Below are positions 1-64,000 of a DNA stretch of 64,000 nt, in pieces. The notes under the pieces were generated by a model. That model was not told where the DNA came from. It saw nothing but the letters and a program-made list of their open reading frames with translations, and ran no database searches. Origin of the DNA: Verrucomicrobiota bacterium (lineage in GTDB: Bacteria > Verrucomicrobiota > Kiritimatiellia > SS1-B-03-39 > UBA6053); NCBI GenBank assembly GCA_020831625.1, contig JAFIGD010000001.1, positions 139,296 to 203,295 of the forward strand. Reading direction: 5' to 3'. How positions within the stretch are numbered: position 1 is the first letter of the stretch; each line of letters starts with the position of its first letter. Position numbers and translations under genes: made by a program.

Positions 1-835
1 GGCACCGCGGACACACGCAAATCCAGCTCACGCCCCATCACATTAATTTGAATGCGCCCGTCCTGACACACCCGCTTTTCGGCGATCCGCATATTCGCCA
101 TGATCTTCAAACGCTGAATAATCGCCGACTGCAGCCGCTTCGGCGGACTGTCCACCTCCTGCAAGACCCCGTCAATCCGGTAGCGGACCCGCAGTTTTTT
201 CTCCATCGGCTCAATGTGAATGTCCGAAGCCCGCTTGCGGAATGCCTCGATAATAATCAAACTCACCAGTTTGATGATCGGCGCATCCTCCTCGGTCGTC
301 TCCTCGGAATCCCCGAACAGTTCCCGGGTTTCATCGGTCGCAATCCCGGAAATCGTCGCTTCGGTCAATTCCTGCAGCGCCGAACCGATCCGGCCGCCCC
401 CGCCCGCATAAAACAGATTAATCGCCGACTTGATCTCCTTCTTGGCGGCCACCACCGGCACCACATCATAGGGCAGCGAATACCGCAGGCTGTCAATCGT
501 GTCCAAATCCTGCGGATCCGCGATCGCCACCGTCAGCTCATTCCCCCGCTTCCACACCGGTATCACCATGTAGCGCCGGGCCAGCTCCGCCGGAATACAG
601 TCGATCACTTCCTGATCCACATCGATTTCACGCAGCGAAACCGTCTCCATTCCATACTGCTCGGCCATCACCTGCAGAATTTCCTGGGCGGTCACCATCC
701 CCGATTCCTCCAATACCTCCGTGACCGTCGAGTTCTTTTCCTTGACCAGATAGGCGGTTTTATCCGCGATCGCCTGATCAATCATCCCCGCTCTAAGCAG
801 GGTCTCCAGCGTATATTCATCATTCGGTGTCAAAA
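1..835 (-). CDS. Type II secretion / type IV pilus assembly ATPase (GspE/PilB family), N-terminal part only. The gene continues beyond the window start. The plus-strand ORF 48..851 is its shadow.
   Basis: The reverse-strand translation reads ...LETLLRAGMIDQAIADKTAYLVKEK...RKRASDIHIEPMEKKLRVRYRIDGVLQEV...RVCQDGRIQINV, which are classic GspE/PilB N1/N2-domain motifs (SDIHIEP, RIDGVL, QDGRI). The first ATG is at 785 and a TTG at 833-835 is the first possible start after an in-frame stop at 867-869; which is used is not determined. There is no stop before position 1. Confidence 0.65.
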
Positions 836-869
836 CGGTTCCTTGGATTAAAAAGATTGTCGAACATTA

Positions 870-891
870 AAAGCGGGCCGTCAATCGACGG
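870..891 (-). terminator. Weak candidate intrinsic terminator after gatB
   Basis: Minus-strand reading shows a short GC hairpin (ccgtc-gatt-gacgg, 878-891) followed by CTTTTAAT (873-866), just downstream of the gatB stop. The stem is only 5 bp. Confidence 0.2.
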
Positions 892-916
892 GTGGAACAC
901 AGCCTAGACCAATCGT

Positions 917-2353
917 TCACGGTTTCGCAAGCTTTTGTTTTAAAAGATCCAACACCATGGGCGGATTCGCCTTGCCGCGGCTCTTCTTCATCACCTGTCC
1001 CATCAGGAATTGTAAAGCAGATTCTTTGCCGCTCCTGTAATCATCCACCACTTTCCCGTTTTCGTCAATCACCTCGTTCACAAACCCCTCGATCGCCCCC
1101 GTGTCGCTCACCTGCGCCATGCCCCGGGCCTCGACAATTTTCGCGGGATCCCCGCCCTCCTTCAACATCACCGCGAACACCTCCTTGGCCTTGGTGCTGT
1201 TCAGGGTCCCCTTGTCCACCAGGGCGATCAGCGCGCTCAATCCGGCAGTCGGCACCGGGAAATCCCCGATCTCCAGATCCGACTCCGACAGCACCCGCAT
1301 CACCTCCGTCATCACCCAGTTGGCCGCCGCCTTGGGATTTTTCCCGGCCGCCGCCTCGAAATAATCCGCAATTCCCTTGTCCGCCACCAGCACGCCCGCG
1401 TCGTAATCCGACAGACCGTATTCCTCGACAAACCGCGCCTGCCGCTTCGCCGGCAATTCCGGCAATTCCGCCCGCCAGCCCTCGATCTCCGCCTCCGTCA
1501 GCCGAATCCGCGCCAGATCCGGATCGGGGAAATAGCGGTAATCATGCGCATCCTCCTTCGTCCGCATGGAGCGGGTCACCCCCTGCTCGTCATCCCACCG
1601 CCGCGTCTCCTGCACCAGCCGCTCCCCGGCACCCACCGCCTTGATCTGACGCCGCACCTCATACGCCAGCGCCCGGTGAACTCCCCGGAACGTGTTCATA
1701 TTCTTGATTTCCGCTTTCACCCCCAGCACATCCGCACCCGCCTCCGCCACACTCACATTGATGTCGCAGCGGATATTGCCCTCCTCCAGATTGCAATCGC
1801 TCACCCCCCCGTACTGCAGAATCCGTTTCAGCGCCGTCAAATACGCGAACGCCTCATCCTCGTTGTGCAGATCCGGCTCGGTTACAATCTCCATCAGCGG
1901 CGTGCCCGCCCGGTTGTAATCAATCCCGCTCGCCCCCCGCAAATGCGTCGACTTGCCCACATCCTCTTCCAGATGAATCCGGTTGATGCGGATAAAGCGC
2001 TTCACCCCGTTCACCTCGATCTCAATGCCCCCGCCCAGACACAGCGGCTGATCATACTGCGTGATCTGATAATTCTTCGGCATGTCCGGATAAAAATAAC
2101 TCTTCCGGTCATGTTTGCTCACTTGGGCGATTTCACAGCCCAGCAGCAGCCCTGTCATCACCGTTTTCCGCACCGCCTCCCGGTTCAACACCGGCAGCGA
2201 GCCCGGATATCCCAGACACACCGGACACACCAGTGTGTTCGGCGGCGCGTCCGACCGCACCGCGCAGCCGCACCAGATTTTCGTGTTCGTATTCAACTGA
2301 ACATGCGTCTCCAACCCGATGGTCGGAACCAGTTTCGATGCCGAAATACTCAT
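917..2353 (-). CDS. gatB: Asp-tRNA(Asn)/Glu-tRNA(Gln) amidotransferase subunit B
   Basis: 478 aa. The N-terminus reads GLETHVQLNTNTKIWCGC...PPNTLVCPVCLGYPGSLPVLN, the GatB signature. Its ATG overlaps the gatA stop (ATGA at 2350-2353). Confidence 0.95.
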   Translation of the reverse strand: MSISASKLVPTIGLETHVQLNTNTKIWCGCAVRSDAPPNTLVCPVCLGYPGSLPVLNREAVRKTVMTGLLLGCEIAQVSKHDRKSYFYPDMPKNYQITQYDQPLCLGGGIEIEVNGVKRFIRINRIHLEEDVGKSTHLRGASGIDYNRAGTPLMEIVTEPDLHNEDEAFAYLTALKRILQYGGVSDCNLEEGNIRCDINVSVAEAGADVLGVKAEIKNMNTFRGVHRALAYEVRRQIKAVGAGERLVQETRRWDDEQGVTRSMRTKEDAHDYRYFPDPDLARIRLTEAEIEGWRAELPELPAKRQARFVEEYGLSDYDAGVLVADKGIADYFEAAAGKNPKAAANWVMTEVMRVLSESDLEIGDFPVPTAGLSALIALVDKGTLNSTKAKEVFAVMLKEGGDPAKIVEARGMAQVSDTGAIEGFVNEVIDENGKVVDDYRSGKESALQFLMGQVMKKSRGKANPPMVLDLLKQKLAKP

Positions 2354-3828
2354 GCGCGCGCCCCCTCAATCACAGGTTTACGGGTGTGCCACTCCGTGGT
2401 GGACTCAAACGCGTGCCCCGCCCGGAGCAGCGAAACCTCATCAAACGCCGGCGCCAGCAGCTGCAATCCGACCGGCAGCCCGCCCGACGTGAAGCCACAG
2501 GGCACCGAAAGCCCCGACCCGCCCGCCAGATTCGTCGGAATCGTGCAGATATCCCCCTTATACATCGTCAGCGGATCATCCACTTCCTCCCCGATCCGGA
2601 ACGCCGCCGTCGGCGCCACCGGGGTCGCCAGCACATCGCACTGCGCGAACACCGTCCCAAAATCCCGCTGAATCAGTGCCCGCGCCTTCAACGCCTTCAC
2701 ATAATACGCGTCGTAATAGCCCGAACTCAGCACATACGTCCCCAGCAGAATCCGCCGTTTCACCTCCGGTCCGAACCCCGCCTCCCGCGTGCGCCGCATC
2801 AGCTCCACCGGATCCTCCGCGTCCCGCCGCGCCCCGTACCGCACCCCGTCAAACCGCGCCAGATTGGCCGACGCCTCCGCCGGCGCGATGATATAATACG
2901 CCGGCACCGCATACTTCAAATGCGGAAACGAGACCGGAACCACCTCCGCCCCCAGCGACACCAAATGATCTACTGCCGCCCGCACCGCCGCCTCCACCTC
3001 CGGATCCACCCCCACCCCGAAAAACTCCTCCGCCAACCCGATCCGCATACCCTTCACCTCCCCCGTCAGCGCCGCCCCGAAATCCGGAACCGCCACCCGC
3101 GCCGAGGTCGTGTCCCGCGCGTCATGCCCCGCAATCACCTGCAGCGTCGAGGCCGCGTCCGCCACCGATTTACTCAACACGCCCACCTGATCCAGCGAAC
3201 TCGCGAACGCCGTCAGCCCGAACCGGCTCACCCGCCCGTAGCCCGGCTTCAGCCCCACACAACCGCAAAACGCCGCCGGCTGCCGCACACTGCCCCCCGT
3301 GTCACTCCCCAGCGAAACCACCGCCGAATCCGCCGCCACCGCCGCCGCGCTTCCCCCGCTCGACCCGCCCGGCACCCGGTCCAAATCCCACGGATTCCGC
3401 GTCACCGCCAGCGCCGAATTCTCCGTCGACGCCCCCATCGCGAACTCATCCATGTTCACCCGGCCGAACAGCACCGCCCCCGCCTCCCGCAGCTTCGCCA
3501 CACAGGTCGCGTCATAGGGAGACACATACCCCTCCAGCAGTTTCGACGCGCACCGGCACGACTGCCCCTTCACATTCAGCAAATCCTTGATCGCCACCGG
3601 AATCCCCAGCAGAGCCCCCTTCTCCCCCGCCGCCCGCCGCCGGTCCGCCGCGTCCGCCTGCGCCAGCGCATCCTCCACATTCACCTCCACATACGCTTTC
3701 ACCAGTGGATCCACCGCTTCAATCCGCGCCGCCAACGCCGACACCACATCGCGCGACGAACAGGCCCCCGACACCATCAATCCCTGCAATTCCCCGACCG
3801 ATTTTTTGACAAGTTCTGACATATCCAT
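2350..3828 (-). CDS. gatA: Glutamyl-tRNA(Gln) amidotransferase subunit A (amidase signature family)
   Basis: 492 aa with the amidase signature GGSSGGSAAAVAA, and KDLLNVKG. It lies between gatC and gatB. Confidence 0.95.
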   Translation of the reverse strand: MDMSELVKKSVGELQGLMVSGACSSRDVVSALAARIEAVDPLVKAYVEVNVEDALAQADAADRRRAAGEKGALLGIPVAIKDLLNVKGQSCRCASKLLEGYVSPYDATCVAKLREAGAVLFGRVNMDEFAMGASTENSALAVTRNPWDLDRVPGGSSGGSAAAVAADSAVVSLGSDTGGSVRQPAAFCGCVGLKPGYGRVSRFGLTAFASSLDQVGVLSKSVADAASTLQVIAGHDARDTTSARVAVPDFGAALTGEVKGMRIGLAEEFFGVGVDPEVEAAVRAAVDHLVSLGAEVVPVSFPHLKYAVPAYYIIAPAEASANLARFDGVRYGARRDAEDPVELMRRTREAGFGPEVKRRILLGTYVLSSGYYDAYYVKALKARALIQRDFGTVFAQCDVLATPVAPTAAFRIGEEVDDPLTMYKGDICTIPTNLAGGSGLSVPCGFTSGGLPVGLQLLAPAFDEVSLLRAGHAFESTTEWHTRKPVIEGARA

Positions 3829-3831
3829 TTC

Positions 3832-4128
3832 CTATTCAATCATTTGCGGAACCCGAACCAACTGCTGGACCGCCCCCGGCGCATTCCGGATCATCTCCTC
3901 ATGCTCCAGCGAAGCCTCCACCACATCCTCCCGGAACACATTCTCCAACGGATGCGGATGCGACAACGGCTCCACGCCCTCGAAATCCAGCTCATCGAGC
4001 TGATGCACAAACGCCAGCACCTCGTCCAACTGCGACTGCAGCGCCGTCACCTCCGCCTCGTCCAGGTCGATCCGGGCCAGCTTCGCCACATACCGCACAT
4101 CAATATGATCCGTATCCGGTGTATTCAT
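3832..4128 (-). CDS. gatC: Glu-tRNA(Gln) amidotransferase subunit C
   Basis: 98 aa reading DVRYVAKLARIDLDEAEVTALQSQLDEVLAFV, a GatC-like sequence. It sits 3 nt upstream of gatA. Confidence 0.9.
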   Translation of the reverse strand: MNTPDTDHIDVRYVAKLARIDLDEAEVTALQSQLDEVLAFVHQLDELDFEGVEPLSHPHPLENVFREDVVEASLEHEEMIRNAPGAVQQLVRVPQMIE

Positions 4129-4486
4129 AGGGCCTTCCGCTACCGACAGAATCCCTTCAGGTCAAGCGCGCGAACCCTAAAACACCTTCGCCTTCAGCTT
4201 TACGGAAAACCCGTACCCCAAAGTATCCACGGATTTTCCATCGGACACCCGCCCGGCTCGGAATCACAACCCTGCCCGTGATCGGAATCACTTTGTTGGT
4301 ATGCATCGTGCTGATTTCCACCGTTTCCGGGACTCCACCGATTAGGAACACGATCCATGATCGAAATAAAGGGCCGGTTCAGTCAATGACCGACCCGGTT
4401 GAGAAAACCGCTTTCCTTTTTGGCTGGAGTCGCTAGGGAATTCCTCCTTCGTTTTATTCTAACCTCCATCCATAAGGAAATCATCC

Positions 4487-4954
4487 ATGAGCGAACAAAC
4501 CCCGCCCAAATCCATCCTCTCCGCCGAACTTGAAGTCATCGGCACCATCAAAACCTCCGGCTCCGTCCAGATCGACGGCCGCGTCGAAGGCGAAGTCATC
4601 TCCCAGGGCGATGTCTTCCTCGGAAAATCCGGTTCCGTCAAAGGCAACCTGAACGTCAATTCCATCAGCGTCGCCGGCACCATCCAGGGCAACATCATCG
4701 CCAAGGACCGCATCGAACTCAAATCCACCGCCCGCCTCATGGGCGATATCAAGGCCAAGCGCCTCGCGGTCGAAGACGGCGTCACCTTCGTCGGTAAATC
4801 CGAAGTCAACCCCACCGGTCAGCCGATCAAATTCGACGACACTCCGGCCAAACAGCCCGAAGCGTCCCAGGCGGATCAGGGCGGACAGTCCGGCGGCCAG
4901 CAGGGCGGACAGTCCGGCGGACAACAGGGCGGACAGGGCGGCAACCGCAAGTAA
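4487..4954 (+). CDS. Bactofilin (DUF583/CcmA-type cytoskeletal polymer) with a Gly/Gln-rich C-terminal tail
   Basis: 155 aa. It has beta-helical bactofilin repeats (IGTIKTSGSVQIDGRVEGEVISQGDVFLGKSGSVKGNLNVNSISVAGTIQGNIIAKDRIELKSTARLMGDIKAKRLAVEDGVTFVG) and a C-terminal (QSGGQQGG)n tail. Confidence 0.85.
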   Translation: MSEQTPPKSILSAELEVIGTIKTSGSVQIDGRVEGEVISQGDVFLGKSGSVKGNLNVNSISVAGTIQGNIIAKDRIELKSTARLMGDIKAKRLAVEDGVTFVGKSEVNPTGQPIKFDDTPAKQPEASQADQGGQSGGQQGGQSGGQQGGQGGNRK

Positions 4955-4969
4955 TCGGCGTATACGCCG

Positions 4970-5758
4970 ATGGCGTCCAAAAAAACCAAAGTCGTGGATG
5001 GATTCACGGCCATCCGCGCGGCCCAGGAGGCCGCCCCGCCTGGGCCTGGAGCCCCAATGCGCCCCGCTGCCCCCCAAAAACCCGCCCCCCCCCCCCCCCC
5101 CCCCCCCCCCCCAACCCGCGCCCGCATCGGCAAATCCGTGCTCCCCTCCAAGCGGGAAATCATCTGCCCCCAATGCGGCTACGTCTCCGAAGTCACCGGC
5201 AAACTCCAGCTCTTCGTCTGTCAGGGCTGCCGACACCGGATGAAACTCGACGATGTCACCCTCCCCGAGGGCGACTGGTCCGCAGAGATTGAAACCGGCG
5301 GCGATGTCACCGTTCCCGCCGGAACCATCCTCAAAGGCGGAAAAATCACCGCCAATGATATCCATCTGCACGGGAAAATGGAAGGCGCCGAACTCCGCGC
5401 CAGCCGCCGCATCCGCGTCCATAAAGGCGCAGTTATCGACTGGGTCCGCGCCAACTTCCGCGATCTGGAAATCGGCCCCGGCCTCAACATCACCCCCGGC
5501 AAACCCCTCGACGCCCGCAACATCGAACTCCACGGAGCCTTCTGCGGCAACCTCCGCCTCACCGGCACCCTCACGATTCATCCCCCCGGCGACTTCTCCG
5601 GTCAGGTCCGCGCCGCCGGCCTGACCGTCCACGAGGGCGGCGGCCTCCGCGCCTCGCTCGACATTAACCCCGAACACGCCCCGCCCCCGCAGCCGCCGCA
5701 ACCCAAATCCCCCAGCCGCCCCCTCCGCAAATCCCTCACCCCTCCGCCCAAACCATGA
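4970..5758 (+). CDS. Bactofilin-domain protein with an N-terminal proline-rich linker and a CxxC..CxxC zinc-ribbon
   Basis: 262 aa. It has a zinc ribbon (ICPQCGYVSEV...FVCQGCRHRM), a bactofilin-like repeat core (VTVPAGTILKGGKITANDIHLHGKMEG...IELHGAFCGNLRLTGTLTIH) and proline-rich termini. A poly-C tract encodes P9. Confidence 0.7.
   Translation: MASKKTKVVDGFTAIRAAQEAAPPGPGAPMRPAAPQKPAPPPPPPPPPTRARIGKSVLPSKREIICPQCGYVSEVTGKLQLFVCQGCRHRMKLDDVTLPEGDWSAEIETGGDVTVPAGTILKGGKITANDIHLHGKMEGAELRASRRIRVHKGAVIDWVRANFRDLEIGPGLNITPGKPLDARNIELHGAFCGNLRLTGTLTIHPPGDFSGQVRAAGLTVHEGGGLRASLDINPEHAPPPQPPQPKSPSRPLRKSLTPPPKP
5085..5112 (+). repeat. 28-nt homopolymeric C tract inside the bactofilin-like CDS, encoding a poly-Pro run
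   Basis: Counted directly: C at every position 5085-5112, followed by AA. It is in frame in this assembly (KPAPPPPPPPPPTRA). Confidence 0.9.
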
Positions 5759-7053
5759 TCCCGCCCGGCGCTCACGTCCACATCAGCGGGGTCGGCGGTG
5801 TCGGCATGAACGCCATCGCCCAGCTCCTCGCCGCCGACGGCTGCCGCGTCACCGGCTCCGACCGCTTCCTCGATCAGGGCACCCGCCTCCCCGTCTTCGA
5901 CGCCCTCGAAGCGCAGGGCGTCACCCTCGTCCCCCAGGACGGCTCCGCCCTCACCGCCGACACCGCCGCCCTCGTCATCAGCACCGCCGTCGAAGACACC
6001 AACCCCGAACGCCGCCGCGCCCGCGAACTCGGCATACCCGAACACCACCGCGCCGCGATCCTCGCCGACTTCGCCCGCCGCGGCCCCCAGATCGCCATCG
6101 CCGGCACCAGCGGCAAAACCACCTGCACCGGCTGGCTCGGCGTCGTCCTCGAACACTGCGGCCGCAACCCCAACGTCGTCAACGGCGGCGGCATCCTCAA
6201 CTGGAAATCCCCCGCCGCCCCCGGCAACGTCCGCCTCGGAGCCCCCGGCAACGAATGGGTCATCGAAGTCGACGAAAGCGACAAAAGCCTCCTCCGCTTC
6301 CACCCCGACACCGCCGTCATCACCAGCATCACCGCCGATCACCATTCCCTCGCCGACACCGTCGCCCTCTTCCGGCAGTTCGCGCAACAGGTGAAACACC
6401 ACCTCGTCTGCGGCCCCGGCGTGCGCCCCCACCTCGAAAACACCCCCGGCCTCACCGCCGAACTCCACGACATCGGCCCGCCTCTTCCCGTCCGTCACCC
6501 CGGCGAACACAACCGCGTCAACGCCGCCATCGTCGCCCGCCTCGCCGAATGCCGCGGAATCGACCCCGCCGCCGCCCGCAGCGCCCTTGATGCTTTTCAG
6601 GGGGTCGAACGCCGCCTCGAATCCCGCACCCCGCCCGGCGCCCGCCCCCGCGTGTTCGACGACTACGCCCACAATCCCGAAAAAATCGCCGCCGCCATCC
6701 GCGCCCTCCAGGAACCCGGCGAATCCCTCATCGTCCTCTGGCGTCCCCACGGCTTCGCCCCCCTCCGTCAAAACTTCGACGCCCTCGCCGCCGCCTTTGC
6801 CGACACCCTCCGCGCTCAGGATGAAGCCTGGATCCTCCCCGTCTTCTACGCCGGCGGCCTCGCCCCCAAAGGTATCGAAGGTGCCGACCTCGCCGACGCC
6901 ATTCAACAGCGCGGCACCAACGCCCGCGCCCTCGCGGACTATCCCGAAACCCTCGACCTCCGCCCCGGCCAAACCCTCCTCGTCATGGGCGCCCGCGACC
7001 CCGAACTTCCCGCCTTCGCCGGCCGCGTCGCCCGACACCTCCGCCAGCCGTGA
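5755..7053 (+). CDS. Mur ligase family protein (MurC / Mpl-like UDP-N-acetylmuramate ligase)
   Basis: 432 aa. The N-terminus reads HISGVGGVGMNAIAQLLAADGCRVTGSD, the P-loop reads IAIAGTSGKTTCT, and EVDESD is present; these match MurC/Mpl motifs. It shows ATGA start/stop overlap with the upstream bactofilin gene (5755-5758). Confidence 0.75.
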   Translation: MIPPGAHVHISGVGGVGMNAIAQLLAADGCRVTGSDRFLDQGTRLPVFDALEAQGVTLVPQDGSALTADTAALVISTAVEDTNPERRRARELGIPEHHRAAILADFARRGPQIAIAGTSGKTTCTGWLGVVLEHCGRNPNVVNGGGILNWKSPAAPGNVRLGAPGNEWVIEVDESDKSLLRFHPDTAVITSITADHHSLADTVALFRQFAQQVKHHLVCGPGVRPHLENTPGLTAELHDIGPPLPVRHPGEHNRVNAAIVARLAECRGIDPAAARSALDAFQGVERRLESRTPPGARPRVFDDYAHNPEKIAAAIRALQEPGESLIVLWRPHGFAPLRQNFDALAAAFADTLRAQDEAWILPVFYAGGLAPKGIEGADLADAIQQRGTNARALADYPETLDLRPGQTLLVMGARDPELPAFAGRVARHLRQP

Positions 7054-9059
7054 ACACCCCGGAGACCTTCTGGCTCTTCCCCGCCCTGCTTTGGTGCGCC
7101 GGGCTCCTCCTCCTCGCCCTCGCCCTCTGGCCCTGCACCGCCCGCCTCTTCGCCGGACTTCCCGACCGCGGCGCAAGCCTCGCCCTCCCCGGCGGCGTCT
7201 TCGTCTACCTCCTCGCCGCCCAGCTCCTCTGGCGCACCCGCCTGCTCACCCTCCACCCCGCCTGGATGGGCCTCCTCGTCCTCGCTCTCGGCACCCTCGG
7301 CTGGACCCGCTTCCCGCCCGCGCCGCTTCTTCCCGACCGCAAAGCACTCCGTCCCGCCCTCCTCGTCTTCACCCTCGCCTTCTTCTTCTGGGCCGGCGTC
7401 CGCGCCGCCGCCCCCGGCATCCACCACACCGAACAGCCCATGAACCTCATGTGGATGCGCGCGGCCATGACCGCCCACACCCCGCCCATTCCCGACGCCT
7501 GGTTCGGCGGCGCCCCCGCCACCTACTACGCCGAAGGCCACCAAATGCTCGCCTTCCTCGCCCACCTCTTCGGCACCCCCGCCGGCCTCGCCTACAACCT
7601 CGGTCAGGTCACCCTCTTCGCCCTCACCTGCACCCTCGCCTACGCCGCCGGAACCCACCTCCTCCCCGACGATCCCCGACCCGCCCGCACCGGAATCCTC
7701 GCCGTGTCCCTTCTCTTCATCTCCAACCCCGCTGGAGCCCTCCACGCCCTCGGGCGCGACCTCCCCCACGCCTGGTGGTGGAACAGCACCCGCATCCTGC
7801 GCGACGGCGACACTGAACTCATCACCGAATTCCCCTTCTTCAGTTTCTGGCTTGGCGACAACCACGCCCACCTCATCGGCCTCCCCGTCCTCCTCCTCTC
7901 CTTCATCGCCGCCCTGCAGCTTTACCAAAAGCGCCCCGCCGGATTCGCGGACGGATTTTTCACCGCCCTCCCCGCCGGGCTCGCCCTCATCTGGAGTCTA
8001 TGCGTCAACCCCTGGCAGGCCCCCACCGCCCTCGCCCTCCCCCTGCTCGCCCTCCTCCTTCATCCCTCCCGCACCCCGCCCAACCGCGCCGTGCTCGCCG
8101 GACTCCTCACCCCCCTTCTCCTCATTTCCCCTCTCACCGAAAGCACCCCCTTCCAGGGCATCGCCCTCAACACCTTCGGACTCCGCCCGCCCCTCGATCT
8201 CCTCAAACACTTCGGCTTCTTCCTCCCCGGACTCCTCCTCCGCCCCCGCAAACACCCCCTCCTCTTCGCCATCCTCCTCCTGGCCCTCGCCATGCTCCTC
8301 ACCCCCGAAATCGTCTACGCCCGCGACGCCTTCGGCACCCGCATGAACACCGTCTTCAAAGTCTACTACCAGGTCTGGCTCCTCCTCGCCCTCCTCGCCG
8401 CCGCCGGCCTCACACACCTCACACGTCACTCGTCACTCGTCATTCGTCACTCGTCATTCGTCACTCGTCATTCGTCACTCGTCACTCGTCATTCGTCACT
8501 CGTCACTCGTCATTCGTCATTCGTCATTCGTCACTCGTCACTCGTCATTCTCCTCGGTTTGCTCTATCCCCTCCGCCTCGCCCTCCCCGCCTGGAACCGC
8601 GCCCCCCGCACCCTCCACGCCGCCGCCGTCCTCCCCGCCGATCAGCGCGAACTCATCGACATCGCCGACCGCCTCATCCAGCCCGGCGACCGCATCCTCG
8701 AAGCCCCCGGCACCGCCTACGACCCCCATACCAGCCTCCTCGGCACCTGGACCGCCGGCCATACCCTCCTCGGATGGACCGGACACCAGGCCCAATGGCG
8801 TCCCGGCGCTCCACACCCTGACATCCTGCCCCTTTTCTCCGCCGATCCGGGAACCCTCCTCAACACCCACAACATCCGCTGGATTCTCATCGGCCCCGCC
8901 GAACGCGCCCTCACCACCCCCGAATGGCGCCGCCGGATCGAATCCCAAAGCCACACCCCCGTCCAAAACGCCACCTACCAGCTCCACCAACTCCGCAGAC
9001 TTGAAGACACCCTCCCCGCCGAAGCCCGGGTGGAGGACTCCATCGCGGATATTTTGTGA
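7050..9059 (+). CDS. Polytopic membrane protein of the DUF2298 (chlor_Arch_YYY) type, carrying an internal heptanucleotide-repeat-encoded (TRHSSLV)n insert
   Basis: 669 aa with a GTG start overlapping the Mur ligase stop. It has multiple TM helices. The motif HHTEQPMNLMWMRAAMTAHTPPIPDAWFGGAPATYYAEGH resembles the DUF2298 signature (TEKPMD...NYYYFGH). The family assignment is from memory. Confidence 0.5.
   Translation: MNTPETFWLFPALLWCAGLLLLALALWPCTARLFAGLPDRGASLALPGGVFVYLLAAQLLWRTRLLTLHPAWMGLLVLALGTLGWTRFPPAPLLPDRKALRPALLVFTLAFFFWAGVRAAAPGIHHTEQPMNLMWMRAAMTAHTPPIPDAWFGGAPATYYAEGHQMLAFLAHLFGTPAGLAYNLGQVTLFALTCTLAYAAGTHLLPDDPRPARTGILAVSLLFISNPAGALHALGRDLPHAWWWNSTRILRDGDTELITEFPFFSFWLGDNHAHLIGLPVLLLSFIAALQLYQKRPAGFADGFFTALPAGLALIWSLCVNPWQAPTALALPLLALLLHPSRTPPNRAVLAGLLTPLLLISPLTESTPFQGIALNTFGLRPPLDLLKHFGFFLPGLLLRPRKHPLLFAILLLALAMLLTPEIVYARDAFGTRMNTVFKVYYQVWLLLALLAAAGLTHLTRHSSLVIRHSSFVTRHSSLVTRHSSLVTRHSSFVIRHSSLVILLGLLYPLRLALPAWNRAPRTLHAAAVLPADQRELIDIADRLIQPGDRILEAPGTAYDPHTSLLGTWTAGHTLLGWTGHQAQWRPGAPHPDILPLFSADPGTLLNTHNIRWILIGPAERALTTPEWRRRIESQSHTPVQNATYQLHQLRRLEDTLPAEARVEDSIADIL
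8424..8549 (+). repeat. Heptanucleotide microsatellite CGTCA(C/T)T, 18 tandem copies (126 bp), inside the DUF2298 CDS
   Basis: Counted unit by unit. The C/T variant order is ACT,ACT,ATT,ACT,ATT,ACT,ATT,ACT,ACT,ATT,ACT,ACT,ATT,ATT,ATT,ACT,ACT,ATT. The unit length is not a multiple of 3, and the total of 126 bp keeps the frame. Confidence 0.9.
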
Positions 9060-9070
9060 GTGGATGCGGG

Positions 9071-10657
9071 CTAACGCCCAACGGTGATTCGGTTCCCCGG
9101 GTCTCCGTAGGCGGCGTCGGGACAGGTGGCGGTTTGTTCCCGGACAATGTTGCGGCCCTCCGGGTCCGTCTCAGGAGTATACCAAACCCGTTTTTCAAAT
9201 TTACCGTTGCGGTAAAAAGTGGTGACGGCCGGACGGCTTGGGCTGGACGGGCGTTGGGCATCCGGATCGGGATGTTCGAACCCGTGAATCCGCACTTCGC
9301 CGAGGTGTGTGGCCTCTGCGGGGACTTCGGGGGGCGCGGGAGGGTCATAGTCGGTCACATGCCGGGTCATCCGCCGCTTTCCGGGAGGGGCTCCGTCTGA
9401 AAACGAGTCGAGCAGACCGCCGAGCAGGTCGTCGGTCTCTTCGATGGCGGCGGACGGATCGGGCACATATTCGATCACGGTGCGGTGGGTGGCGACAGGG
9501 CGGATCTCCAGCGTTCTGAAGCCCCGCTCATTGTAATCGTAGGCCACCCAGTTCCCGTCGCTTTCCAGACGATGCTTGATTTTCCCGCGGTGGGAGGCGG
9601 GCTCGGCATAGTGGATGTCGGCGGTTTCCCGGTCGCCGATTTTCCGGTGACGCTCCATTACATGCCAATTGCCCGCAATCCGTTCACTGCGCTCCGTTGT
9701 AACGCGTATCGTGCCGCCGCACAGGACGGTTCCCCGCTGACGAAAAAAATATTTCCCGTCATCGGAATACCACCGGCGGCGCCAGGGATGCGTCACCTCC
9801 CAGTTCTCGTCGCAGCGGTCGAGGTCGTAATCGCCCAGAGGATTGACGGTCCACTGATAATACGTGGGCTCTCCCCGGCTGCGCCGCGTGTATATCCGCA
9901 GATCACTCTTTTCATAGGGACCGGGATTTTCCACCCATGCCTGAAGAAAGGGATCCAACCCTTCTGGTGCGATATATCGGCCTTCATGGAGCACCGGAGG
10001 ATTTTTCTCAATCTCATCGTAAATAATCACCGTATAGGAACCGCTGTCGGTGTCTTCGACGACAGCGAAGTGCGTGGGGGTGAGCACCTGTTCGATCACG
10101 CCGTCCCCGTCGGTAAAAATCTGAATCCCCAGATCCGCGAGCGTGACGGGATCACCTTCGGGCGATTGCCGCATCACCACCGCGCCGAAGGGACGGTTTT
10201 TTCCGCCCCGGGCAATCATCAGAATTTTTTCACCGTCATGAAGGGTCAGTTCAAAGTAGGCGGGATTCACGGCGGTGGGCTGCCGCGCATCATCCAGCAT
10301 CCGCACGGTGACATCGCGGCCGCCGCGTGCGGGCCGGCCCACGTAGGTATCTGAACCCTCCAAAAATTCCGGACGGAGATACACATTGTCCCGATAGGTG
10401 ATTTTAATTTCCGCCGGCGTGACCCCGTCCGGCTGGAATTCGGTGACCCGCCGCACCGTGTACCCGTAAACAAAACGCAAAAAGTGACGGTGGTGAAACT
10501 CATCGGTGTGCTCATGTGTATGAATCGACAGCATTGGGCGCTCCTCCCCCTGCGGCACGGATCGTGGCCCCAAAAACCAGTGTTGATGCATTGCGTTCGC
10601 GGGAATGACCGGCAAAAACGCGGCCAATATCCATTGACATAAGATTCTTTTGTTCAT
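9071..10657 (-). CDS. Secreted protein of unknown function; last gene of the MoxR/vWA operon
   Basis: The ORF track gives 9071..11230, but the first ATG with a signal peptide (MNKRILCQWILAAFLPVIPANA) is at 10657. The gene lies 38 nt downstream of the Trx/HEAT gene. No family was recognised. Confidence 0.55.
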   Translation of the reverse strand: MNKRILCQWILAAFLPVIPANAMHQHWFLGPRSVPQGEERPMLSIHTHEHTDEFHHRHFLRFVYGYTVRRVTEFQPDGVTPAEIKITYRDNVYLRPEFLEGSDTYVGRPARGGRDVTVRMLDDARQPTAVNPAYFELTLHDGEKILMIARGGKNRPFGAVVMRQSPEGDPVTLADLGIQIFTDGDGVIEQVLTPTHFAVVEDTDSGSYTVIIYDEIEKNPPVLHEGRYIAPEGLDPFLQAWVENPGPYEKSDLRIYTRRSRGEPTYYQWTVNPLGDYDLDRCDENWEVTHPWRRRWYSDDGKYFFRQRGTVLCGGTIRVTTERSERIAGNWHVMERHRKIGDRETADIHYAEPASHRGKIKHRLESDGNWVAYDYNERGFRTLEIRPVATHRTVIEYVPDPSAAIEETDDLLGGLLDSFSDGAPPGKRRMTRHVTDYDPPAPPEVPAEATHLGEVRIHGFEHPDPDAQRPSSPSRPAVTTFYRNGKFEKRVWYTPETDPEGRNIVREQTATCPDAAYGDPGNRITVGR

Positions 10658-10695
10658 GAAACAGCCTTTCAATTTCAGGAGAGGACAGACAGGAT

Positions 10696-13600
10696 TCAGG
10701 CGGGCTTTTTCCACCGCGCATAGGTGATCAACAGCGAAAAACAGAACGCCGCGCCCCAGAGCGCGGGCGGAAGCTGCGCGGCCGCGCCGGGCCACACGGA
10801 AAGAGGCGCGCTGAGTCCGATGAGGAAAAGGATGCCCGCGACCACCAGTGTCGGAATCCACGGCGGGGTTTGTTTGGTGAGCAGGGGCCCGGAAAGACTG
10901 TTTCGGTTTGACCGCCGCAGTTGAACCGCCAGATTTCCGCCCTGGCTGAGCACCAGCATCACCACAACCGCGAGCATAACGTTCGCGGGCAGCGAAACAG
11001 GAAGCAGCGCGCCGATGAACAGCGCCGCAAGGGCGGCAGGCAGTGCCTTCGCGGGGGGGATCGGCGAAAAAAGCGCAAGTACCGGCAGACTCAGCAACAG
11101 AAGCAATCCGAGCTGCGGCGTGGGACGGATCCGGACACGCGGCGTGGCGGAGGCCGGAGCCGCCTCCGGCCGCGCCTCCCGACGGGTTACTTCGGGAAGC
11201 TCTCCGGGCTCTTCTTCGGGCTCCGCCCAATCCGCGGCGTCCGTCTCCGGAGCGGCGGGCCGGGGAACGGGAATCCAGCCGGTGCCCGGCGAATCCAGCG
11301 ACCGGGCGATGATGTCGCCAATGCGGTCGAACTCCAGGGCCTCGGCTCCGCAGTCCGCTCCGCCCGCGCCGGCAACCATCGGGGTGAGGCCGACCTGGCT
11401 CAACGGCAGGCCGTAGGCGAGATAAATTTCATAATACAAATCCAGAGCACCCGGTTCCGTGATGTCGATTTCGCGGACGGTCAAATCCGGAAACGTGGAC
11501 TCATACGTGTTCAACATTTCCCGGACCACAATACAGTCCGGGCAGCCTTCACTGTAAAAGTACAGCAGTGTGAGCGTGGTTGCCCCCTCCTCAGGCCGCA
11601 TCCCGTCCGGGTTCTCGTCAGCAGAGTCAGGATCCGTATCCGCGCGAAGAAAGGCCGTCCGGATTTCGTCCCCGGGTTCGCTGTCCGCGGTTTCGGGAGT
11701 TGCCCGGGAGTGACGGCTGTACCAGGGTGCGGTGCGTTCCCGAACCCGCCAGACATCCCGACTCGCAAGCCAGTCGACAAACGGCCGGTATTCGGGTCCG
11801 AGCCGGAGAAGCTGGGACTGAACCGGATCCCAGATGGCTTCCGCGATCGCGGAGGCGTCCGGCAACTGCGGCAGCGCCTCCAGCCAGTCGGCCGCCTCCG
11901 GCGCGCGGGCTTGACTGATGAGCGCCGCGCCGGCCAGAACACGAACCTCGGGCATGGCGTCGGTAAGCAGGTGATTCAACCGTTGTTCCGCATCCGGCGA
12001 AACGCGGGCGGGCGCGGCGCGGCGGCTGAGCGAGACCGCCATCTCCGGCAGGATCTGCCAGGACATCCGCTTGGATTCCGTCCGCAGGAACCACCAGGGC
12101 AGCACCCGCCGCACCGGGGTCGCCGGATCGCGGGTCAGCCGGTCGAGTTCATCCGCTGTCAGCGGCGCGGATTGGTTCAGTCGCGCCACCCAGGCCTGGG
12201 CGCGGAGATGCGGATCCACCAGGTTCCGTGTGTGCGGCTGTACGCCGACCGTAAACGCCTCGTTGCGGTGATACGCCGCCAGGGCAAGCGCCAGCGAAAG
12301 CCGGGCGAAGGCGGGCGGCGTGTCCGGGGTGTCGATGCTCAACCCTTTTTCGATATACGGACGCACCTCCCGCAGCGCGCTTTCGCGGAGTTGCTCCTGA
12401 AGTTGATGACGGTTCCACGGAACGCTCTCAGGAGAAATCGCGGGAGGATCCTCAAAAAACAACGGCAGAAAGGTTCCGGCGAAATCACGCCCGGCCAGCT
12501 CAAGGGTTGCGGCGGTGCGGACGGAGCTTCGCGGATCGTCAAGCAGATCGCGGGCGGCCCGCAGCATCATGTCATCATTGCCGGGCCGGTTCAGCAGCCG
12601 GGTCAGATCCTCTTCGGGAAGCGTTGCGGCATGTTCGATCAGATGCGGCAGCGCGGCGGCATTGCCCATTTCCACCAGCACCCGGGCACTCACCAGCCGC
12701 AGGGCCTCGTCCTCTGTGGTTTGAAAGAGGTCAAGCAGCGTTTCCTCAAGGGACGCGCCGCCGTCAACGGTGGCGGGAGCGGCGGGCTCCTCGAACGCCG
12801 CGAGCAGATCGTCGAGACCGGCGGCATCGGGTTCGGGAGCGGGGGCGGGGGCGGAGGGCTCGGCAAACGCCCCAAGGAGGTCATCCAGGAGCGGATCGCC
12901 CGCGCCGTCGGCGGTGGCCTGTGCGCCGGTCAGGCCGCGCAGGAGGGATGAGATCGGATCAGGCCCGGAGGTGGAGCGGGGAAGACGGATCGCGTCCGCA
13001 ACCGCCAGACGGAACGCATCGGGACCCTGCCGGAGCGCGCGGACAAGCTGCGCCTCGGCTTCCCGGCGTTCGCGCCCGGAGGCGGACAGTCCGTGGCGGG
13101 CCAGCAGCCGGAGCGCCGCCGCGCTGACATCCGCGTCCGAATGCTCCGCAAGTTTCAGGCCGGCGCGGACGCGGGAGGAGGCGCATCCGTCCAGGATGCC
13201 GAGCACCGTCACCAACTCCTCGTGCTCCCGGTCGGCCAGGGTTTCAAAAAACGCTTCCGGAAGCGTCACCCGCGATCCGCAGGCGATCCGGAGCAGGGAA
13301 AGGCGGTCCTCTGGAAATTCCGCCCACCAGGTCTCGATCATGCGCCCGCGCTGTTCAGTGTTTTCAGCCAGACCGAGCGCGGTTTCCAGGATCATGTTGC
13401 GGGCGAAGGGGTCGGGATCCCGGGCGTGTTTCATTAGGTCCGGCAGACGGTCCCGGGAGCGGGTCCCCCCCAGAGTCCGGGCCGCCTCGGCGCGCACCCG
13501 CCACCGTTCGTCCTCCAGGAGTTCAGTGACCCGCGGAATCAGCGAGGGATAACGGCCTTCGCGGACGGCATTGAGCGCGGCGAGGATGCGCTCCTCGTTC

Positions 13601-15045
13601 CCGGAGTCGAGCTGGGTGCGCAGCCAGTCCGAGACGGCCGCCGCTTCCTCAGGGGTCTGCGTGGAGGAGGCTATGCCAAACACATCCGGAGACTCCCCGT
13701 CCGGAGCGGTCGCGCTTTTCAGATTTCGCATGGCGGTGACCGCCACATCGATGCTCTCTTCGGTTTCAAGATGGGTCAGCACCTGCGGAAGCGCCTCCGG
13801 TCCCCCGCGCAGCAGCAAGCCTTCCACCACCGCCTCACGAATGAGAATATCCGAATCGTTCAGAAAGGCGGACAGCACCGGAACCGCCTCGCGGCCGCGC
13901 TCGCGGACCGCGCGCAACAGGTGCAGACGGGTGTCCAGCGGGGCGCGGCGGAGCCGATGGGCGGCGGCACCGGGATCCGGCCAGCCGATCCGCTGGAGGT
14001 CGAGGGTCAGGATCACGTCCTTCAGCCGGCTCCGCAGGGGTTCGGTCACCGCCTCCTGCTCCAGCAGCTCCTGAAGATAGGGCTGAACCGCGGGTCCGGC
14101 AAGCGCCAGGGTGCGCATGGCGCGTTGTTCGCGTTCGGGAACATCGGAACCGAGTTCGCGGACGGCATCCTCGACCTGTTCACGGGTGAGACGGGCAAAC
14201 CGGGGACGGGCCTGTTCGACGTCCGGGGCGTCCTCCACCCAGGCGCGCCAGGCGGTCCGCGCCTCGCGGGCCGCTTCGGACGCGGGCGGGGACCATGGGT
14301 CGAAGCCCCGGGAGGTTCCGGCCAGTTCCTCAAGCAGTTCCAGTGCCCCCAAACGCACGACCAACCGGGGATGCTCCAGCAGATCCACCCACATCGCCAC
14401 GGGCGGCGGAGACATCGTCCGCAGGGCCTCGCGCACGTTTCCGCCCGGATCCGCCGCCGGCAGCAGCGTCAGGGCTTCAATCAAAAGATCAGGGGTGGGC
14501 GGCGCCTCCGCGAGGCGTCGGAGCAGACCCGCATGTCGTGTCGCGCCGGGAATCTGTCCGGGGGAAAGGATCTGATCCAGCACCGCGCTGAAATCCTCCG
14601 AGGGCAGGAAGCCCGCAATCCGGAAAAGTTCCCGTCCGTCGGAATCCATCCAAACGACCGTGGGCACATTGCGGACTCCGCGCCGCATGGCCTGTGAGGG
14701 GTTGCGGTCCACATCGATTTCCACCAGAGTGAACCGGCGGAGGGCCGGACGGAGATCCGGATCGGCCAGCACCTCCTGTTTCAGACGGCGGCACCAGGAG
14801 CAGCCGGGACTGCTGAACAGCACCATCATCATTTGCCCCTGCGACTTGGCGCTCATCTGGGCGACATCCATATTCTCCAGCCAGCGCAAATGATCCGGCC
14901 CCGGATCCGGCAACGACAGCCGGTCAAGTTCCCTTAACATGCCGGGCCCCGGCGACGCCGCGTCTCCGCCCGGATCAAAGCGGGGCGGAGCCGCCCCCGA
15001 AGGGAGCAGCGCGCAGCAAAGAAGGAGAATATAGATGCGGGTCAT
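10696..15045 (-). CDS. Giant membrane-anchored protein with two thioredoxin-like CxxC modules and HEAT/PBS-lyase-like repeats
   Basis: Start chosen at the ATG at 15045 (signal peptide MTRIYILLLCCALLPSGAAPP), 1 nt after the upstream stop. Motifs include MMMVLFSSPGCSWCRRL (Trx-like), later LLYFYSEGCPDCIVV (second Trx-like) and many HEAT-like repeats (RVRAEAARTLG, PEVRVLAGAAL...). The C-terminus has TM helices. Confidence 0.65.
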   Translation of the reverse strand: MTRIYILLLCCALLPSGAAPPRFDPGGDAASPGPGMLRELDRLSLPDPGPDHLRWLENMDVAQMSAKSQGQMMMVLFSSPGCSWCRRLKQEVLADPDLRPALRRFTLVEIDVDRNPSQAMRRGVRNVPTVVWMDSDGRELFRIAGFLPSEDFSAVLDQILSPGQIPGATRHAGLLRRLAEAPPTPDLLIEALTLLPAADPGGNVREALRTMSPPPVAMWVDLLEHPRLVVRLGALELLEELAGTSRGFDPWSPPASEAAREARTAWRAWVEDAPDVEQARPRFARLTREQVEDAVRELGSDVPEREQRAMRTLALAGPAVQPYLQELLEQEAVTEPLRSRLKDVILTLDLQRIGWPDPGAAAHRLRRAPLDTRLHLLRAVRERGREAVPVLSAFLNDSDILIREAVVEGLLLRGGPEALPQVLTHLETEESIDVAVTAMRNLKSATAPDGESPDVFGIASSTQTPEEAAAVSDWLRTQLDSGNEERILAALNAVREGRYPSLIPRVTELLEDERWRVRAEAARTLGGTRSRDRLPDLMKHARDPDPFARNMILETALGLAENTEQRGRMIETWWAEFPEDRLSLLRIACGSRVTLPEAFFETLADREHEELVTVLGILDGCASSRVRAGLKLAEHSDADVSAAALRLLARHGLSASGRERREAEAQLVRALRQGPDAFRLAVADAIRLPRSTSGPDPISSLLRGLTGAQATADGAGDPLLDDLLGAFAEPSAPAPAPEPDAAGLDDLLAAFEEPAAPATVDGGASLEETLLDLFQTTEDEALRLVSARVLVEMGNAAALPHLIEHAATLPEEDLTRLLNRPGNDDMMLRAARDLLDDPRSSVRTAATLELAGRDFAGTFLPLFFEDPPAISPESVPWNRHQLQEQLRESALREVRPYIEKGLSIDTPDTPPAFARLSLALALAAYHRNEAFTVGVQPHTRNLVDPHLRAQAWVARLNQSAPLTADELDRLTRDPATPVRRVLPWWFLRTESKRMSWQILPEMAVSLSRRAAPARVSPDAEQRLNHLLTDAMPEVRVLAGAALISQARAPEAADWLEALPQLPDASAIAEAIWDPVQSQLLRLGPEYRPFVDWLASRDVWRVRERTAPWYSRHSRATPETADSEPGDEIRTAFLRADTDPDSADENPDGMRPEEGATTLTLLYFYSEGCPDCIVVREMLNTYESTFPDLTVREIDITEPGALDLYYEIYLAYGLPLSQVGLTPMVAGAGGADCGAEALEFDRIGDIIARSLDSPGTGWIPVPRPAAPETDAADWAEPEEEPGELPEVTRREARPEAAPASATPRVRIRPTPQLGLLLLLSLPVLALFSPIPPAKALPAALAALFIGALLPVSLPANVMLAVVVMLVLSQGGNLAVQLRRSNRNSLSGPLLTKQTPPWIPTLVVAGILFLIGLSAPLSVWPGAAAQLPPALWGAAFCFSLLITYARWKKPA

Positions 15046-15046
15046 G

Positions 15047-15739
15047 TCAGTACAACAGGGCGTAAACGAGAATATTGACAACGATTTCAGCGGCGTTGCG
15101 GATTTCATTGCCGCCACAGCAGCAACAGCCCTCAACCTTGGCGCTGTCGTTCAAACCTTCCGGTGAAAACACGACCACCAGCTTTCCGTTCCGCTCCAGC
15201 CCGGAAATCTTCACCTCCGGTCCGGGATTGGTCAACTCCACCTGCTCGATGTCGTACACGGTGTTCCAAAGCGGGTGCTCCCGGTCGATGTGCGTGAGAC
15301 GGCTGTCATCAAACAACCGGTTGATTTCACGCCGGAACGCCTCGGTCCACTCCTGGCTGCTGCAGCCGGAGGAGGCCAGAAGAAAACCGCCGCGGTCAAG
15401 ATACCGCCGCAGATTCTCCCGCTCGGCGGGCGAAAACATGAAGTCTTTTTCCCCGGTCATCATCACAAAGGGATACTGAAACAGCTCGGGGGAATCGAGT
15501 TTCACACTGGTGAAACGGCGGGCCACCGGGATGCCGGTTTCCCGTTGCGCCACGCTTAAAAACTCGTCGCTGAAACAACGGGACGTGTGCGTGCCCGCGA
15601 AGATCAGGTTGGCGGCCTGAATCACCCCCTCTTTTTCCTCCTGCGCCCGCGCGAACGGCATCAGAAGCAGACAAAGCAGGAGGCGCAACGCCGTCGGGTG
15701 TGAACTGTGTGTGGATGTTTTCATAACCATGACTTCCAT
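15047..15739 (-). CDS. DUF4159-type protein (family associated with BatA/MoxR aerotolerance-like operons)
   Basis: The ORF-track start at 15757 is TTG. The first ATG is at 15739, with further ATGs at 15730 and 15724; the last precedes a signal peptide (MKTSTHSSHPTALRLLLCLLLMPFARAQ). The C-terminus reads VEGCCCCGGNEIRNAAEIVVNILVYAL and the middle reads ELFQYPFVMMTGEKDFMFSPAERENLRRYLDRGGFLLASSGCSS, both typical of DUF4159. Confidence 0.65.
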   Translation of the reverse strand: MEVMVMKTSTHSSHPTALRLLLCLLLMPFARAQEEKEGVIQAANLIFAGTHTSRCFSDEFLSVAQRETGIPVARRFTSVKLDSPELFQYPFVMMTGEKDFMFSPAERENLRRYLDRGGFLLASSGCSSQEWTEAFRREINRLFDDSRLTHIDREHPLWNTVYDIEQVELTNPGPEVKISGLERNGKLVVVFSPEGLNDSAKVEGCCCCGGNEIRNAAEIVVNILVYALLY

Positions 15740-15746
15740 GTACGGG

Positions 15747-18515
15747 TTAAAACTCAAAAAAGTGGCGGATGGCCTCCCGATAGCGCTGCGGGGCCTGGTG
15801 AATACGGATCTCCTCCGCGGAAAGCCCTTCGTCTCCGGCCTCAGGGCTTTCGGCGGTGCGCTCCTCCACCCGGCGGTCGCCGCCGCGTCCCCGGCCGAGG
15901 GTATAGCCCTCCACCGCCTGCCCCCGGGGCAGTTGCAGATTCAGCCGGTTGGGCCCCAAAAGGGGAATGGCCAGCGACGAGGAGCCCTGAACCGCATAGC
16001 CGTCGTCTGAAAATCCGCCCGGTCCGCCGCCGGAACCGCCGGGACTGCCGCCCGTGCCCCGCCCGATGCCGTGTCGGAGCGCGCGCAGCAACTGATTCAG
16101 CGAGGTGGCCAGTCCCCCTCCCTCACACTGTCCGGACGGCATGCCCGGCGATCCGCCCCGGCACATTTGCCCAAACGGATTGCCCTCTTCTCCGCCGCCT
16201 TCGCCCCCCTCCTCTTCCGGACGCGGCGCGCGCAGCGCGTCCAGCGCCGCTCTGGAGAACTGCCAGGCCTGACGGTGGGCCTCATTCAGGGCGGAATCCG
16301 CCGCGTCGCGCATATAGTCCCCGGCCCCGGAAGCCTCCAGCCCCCGCACCATGTTCTCCACATGCTCCCGCCATTCCTCAAAATCGTCCGGCAACGCTTC
16401 GGCCCGTTCCCGGGCGCCCGTGACCCAGTTCCGCAAATCCTCCTCCAGAGCGCGCTGATGCTCCTGCAGCCGGCGCAGACGGTCCCGCTCTCCGGGCGGA
16501 AGACTGTAGGCGTAACGGGCGAATTCGCGCTCCAGAATTTCCTGACGCTGGATCAGGCGCTGGAATTCGACCGCATGCTCCATCAGCGCCCCGAAGGCCA
16601 AAAAGGCGGCCTCATCCTGTTCCTGACCGCTCATCGCCCCGCGCAGATCCAGAAAGGCCGCCCCCATCTCCTGAACCTGAAGATCCAAATGCGGATCCCG
16701 GTGGGAAAGCGACTCCAGCGTCTCCGCCTGCTGCGCGAAATGACCGCGCAGCGCCCGGATCGACTCCACACCGCCCTGCTCAACATCAAAAATCGGAAAA
16801 TCCTCCTCCAGGGCCGCAAAAGCCTCCTCTGCCCGCCGCAAAACCGCCGCCGCCTCCGCAAGCGCGGCGTCCACCGCCTCCCGGTCCGGGTCGCCCTCTA
16901 AAATCTCATGCAGCGTGCGGTAAGCCTCCGCCACCTCGTTCAACACATTCGACCGCAGGGCGAACCGATGCCGGAAGCCTTCGAGCAACTCCCGGTTCCG
17001 CAACTGCTCGGCGTATTCCTCCGTGGTGATCACCTGAACCCGCACCATGTCTGACACCCCGGTTTCCGGCCGCTCCGGCCGGTGGTCGCGGGCCTCCAAA
17101 TAGAGTTCCAGCACCTGGCCGGGCTCGACCCCCAGAGCCTGCAAATCCATCTCCGTCTCAAAGCCCTGCCGGCGCTGAGGTTCGCCCTCCCACAGCACGT
17201 CGGGGCGGTCAATAAACCCGCTCATGCCCCGCACGAGGGTGAGGCGGGTGACGCCGATGTCATCGCTTCCGTACCCCTCGACCCGCAGCCGGGTGTCGGG
17301 CGTGGCCAATGTGAAACGGGACGGCTCGGTAATCACCGCCAACGGACGCTGATCCGGAAGCGCGCGCTGGGATCCCTCCAGCGGCGAGACAGTTCCCTGT
17401 CCCTGCAGGTCGCGGACCCGCACCTCGATTTCCGCGCTCCGCTCCAGCATCCAGCGGAATTCCGCCCGGCCGTCCGGCAGGAGCACCGCCCGAACCTGCG
17501 TGGAGCCCCCGGCATGGCGCAGCGTGAGCTCCCCGCCGGAAAGCGGCCGGTTGCTCTCCAGGGTCAGCCGCACCTGGGATCCGGCGAAGGCCTCGATGCC
17601 GCGCGCGCCGAAGGCAAAGGTCTGCGGGGAACGTCCGGTGTATTCGGGAGGCAGAACCTGAACCCGCGCGGAGGTCACCTGAGGCAGCGTGTGCACCTCC
17701 ACCGTCCGCCAGGGACTGCGGACCCGCCCGATCATAAAGCAATACGCCACCGGGCGGGTGACGGACTCCAGCCGCTGCGAAAACTGATTGTCCTGTTCGC
17801 GGAAACAGCCGGCGTCACGCTCCACCCCGTCGATGCGCGTGCGCAGCATGACCGGGTGCGCCGGGGTGCCGCCGGTGATGCGGACCCCCACCTGCACATC
17901 CCCGCCGTAGACCACCTCCGGGGCGTCGGGCAGGAACTCAAACCGCAAGGGGGTCCACGGCGGCAGATCCGCGCCGGGGTTGGCGAGACGGGCGCCGACC
18001 ACCTGAACAATCTCCGCATGTACGCGGGCCAGATACGCGGCGCCGGCGCCCAGCAGCAGACAGGTCCCCGCGAAAAACAGAAGCTGTGAAAAGGGAACCG
18101 CCGCGCGGAACGGCGTGGCGCGCAGGGCGTCCAACCCGTCCTGCACCGCCCGCGCGCGCATGGCGAGATGAAGAGAGCCCTTGTCGGCGGCAGGCCCCGA
18201 AAGATCCAGCGCGCAGGAAATCGTGCGGCGGCGGTCCTTGCGGAAGCGGTCCAGCCGCAGCGCCAGATCCGCCAGGCTGCCGGGCGCGCGGAGTCCGATG
18301 AGCCCCACGCCCAGACAAAGTCCGGGCAACAGCAGATTCCAGGTGCGGCGGGTGGCTTCCGGCAGAGAGAACACCGCGTCCGCATACATGTAGAGCCCCA
18401 GGAGCGGAAGGCCCAGCGCCGCGATCCGCAACCCGAGCAGCAACAGAGTGCTCCCGGATTGAAGCAGCCACCAGAGGCGGAGTTTCAGCAACAATGTGGA
18501 CGGAGAGGAACGCAT
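15747..18515 (-). CDS. Large membrane protein with N-terminal TM helices, coiled-coil and Gly-rich segments; unknown function; operon member
   Basis: 922 aa. It begins with 2-3 hydrophobic helices. There is a long acidic coiled-coil region and a GGEGGGEEG...GGSPGGSGGGPGG low-complexity region. Its ATG overlaps the upstream stop (tgATG at 18513-18517). Confidence 0.5.
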   Translation of the reverse strand: MRSSPSTLLLKLRLWWLLQSGSTLLLLGLRIAALGLPLLGLYMYADAVFSLPEATRRTWNLLLPGLCLGVGLIGLRAPGSLADLALRLDRFRKDRRRTISCALDLSGPAADKGSLHLAMRARAVQDGLDALRATPFRAAVPFSQLLFFAGTCLLLGAGAAYLARVHAEIVQVVGARLANPGADLPPWTPLRFEFLPDAPEVVYGGDVQVGVRITGGTPAHPVMLRTRIDGVERDAGCFREQDNQFSQRLESVTRPVAYCFMIGRVRSPWRTVEVHTLPQVTSARVQVLPPEYTGRSPQTFAFGARGIEAFAGSQVRLTLESNRPLSGGELTLRHAGGSTQVRAVLLPDGRAEFRWMLERSAEIEVRVRDLQGQGTVSPLEGSQRALPDQRPLAVITEPSRFTLATPDTRLRVEGYGSDDIGVTRLTLVRGMSGFIDRPDVLWEGEPQRRQGFETEMDLQALGVEPGQVLELYLEARDHRPERPETGVSDMVRVQVITTEEYAEQLRNRELLEGFRHRFALRSNVLNEVAEAYRTLHEILEGDPDREAVDAALAEAAAVLRRAEEAFAALEEDFPIFDVEQGGVESIRALRGHFAQQAETLESLSHRDPHLDLQVQEMGAAFLDLRGAMSGQEQDEAAFLAFGALMEHAVEFQRLIQRQEILEREFARYAYSLPPGERDRLRRLQEHQRALEEDLRNWVTGARERAEALPDDFEEWREHVENMVRGLEASGAGDYMRDAADSALNEAHRQAWQFSRAALDALRAPRPEEEGGEGGGEEGNPFGQMCRGGSPGMPSGQCEGGGLATSLNQLLRALRHGIGRGTGGSPGGSGGGPGGFSDDGYAVQGSSSLAIPLLGPNRLNLQLPRGQAVEGYTLGRGRGGDRRVEERTAESPEAGDEGLSAEEIRIHQAPQRYREAIRHFFEF

Positions 18516-20734
18516 CAGATCAACCCCATTCTACGGCGAAGGCCCCATTCCAACAACGGAAAAAGCATCATGATGAACAGAATGCCGCCCCGGGCCCAGC
18601 GGGGATGCCAGACGGCCTCGCCGGTGGGGGTGAGGACATCGGTGGTTTCAAGGGTAAAGGCCCGTGCGGGATCTTCATCCTCCAGCCAGAGGCCGCCGCT
18701 GCGCTCCACGAACGTTCGGAGGGGTTCATCCTGAGGATCAAGTTGATCGAGTTCCCCCGGAGGAGGTGGCACCCGCAGCGGACGCGGACTGTCGGAGGCC
18801 TCCTCATCGCCCTCCTCGATCACCGTCAGCCAATACAGCCCCGGCGCGTCGGGTGTCCACTGACCGGTCAGCGCCCCCCCGCGTCCCGAAGGATAAAGAA
18901 CCGCCTCCCGGCTGCCTCCCGCCTCATCCCGAATGATCACCCTGGGCGGGCGGGTGGCCGGCTCATCGCGCGGAAGGCGGCGCTCGGCGTGCAGGCGGAT
19001 TTCCGTCCCGGCGGTCAACGCATCGGCTTCCCAGTCCAGACTCCAGGTGCGGCCGGGCTGAAAGCGCGCCGCCTGAGTGGTCCACAGCAGCACCTGCGTC
19101 CAAAAATCACCATACCACCGGTCTTCCGCCAGGGCGTCCGCCTGAAAATCCCAGTGCCACATTCCCTCCCCGTTGAGCAGGAGCAATTGACCGTTGCCGT
19201 AGGGCCGGCGGATCATGACCGGCCAGGCGCTGTCCTCGCCCGGCTCCGCCGCCTCCAGCAGCACCGCGGCCATTCCGTCGGTGAGCCGGAGATTCCGCAA
19301 CCCGCGCAGGGGCGGCAGCTGCTGCCAAACCTCCGAATCCATCCCCGGCAGCAGGTCGCCGAACAGGCCCGCGTTCGCGCCGGAGCGCGTGGGACGGGCC
19401 AGCCGAAGATCGGAGCGGTCCTCGCGCCACTCCACCGGCAGCAGCGATTCGAGCGCGGGACGCGAAACCGTGACCGGACGTCCCCGGGTGAAAATCACCG
19501 CCCCGCCGTGATCGCGGACAAAGCGGTGGAGCGCGGCGGTGCTTTCATGCGTGAACAGATAATCCATTCCGCGTCCCAGCAGAATCAAATCAAATTCGCG
19601 GAAGTCCAACGCCTCTCCGGGCAGACGGGCACTGTCCTCCGAGCGGGGGGCGGGGCTGTCCGGCTCCACCCGGAAAAACCGGTTGTCCGCCAGGCGGTGA
19701 AGGGTCGTGAGCCGGACCCCCTGGCGGCCGCGGAACCATTGCGCCAGGAATTTGCTGTCCCAGTGGGGAATCCCCTCCAGCAGGAGCACGTTCAGGTTAA
19801 TCTCCACGGCGTGAACCCGGAGGTCGCGGACATTGTTATCGACACGGGCTTCCGAAGGATCGGCCTCCAGCTCCAGCCGGAAGCTGTGCAGACCCTCCTC
19901 CAATTCCGGGGTGTGGAGCGTAAAGGGCGTGTCGCTGTTTTCGGGCAGGTCCAGCCGGGTTTCCGCCACCGCGCGGCCGCTCTCATCCCGGAGCACCAGC
20001 CGCTTGCGGAGCGGCGGAAGATGGCGCGATCTCACCGTGCCGCGCACGGCGCGTTCGGAACCGGCGGTCACGGTCAGCAGATCCTGATGCGGCCGCAGAT
20101 CAAGGTCCGGGCGTTCCACCGGAGACCCGATGCGCACGGCGGAGACGGGGATACGGTTGGCGCGGGCGCGCAGCGCCAGGGCCTCGAGTTCGCCTCCGGG
20201 TTCGCGGTCAACCGGCGTCGTGGGAATACCGTCCGTCAGAATCAACAGCCCTCTGGCGGGATGCGGATGACTTTGCGCCCGGTCCAGCGCGCCGCGAACC
20301 GCCCGGACAAAATCGGTGCCGGTTCCGTCGGGAGAAAGGCTGTCGAGATCCGCGGCAGACTGTTCCGGCTCCAGCGCGTCGGCGAACGGCAGAACCCGGA
20401 CCCGGGCGCGCGGCTCATCCGGCAGGGCGGCGATCAGACGTTTGGCCGTTTCAAACCGGGTGCTTTCATCGGACCGCCCGGCCACATCCATGGAGCCGCT
20501 GCGGTCCAGAAGCACCCATGCGTTACCGGACAGATCGGCGTCCAGCGCGCGGAACTCACCGGGATTGAACAGCAACACCCCCATGCAAAGCAGCGTGCAG
20601 AGGCGAAGCAACGGCGAAAGAGACCGCCAGGGGGCGGGCAGCGCGCCGGAGGTCTTTTTGGCGGTGAGCAAAACCCCGGCGGCAAGGGCCACCATCAGCG
20701 GTATCAGCGTTTCAAGAGGCAGAAGCGGATTCAT
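18515..20734 (-). CDS. BatA-like membrane-anchored von Willebrand factor A (vWA) domain protein (second copy)
   Basis: 739 aa. The N-terminus reads MNPLLPLETLIPLMVALAAGVLLT (BatA_N-like). The vWA/MIDAS motif is VLLDRSGSM. Its start overlaps the upstream stop. Confidence 0.7.
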   Translation of the reverse strand: MNPLLPLETLIPLMVALAAGVLLTAKKTSGALPAPWRSLSPLLRLCTLLCMGVLLFNPGEFRALDADLSGNAWVLLDRSGSMDVAGRSDESTRFETAKRLIAALPDEPRARVRVLPFADALEPEQSAADLDSLSPDGTGTDFVRAVRGALDRAQSHPHPARGLLILTDGIPTTPVDREPGGELEALALRARANRIPVSAVRIGSPVERPDLDLRPHQDLLTVTAGSERAVRGTVRSRHLPPLRKRLVLRDESGRAVAETRLDLPENSDTPFTLHTPELEEGLHSFRLELEADPSEARVDNNVRDLRVHAVEINLNVLLLEGIPHWDSKFLAQWFRGRQGVRLTTLHRLADNRFFRVEPDSPAPRSEDSARLPGEALDFREFDLILLGRGMDYLFTHESTAALHRFVRDHGGAVIFTRGRPVTVSRPALESLLPVEWREDRSDLRLARPTRSGANAGLFGDLLPGMDSEVWQQLPPLRGLRNLRLTDGMAAVLLEAAEPGEDSAWPVMIRRPYGNGQLLLLNGEGMWHWDFQADALAEDRWYGDFWTQVLLWTTQAARFQPGRTWSLDWEADALTAGTEIRLHAERRLPRDEPATRPPRVIIRDEAGGSREAVLYPSGRGGALTGQWTPDAPGLYWLTVIEEGDEEASDSPRPLRVPPPPGELDQLDPQDEPLRTFVERSGGLWLEDEDPARAFTLETTDVLTPTGEAVWHPRWARGGILFIMMLFPLLEWGLRRRMGLI

Positions 20735-22722
20735 GTCCGCACCGCCCGGGAAGATGCGCTTCGGATCGTCGCGATCTGTTCAAACAGGGCGAACAGAAAC
20801 GCCAGCGCCGCCAGCAACGGCCAGAGCGGACGTCCCTCGCGGAGCGTGTTCAGGTCCGTCGCGCGGGAGAGCAGAGACAGCCCGCCGCCTTCCAGTTCCT
20901 CCGGGCCGCGGGTGGTCAGGTCGGATTCCGCGGCGGGGAGATTCACCGCGCGGACCTGCAGGGTTCCGCCGCTGTCCGCGTTGCGGTAGCGGTAAAATCC
21001 GGGCGGAAGCGGCCCGGCGGCGCGGACCGTGTTTTCATCCACCCGCAGGGGAAGGGTCTCCCCCTGTGGGTCGACAAGTTCGGGCCGGGCCGCGGGCAGT
21101 TGCCCCCGGGGCGTGAGCAGCACATCTCCGGAATCCGCCGGCGCCGGCACCCGGGAGGGACGCGCCCGAAACAGCCACTCCCCGAACAGGGAAACCCATT
21201 CAACCTGCGCCGACAGCGTGCTGTCTTCCGGACTCAGGGACGCCGCCCATAAAAAGACCGAGGGCCGTTCCCGATGCCGCAGCCAGACCGGCTCTCCGCT
21301 CTCCAGCAGCAGCAGAGGCTCGTGCGCATCGGGTTCGGGCGACAGGGCTGCGAACCGCGACACCAACCCCCGCGCCGGGGACCCGTACCGTCCGTCTGCA
21401 AACAGGCTCAGGAGATCGGGCCAGGGCTCGGGCACCCGCAGGGACCGGGCGGGCTCAAGCCGGGCGGACGCGCCGGGAGAGGCGCGCAGCCCCAGCCACG
21501 CATTCGCGGCGGCGGTGGCATTGCCCGGACGGACCATCAGCAATCCGCCCCGCTCCACAAAAGCAGTGACCAACTCAAGCCCGGCACCGTCCCAGCCGCT
21601 GATCAGCAGCACATCGTGGGTGTCGGCAAGATCCTGCAGACGGGTCAGATGGGTTCCCGTCACCCCCGGCAGCGCATCCAGTCCGCGCAGCCAGACACGG
21701 GCGGTGTCATCACTGCCATACACCGCCGCGCGCAGCGACGCCTGAAGACTCACCGTCCCGCGCCGGATATTGTCGGCCGGAAACGCGTCCGCCTCCAGTT
21801 CCGCCGCCACCGGAAAGGTGCCGGAATCCTCAATCTCCATCGGCACCGTGATCAACGCACTGCCGCCGGCAGGCAGATCCGCGGACCGCTGTTCCCGCCG
21901 CTCGCCCACACGCACCACCAGCGAGCGGCGCACCGGCGCGGCGGAAAAATTCCGCACATCCACCTCCACTGTGAACGGCTGCCCCGCCACCGGCGCGGGC
22001 GGGTACACCCGCAGGCCGGTGACCGCCTGATTGGGCACGCTTTCGGTCGCGACCGGCAACAGACGCACAGTGACCCCTTCGGGCACCTGGAAATCGGCCG
22101 GGTCCCATCCGCCCGGCTGAAAATCCGAGAGAATCACAATTTCGCGGGGACCCGGAAGATCACGTAACTGACTGACCGCCAGCAGATACGCCTCGTGCAG
22201 CGATCCGCCCTCCAGAGTGGCGGGCAGGCGGCGGATTTCATCGATCAAATGGCTCTTGTTCACCCCGGGTTCGGCGTAAAGACTTTCAGGGAGTGCACGC
22301 GCGCGGATCACATTTGCGCGGTCGCGGGCGGAAAGGTGCCGGAGGATATCCGCGGCCTCGGCGCCGGCGCGGGCGTATCGGGATTGCGCCCCTTCCCCCG
22401 CGCGCATGCTCGCGGTGGCGTCCAGGACTACCACCACATTCCGCCCATGTTCCTCCAACCCCGCCAGCGGCCGCTCCGTGAAATACCGGGGCTGCAAAAA
22501 AACGCCAACCATGCAGGCGACCCAGAGAGTGCGGAGAATCAACAAGAGCCAGTGATGCGGACGCTTGATCCGGGCATTGTTCCGGTGCGCCCGCTCCAGA
22601 AGCATCAGCGAGGGGTACGCCAGCAGCCGCGGACGCGGGCGGGCCATCAAATGCAGCAGCAGCGGCCCCGCCACGAGGGGAACCAACGGAAGCAGTCCGG
22701 GATTGTCGAGACCAATGCTCAC
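20731..22722 (-). CDS. BatA-like aerotolerance-type vWA domain membrane protein
   Basis: 663 aa. A GTG start at 22722 overlaps the DUF58 stop. The N-terminus reads LDNPGLLPLVPLVAGPLLLHL (BatA_N). The vWA motif is VVVLDATASM. Confidence 0.7.
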   Translation of the reverse strand: MSIGLDNPGLLPLVPLVAGPLLLHLMARPRPRLLAYPSLMLLERAHRNNARIKRPHHWLLLILRTLWVACMVGVFLQPRYFTERPLAGLEEHGRNVVVVLDATASMRAGEGAQSRYARAGAEAADILRHLSARDRANVIRARALPESLYAEPGVNKSHLIDEIRRLPATLEGGSLHEAYLLAVSQLRDLPGPREIVILSDFQPGGWDPADFQVPEGVTVRLLPVATESVPNQAVTGLRVYPPAPVAGQPFTVEVDVRNFSAAPVRRSLVVRVGERREQRSADLPAGGSALITVPMEIEDSGTFPVAAELEADAFPADNIRRGTVSLQASLRAAVYGSDDTARVWLRGLDALPGVTGTHLTRLQDLADTHDVLLISGWDGAGLELVTAFVERGGLLMVRPGNATAAANAWLGLRASPGASARLEPARSLRVPEPWPDLLSLFADGRYGSPARGLVSRFAALSPEPDAHEPLLLLESGEPVWLRHRERPSVFLWAASLSPEDSTLSAQVEWVSLFGEWLFRARPSRVPAPADSGDVLLTPRGQLPAARPELVDPQGETLPLRVDENTVRAAGPLPPGFYRYRNADSGGTLQVRAVNLPAAESDLTTRGPEELEGGGLSLLSRATDLNTLREGRPLWPLLAALAFLFALFEQIATIRSASSRAVRT

Positions 22723-23588
22723 GGAGTCAGCCCCTCCAGACAGCGCAGCACGGGTTGATCGGTGCCGACGACCCGATAGGCGATTCCCCGCCGCATGGCC
22801 AGTTCCCGGAAGGCGCGGTGATGGTCGTCCAGCACCTTCCGGTAGGCGGCGCGCAACTCCCGGGGATCGGCGTTAAGTTTTTCAGAGGTCTCCAAATCCC
22901 GGAAGGCGATCAGCTCGCCCTCGGGCAGGTCCCGCTCCCGGGGATCCAGCACATGCACCAGGTGAAGATCAACCCCCTGATGCACAAAGGGATTCAACGC
23001 CGTGAAACACTCCGCGGGATCGCAGTAGAAATCGGAAAACACCACCAGCGTGCACCGGCGGTTCAGCAGCGTGTTCAAATGACGGAGATCAGCAGGCAGA
23101 TCCGTCACGCCCGCGGCCCCGCTCTGATCCAGGGTGTGCAGGAGATGATTCACATGCCGCGCGCTGCCGCCGGGCGGATGCCACTCCTGTTTTCCGTCCC
23201 GCGCAAGTAAAAGCCCCACCTGATCCTGACTGTGATGCACCACATGCGCCAGACAGGCGGCGGCCTGGGAGGCGAAACGGTGTTTGGCGGGCGATTCGCC
23301 GAAGGCCATGGACGCGCTCGCATCCAGCAGGATCACGCAGCCGGTCTGGGATTCCTGCTCATAGGTGCGCAAGACATGCCGGTCACTCCGCGCAAACACC
23401 CGCCAGTCCACCCGGCCGGGATCGTCACCGGGCGCATACGCGCGGTAATCCCGGAACTCCGTGGAGGAGCCTCGCGCCGGGGACATGTGGCGGCCGGCGT
23501 GACGGCCCTCCACCCGGGTCCGGGGAGCGAAGCGCACCTTCTCCAGCTCGCGCAGCAGCGCCGGGGTGAGTAAACGGGAGGCGGACAT
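22719..23588 (-). CDS. DUF58 protein (MoxR partner with a vWA-like fold)
   Basis: 289 aa reading GSSTEFRDYRAYAPGDDPGRVDWRVFARSDRHVLRTYEQE...VILLDASASM, the DUF58 hallmark. It lies directly downstream of MoxR. Confidence 0.8.
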   Translation of the reverse strand: MSASRLLTPALLRELEKVRFAPRTRVEGRHAGRHMSPARGSSTEFRDYRAYAPGDDPGRVDWRVFARSDRHVLRTYEQESQTGCVILLDASASMAFGESPAKHRFASQAAACLAHVVHHSQDQVGLLLARDGKQEWHPPGGSARHVNHLLHTLDQSGAAGVTDLPADLRHLNTLLNRRCTLVVFSDFYCDPAECFTALNPFVHQGVDLHLVHVLDPRERDLPEGELIAFRDLETSEKLNADPRELRAAYRKVLDDHHRAFRELAMRRGIAYRVVGTDQPVLRCLEGLTP

Positions 23589-23602
23589 GGATACGGACCG
23601 GT

Positions 23603-24604
23603 TTAATCCAGACGTTTAAGCAGCGTGGCGATGATTTCCTCGACGCTGACCCCTTCGCCCACCGCATTGTAGTTGGGCACCACGCGGTGACGCAGCACCG
23701 GAGCCGCGACCGCATGCAGCTCTTCAGCGGTGGCGGCGGCTTTGCCCCGGATGAGCGCCAGCGCCCGCGCCGCGCGCGCCAGATTCTGCGAGGCACGCGG
23801 TCCGGCGCCCCAGGCGACATAGTGCTTCACATACTCGTCGGCGGTTTCCGAGCCCGGCCGGGTGGCATGCACCAGATTGATGATCATGTCCAGCACCGGA
23901 TCCGGCAGCGGGGCCCGCGTGGCCGCCGCCTGAAGCGTCTCCAGTTCGCCCTCCTTCAACAGACTCCTCGCCTCCGGCTGGTGCTCGCCAATCGTCGCCT
24001 GAACAATCCGTTTTTCCTCTTCACGGGTCGGATAGCCCACATTCAGGCTGTACAGAAAACGGTCCAACTGCGCTTCCGGAAGCGGATAGGTCCCCTCCTG
24101 CTCAATCGGATTCTGCGTGGCGAACACAATAAACGGAGACGGAAGGCTGAGTGTCTTTCCGGCCACGGTCACCTGCTTTTCCTGCATGGCCTCCAACAGG
24201 GCGGACTGCGTTTTCGGCGGTGTGCGGTTGATCTCGTCCGCCAAAATCAGATTGGCGAACACCGGACCGTGTACAAACTCGAATTCCCGCCGCATCCCGT
24301 CGGCGTGGGTTTGCAGGATCTCACTGCCCAGAATATCCGTGGGCATCAGGTCGGGCGTGAACTGAATCCGGTGAAAACTCAGACCCAACACCTGACCCAG
24401 CGTGTTGATCAAAAGAGTTTTCGCCAGACCGGGCACCCCGATCAACAGGGCGTGCCCCTTGCAGAGCAGACAGGTCAGCAGTTCCTCCACCACATCATCC
24501 TGACCGATGATGACCCGGCCGATTTCCAAGCGGATATTTTGCAGGGTGGCGCGGACATCATCCCAGTCCGGGGTGACGGGGTTTGCGGGGTCGGATGTGC
24601 TCAT
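23603..24604 (-). CDS. MoxR-family AAA+ ATPase
   Basis: 333 aa. Walker A reads LLIGVPGLAKT, Walker B reads LILADEINR, and sensor 1 reads ATQNPIEQEGTYPLPEAQLDRF. Its ATG overlaps the upstream stop (ATGA at 24601-24604). Confidence 0.9.
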   Translation of the reverse strand: MSTSDPANPVTPDWDDVRATLQNIRLEIGRVIIGQDDVVEELLTCLLCKGHALLIGVPGLAKTLLINTLGQVLGLSFHRIQFTPDLMPTDILGSEILQTHADGMRREFEFVHGPVFANLILADEINRTPPKTQSALLEAMQEKQVTVAGKTLSLPSPFIVFATQNPIEQEGTYPLPEAQLDRFLYSLNVGYPTREEEKRIVQATIGEHQPEARSLLKEGELETLQAAATRAPLPDPVLDMIINLVHATRPGSETADEYVKHYVAWGAGPRASQNLARAARALALIRGKAAATAEELHAVAAPVLRHRVVPNYNAVGEGVSVEEIIATLLKRLD

Positions 24605-27480
24605 GGTTCGGGGGTTTCCTCGGGTTCGGGGCCTTTGAATTGGATCATAAATATGGTTTGCGCGCCATAGGGAATGTCGGCGGGCGTCAGCCAGGCATCC
24701 ACCGTTTTGTGGAAATCCTCACCGCCGTACATGCCCATCATCATCATTTCTTCGGTCATTTCGTCTTCCGACAGCTTCGTCAGCCGGACCTCATCCTCCA
24801 GGCCGAAGGACCGCATCCCGTAAAAATTCGGACCGTGCAACATCACATGCACACCGTCTGTCGTTTGCCCGCGCATCATCCGGTCAGTACTGAACAGGAT
24901 CGAGACCCCGGGTTTAATGCCGGTTTCCCGGATATACATCATGCCGGATTCCCCCTGACGGGCGGCGTCCTGCACCTGTTGCAAAAGCGCAAGCAAGTGA
25001 TCCTTCGTCAACGCCCCGCCCACCGCCGGCAGGTCCTCCAGCCATTCAGGCAGATCGTCCGCCAAATGAATCACCTTCCGGCGGGGACCGGTCATCGCGG
25101 ACCAGAGATCTTTGTTGTTTTGAATCGAAGGACGGTCCAGTTGTTCCAGAATCCAGAGCGCTTCATTCATATCCGCAGAGTTCAGCAGGTTCAACAGGGC
25201 CTCAACATCCGACCCGCGGAGAACGGCGCTCATTTCTTCGGCCCGTTCCTCAGACACATTGCCGCTGTCGGGCAGCACCGCGGACCAGTCCACCTCCCCG
25301 CCCTCAAGAACCGTGCGGGCGGCGGGCAAGAGCAGCTCAGCCACACCCGCGCCATCCCCGGGACCGGCGGAGGCCATCGCCTGATGGATACCGACAAGCT
25401 TGTCCATGTCATCCAGCTGCAGCATCAGGATGCCGAAGGCGGCCGCGGAAAGGATCGCGGGGTCGTCTCCCTCCAACAGGGGCAGCCAGAGTTCGGGAAT
25501 CAAATGAATTTCGGTTTCGCCACCCTCCGCTCCTTCGGTGCCGACAACATCCGGCTCCTCCGTGTCGGCAACGTCCGGACCGTCTCCCTCCGGATCGAGA
25601 TAGTACAAAAGCATATCCGATGAATCACTGTGCATGCCGAAGTCCGATTCATCCATTCCCGACATTTGCAGCAGCCCCAGGGTCAACTGAATCAACTGCA
25701 CTTTCTGACCGGACTCTTCGGCGGCGTCCAGCCGGGCAAGCAGCACCCGCTGCACGGCTTCCGTGTCGCGCGTAAGCGCCCGGAGCTGTAGAAAGTCGTT
25801 GGGCCGCGGGCTTTCCCCCTTCAGAACAAGATCCGCCAACCCGTCCAAGGTCAACCCGGCCGGAACGGCGTCTTCACCGTCGGCGGCCTCCGCCGCCTCC
25901 GGCGGCTGCAGACTCGCCAGCAATTGTTCGATCATCTCTTTCTCCCAAGAATCCTCCTCCTCGAGCTTCTCCCCGAAACGCTCCGAAATAATATCCGCGA
26001 CTTCACGCCGGAAGGCGGCCCCCTCCTCCCCTTCAAACAGAGGGGTCCAGGAGGCCACGTCCCCCAATTCATACAAATGCGCCGTCTGAACCCGGGCGGA
26101 AACCTTTTCCCGGATCTCACCGATGATCTCCGAGTCCCCCGAGGCCAGCAACGTGAACACCACATCCGGCCCCAATTCATCGAACGACTCACCCCGCTCA
26201 TACAGAAACTTGGCGATCTCCAAACGGGTTTTTCCCCGGAACGCCGCGTGAACCTCCTCCGCGGCCGCCGTCAATTCCCCTCCGGAAAGCGTGTCCAGCT
26301 CATCCGGATGCACCGCGCGAAGCCATTGTTCGGCAAGTTCGGACAATTGAACCGGCCGGGGAAAGGACCGCCGCAACTCCCTTAACTCCCAGTCCTCCCG
26401 ACCCCCGGAGAAAGGATTGTGACGGTTCCCGCTCACCTCCTGCGCGGAGAGCGGAAGCACACGGACATCCTCAACCAGGGCGATAAACACCGGAATCGCG
26501 TCCGCGCCCAGATCCCAAAGCGTCTCAAAAAAAGCGCGGGTCTCATCATTCAGAAACCCGTGATCCCGGGCTTCGCGGATCATCAGCCGCTTCGGACGCA
26601 ACAGCCAGTTCTCTTCCCCCGAAAGCATCGAATAAAACGCGGGGTCCCGGTCCGAGACAAACAATTCATACAATTCACGCTGCGCGTCGCTGAACGCCGC
26701 GGGAAGTTCAGGAGCCGGATCCCCCAGGGCCGTGCGCCAGGTTTCCAACACCTCATCGGCGATTGCGGCGGAAAGCCAGGTGGCGCGGTGCTGCGTCAAC
26801 ATGGCGTCCAGCGCCTCAGCCAGCGCCTCCAGTTCCCCGTCCAGCAGATAGTCCTGAAACCGGTCATGATAATTCAAATCGTGCAGCGCGCTCAGTCCCG
26901 CCACCAGCGTTTCCCGCCGTCCGGCGGTTTCAAACAGAAACGCGGCCAATTGATTCGCGATATCCGGGTGGCCGACTTGATGCAGGCGCACCGCCATGAT
27001 CATATAATTCCCGAGTTCCCGCGGACCGATCCGCAAGGTCCGGCCCTGCTCGCGGTTCCGGTTCCACTGATCAAACTGCCGCCGCAGATCACGCATCAGA
27101 TCTGCGGACATCACGGTGACCGCGTCTTCAGCCGGGGAACTCCGCATCCGCATCCCGCTCGAAGCCCGAACCGGACCGTCCCACATCCGGTTTCCCCGAA
27201 GAAGCTTGATCTCCCCGTCCTCCTCCCAGAACCAGCCCGCATACGACTGACCGCCGGAATACGAAATGCTGTGCATTCTCGACGAACGCTCCGCACTGAA
27301 GATGTGCCGGGCCGGTTGAGCGCCTTCCGGAACCGGCAGCAGCCCCGCACGCTCAAACACCGCGAACCCCGCCGAATTATCCGGCGCATTCACAATTAAA
27401 ACCGGAAAATCCTCCGCATACAGCAAAGACATAAAGGGGAAAAGAAAGGCGGAACAGCGGGTAAACAGTTTGGCGCTCAT
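24601..27480 (-). CDS. Large secreted protein of unknown function; first gene of the MoxR/vWA operon
   Basis: 959 aa with an ATG at 27480 and a signal peptide (MSAKLFTRCSAFLFPFMSLLYA). It is acidic and helix-rich. No family was recognised. Confidence 0.55.
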   Translation of the reverse strand: MSAKLFTRCSAFLFPFMSLLYAEDFPVLIVNAPDNSAGFAVFERAGLLPVPEGAQPARHIFSAERSSRMHSISYSGGQSYAGWFWEEDGEIKLLRGNRMWDGPVRASSGMRMRSSPAEDAVTVMSADLMRDLRRQFDQWNRNREQGRTLRIGPRELGNYMIMAVRLHQVGHPDIANQLAAFLFETAGRRETLVAGLSALHDLNYHDRFQDYLLDGELEALAEALDAMLTQHRATWLSAAIADEVLETWRTALGDPAPELPAAFSDAQRELYELFVSDRDPAFYSMLSGEENWLLRPKRLMIREARDHGFLNDETRAFFETLWDLGADAIPVFIALVEDVRVLPLSAQEVSGNRHNPFSGGREDWELRELRRSFPRPVQLSELAEQWLRAVHPDELDTLSGGELTAAAEEVHAAFRGKTRLEIAKFLYERGESFDELGPDVVFTLLASGDSEIIGEIREKVSARVQTAHLYELGDVASWTPLFEGEEGAAFRREVADIISERFGEKLEEEDSWEKEMIEQLLASLQPPEAAEAADGEDAVPAGLTLDGLADLVLKGESPRPNDFLQLRALTRDTEAVQRVLLARLDAAEESGQKVQLIQLTLGLLQMSGMDESDFGMHSDSSDMLLYYLDPEGDGPDVADTEEPDVVGTEGAEGGETEIHLIPELWLPLLEGDDPAILSAAAFGILMLQLDDMDKLVGIHQAMASAGPGDGAGVAELLLPAARTVLEGGEVDWSAVLPDSGNVSEERAEEMSAVLRGSDVEALLNLLNSADMNEALWILEQLDRPSIQNNKDLWSAMTGPRRKVIHLADDLPEWLEDLPAVGGALTKDHLLALLQQVQDAARQGESGMMYIRETGIKPGVSILFSTDRMMRGQTTDGVHVMLHGPNFYGMRSFGLEDEVRLTKLSEDEMTEEMMMMGMYGGEDFHKTVDAWLTPADIPYGAQTIFMIQFKGPEPEETPEP

Positions 27481-27569
27481 AGATCTCCAATGAAATACAA
27501 CGTTAAAAAGGCATAAACAAATGACACTTTTTAAGCAGGGAGATCAAGAGAGAATTTAAAAAAAGTGGC

Positions 27570-28472
27570 TCAGCCGTGCTGATACAAGCCACAACCCATC
27601 TCACCCCGGTACCGCGCCAGCACCTCGGCATTGGCCTCGATCCGGCAGTCGCCCCAGTCATGCCACATCGGATAGGCCGCCCAGTTCCAGTTGATGTAAC
27701 AAAACGCTTTGATGCCGGGCTGACTTCGGATCAACCCGAAATACGGCGCATACCACGCCGCCCAGCTTTCCGCTCCGTCATGCACCCCGACCCGGCGCGA
27801 GGTCGACTCGCCGATCATCACCGGTTTGCCGTGCGCTTCCGCCGCCTTCAACAGCGCCAGCGTTCCAGGCGCGGACATATGCTCCGCGTCAAACACATCG
27901 ATCCCCCACCAGTCCACGTAGTCATCCCCCGGATAATAGGTTGGAAATTCCTTATCCACCCCGTCCTCCGCATAACACCACACCGTGGCCACGTTCCGCA
28001 GGTCCGCCGCCCGCATCGCGTCCACAATCCGCCGCCATGCGGCCACAAACGTCTCCGGCTCATACCCGTTCCACTGTCCGTTGAACTCGTATCCGATCCG
28101 CAAAAACACCGGCCGGCCGTACGTCCGCAGCCGCTCAATCAGATTCGCGACCGCCTCATCATGCAGCCCCGCCGCCACCTCCTGCTCATAATGCTGCTCC
28201 GGACTCCCGTCCTTGGTCATGCTCAGCCCGATCTGCGGAATCATCACCGCATCCGGATACGCCTCATGATACCCGTCCAGCGCGGCCATCCGTCCCCCCG
28301 GCATATTCCGCAACCCGCAATAATGCATAAACAGCGCCGGATGCGAATTCCCGCCCAGCGCGTTCACATAGTGTTCAAAGGCCTCCGTCGACTGACCGGC
28401 GCCGTGCAGCACCCGGTCTTCCGGTTCCAAATACGCGCCATAATTTTTTCGGGGCAAATACGTGTTGTCCAT
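27570..28472 (-). CDS. Clan GH-A glycoside hydrolase, GH26-like (mannanase-type fold)
   Basis: 300 aa. It reads FLRIGYEFNGQWNGYEP (compare the GH26 motif R.GHEMNG.W) and KPVMIGESTS (candidate nucleophile Glu). The family call is tentative. Confidence 0.5.
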   Translation of the reverse strand: MDNTYLPRKNYGAYLEPEDRVLHGAGQSTEAFEHYVNALGGNSHPALFMHYCGLRNMPGGRMAALDGYHEAYPDAVMIPQIGLSMTKDGSPEQHYEQEVAAGLHDEAVANLIERLRTYGRPVFLRIGYEFNGQWNGYEPETFVAAWRRIVDAMRAADLRNVATVWCYAEDGVDKEFPTYYPGDDYVDWWGIDVFDAEHMSAPGTLALLKAAEAHGKPVMIGESTSRRVGVHDGAESWAAWYAPYFGLIRSQPGIKAFCYINWNWAAYPMWHDWGDCRIEANAEVLARYRGEMGCGLYQHG

Positions 28473-28481
28473 CGTTTCTCC

Positions 28482-30254
28482 TCAGCTTTGAAGGTCTTTC
28501 ATCTGCCGGAACGCGCTGTCGGCGCGGGCGGCAAGTTCATCATACGTTCCGCTTTCCACAATCCGCCCCTTTTCCATCACCACCACCCGGTCCGCGTTGC
28601 GGATGGTCGACAACCGGTGCGCCACAATCAGCGTGGTCCGGCCCCGCACCAGACGCTCAATCGCCTCCTGCACCAGTTTTTCCGACATCACATCCAGCGC
28701 CGAGGTCGGTTCATCCAGCACAATCACCCGCGGATCCCGCACCAGCGCCCGCGCGATCGCCAGCCGCTGCCGCTGGCCGCCCGAAAGCCGCGCCCCGCCC
28801 TCCCCCACCCGCGTGTTCAACCCCTCCGGCAGCCGCTCCACAAACTCCAGCACATTCGCCGCCACCAGAATCTCCTCAAACCGGGCCTCATCCACATCCT
28901 CCATCCCGAACAGAATATTCTCCCGGATCGTCCCCTCAAACAGCACACTCTCCTGCGGCACCACCGAAATAAAGCGCCGCCAGCTCCGCATGTCGATCGA
29001 CTCCATGTCCCGGCCGTCCAACAAAACGCTGCCGGATGTCGGCCGCCTGAAGCCGATCGTCAACCGCAGCAAGGTCGATTTCCCGCCCCCGCTCGGCCCC
29101 ACCACCGCCACACATTCCCCCGCCCGGATCGCAAAATTCACCGCATCCAGCGCCGGGTCGTCCGCGGGACTGTAGCGATACGTCACCTGCCGGTATTCAA
29201 TGTCGCCCCGCACCCCGTCCACTCCGTCCTTGCCCTGGTTCAACTCCAAATCCGGACACTCCAGCACCTCGCCGATGGACCGCACCGACTCCATGCCCTT
29301 GGCCATCTGCGGATACAGGTTCAACATCATCGTGAAGTTCATCATCATCTGATGAAACAGCGCCATAAACAACACCACCTCGCCGGTCGTGATCCACCCC
29401 CTCCGCGCAAAAAAAACGCCCGCGAACAGCATCCCCAGACTTGCGAACTGGAACGTCGCCCAGCTCGACGACTGAAACAGCGCGTTGATTTTATCCAGAC
29501 GGCGGCCCGAAGAATGCACCCGGTCAATCTGACTCTCCACCCGCACCGTCGCCTTCTCCTCAATCCCGTGCGCGCGGCTCACCGGGATCATATCAATCAT
29601 CTGACTCACCTCGGAATTCATCATCTCCAGGCTTTGCCGGAAATCCTGGTTTTCCCTGCGGATCCGGTTTTTAAACACATGCGTCAACCCCAGCACCATC
29701 GGCACCATAATCATATACACCAGCAACATCCAGGGCTGACGCGCCAGCGTGATCACCACCATTGCCGCCAGGGTGCTCAACGCCATCACCCCCGTTTCTC
29801 CGAACTGGTTCGCCACCGTCTGCACCTGCTCCACGTCCCGCAGCACCTTCGCCTGCAAACGGCCCGACTCCACCGTGTCGTGATACGGAATCGACAACTG
29901 CTGCAGCCGCGTCACCAGCGCCTGCCGCAGCCGACCCTCCAGCCGCCGGGTCAAACCGCTGAGCTGTGAAACATAATAGGTATGAAACGGCACATTTCCG
30001 CACAGCAGCAGCATCTGCGCCGCCACCGCGAACCCCATCCCCCGGACCGTCACCCCGCTCTCCCCGCTCAGCCAGTCGATCACCATCGCCGTCACCAGCG
30101 GCATTCCCCAGGCCGGGGACTGCTTGATCACAAACACCGTCAGCATCCAAAGCGCCCGCAGCGGCGAACAATCCGTCCACCGCCACAGCGTGCGCAGCGG
30201 GCTGCTGCTCTGATAAGACCATTCAAGCGGTGTAAACGGACGGGATGACGACAT
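28482..30254 (-). CDS. ABC exporter, fused permease plus ATPase (MsbA/MdlB type)
   Basis: 590 aa with six N-terminal TM segments. Walker A reads GPSGGGKST, the signature reads LSGGQRQRLAIARAL, and Walker B reads VIVLDEPTSALD. Confidence 0.85.
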   Translation of the reverse strand: MSSSRPFTPLEWSYQSSSPLRTLWRWTDCSPLRALWMLTVFVIKQSPAWGMPLVTAMVIDWLSGESGVTVRGMGFAVAAQMLLLCGNVPFHTYYVSQLSGLTRRLEGRLRQALVTRLQQLSIPYHDTVESGRLQAKVLRDVEQVQTVANQFGETGVMALSTLAAMVVITLARQPWMLLVYMIMVPMVLGLTHVFKNRIRRENQDFRQSLEMMNSEVSQMIDMIPVSRAHGIEEKATVRVESQIDRVHSSGRRLDKINALFQSSSWATFQFASLGMLFAGVFFARRGWITTGEVVLFMALFHQMMMNFTMMLNLYPQMAKGMESVRSIGEVLECPDLELNQGKDGVDGVRGDIEYRQVTYRYSPADDPALDAVNFAIRAGECVAVVGPSGGGKSTLLRLTIGFRRPTSGSVLLDGRDMESIDMRSWRRFISVVPQESVLFEGTIRENILFGMEDVDEARFEEILVAANVLEFVERLPEGLNTRVGEGGARLSGGQRQRLAIARALVRDPRVIVLDEPTSALDVMSEKLVQEAIERLVRGRTTLIVAHRLSTIRNADRVVVMEKGRIVESGTYDELAARADSAFRQMKDLQS

Positions 30255-30257
30255 GGA

Positions 30258-32936
30258 TTATCCCCCAATCTCCCGCTCCAAAACCTCCCACTCCTTGTTC
30301 GTCACCATCACAAACCCGCAGGTTCCCCCGCTCAGCTCCGCCCAAAGCCCGCCGATCATGCGGTCATCCTCCGCCGAGGCCATGCGGTCGCCGCCCTTGT
30401 ATTCCACCACCAGAATCCGCCCGTCCCTCAACTTGCAGACAAAATCGGGAAAAAAGCGGCCGTTGCCCTTCTGAAGAAAAAAGGAGCACCCCGGCCTGCC
30501 GACCAGATTGCGCACCCAGAATTCAACCCCGTCCTGACGATCCAGCCAACAGGCGCATTGGTATTCCTCTTTGGAATCAAACGCGCCGATGCGCGGATAG
30601 TAATGCTTGTCGAAACAATAATCCCCCCATTCCCCCCGGTCGTCCCGTGTGGGCGCATAGGCGTCCGGATGAAACTCAAAGCGGTACTCCGAGCCCACCC
30701 GGACCCGCTCATCCCGCCCCTCCCCGAACAAAAACTCCCCGCAGGCGTTCTGCGCCGCCGCCGCGCGCAGAGCGTGGACCCTCGCCTCCAGCAGATTCCG
30801 CAACTGAAACTTCTGCCGGTTCGCCTTCGCCAAATCATATCCGTCCTGAGACAACAGATCCCCCAGCCAGGCCGCCACAAAGGCCCGCTTGCTGGCGTGC
30901 GTGATGCCCGGATCATGCACCTGCTTGCAGAACCAGGCCGCCAGCCTGGCATCCGTCCAGTTTTCCGGCGTGTATGCAAGCCCCAGATCCCGGCTCAATT
31001 CCCGGCTGAACGAAGTCTTCACCCGCCCCGCATCCTCATCCACATCAATCAGCCCCGCCTCCTTCACCCTGGAGGTCAACGCCAGCGCCGAAAGCTGCGC
31101 TTCGGTCACATACGCCTCCGCCAAAGGCAGCTCCCACGGATAATCCACCGCCTCCGGCTCATCAAACAGCCGCAACTCCCCGTCGATCAACACCTCCATC
31201 TGAGGAACAAAAAACGCCTTCCCCCGCTCCGAAGGCGTGTGGAAAATCTGCACCGCCTCCGTGCGGCTGGCCACGCCGGCCCGGCTGATCGCCTCCCGGG
31301 TCGCATCCATCACCGCCCCCCGCGAAACCTCCTCCGTCTCCGCCTCCGTCAGCGGCGCATTCAGCACCAGCACCTTTTCTTTTTTGTTCCACACCACCTT
31401 CCGTTTCGTCTGCGCGGACAGCCCCGACACATCCAGCTCCTCGCCCAGCTTCACCTCCACCGGCGTGATGCGGATGCGGCCTTCGCCCCGCTTGAAATCC
31501 AGTTTCGCCTGCTCCGGGGACCGCGCCGAAACAAACTCCGACGCCTCCTGCCGGTTGAACCCCGAACTCTGCACCAGACATTCCCGCAACATCTCCGCCG
31601 TCTCCCCGAAATCCCGCGACACCACATACGCGTACGACCGGTTCAACGCCTCATGTTTCCGCTTCACCGCCTGCGGCTGACGCAGAATCCGCCCCAGCAA
31701 CTGCTCCACCGCCGTCGCGCTCTTCACCCCCGCCATGCTCACCAGCACATACGCGAACGAACAATCCCACCCCTCCGCCAGCGCCTTCTGCGTGATCACA
31801 TACTTCACCGGACACCGCTCCGAAAAAATTCCGCCCGGATACGCCGACTCCAGCGCCTCCAGCTCCCGCTCACTGCCCGTGGCCACCGCGATCTCCGCCT
31901 CCGGCACATTGTGATTCTCCATCAGCTCCCGCTTCACCCACTCGTAATCCCGCGTCTCTTTGTTTTTCGACTTCGGCTCCGACTGAATCAGCACCAGCGG
32001 ACGCAGATACGGAGCCCCCTCCCGATGCTCCCGCTCCGCCAGCACATTCAATTGATCCCGCTGATCCAAGGCCAGCGCCAGACAACGCTTATCCTCCGGC
32101 ACCGTCTCCAACTGAATCGGCAGCTTGATCATCTCCTCCCGCTTCAACTCCACCGCCGAAACCGAATGCAGCACATTGCTCGGCGTCCTCTCCATGTCCG
32201 GCGTCGCCGTCAGCTCCATGATCCCCAACGGCTTAAACTTCGCCAGCGTGTCAAAGGCCAGTTCCGTGCGGCTGTTGTGCGCCTCGTCCACAATCACAAA
32301 CGGACGCCGGAGCCGCAGCACATTCGCCAGCGAATACGGAACCGTGCCCCCATCCGCGTCTCTCAGCAACCCCGCCCGCTGCGAGTCCGTCAGCCCGTCA
32401 AACAAATGCTGCAGAGCCCCGTTGCTCTCATACACCTTGCGGATCTCCTCATTCTCCACCTGGAACGCCTGCCGCGTCCCCACAATCACCACCGTCCCCG
32501 TCTCCAGCATGGAGCGGTTCAACGCCTTCGCGTCATCCAAATCGATCACCGTCACCGGACCCGCCTCCCGCAGCGCCGCGTGATACGGATGATCCACACC
32601 GCACAAGCCAGCCAGCGTCTGCTCCCGAATCGCCTTCGACGGCACCAGCCACAAAATCACACTGTGCTCCGTATGCAGCAGCCGCTGATTCACCAGCGCC
32701 ACACTCTTCGCCGCCAAAAACGTCTTCCCGCCCCCCGTCGGCACCCGCAGACAAAAATACGGCATATCCTCTTCAAACCCGCGCAGCGGCGTGAACGCCG
32801 ACTTCTGCCCCCAAAGCGCCTTCGTGGTTTCCTGAAACGCATAATCCGCGTTCCCCATCCGCTGGCAGGTCCGGAAATACAGCTCAATGCTGCTGAGCGC
32901 ACTCGCTTGATATTCTTTTGGCGTGAAGGTGGGCAT
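30258..32936 (-). CDS. res: Type III restriction endonuclease Res subunit (SF2 helicase plus C-terminal PD-(D/E)xK nuclease)
   Basis: Start chosen at the ATG at 32936 (MPTFTPKEYQ); the ORF-track start at 32990 is TTG and lies in an AT-rich spacer. Motif I reads VPTGGGKTFLA, motif II reads FVIVDEAHNS, and the C-terminus reads PDFVCKLRDGRILVVEYKG. Confidence 0.8.
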   Translation of the reverse strand: MPTFTPKEYQASALSSIELYFRTCQRMGNADYAFQETTKALWGQKSAFTPLRGFEEDMPYFCLRVPTGGGKTFLAAKSVALVNQRLLHTEHSVILWLVPSKAIREQTLAGLCGVDHPYHAALREAGPVTVIDLDDAKALNRSMLETGTVVIVGTRQAFQVENEEIRKVYESNGALQHLFDGLTDSQRAGLLRDADGGTVPYSLANVLRLRRPFVIVDEAHNSRTELAFDTLAKFKPLGIMELTATPDMERTPSNVLHSVSAVELKREEMIKLPIQLETVPEDKRCLALALDQRDQLNVLAEREHREGAPYLRPLVLIQSEPKSKNKETRDYEWVKRELMENHNVPEAEIAVATGSERELEALESAYPGGIFSERCPVKYVITQKALAEGWDCSFAYVLVSMAGVKSATAVEQLLGRILRQPQAVKRKHEALNRSYAYVVSRDFGETAEMLRECLVQSSGFNRQEASEFVSARSPEQAKLDFKRGEGRIRITPVEVKLGEELDVSGLSAQTKRKVVWNKKEKVLVLNAPLTEAETEEVSRGAVMDATREAISRAGVASRTEAVQIFHTPSERGKAFFVPQMEVLIDGELRLFDEPEAVDYPWELPLAEAYVTEAQLSALALTSRVKEAGLIDVDEDAGRVKTSFSRELSRDLGLAYTPENWTDARLAAWFCKQVHDPGITHASKRAFVAAWLGDLLSQDGYDLAKANRQKFQLRNLLEARVHALRAAAAQNACGEFLFGEGRDERVRVGSEYRFEFHPDAYAPTRDDRGEWGDYCFDKHYYPRIGAFDSKEEYQCACWLDRQDGVEFWVRNLVGRPGCSFFLQKGNGRFFPDFVCKLRDGRILVVEYKGGDRMASAEDDRMIGGLWAELSGGTCGFVMVTNKEWEVLEREIGG

Positions 32937-33149
32937 GTTTTTTCTAGAATTGTGGTTTTGTCTTAAAATGAAATGCTTTTCCCTTAGCAAAGGTCATCTT
33001 TCCCCTTAGATACTGTAAATCATTCATTACAAGCAAATTGCAACACTTTATCCCTTTTACCTTAAAATGACCTCTTTTGTTCTTAGCACTCTGAAACATC
33101 ACACTTAAACGGCATTAACCTCTTTAAAATAACAACTTATGTAATATTT

Positions 33150-35093
33150 TTACTTTTTCCTTACAGACAGGGTGTTTTTTCTTATGTTCAGTTTGGGCTT
33201 TATTGCAGCCCTGTAGGCTTGATCCACCCGATTAGGCTTGTCCGGATATTTCAGGAGCAACAGCCCATGCCGAACCATTGATGTTAAGAAACGTTGCCGC
33301 AAACCATCCGGATTTCGGTTTAACAGGGCAGCAATTTGGGATCTGGTCAACCAGTGTTCACTGCAAATACTTAAAATAATCCCTTCCATCTCCTTTGTTT
33401 CCAGTCGCTTGCAGGATCTGGAAACCTCCGCTAAATTATAGAGTTGCTCCAGTGTGCCTCCGTCCAAGTCTGGAAAAACAGTGGCAAGTTTGTTTATGAC
33501 CTCCTCTTGTATACGTACGGAGTGATCATCCTTACCTACGGAGTGATCGCCCTTACGTACGGAGTGATCGCCCTTACGTACGGAGTGATCGCCCTTATGT
33601 ACGGAGTGAATATCCTTGTGTGAGAAGTCAGTAACAGGCGTCAGTTTATACCTCGTCCATCTTCCCTGTCCTTGCTGTTGCAGAAACCCCTCACCTGTAA
33701 GCTTTTGTAGGAGCTGGGTCACATCAGATGCATGCAGCCGGGTAATTTGCCGCATGCGGGCGTTATCTACCCCCCCTTCTATATCCGCAGTCACCAAAAC
33801 TTCGACTTCTTGTTTCGTGCAACCGTCAAAGCGTTTGCCAAATTGCTTTTGCAGGCGGGATAAGGATTCCTCCGGTATGAGACTGACCATCGGCAATACC
33901 CACTCCACCCGATCAGGCTGTACAGTCTCCCGTACAGTTGGCGAGCGCCAGTGTTGTGATTCCCAACCACGGCGGATTTTATCAACACCGGATCCTGCCC
34001 GTTCCGCCAGACCCAACTGGGTAAACATTTTCTGCAAGGACTTATTACGGCACTCACTGACATTTCCACGCAGTAATTGATCCAATGAAATAAGCAACAT
34101 GCCAGGATTGGAGAAAACAAAACGATCCCGGTATTTCTCTATAACAATGCCGCCCTGTCCCTGATAATCGGCATGAATCAAGGCATTGACCAAAGCTTCA
34201 CGAATTGCCTCATGGACAACGCTCTCCCCTTTGCGAAAAAGATTCGCATCCAGTTGAAAAGGCAATTTAATGTCATCCGAAAGCCGCTGAACCACCCGCA
34301 AGTAAAACTGAAAAAGGTTCGGAGGCCATGTCCCGTCCATCATCAGCCTGTCCGTGTAACGGACATCAGGGTCATCGGAGAATTTTTCGCGGTAATCAAC
34401 ATGATAATCAGGAAGAGCCTCCGTTATCGTCTCCTCGCGCCCAAACATAAGAAGCCCGGCGATCGTCAGTCCTTCCTTCTCTGTTTTTCGATCCTGACGC
34501 CAACCGCCCAACTTTGATAACAGCCCTATATCATCTTCACTCAACCAGGGATGCGTTGGCTTATGTGAACCAAATCGCTGCCGGAACTGCTGTAAACTTT
34601 CCCGGTCAAGATCCTTGAGACCGAATCCTTCCAGAATTCGACTGTCTGCAGGTGCCTCCGCCCGGTCTGAAAGCATTCGCCCCACTTCCTGTTCCGTACA
34701 GTGATAGTCGCCTTCGTAATTCCTACGGTAGGTTCCTGTGAGCGGGTTTTGATCCAAATACACCGGACGTTGCTGTCGGGAGGCCCTGGGAATCCGAATC
34801 GCAAGAATATTCTTATCCTCAATCCGAACTTCCTCAACATCCACGTCCGTAAGCAGATTCAGGCTGACTTTGGACCGGTTATTTATCGTGTCCCAAAAAG
34901 ATTTCTTAAGTTTGGAAGTATTCTCAACCCCACATACATTTCCATTATCTTCAACACCCAACAGAACCACTCCACCATTGGAGTTTGCCAACGCACTGTA
35001 ACTCTCCCATAAACTTTTAGGCACACCGCCTTTGGCAGCCTTGAATTCCAAATCTTCACATTCCGTCCAATCAAGGCGACTGAGAAGGTCCAT
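33150..35093 (-). CDS. Schlafen-like ATP-binding protein, COG2865 type (AlbA_2 plus HATPase_c_4 plus C-terminal wHTH), inserted between mod and res
   Basis: Start chosen at the ATG at 35093 (MDLLSRLDWTECEDLEFKAAKGG). The HATPase_c_4 signature reads REALVNALIHADYQGQGGIVIEKYRDRFVFSNPG. It contains a 7-aa tandem repeat linker. It has lower G+C than res and the flanking mod segments. Confidence 0.7.
   Translation of the reverse strand: MDLLSRLDWTECEDLEFKAAKGGVPKSLWESYSALANSNGGVVLLGVEDNGNVCGVENTSKLKKSFWDTINNRSKVSLNLLTDVDVEEVRIEDKNILAIRIPRASRQQRPVYLDQNPLTGTYRRNYEGDYHCTEQEVGRMLSDRAEAPADSRILEGFGLKDLDRESLQQFRQRFGSHKPTHPWLSEDDIGLLSKLGGWRQDRKTEKEGLTIAGLLMFGREETITEALPDYHVDYREKFSDDPDVRYTDRLMMDGTWPPNLFQFYLRVVQRLSDDIKLPFQLDANLFRKGESVVHEAIREALVNALIHADYQGQGGIVIEKYRDRFVFSNPGMLLISLDQLLRGNVSECRNKSLQKMFTQLGLAERAGSGVDKIRRGWESQHWRSPTVRETVQPDRVEWVLPMVSLIPEESLSRLQKQFGKRFDGCTKQEVEVLVTADIEGGVDNARMRQITRLHASDVTQLLQKLTGEGFLQQQGQGRWTRYKLTPVTDFSHKDIHSVHKGDHSVRKGDHSVRKGDHSVGKDDHSVRIQEEVINKLATVFPDLDGGTLEQLYNLAEVSRSCKRLETKEMEGIILSICSEHWLTRSQIAALLNRNPDGLRQRFLTSMVRHGLLLLKYPDKPNRVDQAYRAAIKPKLNIRKNTLSVRKK
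33513..33617 (-). repeat. 21-bp tandem repeat, 5 copies, in frame within COG2865 gene 1; encodes (KGDHSVR)n
   Basis: Units ACGTACGGAGTGATCATCCTT / ACCTACGGAGTGATCGCCCTT x3 / ATGTACGGAGTGAATATCCTT were counted at 33513-33617. Confidence 0.85.
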
Positions 35094-35124
35094 TGGATTA
35101 AAATGAGTAGGCTTCGGCATCAGA

Positions 35125-36720
35125 CTACACCTCAATCGCATAAGGGGTTTGCTTGAACACGATTTGCTCCCGCTGCAGGGCGGAGGCCCCCAGGCGGCTG
35201 GCGGCCGCATATATCACCTTCGGCCCTTCATGAACCGGCAGCCCGTCCAGCACCGGACGCGTGAGAATATTGCCGCCCTGCGGACGCCGGTCACCCAGAA
35301 TCCCGTTGAACAGCAGATAAATCCCCCTTCCCTCATGCACCCCCAGCAACGGACTCGTCCCGTCGCCCGTGTACCCCAGACCCGTCTCCGAAAACCAGAC
35401 AAAATCCGCCAACTGCGCAAAGGTCACATCCTCCCGGATATCCCCGAACTCGTTGAACAGCGGCTCCCCGCTCAGACGGCAAAACTGAAATCCCCCGCCC
35501 AGCCCCGCCACCACCTTGCCCTTCGCGTCCGCATACCCCGCCGACACCCGCCGCACCCGCTCCGCCGTGATGTCCCGGGCAATGTTCTCCTCCATCTCCA
35601 CCAGAATGAATTTCCGCGTCCCCCCGTCCTCCGCATTCTGCTTCAACACCGCGTGCCCCGTCGTCCCGCTGCCGGCAAAACTATCCAAAATCATATCACC
35701 TTTGTCAGTCGCAATTTGAATAATGCGTTGAAGCAATCTAGTTGGTTTGGGGGTGTCAAAAGCTGTTTGTGTACCGAAAATCGCTCTAATCTCTTTCTTT
35801 GCCTCATCTGTATGACCTACTTCGTCATGCGGCCACCAAGTCCAAGGTACAAAACCCTCAACTTCTGACAAAAAGCGAATAATGCTTGGTTGTGAGTCGC
35901 CCTTCTTTCCGAAATAAATTCTACCCTCTGTCAGTAATTTTAGAAATTCACTTTCGATGGTTGACCAACAACGTCCTTCTGGCGGAATGATTTTTTTACC
36001 AGAAGGCGTTGTGATCTCGTACATTTGATTAGGCCTATAACCCTGTGCTGTCATGGGAATCCCACGCCATCGGCCTTTTGGATCATTATTTGGATTTTTG
36101 TAAACCTTGGCCTGTTTCTCGGTTAAAGGAACGAGATTCCTTGATTCTTGGAATTTTTTGGGGTTTGGAGCGTACACAAGCAAGTATTCATGTGCATCGC
36201 CGATGGAACCCCGATTTTCTCTAGAATAACGCTTTTGCCATGTATTACATGCAACGAATGAGGATAGCCCAAAGATTTCATCCATTAACGAGCGCAAGTT
36301 ATGGATCTCGGAATCATCCATTGAGATCCAAATAGATCCATCCGGCCGCAAAAACTGCTTCAGCAGCACCAGTCGCGGATACATCATGCAAAGCCACTTG
36401 TCATGACGGCAAAGATCCTCGGCCTCCTTGCCGACGGCTTCCCCCAGCCACTTTTTGATTTCCGGCGCGTTCGAGTTGTCGTTGTACACCCATCCCTCAT
36501 TCCCGGTGTTGTAGGGCGGATCGATGTAGATGCACTTCACCCGGCCCGCGTACTTCGGCAGCAGCGCCTTCAGCGCGTGCAGATTGTCCCCCTGCACAAT
36601 CAGGTTCCCGTCACGCCCCCCGCCCGCCGACAGCCCCGCATCCGGCTCCAGCAGCCGAAACGGCACCTCCTTGTGATGCCGAATCACCGCATCCTTCCCA
36701 ATCCAGTCCAGCGTCGGCAT
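35125..36720 (-). CDS. mod: Type III R-M Mod subunit (beta-class N6-adenine DNA methyltransferase) with a low-GC central target-recognition region
   Basis: Start at the ATG at 36720 (MPTLDWIGKD); the ORF-track start at 36738 is TTG. Motif IV reads IYIDPPYN (about aa 64-71) and motif I reads DSFAGSGTT (about aa 346-354). Nucleotides about 35690-36340 between them are visibly AT-rich. Confidence 0.85.
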   Translation of the reverse strand: MPTLDWIGKDAVIRHHKEVPFRLLEPDAGLSAGGGRDGNLIVQGDNLHALKALLPKYAGRVKCIYIDPPYNTGNEGWVYNDNSNAPEIKKWLGEAVGKEAEDLCRHDKWLCMMYPRLVLLKQFLRPDGSIWISMDDSEIHNLRSLMDEIFGLSSFVACNTWQKRYSRENRGSIGDAHEYLLVYAPNPKKFQESRNLVPLTEKQAKVYKNPNNDPKGRWRGIPMTAQGYRPNQMYEITTPSGKKIIPPEGRCWSTIESEFLKLLTEGRIYFGKKGDSQPSIIRFLSEVEGFVPWTWWPHDEVGHTDEAKKEIRAIFGTQTAFDTPKPTRLLQRIIQIATDKGDMILDSFAGSGTTGHAVLKQNAEDGGTRKFILVEMEENIARDITAERVRRVSAGYADAKGKVVAGLGGGFQFCRLSGEPLFNEFGDIREDVTFAQLADFVWFSETGLGYTGDGTSPLLGVHEGRGIYLLFNGILGDRRPQGGNILTRPVLDGLPVHEGPKVIYAAASRLGASALQREQIVFKQTPYAIEV

Positions 36721-36852
36721 CAGCAAGCCCCCCGGCAAACAGGAACCACCACAACATCACACCAAAAACGCATCAGATCACTCATTCCCCACTTCCTACC
36801 ACGCCCCCCGCCACCGGTCCAACCCCATTTTCAGATCACTCCGGGAAAAATG
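36660..36852. repeat. Copy A of an approximately 190-bp direct duplication covering the mod 5' end, start codon and upstream region
   Basis: Aligns, with substitutions and small indels, to 38847-39033. Both contain ...aatgccgaatcaccgcatc...cgtcggcatcag(c/t)aagccccccgg...aaaaacgcatca...ccacgccccc...ggtccaacc(c/t)cattttc...ccgggaaaaatg. Confidence 0.8.
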
Positions 36853-37372
36853 AGCCTGACTTCATTGTCACCCCTCATCCTCCGCACTTCCGTCATACAA
36901 AACCCGGCCGCTCAACTTGGAAACCATGATCAAACGGGAACTGCGAAGCATTGTACCGTCTTTTCCGTCATTCCAAGGCGAGAAAACGAACCACGATGGC
37001 TCAGAAGGCATATTATAGAGGCATATTTTTTCCGATAATGTACTCATGAGGGCTGGTGGAAGAGTGTAAACTCATTTTTATTCGCGGGTGTTTTGACAAA
37101 ACTGAATCATCCCCCTGCTGAAGTCAAGCAGGGAGGCACCTGAACAGAATCTAAAACACGCCGGAAAGGTATCAGGGTCCACCTGCCCGCAGTGCTGCGC
37201 ACAGCGTTGCAGGCGGGTCATCAGTGGTTTTCCCCAGTCGATCCGGTCGATCCCGGTAATCCCGTCAAAAATGCGCAGGACAGGCTTTGCTCCCTTCGCT
37301 CTCTTTGTTCTCTTTATCCTCTTCTGTAAAAATGATGAGATTTGCAGGTTCATCAGGTGAAAGGCCGCTTAA

Positions 37373-37431
37373 CTTGTTCAATTATTTTTCTTGTTCAATT
37401 ATTTTGAACAATGTATGATTCATGAACAATG
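37373..37431 (+). promoter_or_regulatory. Operator-like array of TTGTTCA / TGAACAA half-sites immediately upstream of, and overlapping, the start codon of CDS 37429
   Basis: TTGTTCAATTATTTT occurs twice (37375, 37392). There is a perfect inverted repeat TGTTCAA-ttatt-TTGAACA (37392-37410). TGAACAATG occurs twice (37405, 37423), the second containing the ATG. Confidence 0.4.
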
Positions 37432-38433
37432 AAACCTGAACACCAGTGGATTGCCCTGCGAAATGCCCTCATCGAACTTCCGGGGGAACCGATCTCGATT
37501 GACGAGAATCATTCTATTTTCACCTATCCCTCGGGCAAGGAAGTTGAATGGCGGTTTGGGGAAAAGCTAAGCACCCCATTTGTGGAGGGTTTGCTGAAGC
37601 ATAAGAGCAAAAAACCCTTGCTGCTGTTCTCACCTTACATCTCTCCCACCTTCGCGGAGCGGCTTCAGCGTAACGGGGTCTTTTTTGTGGATGAAACCGG
37701 GAATGCCTATCTTGAGTGGCCGGGGTATTATTTGTTTATCTCGCGGGACGTGCCAAAGAACTTGCGCCCCGGGAACAGTCAAAGAAAAGCGGGTAAGGAT
37801 TTTTCCCCCAGCGCACTCAAGCTGATCTATCTCTTTCTTACCGATACGAATAAGGGTGTCGGCGCGCGGGTGAATCATACCGTCCGACAATTAAATGCCG
37901 TCACGGGTATTTCCACCGGATCCATCAGCAACACCATGGACAGCCTGAAGGCGCAAAATTTTCTCGAAGAACGGGAGCCGGGAGTGCGGCGACTGGCCCA
38001 ACGGGAAAAATTGTTCGAACGCTGGGTGGAGGACTACACCCGCAAACTTCGGCCCAAACTGGTGGTGGAACACTACCGGCTCCCGCATCCCGGCTGGGCA
38101 AGTGAGCTGGTGCATACGGATGGCCCTGGCAAGTGGGGAGGCGAGGTGGCCGGGTCCAGACTCACCGGACATCTGGTGCCGGAAACCGTCACCCTTTACA
38201 CGGAAAATTTGCCGGCCAACTTTATTGTGAAAAATGACCTGCGCAAAGACCCGGCGGGGCGGGTGGAGATTCTGAGGCCCTTTACACCAATGGACCTGAC
38301 GGATCCAGCAGAGGCCTGTGTCCATCCTCTGCTCGTATATAGCGATCTCATGGCCTCCGAAATCGACCGCAACCTGGAAACCGCAAAACGGATTTATGAA
38401 AAATACCTTCGGCCTCTGGCAACATCCGATTGA
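37429..38433 (+). CDS. Low-GC hypothetical protein with a putative winged-helix segment (tentatively AbiEi-like antitoxin/regulator)
   Basis: 334 aa at about 50% G+C by eye. A candidate wHTH reads VRQLNAVTGISTGSISNTMDSLKAQNFLEE. It is preceded by the inverted-repeat operator. The family call is speculative. Confidence 0.4.
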   Translation: MKPEHQWIALRNALIELPGEPISIDENHSIFTYPSGKEVEWRFGEKLSTPFVEGLLKHKSKKPLLLFSPYISPTFAERLQRNGVFFVDETGNAYLEWPGYYLFISRDVPKNLRPGNSQRKAGKDFSPSALKLIYLFLTDTNKGVGARVNHTVRQLNAVTGISTGSISNTMDSLKAQNFLEEREPGVRRLAQREKLFERWVEDYTRKLRPKLVVEHYRLPHPGWASELVHTDGPGKWGGEVAGSRLTGHLVPETVTLYTENLPANFIVKNDLRKDPAGRVEILRPFTPMDLTDPAEACVHPLLVYSDLMASEIDRNLETAKRIYEKYLRPLATSD

Positions 38434-38836
38434 GAAAATAGTTTCCCTGCCCATGTTGGTCGTCCTGAAAATTGTGGCCGTGATGGACAGGGAACACGCC
38501 CGCCATAAAAAAGACGGTACCGATATTGCCTTCATTCTTGAAAACTACCTCAACGCGGGCAACGGTTTGCGTTTATTGGAGGGACCGAATGCGGATTTGA
38601 TGGCAGCTTGCGGCAATGATCTGGATGCCGCCACTGCGCGACTGTTGGGACGGGACATGGCCACGGAAATGCACCCGGACACCAGAAACCGCATTCGCAC
38701 ATATCTCGAGGAACAGGTGAAGAGTAGTGGGCGTTGTCACTTGGTTCATGGACTGATGGCTTCGTCCCGCTTCCCGACCTTCCCTGTTGCACGGGCTTGT
38801 CTGGGCAATGTACTTGCAGGGATAGAAAACATATGA
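38396..38836 (+). CDS. Low-GC small protein overlapping the previous CDS; KDGTDIAFIL motif reminiscent of the C-terminal region of AbiEii-type nucleotidyltransferases (tentative; possibly a frameshifted remnant)
   Basis: The ATG at 38396 lies inside the 3' end of the upstream CDS in another frame. The ORF track extends it to a GTG at 38318. It reads LKIVAVMDREHARHKKDGTDIAFILENYL. It is too short to contain an NTase fold. Confidence 0.3.
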   Translation: MKNTFGLWQHPIEKIVSLPMLVVLKIVAVMDREHARHKKDGTDIAFILENYLNAGNGLRLLEGPNADLMAACGNDLDAATARLLGRDMATEMHPDTRNRIRTYLEEQVKSSGRCHLVHGLMASSRFPTFPVARACLGNVLAGIENI

Positions 38837-38846
38837 TGAAAACCAA

Positions 38847-39033
38847 AACAGAACCTGCTGATAATGCCGAATCACCGCATCTTTGCCAATCCAGCGTCGG
38901 CATCAGTAAGCCCCCCGGAAAACCAGGCCCAATCCACCATCACAGCAAAAACGCATCACATCTCTCATCCCCCACTCCCTGCCACGCCCCCGCCCCCGGT
39001 CCAACCTCATTTTCTAACGACACCGGGAAAAAT
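38847..39033. repeat. Copy B of the mod 5' duplication, including a degenerate MPTLDW start-codon fragment (38858-38903, minus strand)
   Basis: Minus-strand atgccgacgctggattggcaaagatgcggtgattcggcat matches the mod start with a small deletion. It also drives the spurious ORF 38550..38903. Confidence 0.8.
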
Positions 39034-39059
39034 GTTGCTCCTTGGTAACAATTGTTACC

Positions 39060-39440
39060 GATTTAAGGAGTCCAACCCCATTTCCTGATCACTCCGGGAA
39101 AAATGAGTCGTTCCGACGCTCGAAAAAGGACCGGCATGATTTTCCGAACGTCGGAACGTTGGACTGGACCATTTCAAGGCTCGGAGGCAAAGCGGAAAAG
39201 CATCAGTGTCCACCTTCCCGCAGTGCTACGCGCAGCGTTGCAGGCGGGTCAGTGTCATCAGTGGTTTTCCCTCACCATACCTAAATCCCTTCCGCCCAGG
39301 CACAGAGGATAGGTATCAGTGTTCATCAGTGTCATCAGTGGTTTTTCTCCACCGCACCTTGCCCCTCCACCCAAGCACGGCGGACAGGTAGATATCCGTG
39401 TCCATCCGTGTCCATCCGTGGTTCTATTCTTCCGTGCCCC
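39060..39440. repeat. Mosaic of short interspersed repeat families X, Y, Z and W in non-coding DNA downstream of the 128-aa ORF
   Basis: X element: ccaaccccatttcctgatcactccgggaaaaatgag (also at about 36815 and about 39000). Y element: palindromic hairpin gttccgacgctcg...cgtcggaac (39098-39148; also 46662-46710 and 61985-62035). Z element: cccgcagtgctacgcgcagcgttgcaggcgggtca...tcagtggttttcc (also about 37180-37235). W elements: two units of cacRgMggaYaggtatcagtg...atcagtggttttt, the same family as the 52745-53455 array. Confidence 0.8.
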
Positions 39441-39448
39441 GGGTTCCC

Positions 39449-39835
39449 TCATCCTCCCGCATTCTCCGCGATCACCCGCTCCAGCTCCTCGATCATCTTC
39501 ACGAGGTCGCTCAAATAGATCGCCTCGGCCATGGGCTTGCCGTCGCTTTGATCCCGAAGCGGCACGAAAAATCCGTCCCGCCATTGCTTGCATTTCGCAA
39601 CCAGGGCGTCGTGCGCCAGCGCCCTCGCGGCGGTTTCGTCCAGCAGACGCATGATTTCCCGCAAAATGAATTGCGTCACCGCCCCTTTCTGCGCGAGCAG
39701 GGTGCGGATCTCGGGATCGAGGCCGGCGGAGCGCGCGTCGAGTTCCCGGTTGAGTTCCCCCAGAATTTCCGTGGCCGTGTCCAAGGCATGGCTGCTGGTT
39801 TTGGGTTTATTCGCCACTTTATTCGCCTTGGACAT
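39449..39835 (-). CDS. Small hypothetical protein (128 aa) overlapping the 3' end of the giant ATPase gene by 17 nt
   Basis: ATG at 39835. No motif was recognised. It is helical and charged. Confidence 0.45.
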   Translation of the reverse strand: MSKANKVANKPKTSSHALDTATEILGELNRELDARSAGLDPEIRTLLAQKGAVTQFILREIMRLLDETAARALAHDALVAKCKQWRDGFFVPLRDQSDGKPMAEAIYLSDLVKMIEELERVIAENAGG

Positions 39836-42800
39836 GACCGCCCCCCTGTCCGAGTTCGTCGATCAAAACGCGGTACGCCCCCCGGGCCCGCCGCAGACGT
39901 TCCTGCAAGTGCTCGGGATCGCTTTCCCCTTCGTGATGCAGACTCTCCTGCAGGCGCTCGAACTGCTGCTCCAGCAACAGCGACAGCTTGGAGGCCCCCG
40001 CCGGTTTTTCCGCTTTCGCCGCCACTTCCGGGGGCCGCGCTCTGGCGAGAATATCCTCCAGCCGGTCCAGGGTGTCCGCGCCGAGAACCGTTTCCACCGG
40101 ACCCGCGGGCGCTTTGCCGCCCACGCCCTGCTTCAGCACGTCGCGAATTTCGTGCAGACCCTCGCCCAGTCCGGAAAGCTGGGCCACCGCCTGCCCCACC
40201 CGGTCGTCCTCTCCGGCGCCGCGCAACAACTGATTGCGGGCGTAGGAGCGTTTGATTTCCGCCCACCGGGCCTGTTCTTCTTCGGTGGCCAAGTCGAGGA
40301 TCAACCTGAATTTCAGCAGGTTGGCCTCCGCGCCGGTCGTGAGCGTCTGGGCTTCGTTGGTGTATTCGGAATAAATCGTGGTTTCCAGTTCCCGCTCGTT
40401 CATCACCGCCTCCACCTTCTCGGCGAGACGGTTCATGTTGCGGTAGGACCCCTGCAGCTTGAAAGCCGGTTCGGTGCGGAACTCGTCCGCCTGCCCGGCG
40501 CTGCGGATGTATTCCTCGTTCACGCGCAGGACCACGTCCCGGATGCGAATCATCTTTTCCATCACCGAAATAATTTCCTGCAGCTCGCCCGCGGAATAGT
40601 TGCCTTCCAGCTCCACCCCTTCGCGGGACCCGGTTTCGGCGATGCGGATGACCGAATAAATGTCTTTCTTGCTGCCGGAGGACAGCCGGTTCAGGGCCGG
40701 ATTCGAGGTGAGCGCGTTTTCGAGGAAGCTGAGCTTGAACACGTCGCCGTTGTCCCCGAGAATGTCCCCGAGGTTATAGGTGTCGGCGCGGTTGGCGAGC
40801 ATGTCGGGGATACGGAATTTCTCCCCGCTTTCGGTGTAGGGGTTCCCGGCCATGACCACAGACACTTTTTTGCCGCGCAGGTCGTAGGTTTTCGTGTTCC
40901 CTTTGTACACACCCTCGATTTTGCGCTGCGCATCGCACAGCGAAATGAATTTCTGCAGAAACTCGGGATTGCAGTGCTGGATGTCATCGAGATAAATCAT
41001 CACGTTGTCGCCCATTTCCAACGCCAGCCCCAGCTTGTGCAGCTCCTCGCGGGCGGCGGCGTTGGGCGCTTCACTCGGATCGAGCGATGTGACGTGATGC
41101 CCGATGGCGGGTCCGTTGATTTTCATAAACACCACGCCCAATCGGTTGGCGACGTATTCCATCAGCGTGGTTTTCCCGTACCCGGGCGGGGAAATGAGCA
41201 TCAACATGCCGCTGCGGTCAGTACGGGTGTTGTGACCCGCCACCCCGATCTGCTTGGCGAGGTTGTCGCCGATCAGCGGCAGGTACACGCGGTCGATGAG
41301 CCGGTTGCGCACAAAGGAGGTCATCACCCTGGGCTTGAATTCGTCCAGACGCATTTCCTTGCGGGTCCGCTCCAGAAATTCCTTTTTCATGCGGCCGAAG
41401 GCCTCGAAACGGGGCACGGATTCGCGCACAAAGCGGTCCAGCCGCAACACGAATTCGTTGTACCGCAGTTCCAACCGACCCTCCTGCAATCGGCGGTGCG
41501 CCCCGCGCAGTCCCCCGATCTCCCGGCGGGTCCCCAGTTCGGAAACGCGGGCGGGCGCATAGGCCTCGGCGAACACCAGCGCCGCCGCCTCGTCCAGTCC
41601 TTCGGCCCATTCCCCGTTGGGCTTGCTTTCCAGATAACCGCGCATCCATTCACGGATCAGGCCATATTCCGCCACCGGACGGCTTCGGACCTTTTCCCGC
41701 GCCTCGTCGAACGCTTTTTGACCCGCGAGCTTCTTGAGATGCGCCTGAAACGCCTTGATCAGCGCCCCGGCTTCGGGGCTGATGGGATGCTCGCCCTCCC
41801 CGGTTTCCACGTCGAACAGATACGTCGCAGCAGTCTCCGCCAGCCGGGGATCAAACCAGGGGACGGATTCCGCGAACGCGGCGATGCGGTCCCGCAATTC
41901 GCTCAGCGCGTCGTCCTGACGCCGCTGCTGACGGAAGACTTTGTTGGAGGCGGCCATGCCCTGCAAACGGGCCTGCATGATCTCAAAGGCCTCGTCCTGT
42001 TTGAACCCGGTCCAGAACACCAGCGCCAGCGCCCGGGCGGAGGTGTGCGCCCGCAGCAGACCCAGCGAAAAATGCATTTCCAAAAGCGCCTTGAGGATTT
42101 TCCCGGCATCCTCGTCATGCACCCCCTTTTGATAGCCCTCGGCATAGCGGGGCGCCATAAAGGTCTGCACCTTCTGAATCAGCGCGGGCTCCTCCAGCTC
42201 CGCGTCCTCGGGTCGGGCATCCGCCAAGAGGCGATATGCCAGATATTCGGCCCGATAGACCTCCGCATCCTCTGAAATCAGATCCTGGGACCACACGGAG
42301 CGGGTTTCGAGAAACGCGGAATCGGTGATGGCTTCGAAAAAATTGGTGCCGGTCAGGTGCATCATCATCTGATCGCCGCGCGGCACGATGGTGAGGTCCA
42401 GCGCCTGGGTGTTCACCGAGAACTGATGCCGCCCGAATTTGATGATGTTTTCCCCGCCCACGAACAACTCGGATCGGTCATGCAACTGCCGCACCCCCTC
42501 CTCGCGGGCGCTCTTGAGCTTGGTCTCAATGTCCCCGGCTTTCACCGGATCATCCAGTTCCTTGAGCTGATCCACAATCCCGCGCAGCTTCTCAATCATC
42601 AAATCGGAGGCGAAGTAGCCGTTGATCTCCTCCACGGTTTTCATCGCGTCCACGCGACCCTTGACGCTGTTGAGAATGCGTTCCGCGCTGCGCTGCAGCG
42701 TGTCGGCCCGTTTGTTGCGCGCCTCCACCAGCGACAGACGGCGGGTTTCGAAGGCGTTGTACACTTCCTCCCGCTTTTCGGAGAGCTTGGCCACATAGTC

Positions 42801-45017
42801 GTCGAAATCGGAGAATTTCCCCTCCAGTTCCTCCAACTGAATCATCACCCGTCCCAAATAGCTCTCGCATTTTTCCGGGGAATCACAGACATCCAGATAA
42901 TTAATCACCGCCTGGGACAGCAGCTTCATTTGCGAGGCGAACTCGGCTGAGCCCTCCACCTGGGCCAAATCCCGGATCTTGTTGGTCAGCGCCGCCCGGG
43001 CCTGATTGATCCCGGAAAACAGCGCCGAAATTCCGTCAATGATCCGGGTGCGCTGGGTGGCGTCGTCGATTTTCAGATTGCTGACGATTTCGATGAGCAT
43101 TTCCAGTTCGCCGCTGACCGCCTCGATTTCCTCCTTGAGTTCCTCCCCGTCCTTCACCTTGTCGAGTTTGGCGATGCGCGGTTCCAGGCCTTCAATCTTC
43201 TTCGCGTACGGGGTCATGGCATCGTCGCGCAGCAGGAAATCCACGCATCGCCGGGCCTGACGCTCCGTATGCTCGCGCACCGTTTTTTCCAGCTCATCCA
43301 CCCTCGCCCCGTCCATATAGCGCAGCTCGCGCAGGGAAATCACCTTGCCCCGCAAAGCCCGCAGGCCGGAGAGGGTGTCCACGTGGCCGTTGATGTCGTC
43401 GTGACGCCGCAGACGGATTTCGTTCAGAAGATCCCGGGTTTCTTTTTCCGCCTCCTTGAGCCGCGACGCGGCCGCGTTTTGCAACTGCACCACCTTCTCG
43501 TACTCGTCAATGGCGGCGGCGGCGGCCTCTTTGATTTTCTCCAGCGGCTCGCCCGGATCAAACGCAGCAGACTCGCGGATCCAGAAAAAACTGTCCAGCA
43601 AATCGGTGGATTGACGTGAAACATCCACATACAGATTCGCGTAATTGTCCTCGCGGTTGAGCAGACCCAGCAGTGTCTGACAGCCCGCCATACAGCGGAC
43701 AATATCGCGGTTGCCGATTTTAAAGAGCATCGAATCCTTGTGTTCGGTCACCGCCTCCGCCGTGGCCGAATACGGGGTTTGCCAGACCTGCACCACATGC
43801 GATTTGGTGTGCTCTTCCTGGGCCTTGAAATACATCAGCTCCCCGTCTTTAAAGAGACTGTAGCCGTGGCAGTCGATGGGGGTCTCCACGGTCTGGCTGA
43901 TCAAATTGTAGGAGAGCAGTCCATAGGTCCCGTTTTCACGGTTGTAGAAAATAAACAGGGTGTCCTCACCGTTCGGCGAGGCCACGCGCCGCTCGAAAAG
44001 CATATCGCTGTTGGCGCTGTCGAACTGTTTGTATTCACCGGTCTGGAGATAATAGCCGTTGGGGAAAATAATCCCGTGGTCCTCGGGCAGCAGCACGCAG
44101 GCTCCGGCGATGGCGTCCATGCGCCGCGCCTCGCGGACCTTTTCGCTGTACACGAAATAGCGGAATTTGCTTTCGCGGTAGGGTTTGATTTTCATCAAAA
44201 TCAAATTGCCCACGGAGGCGAAATGAAATTCCGCGTCGTCCAGGGTTTGATCCGGATCCTCCACCGCCTCGGTATAAATCCCCTCGCCGCTGGTCGTGTT
44301 GTCCTCGATCTTGATGGTCAAATTGCCGCCCATGGTTTCCACGAACACCCGGTCCTGGAACGAAATGTGGGGGAATTCGCCGCTGCGCTGCATGTCGCGG
44401 GTGGCCCGCACCCACTCGAACTCGTGCTGGGACGGAAACCGGTATTCATGATCGCTGCGGTTGTCCACATACGTGAACGACCCGTCATCCCCGCGCAGCC
44501 ACTTAAAACACTTCACATCCTTCACGTCCTTGCCCACACGGAACACCATGAAAATATGAGGCCCCACCCGCATGAACTTGGAGAAACGCGTATTCTTGTA
44601 GTATTTGTACAGCTCCGAAAAATCGCGGGCAAACCCCGGATCGTTTAGCAGATCCAGCGTGTCTTCGGTCAGTTTGTGATCCTCAAAGCGATAGACCGCG
44701 AACACATCCTCCGGGGTCATCTCCCTGCGGAGGCCCAGTTGCACATTATAGCCGAAGAGCATTTTCGAGCCCACCGCCACCATGTCGCGCGGCACGCAGT
44801 TGTTGGCCGTCAGCACCCGCTCCGTGCCCACCAGTTTTGGTTCCACGGAGCCGAACACATCACGGCGGGCCGCATTCAGCTTGTCCACCCGCTCCTGCAG
44901 CGCCTCGCCATGCCCCCGCAGACGGCGGCGGATGATCTCATACGCGCCCCCCTCAAACACCGGAGCCTCCGCGCCCGCTTTTTGTTCGTCAGTAACGTTG
45001 GATTTGGAATCAGTCAT
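39819..45017 (-). CDS. Giant (1732 aa) protein with a C-terminal AAA+ ATPase domain (MoxR/McrB-like arrangement); N-terminal roughly 1270 aa unknown and partly coiled-coil
   Basis: Walker A reads LISPPGYGKTTLMEY (about aa 1273-1287, nt about 41160-41200). Walker B reads NVMIYLDDIQH. The sensor region reads VSVVMAGNPYTESGEKFRIPDMLANRADTY (compare MoxR ATQNP...PEAQLDRF and McrB GTMNtaDrs...ALrRRF). It starts 29 nt after COG2865 gene 2. Confidence 0.7.
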   Translation of the reverse strand: MTDSKSNVTDEQKAGAEAPVFEGGAYEIIRRRLRGHGEALQERVDKLNAARRDVFGSVEPKLVGTERVLTANNCVPRDMVAVGSKMLFGYNVQLGLRREMTPEDVFAVYRFEDHKLTEDTLDLLNDPGFARDFSELYKYYKNTRFSKFMRVGPHIFMVFRVGKDVKDVKCFKWLRGDDGSFTYVDNRSDHEYRFPSQHEFEWVRATRDMQRSGEFPHISFQDRVFVETMGGNLTIKIEDNTTSGEGIYTEAVEDPDQTLDDAEFHFASVGNLILMKIKPYRESKFRYFVYSEKVREARRMDAIAGACVLLPEDHGIIFPNGYYLQTGEYKQFDSANSDMLFERRVASPNGEDTLFIFYNRENGTYGLLSYNLISQTVETPIDCHGYSLFKDGELMYFKAQEEHTKSHVVQVWQTPYSATAEAVTEHKDSMLFKIGNRDIVRCMAGCQTLLGLLNREDNYANLYVDVSRQSTDLLDSFFWIRESAAFDPGEPLEKIKEAAAAAIDEYEKVVQLQNAAASRLKEAEKETRDLLNEIRLRRHDDINGHVDTLSGLRALRGKVISLRELRYMDGARVDELEKTVREHTERQARRCVDFLLRDDAMTPYAKKIEGLEPRIAKLDKVKDGEELKEEIEAVSGELEMLIEIVSNLKIDDATQRTRIIDGISALFSGINQARAALTNKIRDLAQVEGSAEFASQMKLLSQAVINYLDVCDSPEKCESYLGRVMIQLEELEGKFSDFDDYVAKLSEKREEVYNAFETRRLSLVEARNKRADTLQRSAERILNSVKGRVDAMKTVEEINGYFASDLMIEKLRGIVDQLKELDDPVKAGDIETKLKSAREEGVRQLHDRSELFVGGENIIKFGRHQFSVNTQALDLTIVPRGDQMMMHLTGTNFFEAITDSAFLETRSVWSQDLISEDAEVYRAEYLAYRLLADARPEDAELEEPALIQKVQTFMAPRYAEGYQKGVHDEDAGKILKALLEMHFSLGLLRAHTSARALALVFWTGFKQDEAFEIMQARLQGMAASNKVFRQQRRQDDALSELRDRIAAFAESVPWFDPRLAETAATYLFDVETGEGEHPISPEAGALIKAFQAHLKKLAGQKAFDEAREKVRSRPVAEYGLIREWMRGYLESKPNGEWAEGLDEAAALVFAEAYAPARVSELGTRREIGGLRGAHRRLQEGRLELRYNEFVLRLDRFVRESVPRFEAFGRMKKEFLERTRKEMRLDEFKPRVMTSFVRNRLIDRVYLPLIGDNLAKQIGVAGHNTRTDRSGMLMLISPPGYGKTTLMEYVANRLGVVFMKINGPAIGHHVTSLDPSEAPNAAAREELHKLGLALEMGDNVMIYLDDIQHCNPEFLQKFISLCDAQRKIEGVYKGNTKTYDLRGKKVSVVMAGNPYTESGEKFRIPDMLANRADTYNLGDILGDNGDVFKLSFLENALTSNPALNRLSSGSKKDIYSVIRIAETGSREGVELEGNYSAGELQEIISVMEKMIRIRDVVLRVNEEYIRSAGQADEFRTEPAFKLQGSYRNMNRLAEKVEAVMNERELETTIYSEYTNEAQTLTTGAEANLLKFRLILDLATEEEQARWAEIKRSYARNQLLRGAGEDDRVGQAVAQLSGLGEGLHEIRDVLKQGVGGKAPAGPVETVLGADTLDRLEDILARARPPEVAAKAEKPAGASKLSLLLEQQFERLQESLHHEGESDPEHLQERLRRARGAYRVLIDELGQGGGHVQGE

Positions 45018-45046
45018 GAGATTAAAAGGTATTTAGGTTATTTTAT

Positions 45047-46555
45047 TCAGGATTCGATAAATTCGAGTCCCTGGGACGTAAGGCGATATTTTTGTAAAGG
45101 ACTTTTCGGTTTTTCCGGAAGCGTCATTTCCACCAAGCCGCATTCAAGCAACGGGATCAAATGCCGTTTATAGTTTAAATAAGCATTGGCCATCCCTATA
45201 GAGTGAAACAATTCAGCTTTGTTTTTCGCTCCTGATTTCATTTCACGAAGCAACTTGTACCCCTGCTTACTCACTTGCTCACCAGCTTGCTCACCAGCTT
45301 GCTCACCAGCTTGCGTATTCTTTTTACGGTTTCGATCAGACACATTCGTTTCCTGATTTGTTTTCGATCCTTCTTTTTGCGACAGGCGACTCTGTTCCGG
45401 CATCAGGGTTAAAGCATTTTTTAAGAAGACGGTAACCCGAACCCGATTAGCCAGTTCTCTTATTTCAGGGTCCTTCAGCCCCAGATTTTCCGCCTCGCGG
45501 AATATACCGGGAATGCCGCTGCCCCATTGCTCAATAAAATCGAGTTCCTTAAACACACGTGCAATCACCGGATTCCTGATCTGAGAAACACCAAGTTTCA
45601 AATCCTCCGGTCGCAGACCCGGCAATAAAAGTCCGGGATTCTCAACTTCAATCCGATCATCATAAAACGCAACACGAACGGGTGTGCCTGTATGGGAATA
45701 ATCCGCATGAACCAAAGCATTGATCACAACCTCACGAAGAATGTTTATGGGAATACTCCAAAGATCTTTCCTGCGAACATCCGAGAAATCAGCCCCGCGC
45801 ATAGCGTGTTTCTTTAAAAACAACATGATTTCCGCCACAGATTTGGGCATGGGGTCATTGATTTCAATGTGATCAAAAATCACAGCTTTGTCCTGCCCCA
45901 TAAAACGGCCGCACTGTATCCATGCGTCGTCAAAATAACGGCGGCGGTTGAGTCCGTACAGCAAAAACCCGCCATGGCTGGGAACCAATTTCCCCTGATG
46001 AAGCACAAGGATTTTAAGACTTTGCATTTTCAGTTCATCAATGATTACGGTTGAAAAATCCTCCCGGATTCTTTCCAGATCCAAATCCTCAACTCCGAAT
46101 TGAGGCATCGGTAACGCATCAAAGCTTACACCTGCCGAACCTCTTTCCAGTTCTGAGATCAGCCGGGTGTCCGCCTGGCGGTTCGTGGCGCCTAACCTGA
46201 CATAAACCCCTTTTTCCATCCCTTCACTTTTTAAGTAATGCGGTCGCGTGTTGCTGGGAAAAACCTCAAGCAATAAAAGCGTTTTCCCGTTTACAGTGGT
46301 TAATTCGATATTTGGCACCAGGTGAGGGGCTATACAATCTGAAATTAAATTGCTGATTCGCTCCACTTCTCCCAGTGGATCTTGAACGCCCACCACATTA
46401 CCGTGATCATCCAGACCGACGATCACCCGCCCCCCGGCAGAATTAGCAAAAGCCACCAGTGTTTTCATCAGGGGTTTAGGTGAAGAAAGGTCACGCTTGA
46501 ACTCAAGCGTTTTACTCTCAGGATCCTTTAAAAGTTCTGGTATGGACAGGGACAT
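45047..46555 (-). CDS. Schlafen-like ATP-binding protein, COG2865 type (AlbA_2 plus HATPase_c_4 plus wHTH), paralog 2
   Basis: Start chosen at the ATG at 46555 (MSLSIPELLKDPESKTLEFKRD); the ORF-track start at 46600 is GTG. It reads LREVVINALVHADYSHTGTPVRVAFYDDRIEVENPG. It contains an (AGEQ)3 repeat linker. Confidence 0.7.
   Translation of the reverse strand: MSLSIPELLKDPESKTLEFKRDLSSPKPLMKTLVAFANSAGGRVIVGLDDHGNVVGVQDPLGEVERISNLISDCIAPHLVPNIELTTVNGKTLLLLEVFPSNTRPHYLKSEGMEKGVYVRLGATNRQADTRLISELERGSAGVSFDALPMPQFGVEDLDLERIREDFSTVIIDELKMQSLKILVLHQGKLVPSHGGFLLYGLNRRRYFDDAWIQCGRFMGQDKAVIFDHIEINDPMPKSVAEIMLFLKKHAMRGADFSDVRRKDLWSIPINILREVVINALVHADYSHTGTPVRVAFYDDRIEVENPGLLLPGLRPEDLKLGVSQIRNPVIARVFKELDFIEQWGSGIPGIFREAENLGLKDPEIRELANRVRVTVFLKNALTLMPEQSRLSQKEGSKTNQETNVSDRNRKKNTQAGEQAGEQAGEQVSKQGYKLLREMKSGAKNKAELFHSIGMANAYLNYKRHLIPLLECGLVEMTLPEKPKSPLQKYRLTSQGLEFIES
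45267..45314 (-). repeat. 12-bp tandem repeat (caccagcttgct, about 3.7 copies), in frame in COG2865 gene 2; encodes (AGEQ)n
   Basis: cacttgct caccagcttgct caccagcttgct caccagcttgcg, read at 45271-45314. Confidence 0.8.
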
Positions 46556-46661
46556 TTGAGGTACTTGGGTGAAGGATTTTCCTAAAGAACAAGAATGCAC
46601 ATTATTCCAAAAAAATAAGCGTTCACGTAATCATAAATCAGCAATTCGTTTCTTAAAAGTG

Positions 46662-46710
46662 TTTCCGACGCTCGGAAAGGATGTGCCTCCATTTTCCGAG
46701 CGTCGGAACG
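46662..46710 (-). terminator. Palindromic Y-family hairpin immediately downstream of the flotillin stop; candidate terminator
   Basis: ttccgacgctcgg / ccgagcgtcggaa is a perfect 13-bp stem with a 17-nt loop. On the minus strand it is followed by ACACTTTTAAG. Confidence 0.4.
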
Positions 46711-46717
46711 GATCAGT

Positions 46718-48715
46718 TCAGGCCTTCGCGGCTTTGACTTTTCCCAGCAGTTCGGACACGTCCCTGCCGCCGAGGTTGAGCTTCCCGGCCACGTCGCTGA
46801 GGCGGTCGAGCGTCGAGAGGGTCTTCTCGTCGTCGGTCATCGCCGACATGCGGGCGAGCAGGGCGGAGACGCTGATGTTCTTCAGATCCTCGCTGCTCAT
46901 CCCGAAACGGCCGGCGAAGGTCCGCAACTGGCTGGTGAAGGCCTCGGGATCGCCGCTGAACAGCGTGTTGCTCACGTCGGTGAGCAGACGGCTGTTGTCC
47001 ATCAGGCTGTCCAGCGATTTGCCGTTGCTGACCGAATTGACGATCTTCTCGAAGAAGGTCGATTCGCCGCCGACAATGTCGATGTTGGCGCTCTTGAGCG
47101 CCTCGCCCACCAGGGCGGACTGCTCGCGGGCGATATCGCGGCTGACGTTGACGGCCGCAAGCTGCAGCTCGAGGTCTTTGTTGAGCCGGAGTTTGAACTC
47201 CTCGTGCTCGCGTCCCACTCCGTCGAAGAGCTTCATCGCTTCGGCTTTCTTCTCGATGCCCTGGGCTTCGGCAAAGGCCTTTTCCTGAACCACCTTCGCT
47301 TCGGCGCGGCCGAATTTCTCGCTCGCTTCGGCCTTGGCCTCCAGCACCCGGGCCTCGCCCATGCCGATGACCGCCTCCTCCTGCGCCTTGGCGTCGGCCA
47401 GGATCTTGCGGGCGTCCGCTTCGCGTTCGGACGCATCGCGCGCCGCCTGCGCCTCGATCACCCGCTCTTCCGCCGCATGTTTGGCGGCGTCGCGCAGCGC
47501 TTCGGCCGCGAGCACCTTGCGGATCTTTTCGGCCTCGCCCGACTCGCGGGCGTTGGTTTCCGCCACCTGACGCGCACGCTCGGCGGTCGCGAATTCCTGA
47601 GTGTCCTTGATCTTTTCCTGCTCTTCGACCACGGTGCGCTCCACCGCGACCCGCTCGCGAATGACCTCCTGGATGTTTTTCTTTTCAACCTCCAGGGCCT
47701 TCTCTTTTTCGATTTCCTGCAGTTCAACCACCCGTTCGCGCTCCACGCGCTCCAGGCCGCGGTCTTTCTCCACCCGCTCGGTTTCCACCGCTTCGGTGCG
47801 CTCTTTGTTCTTTTGCGCCACGATGATCTGCCGCATGCGGTTCTCTTCCGCCACCGCGACCTCCTCGGCAGTCTGAATGCGCACCCGCTCGGAGCGGAGC
47901 CGCTCCTCCTCCTGCACCACTTTGGACTGCGCCTCCTCGCGGGCGGTGATCTCGGCGATCTCCCGGAGCTGCTTCTGCTCCGCGTCCGCCTGCTGACGCT
48001 CCAGTTCCAGGATGGCCTCGCGGGCCTCCACGTCCTGCTTCTTGATCGTCTTTTCTTTGTTGCGGTTGATGTGGTTGGCCAGAATCGCCTGATTCGCGGT
48101 CAGCTCCACAATCTTCTTAATCCCCTCGGAATCAAGAATGTTGTTGGGATCCAGCTCCGCGAGCTTGGTCTGCTCCAGATAGTCGATCGCCGCGTCGTCG
48201 AGCACATACCCGTTCAGGTCGGTACCGATGACTTTGAGGATCTCCTCCTTGAACTGCTCCCGGTTGGTGTACAGATCCACAAAGTTGAACTGCTTGCCGA
48301 CCGTTTTCAGCGCCTCGGAGAACTTCGCGTCAAAGAACGCCACCAGCTCGCGCGGATCCGATCCGCGTTTGCAGCCCAGAGACTGGGCAACCTTGAGCAC
48401 GTCCTGCGGGGTCTTGTTCACCCGCACGAAGAAGGCCACCTTCACGTCCGCGCGCAGATTGTCTTTGCAGATCAGTCCGTCGCTGCCGTCGCGGTTGATT
48501 TCGATACGCTTTACCGAAATGTCCATCAGCTCCATGCGCTGCAGCACGGGAATGATGAGCATGCCGATGAAGCTCACTTTGGTGCCGCCGATGCCGTTCC
48601 GGATAATGGCGGTACTTTGCTCCACCTTCTTGTAGCAGGCGGAATAGAGGAAAAACAGGCCCGCGAGGATGATGCCCAGCACCATAAACGCAGCCGTGAT
48701 AATTTGTGCAATCAT
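46718..48715 (-). CDS. Flotillin / SPFH (band 7) family protein with a long Glu/Ala-rich coiled coil (YqiK/FloT-like)
   Basis: 665 aa with an N-terminal TM and an SPFH core (TAIIRNGIGGTKVSFIGMLIIPVLQRMELMDISVKRIEI...), then EA-repeat coiled coils. Confidence 0.8.
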   Translation of the reverse strand: MIAQIITAAFMVLGIILAGLFFLYSACYKKVEQSTAIIRNGIGGTKVSFIGMLIIPVLQRMELMDISVKRIEINRDGSDGLICKDNLRADVKVAFFVRVNKTPQDVLKVAQSLGCKRGSDPRELVAFFDAKFSEALKTVGKQFNFVDLYTNREQFKEEILKVIGTDLNGYVLDDAAIDYLEQTKLAELDPNNILDSEGIKKIVELTANQAILANHINRNKEKTIKKQDVEAREAILELERQQADAEQKQLREIAEITAREEAQSKVVQEEERLRSERVRIQTAEEVAVAEENRMRQIIVAQKNKERTEAVETERVEKDRGLERVERERVVELQEIEKEKALEVEKKNIQEVIRERVAVERTVVEEQEKIKDTQEFATAERARQVAETNARESGEAEKIRKVLAAEALRDAAKHAAEERVIEAQAARDASEREADARKILADAKAQEEAVIGMGEARVLEAKAEASEKFGRAEAKVVQEKAFAEAQGIEKKAEAMKLFDGVGREHEEFKLRLNKDLELQLAAVNVSRDIAREQSALVGEALKSANIDIVGGESTFFEKIVNSVSNGKSLDSLMDNSRLLTDVSNTLFSGDPEAFTSQLRTFAGRFGMSSEDLKNISVSALLARMSAMTDDEKTLSTLDRLSDVAGKLNLGGRDVSELLGKVKAAKA

Positions 48716-48718
48716 GTC

Positions 48719-49360
48719 TTAATACTCCATGGGGGTGATAATGTAGATGTCTCGTTCTGTCTGATGCTGTAAAATAACCGCCTCGCTCCCTTTGGAAATT
48801 TCCTCCCCTTCGGTGCGGACGTTCAAGGTAATGGGCGCGCCCTCGTCCACAATCTCCGCCTGCCCGAAGACGGCGTCGGCTTTGGAGGAGGTCACCACCA
48901 CCCGGGACCCGATCAGATCCCTTCTGGCGGACACGTCCTTCTGCATTTGTTTGAAAAGGGGCACCATTGGCAAGGTGATCACCTTGGCCGCGTGCGCGCT
49001 GAAAACCAGGTTGACCCCGAACACGGCCAGGCCGATCAGGGGGACCGCCCGGCTCCCCAGCATTTCATTGGCGATCATGCCCGTCACCCAGAAACTGAGC
49101 GCGAAAAAGCTCACGAAAATGGAAATGGGCACATACTTGATGTTGAAATACTCAAAAAAAGCGTCGAAGGCGGTGTGCGCGGCCTCAGGGCCCGCATCGC
49201 CCTCGAATTCGATCTCGGGCAGATCGAGATCAAGAGACGACAAATCCATCACGCCGAAAATCACCGTCAGCCAGTAAATCACCACCAGCAGCAGCAAGAG
49301 CGTCGCCGGCAGGTTCACCACGTGAAACGCGGCGTGATAGAATTCAATCAGGGAACTCAT
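48719..49360 (-). CDS. NfeD/YqiJ-like membrane protein (flotillin partner)
   Basis: 213 aa with multiple TM helices and a C-terminal soluble beta-rich segment. It is upstream of, and coupled to, flotillin, and its ATG overlaps the pspA stop. Confidence 0.55.
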   Translation of the reverse strand: MSSLIEFYHAAFHVVNLPATLLLLLVVIYWLTVIFGVMDLSSLDLDLPEIEFEGDAGPEAAHTAFDAFFEYFNIKYVPISIFVSFFALSFWVTGMIANEMLGSRAVPLIGLAVFGVNLVFSAHAAKVITLPMVPLFKQMQKDVSARRDLIGSRVVVTSSKADAVFGQAEIVDEGAPITLNVRTEGEEISKGSEAVILQHQTERDIYIITPMEY

Positions 49361-50031
49361 TCGCTTTTCGCGCCTCCGCCCGAGAGTTTCGCTTTCAGCG
49401 CCGCCATTTCCGCGTCCACTTTGAGATCCCGGCGCTCGGCGGTGCTGTCATGCGGACGGAATTCGCCCCGCATTTCCCGGTCAATCTCGACCTGCGATTC
49501 AAGTTCAAGCACCGCATCCTCCAGACGCTCGAAGCCAAGCTCTCCCGGCGAACGCAGGTTGTCGAGCTGACGGCCCATCGATTTCTCCGCATCCGCCGCC
49601 CGTTTCCGGGCGCGCAGATCCATCATATACGAACGGGCCTGGTTGAGCTGATCCTGGATTTCCACCAGATTCTCCTTCAACTCGTCGTAGGTTTCCCGCC
49701 GACTGGTCAGCACCGGCTCCAAATTCTGAATGCGCTCCTCGGTTTTCACCTTCTCCGCCAGGGCGCGGCGGGCGGTGGTCTCGTCCCCGGCGGTGAGAGA
49801 GGCCTCCGCCCGGGCCGCCAGGTCGTCGCGCGACGCCCGCAGACTGTCCAGATTTTTCTCCAGACGCTTGTAGGTCACCGCGAAGCCGGCCAGTGCGTTT
49901 TTGGCTTCGGTGGAGGCGTTCTCCAGTTCGGTGATTTTGGCGAGAACCTCCGCCTCGGGCGTTTCCACCTGATTCAGCCACTGGGTGATGTTCCCTTTGG
50001 CGATGCGTCGAATGCGTTCAAGAATGGCCAT
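49357..50031 (-). CDS. pspA: PspA/IM30 (Vipp1) family protein, copy 1
   Basis: Start at the ATG at 50031 (MAILERIRRIAKGNITQWLNQVETPE, the canonical PspA N-terminus), 1 nt after the upstream stop. The ORF-track start at 50088 is an upstream in-frame extension. Confidence 0.8.
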   Translation of the reverse strand: MAILERIRRIAKGNITQWLNQVETPEAEVLAKITELENASTEAKNALAGFAVTYKRLEKNLDSLRASRDDLAARAEASLTAGDETTARRALAEKVKTEERIQNLEPVLTSRRETYDELKENLVEIQDQLNQARSYMMDLRARKRAADAEKSMGRQLDNLRSPGELGFERLEDAVLELESQVEIDREMRGEFRPHDSTAERRDLKVDAEMAALKAKLSGGGAKSE

Positions 50032-50032
50032 G

Positions 50033-50770
50033 TCAGACTCCTTTCGTGCTTGAAGCGGCTGCGGTTGAGGCGGCGGAGGTTTTGTCACTGATTTTGGCTT
50101 TCAGCGCCGCCATGCGGCGGTCCAGCTCCGCTTTGCTGTTCAGTTCATCAATCCGGCGTTCCAGCGAAGCGGTGCGTCCGCCGCCGCCGCCAACCCCGGC
50201 GAGGTCCTTGCGCACCTCCAGCGCGGATTCTTTCTCCTCCACTCTGGATTCAATCGCGGCCACCGCGTCGAGAATGCTGCCCGACGACGTCACCGGACCC
50301 GAAACCGTGCGCTGAATTTTCTCCTGCGAGGCCACCACCCGGGCGCGGGTGAGCAGCTCGTCCTTTTTGGCGCGAATTTCGCGGAGCTGATTCTGCGTTT
50401 CCTCACGGGCGGCTTTGGCGGCCGCCAGCGACGCGTCGGCAACATCTTTTCCTGCCTCCAGCCGCAACAGATCCGATTCCAGCTTCATTTGCACCTCCAG
50501 CGCCTCGCGGGCGGTGGACTCCTCCCCGTGCTCCAGGGCGGATTCCGCGCCGCGGGTCATTTTTTCCAATTTTTCGCGGGCGCTTTCCAGAGCCTTGGCG
50601 GCGGATTTGGCATTCGCCATCGCTTTGGCCTCCGCCCCGGTCGCGGCGCGGATCTGATCCTCCATTTCGCGAACCAATTGCGGGAAAACCACTTCCGGAT
50701 TTTCGGTGTTCGACAGAAAAACCTCAAGTTTTCCGGTCGTGACTCTTTTCATTCTGCTCATGATACTCAT
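50033..50770 (-). CDS. pspA: PspA/IM30 family protein, copy 2
   Basis: 245 aa (MSIMSRMKRVTTGKLEVFLSNTENPEVVFPQLVREMEDQI...). It is coiled-coil throughout. Confidence 0.75.
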   Translation of the reverse strand: MSIMSRMKRVTTGKLEVFLSNTENPEVVFPQLVREMEDQIRAATGAEAKAMANAKSAAKALESAREKLEKMTRGAESALEHGEESTAREALEVQMKLESDLLRLEAGKDVADASLAAAKAAREETQNQLREIRAKKDELLTRARVVASQEKIQRTVSGPVTSSGSILDAVAAIESRVEEKESALEVRKDLAGVGGGGGRTASLERRIDELNSKAELDRRMAALKAKISDKTSAASTAAASSTKGV

Positions 50771-51267
50771 TTTTGGTTCTCCTTATGTTGAGGTGAATCG
50801 GTTTCGTCAAGCTCAGGCGCAAACGCGCCCATTTCACAACCCAAAACAAACTGTTCGCCAACGCGTTTCAAATCCTCCCATTCGACCCGGATGCTCTTGG
50901 CCTCATCCTTGTCGATTCCGTTTTCATGCGCCATGCTTTTGGACACCATGTCCAGCATTTCCGAAAATTCTTTCAGGATCCTCTGGGTCATGTTCAGCAC
51001 CCGCAGTTCCGTCTCCATCATGTCCGGAGCGATGTTTTCGATAAAAAATCCGTTCACCTGCTCGCACAGCCAAATAATCGGACCGTGGTCGCCGGTGATC
51101 TGGCAGAGGTTGAGAATGCGGTCCAGCGGATTGTCCGCCCCGCTCGCGTCCCTCCCCTTCGCCTCGCACCATTTGTAAATCAGCGAAGGCGACAGGGCCA
51201 TATCGGCCGCCACCGATTTCACGCCGGCTTTGGCAACCGTTTGTTTGATAATTTCATGTGAGTCCAT
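50767..51267 (-). CDS. Putative HTH transcription regulator (phage CII / YdaS-like helix-turn-helix)
   Basis: 166 aa. Its HTH candidate reads VKSVAADMALSPSLIYKWCEAKG, which resembles the lambda CII segment ...SQISRWKRDW. It is the first gene of the psp/flotillin operon. Confidence 0.45.
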   Translation of the reverse strand: MDSHEIIKQTVAKAGVKSVAADMALSPSLIYKWCEAKGRDASGADNPLDRILNLCQITGDHGPIIWLCEQVNGFFIENIAPDMMETELRVLNMTQRILKEFSEMLDMVSKSMAHENGIDKDEAKSIRVEWEDLKRVGEQFVLGCEMGAFAPELDETDSPQHKENQK

Positions 51268-51637
51268 CGTTTCTTCCTTCCATAGATTGGGTCGATGAGG
51301 GCATTGTGCATCTTTTCCCCCTCAACCACCAATTATAATTCGCGAAAAAAAATAGAATCAGCCCGGAACGGGCAATTCACCGTAGCCGTGGGTTTCGAGG
51401 GCTGTTGGGCAGGCTTAGGGTGAGACCACGGATGTTTAGCCGCCGGCAGTGATGCAAGGGTGTTTTGAACACAAGGACGCAAAGAAACACCAAGTGCCTT
51501 CTCCACATTCCCCCACGCATTCTGCGTGACAAGCTTCCCCAAAGCCTTCGTTTCCTTCCTTACCTTCTGTAAAAACAGGGGAAAGTCCCGGCCCGGCAAC
51601 GCTTGACTGTCCTGATTTCCTGCATAAATCAATCGCC

Positions 51638-52744
51638 ATGAATATCGGCATTATCGGCGTCAGCGGATTTGGAGCGCGGCATTATGATGACCTGCTCCGC
51701 GAAGTGGAACAGGGAAACGCAACGGCGGCCGCCGCCTGCATCATCAATCCCGAAGAGGTTCTGGAAAAAGTGGCGCGCCTCCGATCCCTGGGCTGTCGCA
51801 TCTATGATGATGTGTCCTCACTTTTCGCGGCGGAAACCGGACGCCTGGACCTGGTGCTCATCCCCACCGGCATCGCCACCCACCGTCCCTTCACAGAGAT
51901 GGCCCTGGCCGCCGGCGCGCATGTTTTCGTCGAAAAACCGGCCGCTCCCACCGTGGCCGATGTCGACGCCATGATCGAAGCAGAGGCAAACGCCGGCCGC
52001 CGCGTGTTTGTCGGATTTCAGCACCGCTATGATCCCCTGACCCGTGAGCTGCAGCAGCGCCTGCATTCCGGCGAACTTGGCCGAATCCTCGAAGTGCGGG
52101 GGTCGGGCTCCTGGCCCCGGGCGCTTTCCTATTACCAACGCAACGCCTGGGCCGGCAAACTCCGGCACAACGGCGCGCCCGTGAATGACGCGCCCTTTAA
52201 CAACGCCTTCGCGCACGATGTGTTAACCGCTCTCTGGTTCGCCTCGCCGGAATGTGGCCGCGCCGCCGACCCCCTGCGCGTCGAAGCCGAACTCCACCGC
52301 GTGAACGACATTGAAAGCTGCGACACCGCCTTTCTGCACCTTGAAACCGACGGGGCCCCGGTGCATCTCGCCTTCACCCACGTCGGCGAAACACCCCGGG
52401 AGCCCCGCATCCGCGTGATCGGCGAAAAAGGGGAATTCATCTGGTCGCATAAGGAGGCCCGAATCCTCGGCGGAAACGGCCAGATCGTCTGTAAAGACTG
52501 TCTCTCCACAGAGGCCCTGAGATCGGCCATCTTCCGAAATATCCGCGAGGTTCTCCGGAACAGTCCCGATGCCGGCCCGGTCTGTACGCTCCCCCTCGCC
52601 CGCGCCCAAACCCGCGCCGCCGAAACAGCCCTCGCCGCACCCATCCGCCAAGTTCCCCCCAATCACATCCGCCGCCTGCAAACAGAAGACGGAGAAATCC
52701 GCCTGATCTGGGACGAAGCGGACGCGCGGCTGGCCGAATTCTAA
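51638..52744 (+). CDS. Gfo/Idh/MocA family NAD(P)-dependent oxidoreductase
   Basis: 368 aa. The N-terminal Rossmann motif reads MNIGIIGVSGFGARHYD, and a typical EKP (VFVEKPAA) motif is present. Confidence 0.8.
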   Translation: MNIGIIGVSGFGARHYDDLLREVEQGNATAAAACIINPEEVLEKVARLRSLGCRIYDDVSSLFAAETGRLDLVLIPTGIATHRPFTEMALAAGAHVFVEKPAAPTVADVDAMIEAEANAGRRVFVGFQHRYDPLTRELQQRLHSGELGRILEVRGSGSWPRALSYYQRNAWAGKLRHNGAPVNDAPFNNAFAHDVLTALWFASPECGRAADPLRVEAELHRVNDIESCDTAFLHLETDGAPVHLAFTHVGETPREPRIRVIGEKGEFIWSHKEARILGGNGQIVCKDCLSTEALRSAIFRNIREVLRNSPDAGPVCTLPLARAQTRAAETALAAPIRQVPPNHIRRLQTEDGEIRLIWDEADARLAEF

Positions 52745-53455
52745 CGCCCAGGCACGGCGGATAGGTATCAGTGTCCATAAGTGTTATCAGAGGTTTTTCC
52801 TCTCCGTACTCTACATCCTCTCCACCCAGGCACGGCGGAAAGGCATCCGTTTTCATCCGTGGTTCCTCTCCACCGGAATTCAACCACTGATTCCACTGAT
52901 TTTCACTGATCCAGCACGACGGAAAAAATCGGGAATTCATTTCATAAACGCCATACACAATATCAACGTCCATCCGCAGGTACTCTCGACCACCCAAGCA
53001 CGGCGGAAAAGTATCAGTGTCCATCAGTGTTATCAGTGGTTTCTCTTCCCCGCACCCTAAATCGCTTTCACCCAAGCACGGCGGAAAGGCATCAGTGTTA
53101 TCAGTGGTTTCTTTTCACCGTACCCTAAGTCCCCTCCGCCCAGGCACAGCGGACAGGTATCAGTGTTCATCAGCGGCTCCTCTCCACCGGAATTGAACCA
53201 CTGATTCCACTGATTTTCACTGATCCAGCACGCCGCAAAAATTTGAGAGTTCATTTCATACATTCCATACATAAGATCAACTCCCATCCGAACTTCTCCG
53301 CCACCCAAGCACGGCGGAAAAGTATCAGTGTCCATCAGTGTTATCAGTGGTTTCTCCTCTCCATACCCTACCCCTCCGCCCAGGCACGGCGGAAAGGCAT
53401 CCGTGTCCATCTGTGTCCATCCGTGGTTAAACCAACCCTCTTATCACAGGCCTAC
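52745..53455. repeat. Degenerate tandem array of the W repeat family (about 55-bp core with three direct ATCAGTG heptamers), filling the whole convergent intergenic region
   Basis: Core: ccaRgcacRgcggaMaRgYatcagtgtccatcagtgttatcagtggtttctc. Units start at about 52753, 52831, 52999, 53077, 53145, 53310 and 53395, giving spacings of 78, 168, 78, 68, 165 and 85. Two units carry an insert of about 110 bp with three inverted heptamers (cactgattccactgattttcactgat). The whole arrangement is present as two copies of a roughly 305-bp super-repeat. Confidence 0.85.
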
Positions 53456-53459
53456 AGTG

Positions 53460-54530
53460 TTAGGCCTTGGAATGCCGGACGGTTTCGCGCGGCTCAATCA
53501 ATTCGTGAACCGTCAGCACCGCGCTGCCGAGGAGCAGACAGGCCATGACCTGATGGGCGACGGCAACGTGAAGCTGAACGCCCGAAACCAGAGTGTACAT
53601 CCCCAGAACAAACTGCAGGATGCCGCACAGAAACAACAGATTAAACCCAAGCTTTTGACGCTCCATCAGGCGGTGCGACTGCGCGAACAGCCAGAGCGCG
53701 ATCAGCGCCGCCACGACCGCCAAGCCCAAGTGACGGTGCACGAACTGCACCGCCGCAGGATCGGTGAAAATATTCCACCGCGTCTCCGGAAAAAACCGTC
53801 CGCCCATCAGCGGGTACGTATTGTACATGTGACCCGCCTGCAGGCCGGCGGTAAACGCGCCGTACACAATCTGGAGCGCCAACAGGCCCAGGAAAATCAT
53901 GCTGTATTTCCGCAGCCGGACCACGGAATGATAATTGGTTTTCCGGTGTGTCCAGAACGGGTTCAAATCCAGCACAATCCACAACAGATAACTGAAGAGC
54001 GCCAGCGCCATGGACAAATGCGCGGCCAGCCGGAAATGACTCACCCGCGGGAGTTCCGCGAAACCGCTGCGCACCATAAACCAGCCGAGAAATCCCTGTC
54101 CGCCCCCCAGAATCAGTCCCAGCAAAAGTTTCCACCGCAGAGAGCCTTTCACCCGCCCCCGCACCCAGAACCAGACCATCGGCAGCGCGTAGGCCAAACC
54201 GATAAACCGACCCAGCAGCCGGTGAATATATTCCCAAAAATAGATCTCCTGGAAATCCGGAAGCGTCATCTCCCCGAGATTGCGGCTGAACTGCTCGTAC
54301 TGGGCGGTGGCGTTCTGCTTGTAGAGATCAAACGCCTTCTGCCATTCGCTCTCGTTGCGCGGGGGAACCGCGCCCATGATCGGATTCCAGTCCGCAATCG
54401 ACAACCCGGAGCCGGTCAGCCGCGTGATCCCGCCCACCGCCACCATAATCACAATCAGCGTACACACCAGCCAAAGCCAGTAGGCGACAGGGCGGGGATC
54501 GTCGGGCGAAAGCCTGGTCTTCTTTTTCAT
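53460..54530 (-). CDS. ctaA: Heme A synthase (COX15/CtaA family)
   Basis: 356 aa with 8 TM helices. It has the conserved His-containing helices typical of CtaA/COX15 (HRLLG..., HRHLG...). Confidence 0.8.
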   Translation of the reverse strand: MKKKTRLSPDDPRPVAYWLWLVCTLIVIMVAVGGITRLTGSGLSIADWNPIMGAVPPRNESEWQKAFDLYKQNATAQYEQFSRNLGEMTLPDFQEIYFWEYIHRLLGRFIGLAYALPMVWFWVRGRVKGSLRWKLLLGLILGGGQGFLGWFMVRSGFAELPRVSHFRLAAHLSMALALFSYLLWIVLDLNPFWTHRKTNYHSVVRLRKYSMIFLGLLALQIVYGAFTAGLQAGHMYNTYPLMGGRFFPETRWNIFTDPAAVQFVHRHLGLAVVAALIALWLFAQSHRLMERQKLGFNLLFLCGILQFVLGMYTLVSGVQLHVAVAHQVMACLLLGSAVLTVHELIEPRETVRHSKA

Positions 54531-54544
54531 CGGTTCTCCATGAT

Positions 54545-55849
54545 TTAAATCGCGGCTCCAGCGGGAAGACGAGCCTGAACCGCCCGGTCCATCGCGTCAA
54601 AGGACGGCAATCCGGTGCGCTCCGCGTGTTCGGGGGAGGTGCGGACCGCCTGATAGCGGCGGTGGAACTGACGCGCCATGCTCCGGTAGCCCCTGGCGCG
54701 TTCCGCGTCCCGTCCGTCCCACTCACGGGCCTGCACGAGCAGGGCCGTGAGCCGGATCATCGCCTGATCCCGGCTCAAGTGGGCGGGATCGTCCTCCAGA
54801 CGGCTTTGCGCCAGCAGGTTCAGCAACCCCTCCGGTCCCGGAAGCAGTTCCACATTCAAACGGGTTAACCGGCCATACAGTGCCAGCGCCTCAACGCTTC
54901 GGCCATATTCCGCGTGCAGCAGAATGGACTCCATCAGCACCATCTCCATCGAGCGGCGGGTCAAATCCCCGAAAAGCGGGTCCGCATCCAGCCGCTCCAG
55001 TTCGGCCAGGAGACGGTCGGTCAGCTCAAACCGCGGCAGCGCCAGCAGCGGCTTGCCGTCGCTGTCGGTCAACAGCTCGCCCTGCATCAGAAGCTGGGCC
55101 AGACTGTGCAGCCGCATCCGCTGCAGGTTCCGGGCCTGAAACCGGTTGCCGCGCACAACTCCCAGGCCGCGGTCCGCCCAATAAAGCGAATGCGTGGCGG
55201 GAATCCGCCAGTCCAGCGGGCCGAAGGTTTCCTCCAGCGCACCCATCGACTCCGGCCGCATGCGGAACACCCGCTCCACTTCCCGCAGACCGTCGGGATG
55301 CGAAAACGCCGCCTCCGCCTTGCGCGCCAGCTCCGCTTTGTAAAAAAGATGGGCCTGATCAAAATCCATGCCGATTTTGTGCTGAAACATCCAGCCGATG
55401 TTCCAGTGCAGCACCGGCGAGACCGGATTGTTGCGCAGACCGTCGTTGCGCAGCAGATCCAGTCCGTGCGAGACCCAGCGCCAGCGGTCCTCCGGCTCCG
55501 AAAACAGCACGCTGATGTTATAGGCCAGGTTCCAGGCCTGAAATTCCCAGACCTCCGGAATCGTCGGCTCCAATTGCGAGATCCAGGTGGCCAGTTGCAC
55601 CAGTTCAAAATACTGGCCGTTCTCCTGCAGTTCCGCCGCGCGGACCCAGAGCACATCCGCGACCAGGCCCCGGAATGCGCCGAACGCCACCGTCGTCATC
55701 GCCACCAGCGGGGTGGTGTCCTCCGGCGCGACAAACTGAAGATTATCCGCGCCCCGGCGGGCCACCAAATCCGCGTGCCGCCCGCCCGCCAGCAACAGCA
55801 GCACCGCGCCCGCCACCCCGAACAGCCGCGCCTTTGTCTTCGGATTCAT
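54545..55849 (-). CDS. Hypothetical exported protein (N-terminal signal/anchor); unknown function; downstream of the ABC-2 transporter genes
   Basis: 434 aa with an N-terminal hydrophobic segment (MNPKTKARLFGVAGAVLLLLAGG). No motif was recognised. Confidence 0.45.
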   Translation of the reverse strand: MNPKTKARLFGVAGAVLLLLAGGRHADLVARRGADNLQFVAPEDTTPLVAMTTVAFGAFRGLVADVLWVRAAELQENGQYFELVQLATWISQLEPTIPEVWEFQAWNLAYNISVLFSEPEDRWRWVSHGLDLLRNDGLRNNPVSPVLHWNIGWMFQHKIGMDFDQAHLFYKAELARKAEAAFSHPDGLREVERVFRMRPESMGALEETFGPLDWRIPATHSLYWADRGLGVVRGNRFQARNLQRMRLHSLAQLLMQGELLTDSDGKPLLALPRFELTDRLLAELERLDADPLFGDLTRRSMEMVLMESILLHAEYGRSVEALALYGRLTRLNVELLPGPEGLLNLLAQSRLEDDPAHLSRDQAMIRLTALLVQAREWDGRDAERARGYRSMARQFHRRYQAVRTSPEHAERTGLPSFDAMDRAVQARLPAGAAI

Positions 55850-57222
55850 TCCGCCACCCCCGTTTCGCGTCTGGAAAACAGACCGATCCCGATCAGCGAA
55901 ATCACCGCCAGTCCCGGCAACATGCGGAAGCCGGCCGTGCGCCCCACTTCACCGGCGGAAACCAGCACCCCGCGCGACACCCGGTCCAAAGGACGGTCCA
56001 CATCCAGCGGACGAATCAAGGCGTGCATCCCGCGATAAGCTACCATCGAGGCCCGGTCCACACTCTGCATCACCGCCCCGTACTCCCGGTTCGGATTCAG
56101 CGTCGTACCCTCCTCCAACACCCGCTCCAGGGTGCCCGAGAACGCCTGCAGCACCAGAATCATCGCGGTCGCATAACAGGCCACCGGCAGGGAAAACAGA
56201 CTTCCCGCACTCACGCCCAGCGCCGCCAGCAGCGCCAACAGCCCGGCCAGCAGCGCCAAAGCCCGGAATAGATTGGGGCCAAATCCCCCCGCGGCCCGGT
56301 ACAGCAGCACCCCGTCGCGGGTGCGGAAAAACACCGTCTGCGACTCTTCACTCAAATTGTGAAACGAAACCCGGAGCCGGTCCGCGCCGAGAAGGGCCTC
56401 GGTCACCGGCACATCCAGCACCGTTTCGCCGCTGGGGGTCTGGTCAATCCGCGCCGTGAACACCGCCATCTCCCCGTCGCCGACACGGATACGCCACTCG
56501 CCCGGAATGCGGCTCACCCCCATCGAGGCCCCGTCAAACGTGAACGACAATTGCAGCCGGTCCGTTTCCGTGAGCGGACGGCTGAGCGGAAAGTCCCAGT
56601 GAACCTCCTCATCCTGCTGCGCGGCGTAGCGAAAGGTCAGCGCAAGGTTCTGCAACTCGCGCAGCACATCTTCTTTCGGCGCTTCCGGGTGAATCCGGCC
56701 CAGGCGGATCTGCTCATCATACAGGGCCAGCGCCCGCACCGTCATATCCTCCTCCTTGGGACGCTCCGGACGGCGCGCGGTCAGCAGTGTGGCTTCAATC
56801 CGCGCCCGCTCCTCCGCGCTCACGCCCGGATCCCGCGCCCGCTGCATCACCCGCCAATACGTCACCCCGCCGCAAATCATCAACAACGAAACCGACAACG
56901 CGCTGACCGCCAGCCACTTGCCCCACCACAGCACCGCCCGCGACACCGGTTTGGTCAGCACCATCTGCAGCCGCTTGCTGCTCAAATCCCCGGCCACCGC
57001 CGCGCAGGACACCCACAGTGTCATCGCCGCCAGCAGCGCCACCGAAATTCCAGTGCTGTAGCGCACATGCATCCGCAGTTCGCCGGCCAGGGTGCCGTCG
57101 GCCCGCAGCCCCAGCGGCAGAAGCAGCAGCGTGCCGGCCACCAACACCAGCATCGACCACGCCACGCGCTCGCGCAGCGCCGCGCGCAGGGTCAGTTGAG
57201 CAATCGCGAACAGTTGTCTCAT
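55846..57222 (-). CDS. ABC-2 family permease with a large extracytoplasmic insert
   Basis: 458 aa. The N-terminal TM block has the ABC-2 motif GDLSSKRLQMVLTKPVSR. A loop of about 200 aa is followed by C-terminal TM helices. Its start overlaps the ABC ATPase stop. Confidence 0.6.
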   Translation of the reverse strand: MRQLFAIAQLTLRAALRERVAWSMLVLVAGTLLLLPLGLRADGTLAGELRMHVRYSTGISVALLAAMTLWVSCAAVAGDLSSKRLQMVLTKPVSRAVLWWGKWLAVSALSVSLLMICGGVTYWRVMQRARDPGVSAEERARIEATLLTARRPERPKEEDMTVRALALYDEQIRLGRIHPEAPKEDVLRELQNLALTFRYAAQQDEEVHWDFPLSRPLTETDRLQLSFTFDGASMGVSRIPGEWRIRVGDGEMAVFTARIDQTPSGETVLDVPVTEALLGADRLRVSFHNLSEESQTVFFRTRDGVLLYRAAGGFGPNLFRALALLAGLLALLAALGVSAGSLFSLPVACYATAMILVLQAFSGTLERVLEEGTTLNPNREYGAVMQSVDRASMVAYRGMHALIRPLDVDRPLDRVSRGVLVSAGEVGRTAGFRMLPGLAVISLIGIGLFSRRETGVAE

Positions 57223-58154
57223 GCGGCGTCTTCGTCCTTTGCGGTGAGAAACGCGGCCAGACGGCCCTCGGCGCGGGTGCCGCTCCCCTCCCCGCTTTCG
57301 CGGCGGGCCTGGGCGACCACTTCCAAAAAGAACGTCTCCAAATCGCGGCGGGTCGGTTCCAAATCGGGTCGCTGACCCAGAATGCCCTCCAGCGCGTCCA
57401 GCAGTTCGACGCGCTTGCTGTCGTCCAACTCCCCCAGCCGGATCTGCAAATGACCCGCCACCTGCAGCAGTTCACGGATCGGACCCGCAGCGCGGACTTT
57501 GCCGCCATACAAAATCGACACCCGGTCGCAGACATCCTCCACATCCGCGAGCAGATGCGAGGAGAGCAGCACCGTTTTCCCGCGTTCCGCCAGTGCGGTC
57601 ACAATATCCTTCACCTGCCGCGTGCCCAGAGGGTCCAGCCCCGAAGTCGGTTCGTCGAGAATCACCAGATCCGGATCATTGATCAGCGCCTGGGCCAGAC
57701 CGATCCGCCGCGCCATGCCTTTGGAAAACTCCCCCACCCGGCGGCGGCCCGTATGGGACAGCCCCACCATGTCCAGCAGTTCGTCGATCCGCCGCTCCCG
57801 CTCCGCCCCCGCCAGCCCGAACAGGGCCGCATAAAAGCGGAGCGTTTCCCGCGCATCCAGATACGGATACAAATACGACTCCTCCGGCAGATAGCCCACC
57901 CGCTTTTTCACATCCACATCCCGCGGCGGACGCCCCAGCACCTTCACCTCGCCCGCATCGGCGTGCAACAGACCCAACAGCACCTTGATGGTGGTGCTTT
58001 TCCCGGAGCCGTTCGGCCCCAGCAGCCCGAAAACCTCCCCCGGCCGCACGTCCAGGGAAATGCCGTCCACCGCCCGCGCCCGGGGACGCCGCCAGAAATC
58101 CCGGAAGATTTTGGTCAGTCCGTCAATGTGAATTACAGGCTCTTCGGATGTCAT
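57219..58154 (-). CDS. ABC transporter ATP-binding protein
   Basis: 311 aa. Walker A reads GLLGPNGSGKST, the signature reads FSKGMARRIGLAQAL, and Walker B reads LVILDEPTSGLD. Confidence 0.9.
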   Translation of the reverse strand: MTSEEPVIHIDGLTKIFRDFWRRPRARAVDGISLDVRPGEVFGLLGPNGSGKSTTIKVLLGLLHADAGEVKVLGRPPRDVDVKKRVGYLPEESYLYPYLDARETLRFYAALFGLAGAERERRIDELLDMVGLSHTGRRRVGEFSKGMARRIGLAQALINDPDLVILDEPTSGLDPLGTRQVKDIVTALAERGKTVLLSSHLLADVEDVCDRVSILYGGKVRAAGPIRELLQVAGHLQIRLGELDDSKRVELLDALEGILGQRPDLEPTRRDLETFFLEVVAQARRESGEGSGTRAEGRLAAFLTAKDEDAA

Positions 58155-59161
58155 CAGCGTACCTCCATGCGTTCAAAAGATCCCAGTGCCAGCAGCAGAA
58201 TGCCCAGCGACCACGCCCCGGCGTACACCGCCGCGTGACCCACATAATGCCAGGGCACCTGACCGCCGCCGGTCAGGGCGTCGGCCATCCAGAAATGCTG
58301 CCAGTTCGGCAAAAGAATATACAAGCCCCGCGCCCACAGCGCCGATGCCGCCCGTCCCGCCAGCAGATAATCGGACATCAGCCCCAGCAAAAACGCCCCG
58401 CCGCAAATCGACAGCGTCGGCACCACCGCCAGCCGCAGGGCGCAGAACAGGGCCAGCGCCTGCAGCATCAGCGCCGCGAACGTAAGCAGCAAACAGGCCG
58501 GCAGCAGCGCCCAGCGCACCGGCACCGCCTCTCCCGCCATCGGATCCACATGCGTATGATCGCCGTGATCAATCACTCCCGCGCCGGAGCCGCCGTCCAG
58601 CGACAGCGTCCACAAAAACGCCAGCAACAGCATCACCGCCATGCACCAGAACGCCGTGGAGGCGAACGGACGGCGGGTAAAGTAATTGATCACCCCCGCC
58701 AGCGCGTAGGCCGACAGCACCGCCAAAAACAGCGGCACCAGAAATTCCCAGCCCACCTGAAACTGCCGCGCCGCCGCGCGGTCCGCCAGCAGTATCGCCA
58801 GCGTGCACATCCCCGCGAACACCAGCATGATCACCGACACCCCCGCGTATTTCGCCGCCAGAAAGCGCGTCCGGCTGATCGGCTTGCTCAAAATCGCCCC
58901 CGCCGTGCCCCGGCGGATCTCCCGGCTCACCGCCCCGCAGGCCGCCGTGGCCGACAACAGCAGCGCCCCCAGAAACATCACCGCCATCGCGCTGTCCCGC
59001 ACCAGCTTTCCCGGTTCCCCCAGATTGTGCGTAATCAAAAAAGGCAGGCTCCCGATAAACAAAATCAGCGTAGTCACCAGCAGCAGCAGCGCCGGCTGAC
59101 GCGGGATCTCCACCACCGTCAGCCGGGCCAGCGGCCAAAAGGAGCCCTGCCGCTCACTCAT
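58154..59161 (-). CDS. ABC-2 family transporter permease
   Basis: 335 aa with 6 TM helices. It carries the ABC-2 motif SREIRRGTAGAILSKPISR. Confidence 0.7.
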   Translation of the reverse strand: MSERQGSFWPLARLTVVEIPRQPALLLLVTTLILFIGSLPFLITHNLGEPGKLVRDSAMAVMFLGALLLSATAACGAVSREIRRGTAGAILSKPISRTRFLAAKYAGVSVIMLVFAGMCTLAILLADRAAARQFQVGWEFLVPLFLAVLSAYALAGVINYFTRRPFASTAFWCMAVMLLLAFLWTLSLDGGSGAGVIDHGDHTHVDPMAGEAVPVRWALLPACLLLTFAALMLQALALFCALRLAVVPTLSICGGAFLLGLMSDYLLAGRAASALWARGLYILLPNWQHFWMADALTGGGQVPWHYVGHAAVYAGAWSLGILLLALGSFERMEVR

Positions 59162-60042
59162 CGACCGGCCCTCCGCTGTTTCGACGCCTCCTCCAGCGCC
59201 TTCCGTTCCCGGTCCGTCAAACTGTGCAGCCCCTGCTCCGCCACCTTGTCGAGCAGCGCGTCAACGTGCAGCGCCTGATCCTGCGAGCGCTTCCGCTTGT
59301 ACGCGTTCACTTTCTCCTTCACATGCCAGCGCAAAAAGCCGGGCACCCGGCCGGGATTCGCGTGAAAATACCACACCCCCGCCGCCGAAAGCCCCAGAAC
59401 CGTCACCAGCAGAACCGGCTGACTCTGCACCAGCGCCGGCCGGCTCATCCACGACACCATCACGCCCGAAATCAGCCCGCCCAAATGCCCCTCGTGGCTG
59501 ATCCCCCCGGAAGGACTGTGTACCCCTTTAAGGGTATACAGTAGAAAGCCCATCGCATAAAACCAGGCCGGAATCGGAATCGGCAGCGGAAACAGCATGA
59601 TCGACATCCCCGGCATCAGAAACACACAGGCGAACAAGACCCCCAGCGCCCCGCCCGACGCGCCCAGCGCCTGATACTCCTCCTTCCGGTGCAGCAGCAG
59701 ACACAGCCCTGACCCTCCGATCACCGACAGAAAAAATACCCCCAGCAGCATATCCGGACCGAACGCCCGCTCCAGGCCCCGCCCGAAAAAGAACAGCGTG
59801 ACCGCATTGCTCGCGAAATGCCCCCAGTTCGCGTGCAGAAAGGCCGGACTCACCAGCCGCACCCACTGACGCCGCAGGCGGATCGCCTCGCTGCTGAAGC
59901 GGTACTTGGCCATAACCCCATAGCGGGTCAGCCCCTGATGGGTGGTCAACCCCAGGACAATCAACAAAAGAAGAGTGATATGATCCGATTGCATAGACGA
60001 TGCCCGCATACATACGCCTCCAGCGCATTCCGTCAACGCCAA
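59158..60042 (-). CDS. Rhomboid family intramembrane serine protease
   Basis: It reads HANWGHFASNAVTLFFFGRGLE, has the GxSG motif GASGGALGV and the catalytic His helix HLGGLISG. The start codon choice is uncertain (several candidates). Confidence 0.8.
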   Translation of the reverse strand: MALTECAGGVCMRASSMQSDHITLLLLIVLGLTTHQGLTRYGVMAKYRFSSEAIRLRRQWVRLVSPAFLHANWGHFASNAVTLFFFGRGLERAFGPDMLLGVFFLSVIGGSGLCLLLHRKEEYQALGASGGALGVLFACVFLMPGMSIMLFPLPIPIPAWFYAMGFLLYTLKGVHSPSGGISHEGHLGGLISGVMVSWMSRPALVQSQPVLLVTVLGLSAAGVWYFHANPGRVPGFLRWHVKEKVNAYKRKRSQDQALHVDALLDKVAEQGLHSLTDRERKALEEASKQRRAGR

Positions 60043-60074
60043 GCCGACAGAGATTCAGGAAATTGAATTGTTCA

Positions 60075-60103
60075 TTGCCTTTTTTACGGAAATACCGTAT
60101 ATA
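60075..60103 (+). promoter_or_regulatory. Candidate sigma70-type promoter for vapBC
   Basis: TTGCCT (60075-60080), a 17-bp spacer, then TATATA (60098-60103). The vapB ATG is at 60111, so the mRNA would be nearly leaderless. Confidence 0.35.
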
Positions 60104-60110
60104 AGGTAAA

Positions 60111-60359
60111 ATGAAAACAACGCTGATTTTAGACGATACCTTGGTTCGAAAAGCGAAATCGAAAGCCGCCTTGCAGGGATGCTCCTTGAGCCGGTATATG
60201 GAAGCTTGTCTCAAAAAAAGTTTACAGGAACCCGATCCTCAATGCGTTGGCGACTGGCTTCACTTACTCCCCGACACGCCGGCCTCCGCCCGGAATGAAG
60301 TCGAAAAACAGATTCAGTCCGGGGGATTTGACGACATTGAACCGGAAATGTGGTTATGA
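60111..60359 (+). CDS. vapB: Type II antitoxin, VapB-like (ribbon-helix-helix/CopG type)
   Basis: 82 aa (MKTTLILDDTLVRKAKSKAALQGCSLSRYMEACL). It overlaps the PIN toxin gene by 10 nt. Confidence 0.75.
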   Translation: MKTTLILDDTLVRKAKSKAALQGCSLSRYMEACLKKSLQEPDPQCVGDWLHLLPDTPASARNEVEKQIQSGGFDDIEPEMWL

Positions 60360-60733
60360 TCCTGGATACCAACGCCATCTCCGCGTTACAGGGAAACGAT
60401 AAAAAGCTCATCGCCAAGCTATGCAGTCAGGTTGACCTGATGCTTAACCTCATCTCTCTGGGAGAATACCGGTACGGCATAGACGGATCCCGGCACCGGG
60501 ACGAACTTTCCGCATGGCTGGACGCCTTGACCCGACGCGCAAAGGTGCTGACTCCGGACCTGAAAACCCTGCCGTTTTACAGTCAAATTCGCCATGAACT
60601 AAAAACCGCAGGCACACCGATTCCCGCGAATGATGTATGGATTGCCGCAATCTGTCGGCAGCATAAACTCCCGATCCTCAGCCGTGATGCACATTTTGAT
60701 AAAATTAAAGGATTAAAACGGATCACGTGGTGA
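60350..60733 (+). CDS. vapC: PIN-domain toxin VapC
   Basis: 127 aa. It reads MILDTNAISAL... and has conserved acidic residues (D at about 5, E at about 40, D at about 95), typical of VapC. Confidence 0.75.
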   Translation: MVMILDTNAISALQGNDKKLIAKLCSQVDLMLNLISLGEYRYGIDGSRHRDELSAWLDALTRRAKVLTPDLKTLPFYSQIRHELKTAGTPIPANDVWIAAICRQHKLPILSRDAHFDKIKGLKRITW

Positions 60734-60744
60734 TTTAGGGAATG

Positions 60745-60907
60745 ACCTGAATCCGTGAGATATTTGCTAAGAAGGTGTGCAAGATCATGAAGCGAAAGGA
60801 TTTGTCGGAAACCGAGGCATACCCTTGCGGTCTGTAGAGCGTTTCCGACAATTTCTTGCAGCTCATGAGATTGTGCAGATTCAACGCAAAGATCTCACGG
60901 ATTCAGG
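60745..60907. repeat. Approximately 160-bp imperfect long palindrome (arms of about 80 bp with perfect 16-bp termini) just downstream of vapC
   Basis: The termini cctgaatccgtgagat (60747-60762) and atctcacggattcagg (60890-60905) are exact reverse complements. Internal blocks agatcatga/tcatgagat and attgtcggaaac/gtttccgacaat are also mirrored. Confidence 0.8.
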
Positions 60908-61082
60908 AATGAGACAACCAAAATCGTGCGTGTTAAAAAAACCGAATCAGCCGAACTTGCAGAGGCTCCAGGGTCACTTCGCCCTCGCAGTGTCCTCCGT
61001 TCAGCAGATCCTCCCCGCCGAAGGGCAGATGGAGGGTGGCGGGTTCTTTCCGGCTGTTGACCAGTCCCAGTTGTCCTTAGCT

Positions 61083-62261
61083 TCAGCGGCCTGAGCGGCG
61101 GCCGAAACTGATGAGCAGGCTTTCCTCGGCATCGGGCAGCCAGGCTTCGCCCTCCAGATCGGCGATGGCCATTTCTCCGATGTAGTCAATGCCGGGTCGC
61201 TCGCCGGTGACTTTCCACGGAAAAGGTCCGTTGCTTTGGGCCATGTCGGGAAAATGATTTTCGTCGAGGGTAACCGCAAACGGACTGGTGACGGTCGTGA
61301 CCAGATTTGTATTGGCGAAAATTTGCACCGTGGCTTCGGGATGTGCGGTGCCCTGTATGGTGAACTGCCGGAGGTTTTCGCGGAAGGTGGAGGCTCCGGA
61401 TTTATTGGGGTCGAAGTTGGCGGCGAGCACCTCCCCGTTGAGTTTCTCCTGGGTCAGTTCGCCCCGGTCGGTGAAGACGTACTCGCGATCTTCCCCGGTC
61501 CGCTGGGCACGGGCCAGGGAACCGTTGTCCGCGTAGGTGTAGGTGGTGTCGATGCCTTGACGGGTCAGAACATGTACACGCCCGAACGCGTCGGGAGTCC
61601 AGCTCTGGTCAAACTCGGACTTGCCGGTGCTGATGCCCTCGAATCGTCCGCCATTCCCGCGCTGGCGGGACCAGGTGAAAGTGGGTTGGTTGTCGACACG
61701 GTACTCGACCGTGTCGGCCACCCCGCCGTCACCGGAATAGTTGATTTCCACGGTAGGCAAGCCGGGAGCGCTGACCGTCAGTTTCCGCAGGCTTTCGCTT
61801 TCGTGGCGGTAAGTTGGAACAGCGCTGTAGCGGGGGATTCCCTCCTGCTTGATCTCCAAAAGCGACGCCCGCCCGCGCGAATCCGCGTTACGGACGAGTA
61901 GAAAACTCCCGGAGGTTTCATTGAAGTGACCCGGGTTCTTTTCCCACACGCGGCCCGGCGGTGAGGGGTGGGAATTTGGGTTTTCCGATAGTCGGAAAAA
62001 TGCGAAGTCTGAATTCCGACCGTCGGAAAGTTGAGGCGAAAAGGATTCTTGCCTTGTTGTGTGGGCGAAACAAGGCAGAACGATGGCTGTTAGCCAGAAA
62101 AAATAATATGTTAATATATTTTTCAATACTTTCGAGTAGTGCTGAGAAGGCATCTTCAACAGGACAGTGAGGAACAATTGGCCTGGCGCATGTGGGCTAA
62201 GAGTTTTAGGTTTAGAGACATTGTTAAAAAATAGTGCTATTGGAAAAGAATTGGCTTGCAA
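61083..62261 (-). CDS. YD-repeat (RHS-like) protein, probably a fragment; the true start is uncertain
   Basis: The C-terminal half contains YD-type repeats (TTYTYADNGSLARAQRTGEDREYVFTDRGELTQ). The 5' part of the ORF-track model contains the Y-family palindromic repeat (61985-62035), so translation more likely begins downstream, for example at the GTG at 61949. Confidence 0.4.
   Translation of the reverse strand: MQANSFPIALFFNNVSKPKTLSPHAPGQLFLTVLLKMPSQHYSKVLKNILTYYFFWLTAIVLPCFAHTTRQESFSPQLSDGRNSDFAFFRLSENPNSHPSPPGRVWEKNPGHFNETSGSFLLVRNADSRGRASLLEIKQEGIPRYSAVPTYRHESESLRKLTVSAPGLPTVEINYSGDGGVADTVEYRVDNQPTFTWSRQRGNGGRFEGISTGKSEFDQSWTPDAFGRVHVLTRQGIDTTYTYADNGSLARAQRTGEDREYVFTDRGELTQEKLNGEVLAANFDPNKSGASTFRENLRQFTIQGTAHPEATVQIFANTNLVTTVTSPFAVTLDENHFPDMAQSNGPFPWKVTGERPGIDYIGEMAIADLEGEAWLPDAEESLLISFGRRSGR
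61985..62035. repeat. Y-family palindromic hairpin element (third copy)
   Basis: tttccgatagtcggaaaaa...ttccgaccgtcggaaag. This is the same TTCCGAnnnTCGGAA palindrome pair as at 39098-39148 and 46662-46710. Confidence 0.6.
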
Positions 62262-62650
62262 CTTTGTTGTGAAAGCTGCGTTAATCCAATGAGACGTTCA
62301 GTGAGCGGTTCCCCATCGATGTCAAAAAAACATTCATCCATATTTTCAGGATTTATTCCAAATGAATTAGACACCTCAATTTGCCATTCACTGTTAAAAG
62401 CTACCGCTGGAATTTTTTTCATCTCGTCTTGTATGATTTTCAACTCTTTCTCAAGGAGGCTACTCTCTTCTATTGACCATTCGCCATCACAATCTGAATG
62501 TAATACTAAAACAGGAAATCTGCCCCCTGCCTTTCCATGCTCCAAATTATTTACAATTTGATCGCGAAAGTAATTAAAGTCAGCATAACTTCCAACTTCG
62601 ACGCCATCCAGCTCTTCGTCCTCATCAAAAATTGACAGATAAAGTCCCAT
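62237..62650 (-). CDS. Low-GC small protein, candidate second immunity/accessory protein of the RHS cassette
   Basis: 137 aa, with an ATG 3 nt after the previous gene. It is AT-rich relative to the genome. No motif was recognised. Confidence 0.4.
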   Translation of the reverse strand: MGLYLSIFDEDEELDGVEVGSYADFNYFRDQIVNNLEHGKAGGRFPVLVLHSDCDGEWSIEESSLLEKELKIIQDEMKKIPAVAFNSEWQIEVSNSFGINPENMDECFFDIDGEPLTERLIGLTQLSQQSCKPILFQ

Positions 62651-62653
62651 GCC

Positions 62654-62914
62654 TTAACTCCTTTCAATTTTAATCAATGAGCCGTGCTCACGTCGAAGAG
62701 CACGTAAACTCGAATGTATTTTGGTTTGTTTTGGTATACGGAGCACAAGTTTTTTTCCTTCAACACCTGCCCTATAGACAAGTAATCGTATCTGATATGT
62801 TGCTCGTAACTCGCTGACATTTTTTATCAGATAAAATTTATCGTAGCTTTCTGCATCTGGTTTTGCACCTCGAGCAACCTGGTGTTTCGTCTGCTTGAAA
62901 TCAAATGTATTCAT
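62654..62914 (-). CDS. Low-GC small protein, candidate RHS-toxin immunity protein
   Basis: The ATG at 62914 overlaps the RHS stop (ATGA at 62911-62914). It is 86 aa from that start. The ORF track extends to 62950. Confidence 0.45.
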   Translation of the reverse strand: MNTFDFKQTKHQVARGAKPDAESYDKFYLIKNVSELRATYQIRLLVYRAGVEGKKLVLRIPKQTKIHSSLRALRREHGSLIKIERS

Positions 62915-64000
62915 GGTGATGTCGTAGTTCCTCCCCAACGTAAAAACCAATCAGCAAATGTCGGGTTTACAGGTCGTGTTGTTTGAATTGTGATACCCTG
63001 GCCTGACTTCAGTGCATGGTACATCTGCAGACGTAGCTGGTAAGAAGAGTGTAAGGGACTTGATCCACCTTTAATTTCTAAAAAACCACCTTGGACACTG
63101 TCAAATATAATTCCCCTAGGAAGGCCGCCTTGTGTAAACTTTGGAGGCCCAACAATAATTTTAAATGCGGCACTCTCCATGTCCACTTGAGAAGGCCGCC
63201 AAACACTGGTGTTTTTCAGCAATCCAAGTTGTGCAAGTTGCTGACTCTCGTGTATTTGTCCTGCCCGTAAGTGGGAAGGTGACTGACTATTTTGCGGTAA
63301 AGAATATGGTGCCTGAACGACAAGGGGAACGGAAAAATCATAAGTAATTCTTTGCCCGACTTGGTCACTTACGATTCTGCTCCCACCTACCAGAAGTGCC
63401 GCAGCACCCGTATTTCCGATGGGTTCGATCCATTCGGTGATTCCCAAATATGAAGGATCTCTTGAGTCCACACCCATCAAATGCTGGAAACCGCCACCGC
63501 TGCCATGGGTGTTCATCATGGGATTTCCGAAAGAGGTTGCGACCGCAACAGAGGAAATCGTCGTATCCAAGATTCCTGCCACAGTTGCCTTTCCGCCTCC
63601 ACTCGCTTCAACCGGAGTCAGCAGAAAATGGAAAAACAAATCTTTCCGTAGAGACGGACTTCCCTCCCTCATTTGTCTGGAGAGGTCTTTGGGAATATTC
63701 GCCATCGCGGAAACAACTGCCGAATACTGTGCTCTGTAGTTCTTTCCGTCATAGGAGAAATCCAAGTATCGAGGCTGACTCTGCCCCACGGATCCATTGC
63801 TGCTGAAATACGTTTGGGCAGGACCCGTCACCACATTTCCAAGCGAAATATTCCCTTCATATTTCGGCCAGAACCACCCGCTGTTGTATGCCATCACCAA
63901 AGAGCCATCAGGTTGGACAGCGGAGACCCATTGTAATCCGAGAACGTCCACAAAATTCACCGGATCGTTCATGCAAAACGCGTACAGGTTCGGCGATTCG
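62911..64000 (-). CDS. RHS/YD-repeat polymorphic toxin, C-terminal part (conserved YxYxxNDPVNxxDxxGL junction plus a C-terminal variable toxin domain of about 340 aa); the 5' end lies beyond the window
   Basis: The minus-strand frame is open to position 64000 and reads ...ESPNLYAFCMNDPVNFVDVLGL, which is the RHS core/toxin boundary motif. The downstream domain is low-GC with no recognised motif. Confidence 0.7.
   Translation of the reverse strand, partial: ESPNLYAFCMNDPVNFVDVLGLQWVSAVQPDGSLVMAYNSGWFWPKYEGNISLGNVVTGPAQTYFSSNGSVGQSQPRYLDFSYDGKNYRAQYSAVVSAMANIPKDLSRQMREGSPSLRKDLFFHFLLTPVEASGGGKATVAGILDTTISSVAVATSFGNPMMNTHGSGGGFQHLMGVDSRDPSYLGITEWIEPIGNTGAAALLVGGSRIVSDQVGQRITYDFSVPLVVQAPYSLPQNSQSPSHLRAGQIHESQQLAQLGLLKNTSVWRPSQVDMESAAFKIIVGPPKFTQGGLPRGIIFDSVQGGFLEIKGGSSPLHSSYQLRLQMYHALKSGQGITIQTTRPVNPTFADWFLRWGGTTTSP

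What the first reader, a model, noticed from the sequence alone, without database searches (positions are those of the whole stretch)
35690..36340. Low-GC cassette exactly spanning the target-recognition region of the Type III mod gene
The mod gene is GC-rich at both ends (motif IV DPPY region and motif I FxGxG region). Nucleotides about 35690-36340, encoding about aa 110-345 between those motifs, are conspicuously AT-rich. That interval is the target recognition domain (TRD) in beta-class Type III Mod proteins. The pattern is the classic footprint of TRD replacement by horizontal recombination, which would change methylation and restriction specificity.
Basis: partly seen in the sequence, partly recalled or inferred. 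Interest (0 to 1): 0.6.

Follow-up and report, generated by a model that had tools for sequence, protein, structure and literature searches.

The report
Swapped recognition cassette in Type III methylase
A restriction-modification methylase gene in a Verrucomicrobia genome has had its DNA-recognition middle replaced by foreign, AT-rich DNA; this is a clean example of a way of changing restriction specificity that is already well documented in other bacteria.

Summary
It is a textbook case, not a new phenomenon.

- **GC dip.** Window 35680-36350 lies inside mod (35125-36720, minus strand). Its GC is 0.43, against 0.61 and 0.64 in the rest of the gene. GC at four-fold sites is 0.32 against 0.91 (Fisher p = 3e-22). 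Host genes and res sit at 0.8-0.92.
- **Mosaic.** The three closest relatives match the two ends at about 90% nt (91-96% aa). They match the cassette at only 54-59% nt (48-55% aa). Both transitions are sharp.
- **Cassette relatives.** The cassette's own relatives reach at most 81% aa and 74% nt, and sit in other backbones, mostly proteobacterial. No donor was found.

1. The cassette (aa ~125-350) is larger than the TRD (aa ~199-294). It also carries methyltransferase motifs V-VIII and X, and ends inside motif I.
2. A low-GC middle is not special to this gene. In 81 of 85 family members the TRD is AT-richer than the flanks.
3. The recognised motif is unknown.

En-bloc TRD exchange at conserved motifs, and a low-GC recognition domain, are published for Haemophilus/Neisseria modA and Helicobacter pylori mod. 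Interest is low.

The parts
35125..36720 (-). mod gene, 531 aa from the ATG. It is intact and in frame across both junctions.
   Evidence: Pfam N6_N4_Mtase, E = 4e-41. PADLOC MTase_III PDLC03644, E = 6e-202 over 1-530 of 542. 100% identical to an NCBI MAG Verrucomicrobia protein.
36351..36720 (-). 5' backbone segment (aa 1-~124) with the N-terminal domain and motif IV DPPY. Composition is host-like.
   Evidence: GC 0.61 and four-fold GC 0.90. 93-96% aa identity to L001/L003/L004, and about 90% nt identity.
35680..36350 (-). Imported low-GC cassette (aa ~125-350). It holds MTase motifs V-VIII, the TRD, and motif X.
   Evidence: GC 0.43 and four-fold GC 0.28-0.38. 54-59% nt identity to the backbone relatives. 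Best matches elsewhere are 80-81% aa and 74% nt.
35839..36126 (-). Approximate TRD proper (aa ~199-294).
   Evidence: HMMER alignment to EcoP15I Mod (4ZCF) brackets an unaligned stretch of window aa 190-299. EcoP15I TRD is aa 263-384 (PMC4490356). The boundaries are approximate.
36340..36354 (-). 5' crossover zone, in the codons for LLKQF|LRPDG.
   Evidence: Identity to L001/L003/L004 is continuous up to the TTT codon at 36354-36352, then breaks down. The two-breakpoint fit gives aa 123-124.
35677..35688 (-). 3' crossover zone, inside motif I (DSF|AGSGTT).
   Evidence: Identity to the backbone relatives resumes at GCC GGC AGC GGG. The fit gives aa 346-351.
35125..35679 (-). 3' backbone segment (aa ~348-531): motifs I-III and the C-terminal domain. 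Composition is host-like.
   Evidence: GC 0.64 and four-fold GC 0.91. 91-93% aa identity to L001/L003/L004.
30258..32936 (-). res gene, 892 aa. It is not mosaic.
   Evidence: Pfam ResIII. PADLOC REase_III PDLC03650, E = 3e-119, full length. Conserved helicase motifs and a C-terminal PD...EYK motif. About 85% nt identity to L001/L003 res as a single full-length match, with no internal low-identity block. Four-fold GC 0.92.
33150..35120 (-). SLFN_AlbA_2 + HATPase_c_4 gene (656 aa) in the mod-res slot. It is a second low-GC insert in the operon, starting 4 nt after the mod stop.
   Evidence: Pfam hits. GC 0.49 and four-fold GC 0.54. L001 lacks it. L003 has a gene of the same architecture that is only 28% identical over 107 aa.

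Best explanation
A resident, host-adapted Type III mod gene had its central block replaced by the corresponding block of a foreign mod allele.

- **What was replaced.** About 670 bp (aa ~125-350) were exchanged. The block holds the target recognition domain plus the adjoining methyltransferase motifs V-VIII and X.
- **How.** The likely route is a double crossover or gene conversion. The crossovers fell in stretches that encode sequence conserved among Type III Mods. The 5' crossover is in the codons for LLKQF|LRPDG. The 3' crossover is inside motif I, DSF|AGSGTT.
- **Source.** The incoming DNA came from an AT-richer background and has not ameliorated. The donor is unsampled.
- **Consequence.** In Type III enzymes the TRD of one Mod protomer makes the base-specific contacts, and Res has no recognition of its own. 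The swap should therefore have changed both the methylated motif and the restricted motif.

Shown: the compositional break, the mosaic identity, the junction positions, the intact reading frame and motifs, and the same kind of exchange throughout the family. Inferred: the recombination mechanism, the direction of transfer, and the change of specificity.
For: - **Composition.** Four-fold GC is 0.32 in the cassette. It is 0.91 in the flanks, 0.92 in res, and 0.8-0.9 in host genes.
- **Mosaic.** Identity to L001/L003/L004 is 0.89-0.91 nt outside the cassette and 0.54-0.59 inside. Transitions occur within about 10-30 nt. Res matches L001/L003 at about 85% nt as one full-length alignment.
- **Reciprocal pattern.** The window's middle type occurs at 59-68% aa in Mods whose ends are only 32-50% identical to the window's (L048, L053, L056, L063, L064, L083, L086).
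- **Family-wide exchange.** Across 85 genes, backbone and middle identities are uncorrelated (Spearman 0.03). In 164 of 223 pairs with backbone identity of at least 80%, the middle is below 60%.
- **Recurrent boundaries.** Fitted breakpoints in 80 pairs cluster at about aa 129-150 and about aa 335-394.
- **Rapid turnover.** The four closest backbones carry middles that are only 49-69% identical to one another.
- **Independent assemblies.** Three assemblies carry the same mod: L173 is nucleotide-identical to the window across it and L172 shows no difference within it.
- **TRD role.** The EcoP15I structure shows that the TRD reads the DNA (PMC4490356).
- **Published precedent.** The same mechanism is described for H. 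pylori Type III mod (PMC3467074) and for modA (PMC3311624).
Against: - No donor or near-identical cassette was found. The best matches are 80-81% aa and 74% nt in the 5.8-billion-protein set, GTDB genomes, JGI metagenomes, viral contigs and plasmids. Source and timing are therefore unknown.
- Low GC in the middle is a general property of this family. On its own it does not date or prove this particular event.
- The recognised motif was not measured for any allele. Divergent TRDs could in principle read the same sequence.
Confidence: 0.88

Rival explanations
1. In-situ divergence without transfer. Under this reading, diversifying selection on the recognition region and relaxed codon usage made the middle divergent and AT-rich within this lineage.
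For: The TRD is AT-richer than the flanks at four-fold sites in 81 of 85 family members. Some intrinsic or selective bias on this region therefore cannot be excluded.
Against: - Four-fold GC of 0.32 against 0.91 within one gene, with steps a few codons wide, is far beyond what a difference in selection would give.
- The middle is more similar (65-81% aa) to Mods from other phyla than to its own backbone clade (48-55%).
- Backbone and middle identities are uncorrelated across the family.
Confidence: 0.05
2. Reverse direction. Under this reading, the AT-rich middle is the older resident part, and the two GC-rich ends (and res) were overwritten by sequence from the Verrucomicrobia backbone clade.
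For: A mosaic alone does not give direction. The neighbouring SLFN gene and the 33-39 kb region are also lower in GC than the rest of the contig.
Against: - It needs two separate conversion tracts in mod plus replacement of res. A single tract explains the alternative.
- Flanks and res match host codon usage, with four-fold GC of 0.91-0.92 against 0.8-0.9 for host genes.
- Four related backbones each carry a different middle, so the middle is the part that turns over.
Confidence: 0.04
3. Metagenome assembly chimera. Under this reading, the assembler joined reads of two organisms' mod genes at conserved motifs.
For: The window comes from a MAG, and the junctions lie in conserved motif-coding sequence.
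Against: - An independent Logan assembly of SRR13748697 (reported in 5 samples) is 100% identical over 4455 bp spanning both junctions.
- The NCBI MAG has the same gene.
- At the junctions the backbone and the nearest cassette-type genes differ at many third positions. I infer that long exact k-mers shared between them are unlikely.
Confidence: 0.02
4. A programmed local switch. Under this reading, the gene is a phase-variable or shufflon-type mod that exchanges its TRD with silent copies nearby.
For: A degenerate second copy of the mod promoter and first ~22 codons lies 2.2 kb upstream, at 38843-39034.
Against: - tblastn with 87 Mod sequences finds no other Mod or TRD coding fragment in the 64 kb.
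- There is no simple-sequence repeat in or before mod.
- No recombinase was seen among the genes next to the locus that were scanned.
- The upstream remnant carries no TRD.
Confidence: 0.01

Closest known systems
TRD movement in Helicobacter pylori Type III mod genes (Furuta and Kobayashi 2012, PMC3467074)
   Same: Both involve beta-class Type III mod genes. In both, the TRD block is exchanged by recombination at short similar sequences encoding conserved MTase motifs (IV-VIII on the 5' side, X-III on the 3' side). In both, TRD and non-TRD phylogenies are incongruent, and TRD homologs occur in distant bacteria.
   Different: This case is in an environmental Verrucomicrobia MAG. The exchange is allelic and at a single locus, and movement between paralogous loci in one genome was not seen. 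The compositional contrast is much stronger.
modA DNA-recognition-domain alleles of Haemophilus influenzae and pathogenic Neisseria (Gawthorne et al. 2012, PMC3311624)
   Same: Both have conserved 5' and 3' regions flanking a variable central domain that is transferred en bloc. In both, the recognition domain has lower GC than the flanks, which the authors read as evidence of horizontal origin.
   Different: modA is phase-variable through simple repeats and acts as a phasevarion regulator. This mod has no such repeats. It sits with an intact res, so it looks like a plain defence system.
EcoP15I (Type III R-M prototype, PDB 4ZCF)
   Same: The domain order is the same: NTD, MTase (IV-VIII), TRD, MTase (X, I-III), CTD. 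DPPY and FxGxG motifs are present, and Res is an SF2 helicase with a nuclease motif.
   Different: Only the MTase parts align by sequence, and the TRD does not. Res is too divergent for phmmer to find EcoP15I Res. Mod is shorter, at 531 aa against 644.

Membership tests
Type III restriction-modification system (Mod + Res) | Mod is an N6/N4 amino-methyltransferase with beta-class motif order: IV (DPPY), then the TRD, then X and I (FxGxG). | tested here: met
   DPPY is at aa 67-70 and FAGSG at aa 348-352, with TPKPTRL (motif X) before motif I. Pfam N6_N4_Mtase, E = 4e-41. PADLOC MTase_III, E = 6e-202, full length. Best PDB hits are Type III Mods 6K0W, 4ZCF and 7DSU.
Type III restriction-modification system (Mod + Res) | A co-oriented res gene encodes an SF2 helicase-like ATPase. 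| tested here: met
   Pfam ResIII. PADLOC REase_III, E = 3e-119 over 6-880 of 898. Conserved PTGGGKT, DEAHN, TATP and GRxxR motifs.
Type III restriction-modification system (Mod + Res) | Res has a C-terminal PD-(D/E)XK endonuclease motif. | tested here: met
   FFPDF...VVEYKG near the C-terminus has its P, D, E, Y, K and G residues at 90% or higher conservation across 32 Res homologs. Catalysis was not tested.
Type III restriction-modification system (Mod + Res) | mod and res are adjacent in one operon. | tested here: inconclusive
   They have the same strand and order, but a 1.97-kb SLFN_AlbA_2/HATPase_c_4 gene lies between them. Most relatives have mod and res abutting. Co-transcription was not tested.
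Allelic TRD-cassette exchange in Type III mod (modA / H. pylori type) | Conserved 5' and 3' regions with a divergent central region among close relatives. | tested here: met
   Identity to L001/L003/L004 is 0.89-0.91 nt outside and 0.54-0.59 nt inside.
Allelic TRD-cassette exchange in Type III mod (modA / H. pylori type) | TRD and backbone relationships are incongruent. | tested here: met
   Spearman 0.03 over 3570 pairs. There are 164 discordant pairs and 25 middle types.
Allelic TRD-cassette exchange in Type III mod (modA / H. pylori type) | Different alleles recognise different DNA motifs. | not testable with these tools
   This needs methylome data or expression with SMRT/nanopore sequencing. 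REBASE was not available.
Phasevarion (phase-variable mod) | A simple-sequence repeat tract in mod or its promoter causes ON/OFF switching. | tested here: not met
   Tandem Repeats Finder reports only a 2.5-copy 9-nt match inside mod and no simple-sequence (1-6 nt unit) repeat tract in 35125-36900.

The most novel reading that the evidence does not exclude
The AT-rich middle may be a signature of the whole Mod family. In 81 of 85 genes from more than ten phyla, the TRD has lower four-fold-site GC than its own flanks (mean 0.47 against 0.745). TRD composition tracks the host only weakly (slope 0.46).

This would mean that recognition cassettes form a pan-phylum, AT-leaning pool that turns over faster than amelioration. 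They would be largely decoupled from the backbone and from res. The mod-res junction would be a second exchangeable slot in the same operon, here holding an AlbA_2/HATPase_c_4 gene.
Probability: 0.4. Interest if true: 0.4.

Novelty: new member of a known kind. Interest (0 to 1): 0.22.

Why it matters
This is a very clean natural example of specificity change by cassette replacement in a Type III system outside the host-adapted pathogens where it was described. It has base-level junctions and an uneroded compositional scar.

Practical uses:
- The closely related backbones with different cassettes (window, L001, L003, L004) form a ready-made panel for mapping TRD sequence to recognition motif.
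- The recurrent junctions at aa ~125-150 and ~335-350 mark where TRDs can be swapped for engineering.

It does not change the understanding of R-M evolution.

Tried and rejected
- **Donor search.** I searched for the cassette in five places: the 5.8-billion-protein set with the full-length protein and the cassette alone, GTDB genomes, JGI metagenomes, viral contigs, and PLSDB plasmids by protein and DNA. Nothing exceeded 81% aa over the whole cassette (up to 84% over partial matches) or 74% nt. The cassette-only protein search returned mostly short proteins and omitted full-length Mods, so it is not exhaustive.
- **Assembly chimera.** Rejected, because independent assemblies are identical.
- **Phase variation or a local silent-cassette shufflon.** Rejected. 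There are no simple repeats in mod and no other TRD fragment in the window.
- **Amino-acid composition as the cause of the dip.** Rejected by the four-fold-site analysis.
- **GC-biased conversion raising the flanks.** Not needed, because the flanks equal host gene composition.
- **EcoP15I Res by sequence.** No PDB hit. I used the PADLOC model and the motifs instead.
- **Structure prediction.** Not run. The HMMER mapping to 4ZCF and the published domain limits were enough to place the TRD.

Full report
**What is at the coordinates**

The finding lies inside a 531-aa ORF on the minus strand (35125-36720 from the ATG).
- It matches Pfam N6_N4_Mtase (E = 4e-41).
- It matches a PADLOC Type III methyltransferase model end to end (E = 6e-202).
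- Its best solved relatives are Type III Mods 6K0W, EcoP15I 4ZCF and Mbo45V 7DSU.
- DPPY (aa 67-70) precedes motif X (TPKPTRL) and motif I (FAGSG, aa 348-352). This is the beta-class order.

Downstream on the same strand is a SLFN_AlbA_2/HATPase_c_4 gene (33150-35120). After it comes res (30258-32936).
- Res has a Pfam ResIII hit and a full-length PADLOC REase_III hit (E = 3e-119).
- It has conserved helicase motifs and a conserved C-terminal PD...EYK motif.

The window corresponds to contig JAIUMJ010000005.1 of GCA_022565545.1, labelled 'MAG: Verrucomicrobia bacterium'.

**The observation**

GC in 200-bp windows is 0.60-0.65 at both ends of mod and 0.42-0.46 across 35700-36400.
- For the refined interval 35680-36350, GC is 0.426. 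The two flanks are 0.608 and 0.636.
- Only 1.4% of 670-bp windows in the 64 kb are as AT-rich.
- The step at about 35675 is among the four largest in the window.

The contrast lies in codon choice, not amino-acid content.
- GC3 is 0.38 against 0.80.
- Four-fold-site GC is 0.32 against 0.91 (Fisher p = 3e-22).
- Res (0.92) and the long ORFs elsewhere in the window (mostly 0.7-0.9) resemble the mod flanks.

**The mosaic**

A search of 5.8 billion proteins gave many full-length homologs at 68-78% identity. Splitting the alignment into three segments showed that this average hides two patterns.
- P0068, P0042, P0052 and P0107 are 89-96% identical in the N-terminal 125 aa and 86-93% identical in the C-terminal 185 aa. 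They are only 49-55% identical in the middle.
- The proteins that match the middle best (about 80%) are ordinary elsewhere, at about 80% in the N-terminal segment and about 70% in the C-terminal segment.

At the DNA level (loci L001, L003, L004):

| Comparison with the window | nt identity outside aa 125-349 | nt identity inside | Fisher p |
|---|---|---|---|
| L001 | 0.906 | 0.542 | 8e-63 |
| L003 | 0.891 | 0.568 | 1e-49 |
| L004 | 0.892 | 0.587 | 5e-45 |
| L005, L007, L010 (middle-type relatives) | about 0.69 | about 0.67 | not significant |

Res shows no such break. It matches L001 and L003 at about 85% nt as a single full-length alignment.

**Junctions**

Codon-aligned sequences show continuous identity to the backbone clade up to the TTT codon of LLKQF (window about 36352). 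Identity resumes at GCC GGC AGC GGG of motif I (about 35677). A two-breakpoint fit gives aa 123-124 and aa 346-351.

**How this maps to the TRD**

EcoP15I Mod has its MTase domain at aa 62-262 and 390-516, and its TRD at aa 263-384 (PMC4490356). HMMER aligns window aa 4-189 to EcoP15I 58-253, and window aa 300-379 to EcoP15I 390-472.
- The TRD proper is therefore about aa 199-294.
- The exchanged block is larger. It adds about 70 residues of MTase core on the N-terminal side (motifs V-VIII) and about 50 on the C-terminal side (motif X up to motif I).
- 'Exactly spanning the TRD' is thus an overstatement. The crossovers sit in conserved motif-coding DNA, which is where homology for recombination exists.

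**Not an artefact**

A Logan assembly of SRR13748697 (4455 bp, reported in 5 samples) is 100% identical to window 33568-38022. The NCBI MAG differs from the window only outside mod.

**Family context**

I collected 80 further loci from named genomes and analysed 85 Mod genes.
- Backbone and middle identities are uncorrelated (Spearman 0.03 over 3570 pairs).
- In 164 of 223 pairs with backbone identity of at least 80%, the middle is below 60%.
- Single linkage at 60% gives 25 middle types.
- The window's type has 22 members. They come from Beta-, Gamma- and Alphaproteobacteria, Verrucomicrobiota, Desulfovibrio, Leptospirales and Thermodesulfobacteriota.
- Some members share 59-68% of the middle with the window but only 32-50% of the ends.
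- Fitted breakpoints in 80 discordant pairs cluster at aa 129-150 (left) and aa 335-394 (right). The same module boundaries are therefore reused.
- The four closest backbones (window, L001, L003, L004) carry middles that are only 49-69% identical to one another.

**A correction to the 'low GC means recent import' logic**

L001, L003 and L004 also have AT-rich middles (GC3 0.37-0.46) between GC-rich ends.

Across the family, four-fold GC of the TRD core is below that of the flanks in 81 of 85 genes. The means are 0.47 and 0.745 (Wilcoxon p = 2e-15). The regression slope of TRD on flank is only 0.46.

The dip is therefore a family trait. It is consistent with cassettes drawn from a shared AT-leaning pool that turns over faster than amelioration. 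It would not prove a swap without the mosaic evidence. The window's contrast (0.43 in GC3) is near the top of the range, whose maximum is 0.46.

**Donor**

None was found.
- The best whole-cassette match is 80-81% aa, or 84% over a partial match, and 74% nt.
- Viral contigs reach 68% aa.
- Large Acinetobacter plasmids, many typed as mobilizable by PLSDB, carry the same type at 65% aa and 68% nt.

**Mechanism**

The most likely event is homologous recombination or gene conversion between the resident mod and incoming DNA carrying a different allele. The crossovers would lie in motif-coding stretches.

In EcoP15I, the TRD of one Mod protomer reads the bases while the other protomer methylates. 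DNA recognition is assigned to the Mod TRD (PMC4490356; PMC3467074). A new TRD should therefore change methylation and restriction specificity together. This last step is inference. No motif was measured.

**Comparison with the literature**

The same mechanism is published for H. pylori Type III mod genes. That work describes recombination at 8-117 bp of similar sequence flanking the TRD, incongruent trees, and TRD homologs in distant bacteria (PMC3467074).

It is also published for modA of Haemophilus and Neisseria. That work describes en-bloc transfer of the recognition domain, and lower GC in that domain, which the authors read as evidence of horizontal transfer (PMC3311624).

Unlike modA, this gene has no simple-sequence repeats. 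The window holds no silent TRD copies.

**Verdict**

This is a new, very clean member of a known kind, and interest is low. The family-wide AT bias of the cassette and the variable mod-res slot are modest leads.

Noticed in passing
window 33512-33609 (inside the gene at 33150-35120, minus strand): There is an in-frame 21-nt tandem repeat of 4.7 copies, encoding HSV(R/H)KGD heptads, in the SLFN_AlbA_2/HATPase_c_4 gene. The NCBI MAG version of the same contig lacks exactly one unit (window 33577-33597). Copy number therefore varies between assemblies of this population.
   Followed up: partly
window 33150-35120; loci L001-L086 between mod and res: The mod-res junction is a variable accessory-gene slot across the family.
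- Most loci have mod and res abutting.
- Many loci carry an insert of 0.55-0.7 kb. By eye, the ORFs look like P-loop (zeta-toxin-like) or ORF6N-like genes.
- The window and L003 carry SLFN_AlbA_2-type genes (Pfam); the L037 gene is 66% identical to L003's, while the window and L003 genes are only 28% identical over 107 aa.
- By eye, L082 looks RhuM-like and L044 looks like a transposase.

   Followed up: partly
window 38843-39034 and 39193-39282, versus 36655-36852 and 37162-37245: There is a degenerate direct duplication (84-90% identity, about 2.18 kb apart) of the mod upstream region plus the first ~22 codons of mod. The upstream copy is frameshifted. The two copies bracket an AbiEi_2 gene (37429-38433, plus strand) and a 146-aa ORF (38396-38836). 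This may be the scar of an earlier rearrangement or insertion at the mod 5' end.
   Followed up: partly
window 45047-46630 (minus strand): A second low-GC gene (GC 0.46) has SLFN_AlbA_2 + HATPase_c_4 + Fic-like_C domains. It is 26% identical to the gene in the mod-res slot. Large GC steps lie near both of its ends, at about 44980 and 46665.
   Followed up: no
window 39819-45017 (minus strand): A 1732-aa protein has DUF3686 ('ATPase involved in DNA repair'), DUF7902 and AAA domains. It has no PADLOC hit. It sits between the R-M locus and the second Schlafen-like gene.
   Followed up: no
plasmid hits H1-H20 (Acinetobacter plasmids of about 260-355 kb): Mod genes with the same middle type as the window (65% aa, 68% nt) are carried on large Acinetobacter plasmids, many typed as mobilizable by PLSDB. 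This TRD type therefore also circulates on mobile elements.
   Followed up: no

Follow-up and report, generated by a model that had tools for sequence, protein, structure and literature searches.

Restriction-modification (RM) genes have been found inserted with long direct duplications of the target DNA and without mobility genes (Nobusato et al. 2000, Gene 259:99; PMC2853133), and since the repeats often span a translation start, the target gene survives the insertion (Furuta et al. 2010, PMC2853133). The published repeats are mostly more than 90% identical, and each has an empty site in another genome. Allelic RM systems have also been described (PMC2853133), and AbiE, a type IV toxin-antitoxin and abortive-infection system, stabilises DNA carrying it (Dy et al. 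2014, PMC3985639). Here we analysed 64,000 nt of DNA from a Verrucomicrobiota bacterium (GCA_020831625.1 JAFIGD010000001.1:139296-203295; hereafter, the window), where the 5’ end and upstream region of a Type III methyltransferase gene, mod, recur on the far side of an AbiE cassette. We read the structure as an old scar left by recombination within a phage-defence island, a result of the ordinary turnover of such islands, and not as an active insertion site.

When the region was compared with the whole window by blastn, positions 36655–36852 paired with 38843–39034 on the same strand over 198 columns, with 160 matches (80.8% identity), six gap columns and an E value of 1.3e-47; a repeat finder also picked up the duplication, as families D1, D2 and D6. 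Copy 1 consists of mod codons 1–22 (36655–36720, minus strand) and 132 nt upstream (36721–36852), and is the 5’ end of the intact, working gene; copy 2, also on the minus strand, consists of a dead mod 5’ stub (38843–38903) and 131 nt upstream (38904–39034), as seen by blastn and in alignments. The start codon is present in both copies and the similarity continues unbroken across it, with 52 matches, nine mismatches and one 5-nt gap in the coding piece and 108 matches, 23 mismatches and one gap in the 132-nt upstream part. A first-pass annotation made from the sequence had described a direct duplication, about 190 bp long, that takes in the mod start and upstream region, with a degenerate MPTLDW start in the second copy, and both descriptions hold: its coordinates were off by 1–5 nt, and the minus strand of copy 2 reads ATGCCGACGCTGGA-----TTGGCAAAGATGCGGTGATTCGGCAT... 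The repeat is a real direct duplication, distinct from the dispersed X-family repeat, to which, for the annotation to be refuted, the similarity would have had to be confined; the other X copies, at 52745–53428, match only 39249–39423.

A chance match, membership in a dispersed repeat family or an assembly error could be entertained given that X-family repeats and REP-like hairpins occur in the same intergenic region and elsewhere in the window. Against this stand the blastn E value of 1e-47 within the window and the fact that the 190-bp block, with its recognisable mod start codon, occurs there only twice. Moreover, three independent Logan unitigs, each found in three to six samples, tile 33568–38022, 37994–39421 and 39395–49835, with each repeat copy and each junction contained within one unitig; unitigs L005 and L098 match the window at 100% and L003 at 99.96% (four mismatches, none close to the repeats), and the fully identical unitigs holding each copy and junction came from five or six samples. 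The E value and the unitigs refute this explanation, to which we give practically no weight.

The duplication is also larger than the first-pass annotation had it, as a second collinear block pairs 37162–37234 with 39193–39271 (79 columns, 84.8% identity, E 2e-19 by blastn). Two units can therefore be drawn with the same order: mod 5’ end, upstream region, a 38-nt element that we call D2, an unrelated spacer and an X-family unit (R2). D2, the distal 38 nt of copy 1 (36817–36854; found by DNA search and blastn), occurs at three places within the locus and at none in the rest of the window (DNA search with up to three mismatches: two matches against none expected). The D2 within copy 2 agrees with that of copy 1 at only 30 of 36 positions, and a third D2 at 39070–39107 is identical at 36 of 38 (94.7% by blastn) and holds the longest exact run common to both units, 21 nt; within the repeat copies the longest in-register exact run is 18 nt. 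A perfect 16-nt palindrome, GGTAACAATTGTTACC (39044–39059), read from the sequence, lies inside the 35-nt spacer between two D2 copies. In unit 1, D2 is followed by a 309-nt spacer of its own (36855–37161, GC 0.47), which replaces 158 nt of unit 2 (39035–39192) and has no significant similarity to unit 2, to the relative L088 or to the rest of the window. R2a (37162–37236), an X-family repeat unit with a 36-nt GC-rich insertion, and its partner R2b (39193–39273) were found by blastn, R2b also by alignment and R2a with the X arrays compared by eye; they match at 67 of 75 positions, gaps excluded (89%). R2b runs straight into an X-family intergenic array at 39249–39423 (blastn and tandem-repeat finder), which ends 26 nt ahead of the stop codon of a 128-aa gene (39449–39835, minus strand). 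Overall the units are 81–89% identical with unrelated spacers, and differ by 32 substitutions in the 198-column repeat, the 5-nt gap, a 71-nt block of D2 and palindrome, the spacer (309 nt vs 85 nt) and a 6-nt gap in R2. Unit 2 also contains an inverted repeat at 39109–39158, a REP-like hairpin with a 19-bp stem followed by ACUCAUUUUU on the minus strand (RNA fold z = -3.1); it probably terminates the DUF3686/128-aa operon and has a sister copy at 46663–46710 (blastn 46663–46718).

The mod gene itself (35125–36720, minus strand) encodes an intact 531-aa Type III methyltransferase (Pfam N6_N4_Mtase, E 4e-41; PADLOC MTase_III, E 6e-202), with a central recognition domain of low GC (35755–36267, 0.427). 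It shares an operon with res (PADLOC REase_III, E 3e-119), making this a Type III RM system, and an AlbA_2/HATPase_c_4 gene with a GC of 0.485 sits between the two.

The insert between the direct repeats, about 1.6–2.0 kb, carries the two overlapping low-GC open reading frames noticed at first pass (37429–38433 and 38396–38836; GC 0.52–0.54 vs 0.604 for the window), and these are an AbiE pair. The first, abiEi (plus strand), is an intact 334-aa type IV antitoxin and transcriptional regulator, as are in length all of its relatives (79–87% identity, 334 aa each). Its product matches Pfam AbiEi_2 (E 2.7e-29) over residues 188–327 and MarR_2 (E 1e-4, below Pfam’s own cut-off) over residues 150–188, giving the winged-helix N-terminal domain and AbiEi C-terminal domain (Pfam) of such an antitoxin. 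The second, abiEii (plus strand), overlaps the first by 38 nt in a bicistronic arrangement and is a toxin remnant of 146 aa. Alignment with relatives of 284–300 aa shows an in-frame deletion of residues 14–151, that is, of the nucleotidyltransferase domain (junction relative to L090 at 6931/7343), with a native C-terminus and stop codon. The remnant gives no Pfam match, full-length relatives give a weak match to AbiEii (PF08843), and the intact nucleotidyltransferase of a DUF1814/AbiEii toxin is absent; because the toxin lacks this domain, the system should be neither toxic nor protective. Upstream, nucleotide similarity to relatives defines an abiE promoter/operator region at 37358–37428 (plus strand), 37358 being the conserved left end of the cassette: similarity begins at 37357/8 for L088 and L090/L091 and at 37368–37375 for L089, L092-095, L096 and L103. 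The region carries a 17-nt direct repeat, and two TTGTTCA and two TGAACAA half-sites at 37375–37429 are kept in all relatives, from which autoregulation is predicted. Between R2a and this conserved left end, local alignments leave 121 nt (37237–37357) whose alignments to X units, the L088 spacer and the L090 flank score no better than shuffles.

Copy 2 begins 6 nt past the abiEii stop codon. Its stub is 22 codons long, with a 5-nt deletion and five non-synonymous changes (H16Y, K17Q, E18Q, P20L and R22W) at positions where copy 1 and L088 agree, and it is a broken, non-functional mod start. We considered whether copy 2, however it arose, was retained for a live promoter, acting antisense to abiEii/abiEi or as a decoy for a regulator of mod and so tuning AbiE or mod. 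The copy faces the 3’ end of abiEii, there are three D2 elements and a perfect palindrome adjoining copy 2, and the upstream part of copy 2 is no more decayed than that of copy 1: with L088 as the outgroup, derived changes number 12 in copy 1 and five in copy 2 upstream, and three and seven, respectively, in the coding piece. At the same time, the 12 vs 5 asymmetry is not significant, a consensus scan gave weak matches only and no confident promoter, no Rfam family matched in the region and relatives with the same cassette lack such a copy, making a retained promoter quite improbable.

Direct repeats around a discrete, lower-GC cassette also recall attL/attR-like sites, and the first-pass annotation had suggested an att-like pair; the element would then be a site-specific integrative one carrying AbiE. 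This reading is not supported. Pfam lists for the genes called at 27.4–49.8 kb of the window, a span that takes in about 10 kb around the repeats, yielded no integrase, recombinase or transposase, no tRNA genes were found in the window and there were no viral or plasmid matches. The repeats are about 190–500 bp long and 81% identical, with no in-register identical core above 18 nt, and the same cassette is found in at least six other contexts without such repeats. With no recombinase, tRNA gene or identical core, an att pair is close to refuted and we regard it as very unlikely. Target-site duplications made by transposons are short, under about 15 bp, and lie outside terminal inverted repeats; a transposon of this kind was rejected, as we found no inverted repeats bracketing the cassette and no transposase. 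With att sites and transposon duplications the locus has in common that an inserted segment stands between direct repeats; it differs in lacking a recombinase or tRNA gene, an identical core and terminal inverted repeats, and in that its repeats are far too long and diverged. Precise excision by homologous recombination, as proposed at first pass, could occur in principle, but that it would be efficient is not supported: the longest in-register exact run is 18 nt, and no hybrid or recombinant junction between the copies was found in the independent unitigs.

Relatives place the cassette beside mod elsewhere. In L088, res-mod is followed by AbiE, with the cassette’s left end at the same base and 83–87% nucleotide identity; in L090 a 69-nt mod stub (87% identity) lies 2.1 kb left of the same AbiE cassette. 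This suggests that AbiE most likely travelled with mod and the upstream unit and was not inserted here alone. The second repeat copy, to the right of the cassette, is absent from relatives carrying mod or a mod stub to the left, although in L088 the 3’ end of abiEii and the right flank are deleted. An empty site with a single repeat was found neither in one scan of genome contigs and one of metagenomes nor in 11 exact-protein look-ups; in L006, the nearest species representative, the entire island is missing. Forty-one shared-derived upstream sites make the two window copies sisters relative to L088, and their divergence, about 0.17, is below that at four-fold degenerate (neutral) sites between the window and L088 (0.25–0.34) or L006 (0.28). 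Considering that the copies are sisters and that relatives have mod beside AbiE, the mod-AbiE adjacency is most likely older than the split of the copies.

These comparisons bear on the original proposal that an insertion had duplicated its target upstream of mod. Direct repeats do flank a lower-GC two-gene cassette, as proposed, while a recent duplication by this cassette does not fit with the L088 and L090 arrangements and the sister copies. An old insertion that made a long duplication of its target is a close rival to the explanation we prefer, and a possible one, though we hold it the less probable. The native site would have read mod, upstream region, D2, spacer, R2, X, X and 128-aa gene, and a single duplicative event would have put the 121-nt segment and AbiE between identical copies of an interval of 430–580 bp, from mod codon 22 to R2, keeping mod intact; the copies would then have drifted to 81–89% identity, with the addictive AbiE pair opposing loss of the cassette through the repeats until the toxin died. 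The geometry is exactly that reported for RM genes that went in without mobility genes and with the target directly duplicated over a long stretch (PMC2853133), the shared R2 variant and collinear unit order follow naturally, the right junction falls where the cassette naturally ends, and the stabilising effect of AbiE (PMC3985639) could have shielded the repeats from recombinational loss. On the other hand, the same cassette already has mod or its stub to the left in both L088 and L090 and the copies are younger than the split of the window from L088, so that AbiE was seemingly beside mod before the copies arose, which argues that insertion of the cassette did not create them. Perfect repeats of about 500 bp are unstable, yet would have had to persist until about 17% diverged, an empty site like those published was not found here, and the 121 nt at 37237–37357 belong to neither the conserved cassette nor the target. 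A plain tandem duplication would be expected to leave AbiE in duplicate and would require a precise deletion as a second step.

We tentatively prefer, with somewhat less than even confidence, to read copy 2 as what is left of the 5’ end of another, diverged mod allele that was displaced as a related island of RM and AbiE genes recombined in. Copy 2 would be the first 22 codons and upstream region of this second Type III allele, either a former resident or a tandem paralogue, its body overwritten or deleted as a related segment (res, the AlbA_2 gene, mod, upstream unit and AbiE) became fixed. The exchange would have had a homologous end, at some point leftward within the RM genes, and an illegitimate one, a join linking the position 6 nt beyond the abiEii stop codon to codon 22 of the resident mod. 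Such an event would be homology-facilitated illegitimate recombination or, what amounts to the same, a tandem acquisition with a later deletion. The former mechanism was reportedly described by de Vries and Wackernagel in 2002. Copy 1 would be the 5’ end and promoter region of the incoming, working mod. The succession of events, which side was donor and which recipient, and the illegitimate junction are what we infer, and today the repeat would have no specific role, with mod using copy 1, abiEi presumably autoregulated from its own operator and the toxin dead.

Several features are consistent with such a displaced allele. Copy 2 is a pseudogene stub, and a shared unit order with differences is the pattern that would be expected of two intergenic alleles; the copy-1 side looks foreign, given the GC of the mod recognition domain and AlbA_2 gene, which fits an imported island with a new specificity; and the surrounding 10 kb or so contain neither an integrase or transposase gene nor a tRNA gene. 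Initially identical repeats of 430–580 bp are expected to be lost quickly by recombination. An incoming and a resident copy, in contrast, would already have diverged on meeting, which would explain why the structure survived: the repeats would be 17% diverged at the outset, with exact runs of at most 18 nt, and stable from the start. At the same time, a rare variant of a host-type X-family repeat (R2, 89% identical) is common to both units, for which a within-genome duplication is the simplest explanation; an illegitimate junction within 6 nt of the natural abiEii end is a coincidence, though likewise under most rivals; and the nearest species representative lacks the whole island. Polarisation of the substitutions against L088 does not separate displacement of an allele from target duplication. 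An unlikely extension of the latter is that AbiE cassettes move by the route proposed for selfish RM genes, landing by preference in the conserved 5’ end and upstream DNA of Type III mod genes, with the window stub and the L090 stub as footprints of repeated events, and that the leftover promoter might transcribe antisense into abiE.

Set against the described systems, the AbiE pair shares with those studied (Dy et al. 2014, PMC3985639; Beck et al. 2020, PMC7319586) the overlapping, bicistronic order of an AbiEi_2-family antitoxin and an AbiEii-like nucleotidyltransferase toxin, a defence-island location and promoter half-sites that appear to resemble the inverted repeats bound by AbiEi; it differs in the toxin’s loss of residues 14–151 and in an antitoxin of the Pfam AbiEi_2 type, vs the AbiEi_4 type of the studied S. 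agalactiae system. With insertion by long target duplication (Nobusato et al. 2000; PMC2853133) the locus shares an RM setting, a small selfish cassette (below 20 kb) without transposase or integrase, direct repeats of flanking DNA well above 30 bp (198 columns at 81% and the block of 79) and a repeat that spans a translation start and leaves the neighbouring gene intact. Here, however, the insert is an AbiE cassette in place of RM genes, unrelated spacers break up the repeats, relatives suggest that the cassette was beside mod before the copies split, and the repeats are not near-identical (81–89% vs mostly >90%); this could reflect age, and therefore weakens membership in the class but does not exclude it. 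Scars of allelic RM substitution and homology-facilitated illegitimate recombination are alike in that an island allele takes the place of another while the chromosomal locus stays fixed, with one homologous and one illegitimate junction and a truncated 5’ end of the displaced gene at the border, and unlike in that the displaced allele is here seen intact nowhere and the donor and recipient roles come from the geometry of the locus.

When 36301-39600 was searched by blastn against the entire window, the 5' end of the methyltransferase gene mod and its upstream region proved to be present twice: 36655-36852 (copy 1) aligns with 38843-39034 (copy 2) over 198 columns at 80.8% identity, with 6 gap columns and an E-value of 1.3e-47. 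A repeat finder also recovered the pair (families D1, D2 and D6). This bears out the first-pass annotation, which had proposed a direct duplication of about 190 bp spanning the mod start and upstream region. The similarity runs unbroken through the mod start codon and is not confined to the intergenic X-family repeat, the X-family copies at 52745-53428 aligning by blastn to 39249-39423 only and not to copies 1 and 2. Split by part, the repeat shows 52 matches, 9 mismatches and a single gap of 5 nt in its mod-coding portion, and 108 matches, 23 mismatches and a single gap across the 132 nt upstream of mod. The start codon within copy 1 is that of an intact mod gene (minus strand, 35125-36720; Pfam N6_N4_Mtase; PADLOC MTase_III, E 6e-202). 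Copy 2 opens with the same ATGCCGACGCTGGA as copy 1, after which 5 nt are missing; once the frame is corrected for this, the residue changes H16Y, K17Q, E18Q, P20L and R22W appear, and the likeness of copy 2 to mod ends at codon 22. Because of this 5-nt loss, the five residue changes and the early end of the likeness, copy 2 is a defunct 5' mod stub that retains about 130 bp of upstream region. The stub has no annotation in the GenBank record.

The repeat structure is not an artefact. Two Logan unitigs from SRR13748697 match the window at 100% identity (33568-38022 and 37994-39421) and a third (39395-49835) at 99.96%, with 4 mismatches; every repeat copy and every junction is contained in a single unitig, and the tiling unitigs were found again in 3-6 samples. 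Nothing in the three unitigs tiling 33568-49835 points to recombinant or excised forms, since the unitig breaks all fall outside the repeats. Exact-protein matches to AbiEi and Mod, to the 128-aa protein and to the abiEii remnant of 146 aa came only from the source MAG, GCA_022565545.1, and from Logan unitigs belonging to the same population. In that MAG the locus sits on contig JAIUMJ010000005.1, which is labelled Verrucomicrobia bacterium; apart from one tandem-repeat unit, it differs from the window by 4 mismatches over 21 kb.

Aligned globally, 36640-37260 and 38830-39300 prove to contain two collinear units, a larger and more intricate duplication than the first-pass annotation had it. 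Unit 1 consists of the mod 5' end, its upstream region, D2 (36817-36854, 38 nt), a 309-nt unique spacer and R2a (37162-37236), while unit 2 consists of the stub, its upstream region, D2' (38999-39034), a 35-nt spacer with a palindrome, D2'' (39070-39107), 85 nt holding a REP-like hairpin, and R2b (39193-39273). R2 is an X-family unit bearing a 36-nt GC-rich insertion, and R2a and R2b match at 67 of 75 positions, gaps excluded. D2'' agrees with the unit 1 D2 at 36 of 38 positions, D2' at only 30 of 36. The two units share no exact run longer than 21 nt (in D2/D2''); the in-register maximum is 18 nt.

Several smaller features lie in or near these units. The perfect 16-nt palindrome GGTAACAATTGTTACC (39044-39059) between D2' and D2'' has an AACAA/TTGTT core in common with the abiEi operator half-sites. 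The REP-like hairpin (39109-39158) has a 19-bp stem and, read on the minus strand, a T-run after it; a sister copy occupies 46663-46710, directly beyond the 3' end of a different minus-strand gene. Both are probably intrinsic terminators, since each is downstream of a minus-strand gene or operon in the window, and the first probably terminates the upstream DUF3686/128-aa operon. The hairpin is also found at 135-181 of L090, a locus with a related AbiE pair, which suggests a related host. X-family arrays (39249-39423; 52745-53428) sit directly downstream of genes and are built of units of about 68-77 nt that contain ATCAGTGTC-like sub-repeats of 9-10 nt; the array at 39249-39423, the sole copy searched, had no Rfam match, nor did a search for structured RNA in 36400-39700 give one at E up to 1. 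A 91-aa ORF (37078-37353, minus strand) called as a gene in GenBank is probably spurious: it has no family match, it runs through R2a and an unassigned 121 nt, and the matching frame in R2b, read directly from the sequence, hits a stop codon. The GenBank record names this ORF and the 146-aa abiEii remnant "hypothetical proteins".

Between the copies lie two overlapping ORFs (37429-38433 and 38396-38836), as had been noticed at first reading. The first is an intact abiEi encoding a 334-aa AbiEi_2 antitoxin/regulator (Pfam E 2.7e-29). The second encodes 146 aa with no family match of its own; relatives of its product are 284-300 aa long, are encoded downstream of AbiEi and give a weak PF08843 AbiEii signal. 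Alignment with these relatives shows a clean in-frame deletion of residues 14-151, the nucleotidyltransferase (NTase) domain, with a native C-terminus and stop codon. AbiEii toxicity depends on the NTase motifs (Dy et al. 2014, PMC3985639), so the product should be non-toxic. Upstream of abiEi (37375-37429) are two direct TTGTTCA and two inverted TGAACAA half-sites, kept in all relatives compared, which look like the inverted repeats that AbiEi binds in AbiE systems. We also compared cassette boundaries between the window and L088, L089, L090/91, L092-95, L096 and L103, all loci with related AbiE. Nucleotide likeness begins at 37357-37375, about 55-72 nt ahead of the abiEi ATG, and ends at the abiEii stop codon or just before, and the flanks beyond are unrelated between the window and the compared relatives; the AbiE cassette is a discrete module found in many contexts. 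Copy 2 starts 6 nt past the abiEii stop codon. On the other side, the 121 nt between R2a and the conserved cassette end (37237-37357) match nothing, and as a degenerate X unit or as an L088 or L090 spacer they score no better than shuffles.

The first-pass annotation had also offered an att-like repeat pair and precise excision of the cassette; its observation stands, and its interpretation is supported in part. The att reading fails: there is no recombinase among the called genes from 27.4 to 49.8 kb, no tRNA gene in the window and no identical core, and the same cassette is found elsewhere without such repeats. Searches for a mobile-element origin gave no match in viral contigs, by protein or by DNA pattern, or in plasmids (distant blastn). 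Recombination between the copies would indeed delete the cassette, but it should be rare because they are only 81% identical and have no exact run above 18 nt, and no deletion product is visible in the unitigs.

Related loci help to order these events. In L088, a 108-kb ENA contig, res, a 105-aa gene and mod lie on one strand, followed by abiEi-abiEii on the other, at 83-88% identity to the window and with the left end of the cassette at the identical base; the mod-abiEi spacer is only 243 bp, and a second mod copy is absent. In L090 the AbiE pair is intact (86-92% nucleotide identity to the window), and 2.1 kb to its left lies a 69-nt piece of mod codons 6-28 (87% identity) in the same orientation, separated from AbiE by three unrelated genes. 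The position of mod to the left of this AbiE cassette is thus most likely an ancestral linkage, and, judged from these sequences, the mod 5' region is a place of recurring scars. In the window (38396-38836), in L088 (10001-10725) and in L086 (1497-2009), where mere remnants of both AbiE genes are left, abiEii has been inactivated in three ways, by an internal in-frame deletion, by a premature stop codon with 3' truncation, and by loss of the N-terminal part, respectively. Since abiEi is full-length in the window and in L088 despite the damaged abiEii, this points to repeated toxin loss with the regulator kept.

With L088 as outgroup, copies 1 and 2 have 41 derived upstream sites in common and are clearly sisters, with a divergence of about 0.17, compared with four-fold degenerate-site divergences of 0.25-0.34 between the window and L088 and 0.28 between the window and L006, the nearest species representative. 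The mod-AbiE adjacency is therefore most likely older than the split of the two copies, as far as these distances indicate, and the split is itself old, its distance amounting to about 0.6 of that to the nearest sequenced species. Derived substitutions, in small counts, number 12 in copy 1 and 5 in copy 2 upstream, and 3 and 7 in the coding piece. A genome-contig scan with the DUF3686 C-terminus as query and 10-kb flanks returned L006 as the best of 80 loci (88% amino-acid identity), without an RM island downstream, and a metagenome scan with AbiEi returned one locus, L089, without mod; the labels on the nearest relatives read Kiritimatiellia or PVC group. Neither an empty site nor an intact second mod allele was found in the genome-contig, metagenome and relative-locus searches. 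The origin of copy 2 cannot be traced through the Mod N-terminus because this 150-aa region is too conserved (71-83% identical across many phyla).

Two histories survive, and both give the observed order of full mod, unit 1, AbiE, stub, unit 2, X-X and the 128-aa gene. We tentatively prefer, from sequence comparison, a displaced allele. Unit 2 would be a piece of a former resident or tandem mod allele, the body of which was replaced by a related island segment (res, AlbA_2, mod, unit 1 and AbiE) that may have entered by homologous recombination at one end and an illegitimate join just beyond abiEii at the other; alternatively, a later deletion would have taken out the old mod gene body. We favour this because a single event suffices, because AbiE arrives along with mod, as in L088 and L090, because repeats that had diverged beforehand are stable from the outset, and because on the copy-1 side the recognition domain and the AlbA_2 gene look foreign. 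A close rival, somewhat less likely, is that an in-situ long target duplication followed by long drift made both copies. The identical rare R2 variant of a host-type repeat in both units speaks for such a duplication, as does the coincidence of the right junction with the cassette's natural end, but perfect repeats of about 500 bp would have had to persist until they reached about 17% divergence, which would need sustained selection, such as AbiE addiction before the toxin died; AbiE is able to stabilise DNA that carries it (Dy et al. 2014, PMC3985639).

The island and its surroundings have further features. An SLFN/AlbA_2 and HATPase_c_4 gene (33150-35120, minus strand, GC 0.485) separates mod from res, and the order mod, small ORF, AlbA_2/HATPase_c_4, res is repeated in a more distant Type III system (L100, 2693-4159; L102, 5292-6758; 77-78% nucleotide identity in mod and 70% in res), so mod-AlbA_2/HATPase_c_4-res may represent a three-gene form of Type III RM that recurs. 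In L088 the 105-aa gene occupies the AlbA_2 position. Within the AlbA_2 gene, 4.7 copies of a 21-nt tandem repeat (33512-33609) code for KGDHSVR-like heptads, the window being one unit longer than GCA_022565545.1. The central recognition domain of mod (35755-36267, GC 0.427) is without nucleotide similarity to the L088 mod, while the 5' and 3' parts around it are 83-88% identical; from sequence, the target-recognition domain looks swapped. Elsewhere in the window, a poly-C tract of about 30 nt (5081-5112, inside predicted ORF 4970-5758 of the six-frame list, plus strand) and 18 copies of the 7-nt repeat TCACTCG (8419-8547, also inside a predicted six-frame ORF) are candidate slippage-prone tracts. 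A conserved minus-strand cluster (39449-49000) starts with PspA_IM30, a YqiJ_N protein and a 665-aa coiled-coil protein and continues with an AlbA_2/HATPase_c_4/Fic-like_C protein, a 1732-aa DUF3686/AAA ATPase and the 128-aa protein; between the DUF3686 protein and its counterpart in the PVC MAG L006, identity is 93%.

At present the repeat most likely has no function: mod most likely takes its expression from copy 1, abiEi still has an operator of its own and the toxin no longer works, to judge from gene content and layout. Copy 2 is unlikely to act as an antisense promoter; neither the promoter scan, the Rfam search nor substitution polarity gave a positive sign of this, and the promoter/terminator scan of the mod upstream region was uninformative. 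For annotators, the caution is that repeats of this sort are not att sites, and the practical value of the locus is mainly in annotation, and as a worked example. It offers a clean, datable case of defence-island turnover in which AbiE and Type III RM genes move as companions, a 5' gene stub with its promoter persists as a scar, and the toxin decays while the antitoxin-regulator remains. If the in-situ duplication were true, insertion with long target duplication would reach beyond RM genes to abortive-infection/toxin-antitoxin cassettes and would extend to the PVC superphylum. The structure is of a known kind, a defence-island turnover scar with the long-target-duplication geometry that has been described before (Nobusato et al. 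2000; Furuta et al. 2010, PMC2853133).

Follow-up and report, generated by a model that had tools for sequence, protein, structure and literature searches.

Tandem heptamer arrays in a Verrucomicrobiota genome as candidate orphan copies of a widespread repeat family that brackets GxxExxY nuclease genes

Between two converging genes of a Verrucomicrobiota bacterium lies a degenerate tandem array of a short word, at positions 52745–53455 of the 64-kb stretch of DNA that was analysed as a whole (the window). The question that it raises is to which class of repeat the array belongs and whether a protein goes with it. It fills the gap between a GFO_IDH_MocA oxidoreductase gene (51638–52744, plus strand) and a COX15-CtaA gene (53460–54530, minus strand), in agreement with the non-coding, convergent placement given in a preliminary description of the locus. 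The reading favoured here, to which a probability of roughly 0.6 was assigned, is that the cluster consists of orphan, non-autonomous copies of a widespread family of heptamer arrays, whose inverted arrays bracket the gene of a GxxExxY nuclease.

The heptamer ATCAGTG was found 26 times in the window, versus 4.5 copies expected and a maximum of 10 in 100 shuffles, and 16 of these copies fall within 52767–53349. Triple heptamer arrays were observed seven times, versus none in 50 Markov shuffles. Alignment of the locus gave seven direct units of 54–80 bp (52749–53428), with neighbouring units spaced 68–80 bp apart, and the period obtained with TRF for 52745–53455 was 68; the core of about 55 bp previously said to recur at least seven times, with a periodicity of about 78 bp, was recovered. 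Direct units are composed of a conserved head, CCCARGCACGGCGGAAAGG, two to three heptamers at a spacing of 9–10 bp, the sequence GTTTCTC and a pyrimidine-rich tail, and the heptamer runs of the window close with GGTT. All seven units lie on the plus strand. Unit 1 (52749–52824) carries the degenerate heptamers ATCAGTG, ATAAGTG and ATCAGAG followed by GTTT; unit 2 (52825–52878), the variant heptamers ATCCGTT and ATCCGTG followed by GTTCC; unit 3 (52993–53070), three copies of ATCAGTG followed by GTTTCTC; unit 4 (53071–53138), two copies of ATCAGTG; unit 5 (53139–53192), which is the paralogue of unit 2 in a duplicated super-unit, ATCAGTG and ATCAGCG; unit 6 (53304–53378), ATCAGTG three times; and unit 7 (53379–53428), ATCCGTG, ATCTGTG and ATCCGTG followed by GTTAAACC. 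The end of unit 7 is about 32 bp from the stop codon of the convergent COX15-CtaA gene. ATCAGTG, the building word first proposed, is clearly in excess, but whole units (2, 7 and 39394–39420) are filled by the variants ATCCGTG and ATCTGTG, and the repeated word is therefore ATCNGTG.

Two heptamer triplets are inverted and lie on the minus strand, at 52882–52910 (minus-strand reading ATCAGTGaaaATCAGTGgaATCAGTGGTT) and at 53196–53224, each within an insert of about 110 bp, as had been reported for two of the units (CACTGAT three times). Together with the direct unit that follows, each inverted triplet gives two 29-nt arms that are 83% complementary and separated by about 100 bp. The first triplet is the left arm and unit 3 the right arm of a REPIN-like (-)(+) module, whose spacer of about 100 bp (52911–52992) contains neither an ORF nor a GxxExxY remnant. 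The second module has the other triplet as its left arm and unit 6 as its right arm, and its spacer (53225–53303) was assigned by repeat-family comparison. The super-unit of about 305 bp mentioned in the preliminary description corresponds to a duplication of 52776–52976 at 53090–53290 (84% identity, spacing 314), with a second repeat family at spacings of 246 and 311; the duplicated super-unit measures about 311 bp. A 1.4-kb Logan contig of the window locus breaks off inside the repeat array.

Additional copies are present elsewhere in the window, also on the plus strand. Two more direct units are located at 39291–39440 (ATCAGTG three times, then ATCCGTG three times). Two hairpin-bearing units, at 37160–37235 and 39190–39272, have a 32-nt GC-rich hairpin in place of the middle heptamer and bracket an AbiEi module in direct orientation; related units, some with a GC hairpin, had been announced for this region. 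The genes adjoining the window arrays are housekeeping or defence genes. A Verrucomicrobia MAG (L085) shares 86% identity with the window over 4.7 kb and carries heptamer arrays at positions that are non-orthologous to those of the window.

Several known classes of repeat were ruled out. CRISPR arrays have identical repeats of 24–48 bp that alternate with unique spacers of about the same length, and cas genes are usually close by. In the window array the spacers between units are homologous to one another according to the alignment, the repeats are degenerate and internally repetitive, and no cas genes were found among the annotated neighbours, which confirms the earlier judgement that this is not a CRISPR. 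Plasmid and phage iterons, which are direct repeats of 17–22 bp, mark one origin, where a rep gene and an AT-rich stretch for unwinding adjoin them. A rep gene is lacking here, and the heptamer arrays occupy at least three chromosomal sites in the window and hundreds elsewhere; of the earlier proposal of iterons or protein-binding arrays, plasmid-origin iterons were discarded, but the heptamers do look like protein recognition sites. A palindromic REP was rejected, as the units fold no better than shuffles and what they conserve is an array of heptamers in direct orientation. Among other candidate sites, DnaA boxes, IHF sites, integron core sites, tetO, PhoB and MraZ boxes and anti-SD complementarity fit neither the word nor the spacing nor the distribution. 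Searches for a described RNA or repeat family were negative in Rfam, in the tRNA scans and in the literature, so the repeat is as unrecognised as it had seemed. Rfam 15 gave no match at the gathering thresholds, and in E-value mode (E ≤ 10) the best hit was a chance miRNA match of 21 bits versus a threshold of 60; tRNA and tmRNA scans returned nothing, and no description of the heptamer arrays was found in open-access papers and bioRxiv. A RAYT/IS200-like cognate gene, as envisaged in the preliminary description, was not found beside the arrays, and among the annotated neighbours of the window arrays there is no RAYT or transposase.

To assess the distribution of the motif, genomes were scanned, one per species, with the pattern ATCAGTG-N2-3-ATCAGTG-N2-3-ATCAGTGG. 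ATCAGTG triplets followed by G were detected in at least 118 stretches, and the matches listed belong to Verrucomicrobiota, Acidobacteriota, Bacteroidota, Planctomycetota, Lentisphaerota, Latescibacterota, Ignavibacteriota, KSB1, Hydrogenedentes and Cyanobacteria. Discrete triplets are the large majority of the matches listed, the exceptions being a few simple 9-bp microsatellites or repeats within coding sequence (L006, L013, L057 and L095). The flanks of the triplets are unrelated, and the trailing bases are typical of the clade: Verrucomicrobiota have GGTTnAA, Acidobacteriota GGTAAG, and Bacteroidota GGC or GGG. According to crude ORF calls, about 125 of 137 occurrences among the matches listed are intergenic; triplets are in excess by gene 3' ends, many being separated by no more than tens of bases from the 3' end of an opposite-strand gene, and arrays were found in both orientations relative to neighbouring genes. 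Outward-facing inverted pairs, formed by CCACNGAT three times, a spacer of 8–200 bp and ATCNGTG three times followed by G, are frequent, and the two (-)(+) modules of the window share this architecture.

The motif is not genome-specific and recurs in many phyla. The preliminary description had proposed a genome-specific REP/MITE-like family, of which the extragenic behaviour of REP/MITE type was confirmed and the restriction to one genome was not. The defining module comprises two to eight heptamers (A/T)T(C/T)N-G(T/C)G at a spacing of 9–10 bp; a G invariably follows the outermost one, and in Verrucomicrobiota the sequence there is GGTT. The window arrays are intergenic and consist of at least two words (A/T)T(Y)NG(Y)G at 9–10 bp spacing with the outermost followed by G, and their membership in this family is considered very probable. 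A neutral minisatellite was also considered, namely a local tandem duplication confined to this lineage that has no partner acting in trans and resembles the arrays of other genomes only by coincidence. The cluster clearly grew via tandem and super-unit duplication, its unit spacers are lineage-specific, and the plain 9-bp microsatellites among the scan matches are in line with this explanation. However, triple arrays would not be expected in the window by chance, and the combination of triplet, terminal G and inverted partner recurs at unlinked sites of the window and in many phyla.

The position of the arrays directly after gene ends could also reflect a role at the RNA level, as 3'-UTR elements or (-)(+) stems that end or stabilise convergent transcripts, as RNase III sites, or as a small RNA with AUCAGUG protein-binding motifs. 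Folding gave mixed results in this respect: the hairpin-bearing unit at 39190–39272 (z = -3.3) and the full (-)(+) module, a long interrupted stem of three short helices with internal loops (z = -3.4 as RNA and -3.6 as DNA), fold better than shuffles, but single units, as RNA and as DNA and on both strands, are at the shuffled level (z from -0.9 to +0.2). The module fold is significant because of the inverted repeat, and would follow from any inverted repeat. In a register test with 202 outward pairs, identity at the variable heptamer positions was 0.813 in the pairing register versus 0.822 when shifted, the spacers were only 55% alike, and the arms of a pair can differ at heptamer position 4 (for instance CACGGAT opposite ATCAGTG). 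The scanned region of the locus has no sigma-70-like promoter, and the repeat array contains no T-tract terminator, the sole terminator-like site (52704–52687, minus strand) being located upstream of it. Together with the lack of an Rfam match even at E ≤ 10 and the occurrence of arrays in either orientation to the neighbouring genes, these data make an RNA-level role improbable. The words are conserved and the pairing is not, a pattern that suggests recognition by a protein of sites repeated at intervals of about one helical turn.

A candidate for this protein was found inside the outward pairs. At two Chitinophagaceae loci (L043 and L089) and one Acidobacteriaceae locus (L070), the pair spacer, of about 440–470 bp, is filled by a single ORF of about 125–140 aa, and at a Bacteroidales locus (L039) and in an Opitutales MAG (L102) the same type of ORF directly adjoins the arrays. 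These enclosed or adjoining ORFs are GxxExxY proteins, with matches to TIGR04256 at 1e-36 to 1e-39 and to PF13366 (PDDEXK_3) at 1e-34 to 1e-37. The Opitutales array, ATCAGTGGTTGAAT, resembles the inverted triplets of the window, and in this one MAG the GxxExxY (PF13366) gene is flanked by arrays of the same variant.

The AlphaFold2 model of the protein of about 125 aa, obtained with 33 homologues, had a pLDDT of 94.8 and a pTM of 0.87, and the protein models as a predicted minimal PD-(D/E)XK nuclease. E30 (the Glu of GxxExxY), D70, E80 and K82 (the D...ExK triad) are invariant in the alignment, and the enclosed ORF comprises the 125-aa nuclease domain and nothing else. A PDB sequence search yielded no solved relative, PADLOC gave a weak partial match for one of four GxxExxY proteins and nothing meaningful, and PHROGs gave none. 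The family includes 21,821 representatives at 50% identity (E ≤ 1e-3). Only 10 hits were obtained in IMG/VR, and this is therefore not a phage feature. In a census of PD-(D/E)XK proteins published in 2012, PDDEXK_3 was of unknown function and multiple horizontal transfers between divisions were described (PMC3424549). A literature-reported function for GxxExxY, PF13366 or TIGR04256 was not found in open-access papers and bioRxiv.

More than 95% of the arrays recovered by motif have no GxxExxY gene near them, within stretches of at most 8 kb, which counts against the reading favoured here. Since the loci with an enclosed or adjoining ORF had been selected by the motif, the reverse, gene-first test was also made: metagenomes were scanned with the GxxExxY alignment, and 80 loci were picked by protein alone. 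With the narrow word ATCNGYG, arrays were located at 300 bp or less from the gene in 31 of these 80 loci, the typical layout being a minus-strand array 38–106 bp before the start and a plus-strand array 3–55 bp after the stop. The remaining loci showed the same architecture with the words ATTCGTG, ATTTGTG, TTTCGTG, ATTCGCG, ATTAGCG, TTCCGTG, TTCTGTG and ATTAGTG. With the generalised word (A/T)T(Y)NG(Y)G, and among the 73 loci in which both flanks were available, outward arrays were present on both sides in 47, on one side in 19 and on neither in 7, that is, arrays are found at the gene ends in 66/73 loci. The array density was 5.2 per kb at 200 bp or less from the gene and 0.45 per kb at more than 500 bp, a local enrichment of about 11-fold, which also speaks against a neutral minisatellite; that explanation is regarded as very improbable.

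On the 3' side of the GxxExxY gene the array adjoins or, commonly, overlaps the stop codon (for example, AAATCTGCGTAAtctgtgg), and that on the 5' side lies 0–100 bp upstream of the gene or within its first codons. At some loci the local layout is reversed, (-)(+) gene (-)(+), which counts against the favoured reading. In another Verrucomicrobiota locus (P0109), a compact (-)gene(+) cassette is wedged in a type I restriction-modification operon. GxxExxY accounts for 41 of the 63 ORFs enclosed by outward arrays of at least three copies; the others are mostly antisense shadows of the same loci, and the rest are short ORFs without recognisable family, including the window's own. GxxExxY is the sole protein family found between such pairs.

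The arrays of a given gene resemble each other: upstream and downstream arrays differ by 0.43 heptamer mismatches, versus 2.0 between loci, and the consensus of the flanking words is (A/T)T(T/C)N-G(T/C)G. Protein identity tracks heptamer similarity (rho = -0.32), and this correlation is stronger than that for GC difference. On the other hand, GxxExxY proteins flanked by ATCAGTG arrays have a mutual identity of only 24–40%, which indicates that there is no strict specificity code from protein to heptamer. The heptamer arrays are putative recognition sites of the GxxExxY nuclease, a role for which we consider the odds to be close to even.

The main rival explanation is that the arrays pre-exist for reasons of the host, as binding sites for one of its own conserved proteins (nucleoid-associated, regulatory, or a roadblock to transcription or replication), and that selfish, homing-endonuclease-like GxxExxY genes only insert in or beside them. 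Orphan arrays far outnumber the genes, the short-spacer (-)(+) pairs could be empty target sites, arrays favour gene 3' ends and convergent gaps, and the core T..GYG is maintained at helical spacing in very distant phyla; PD-(D/E)XK homing endonucleases do exist, such as I-Ssp6803I. However, array variants segregate together with the gene that they adjoin and are alike on either side of it, the arrays overlap start and stop codons in the manner of element termini, no other protein family was found consistently near them, and their copy number differs between strains, unlike that of a fixed regulatory site. This host-protein explanation is considered unlikely.

The differences between strains were observed at the locus of one GxxExxY protein (P0104), which is identical residue for residue on at least 24 contigs from different samples. 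Its gene is always located between DapF-DUF374 and LeuD-LeuC, and its chromosomal position is thus fixed. A 74-bp unit of array plus spacer is present there in one, two or at least three copies, on either side of the gene and depending on the strain, and a (-)(+) module of about 190 bp is carried by only some of the strains. The unit architecture of this locus is that of the window cluster. The borders of the polymorphic module show a possible imperfect duplication of 8–9 bp (CCCGRGGTT / CCCGTGTT), which is the sole candidate, and no obvious target-site duplication was seen at the loci inspected by eye. What was seen to change at this locus is the array and module content, and not the position of the gene. 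Many members of the GxxExxY family were found on very short contigs, which would be produced by assembly-breaking repeats.

No GxxExxY gene or remnant was detected in the 64-kb window with jackhmmer and with a relaxed hmmsearch of all six frames, and its arrays are therefore orphan, REPIN-like copies under the reading of a heptamer-array family bracketing GxxExxY genes. Judged by sequence, the window arrays appear to be linked to the GxxExxY nuclease through family resemblance only. The cluster, lodged between converging genes, is probably neutral to selection and has at most an incidental effect on their 3' ends. Array pairs without a gene look like REPINs or MITEs, and the heptamer arrays look like the repeat component of a system, so far undescribed, in which repeats go together with the GxxExxY nuclease. 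Tentatively, and as something possible rather than probable, GxxExxY genes and their arrays may constitute a previously unrecognised class of selfish or domesticated elements of many phyla, formed by a cassette of about 470 bp with a 125-aa nuclease and inverted arrays of a 7-nt word, by REPIN-like derivatives and by tandem 'solo-end' clusters.

The following mechanism is suggested as the most economical one. The heptamers would be the sites of the nuclease, with several GxxExxY protomers placed on one face of the DNA, and these protomers would nick or cut near the outer GTG-G boundary. Repair or recombination would then copy the arrays, and sometimes the gene too, to other intergenic sites. 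Single arrays with the adjoining spacer of about 45 bp multiply in tandem, the window being such a case, and this expansion would come about by misaligned repair or unequal exchange. Orphan arrays may be substrates of the nuclease in trans, as REPINs are of RAYT. The 125-aa nuclease has no obvious strand-transfer activity, which counts against the favoured reading.

With these data, PF13366/TIGR04256, a very large family of unknown function, is linked to a specific and easily recognised DNA motif, and an anonymous repeat becomes a candidate nuclease substrate, the (A/T)TYNGYG arrays. If the association is functional, it would account for a frequent source of assembly breaks and of spurious short 'hypothetical proteins' called in Verrucomicrobiota, Acidobacteriota, Bacteroidota and Planctomycetota, and the loci, whose unit numbers vary between strains, could be used for strain typing.

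Four known systems were compared. Homing endonucleases of the PD-(D/E)XK type, such as I-Ssp6803I, belong to a class that is free-standing or intron-borne. Like their genes, the small GxxExxY gene sits compactly in intergenic or operon-internal sites, as in the type I restriction-modification operon; homing endonucleases, in contrast, recognise one long asymmetric site in a conserved gene and are not known to have bracketing arrays of short repeats or to give rise to orphan repeat clusters. Small repressor or partition proteins also bind heptad arrays, examples being the WATCACW heptads of the omega protein of pSM19035 and the MraZ boxes. As in these systems, short direct or inverted words would be read cooperatively by copies of one small protein. 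The omega and MraZ arrays are promoter or centromere sites at one or few loci, the omega heptads are contiguous with a 7-bp period, and the partners are ribbon-helix-helix or AbrB-like binders, whereas the heptamer arrays are dispersed and amplified, have a spacing of 9–10 bp and are associated with a predicted nuclease.

As in MITEs, (-)(+) modules of 100–200 bp carry terminal inverted repeats (the arms of the window), and there is one presence/absence polymorphism with a possible 8–9 bp duplication; as in the parent insertion sequences, longer (-)(+) versions hold one ORF packed tightly between inverted repeats. Unlike MITEs and insertion sequences, the heptamer elements have no DDE, serine, tyrosine or HUH transposase; repetition occurs within each of their inverted repeats, solo ends are amplified in tandem, and target-site duplications were not seen consistently.

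REPIN/RAYT is the closest analogue. A REP is an imperfect palindrome of 20–40 bp with a GTAG/CGTC head and is lineage-specific, whereas the heptamer array is untagged and non-palindromic, formed by direct 7-nt words at 9–10 bp spacing, and its word is conserved across phyla. RAYT is an HUH Y1 transposase (PF01797), whereas the array-associated protein is a PD-(D/E)XK nuclease (PF13366/TIGR04256) whose gene, unlike in REP/RAYT, is multi-copy in many metagenomic populations. The heptamer arrays thus fall outside REPIN/RAYT, lacking both the tagged palindrome and the HUH Y1 enzyme that define it. REPIN/RAYT systems, on the other hand, are preferentially extragenic, form doublets in inverted orientation and clusters in tandem, and have a nuclease gene that is flanked by the repeats and stable in position (PMC3116915, PMC3337134). 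The heptamer arrays are, in the same manner, short, extragenic and high-copy, often between convergent genes, and occur singly, as inverted pairs with a spacer (REPIN-like) or as tandem clusters (BIME-like); and, like RAYT, the small GxxExxY nuclease gene is flanked by inverted repeats, in a position that appears stable while repeat numbers vary by strain. If functional, this would be a second long-lived partnership of repeat and nuclease beside REPIN/RAYT, and, should the cassette-element reading be true, a mechanistically independent counterpart of REP/RAYT and the first function for a diverse protein family of more than 20,000 members.

The array content of the window was compared with that of L085, a relative with 86% identity. 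The beginning of L085 (positions 1-120) carries a complete ATCAGTG triplet, that is, three such heptamers in one array, plus a solo ATCAGTGGTT, immediately adjoining a terminator-like hairpin that is conserved (GTTTCCGACGCTCGGAA...). The sequence at the matching place of the window is unrelated, and about 90 bp farther upstream there is no more than a degenerate array of two heptamers (46455-46473). An array has been gained or lost between these close relatives, and the junction lies at ATCAGTG|GTTTCC.

Different heptamer variants were found at loci encoding GxxExxY, a predicted PD-(D/E)XK nuclease. The Opitutales MAG locus L046 carries both ATCAGTG-type and TTTCGTG-type arrays (2806-2833 and 6600-7190), the latter type flanking the GxxExxY gene, and therefore multiple heptamer variants coexist within a single genome. 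In the metagenome loci L142 and L144, from related genomes, the GxxExxY gene occupies orthologous insertion sites with differing flanking array variants, and in L142 an ATTCGTG pair encloses a nested ATCTGTG array. These variant differences and the nesting suggest that the termini have been layered or replaced.

Among viral contigs, the ATCAGTG triplet was present in only 10 (IMG/VR, L201-L210), two of them being giant-virus MAG contigs (GVMAG). With respect to the domain architecture of GxxExxY, some family representatives of 250-290 aa (P0153, P0156, P0160 and others) contain a tandem pair of the domain, and one protein of 635 aa bears it at the C-terminus.

Two heptamer units of the window (37160-37235 and 39190-39272) have a 32-nt GC-rich hairpin, CCCGCAGTGCTGCGCACAGCGTTGCAGGCGGG, in the position of the middle heptamer, the two hairpin copies differing at two positions. 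The units are in direct orientation and enclose the AbiEi antitoxin gene (37429-38433) and one additional ORF without a Pfam match. None of the 220 loci retrieved contained the hairpin, which may represent a nested mini-element or mark the borders of an inserted cassette.

Other simple repeats were detected in the window. The heptamer TCACTCG is repeated in tandem at 8419-8547 (18.4 copies, 90% matches), in surroundings of high GC content and strong C skew. A C-run of 32 residues (5081-5112, 93% matches) might be phase-variable or might have arisen as an artefact of assembly. At 45274-45314 the 12-bp unit CTTGCTCACCAG is repeated perfectly, in 3.4 copies. A 21-bp tandem repeat (33512-33609, 4.7 copies, 93% matches) lies within the Schlafen-like ORF.

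The stretch 33000-45100 of the window, to which this ORF and the AbiEi gene belong, has a lower GC content, from 46-55% at 33-39 kb and climbing to about 60% by 40-45 kb. Besides AbiEi, it encodes a Schlafen AlbA_2/HATPase_c_4 protein, an N6_N4 DNA methylase and a DUF3686/AAA ATPase of 1732 aa, and it looks like a defence island.
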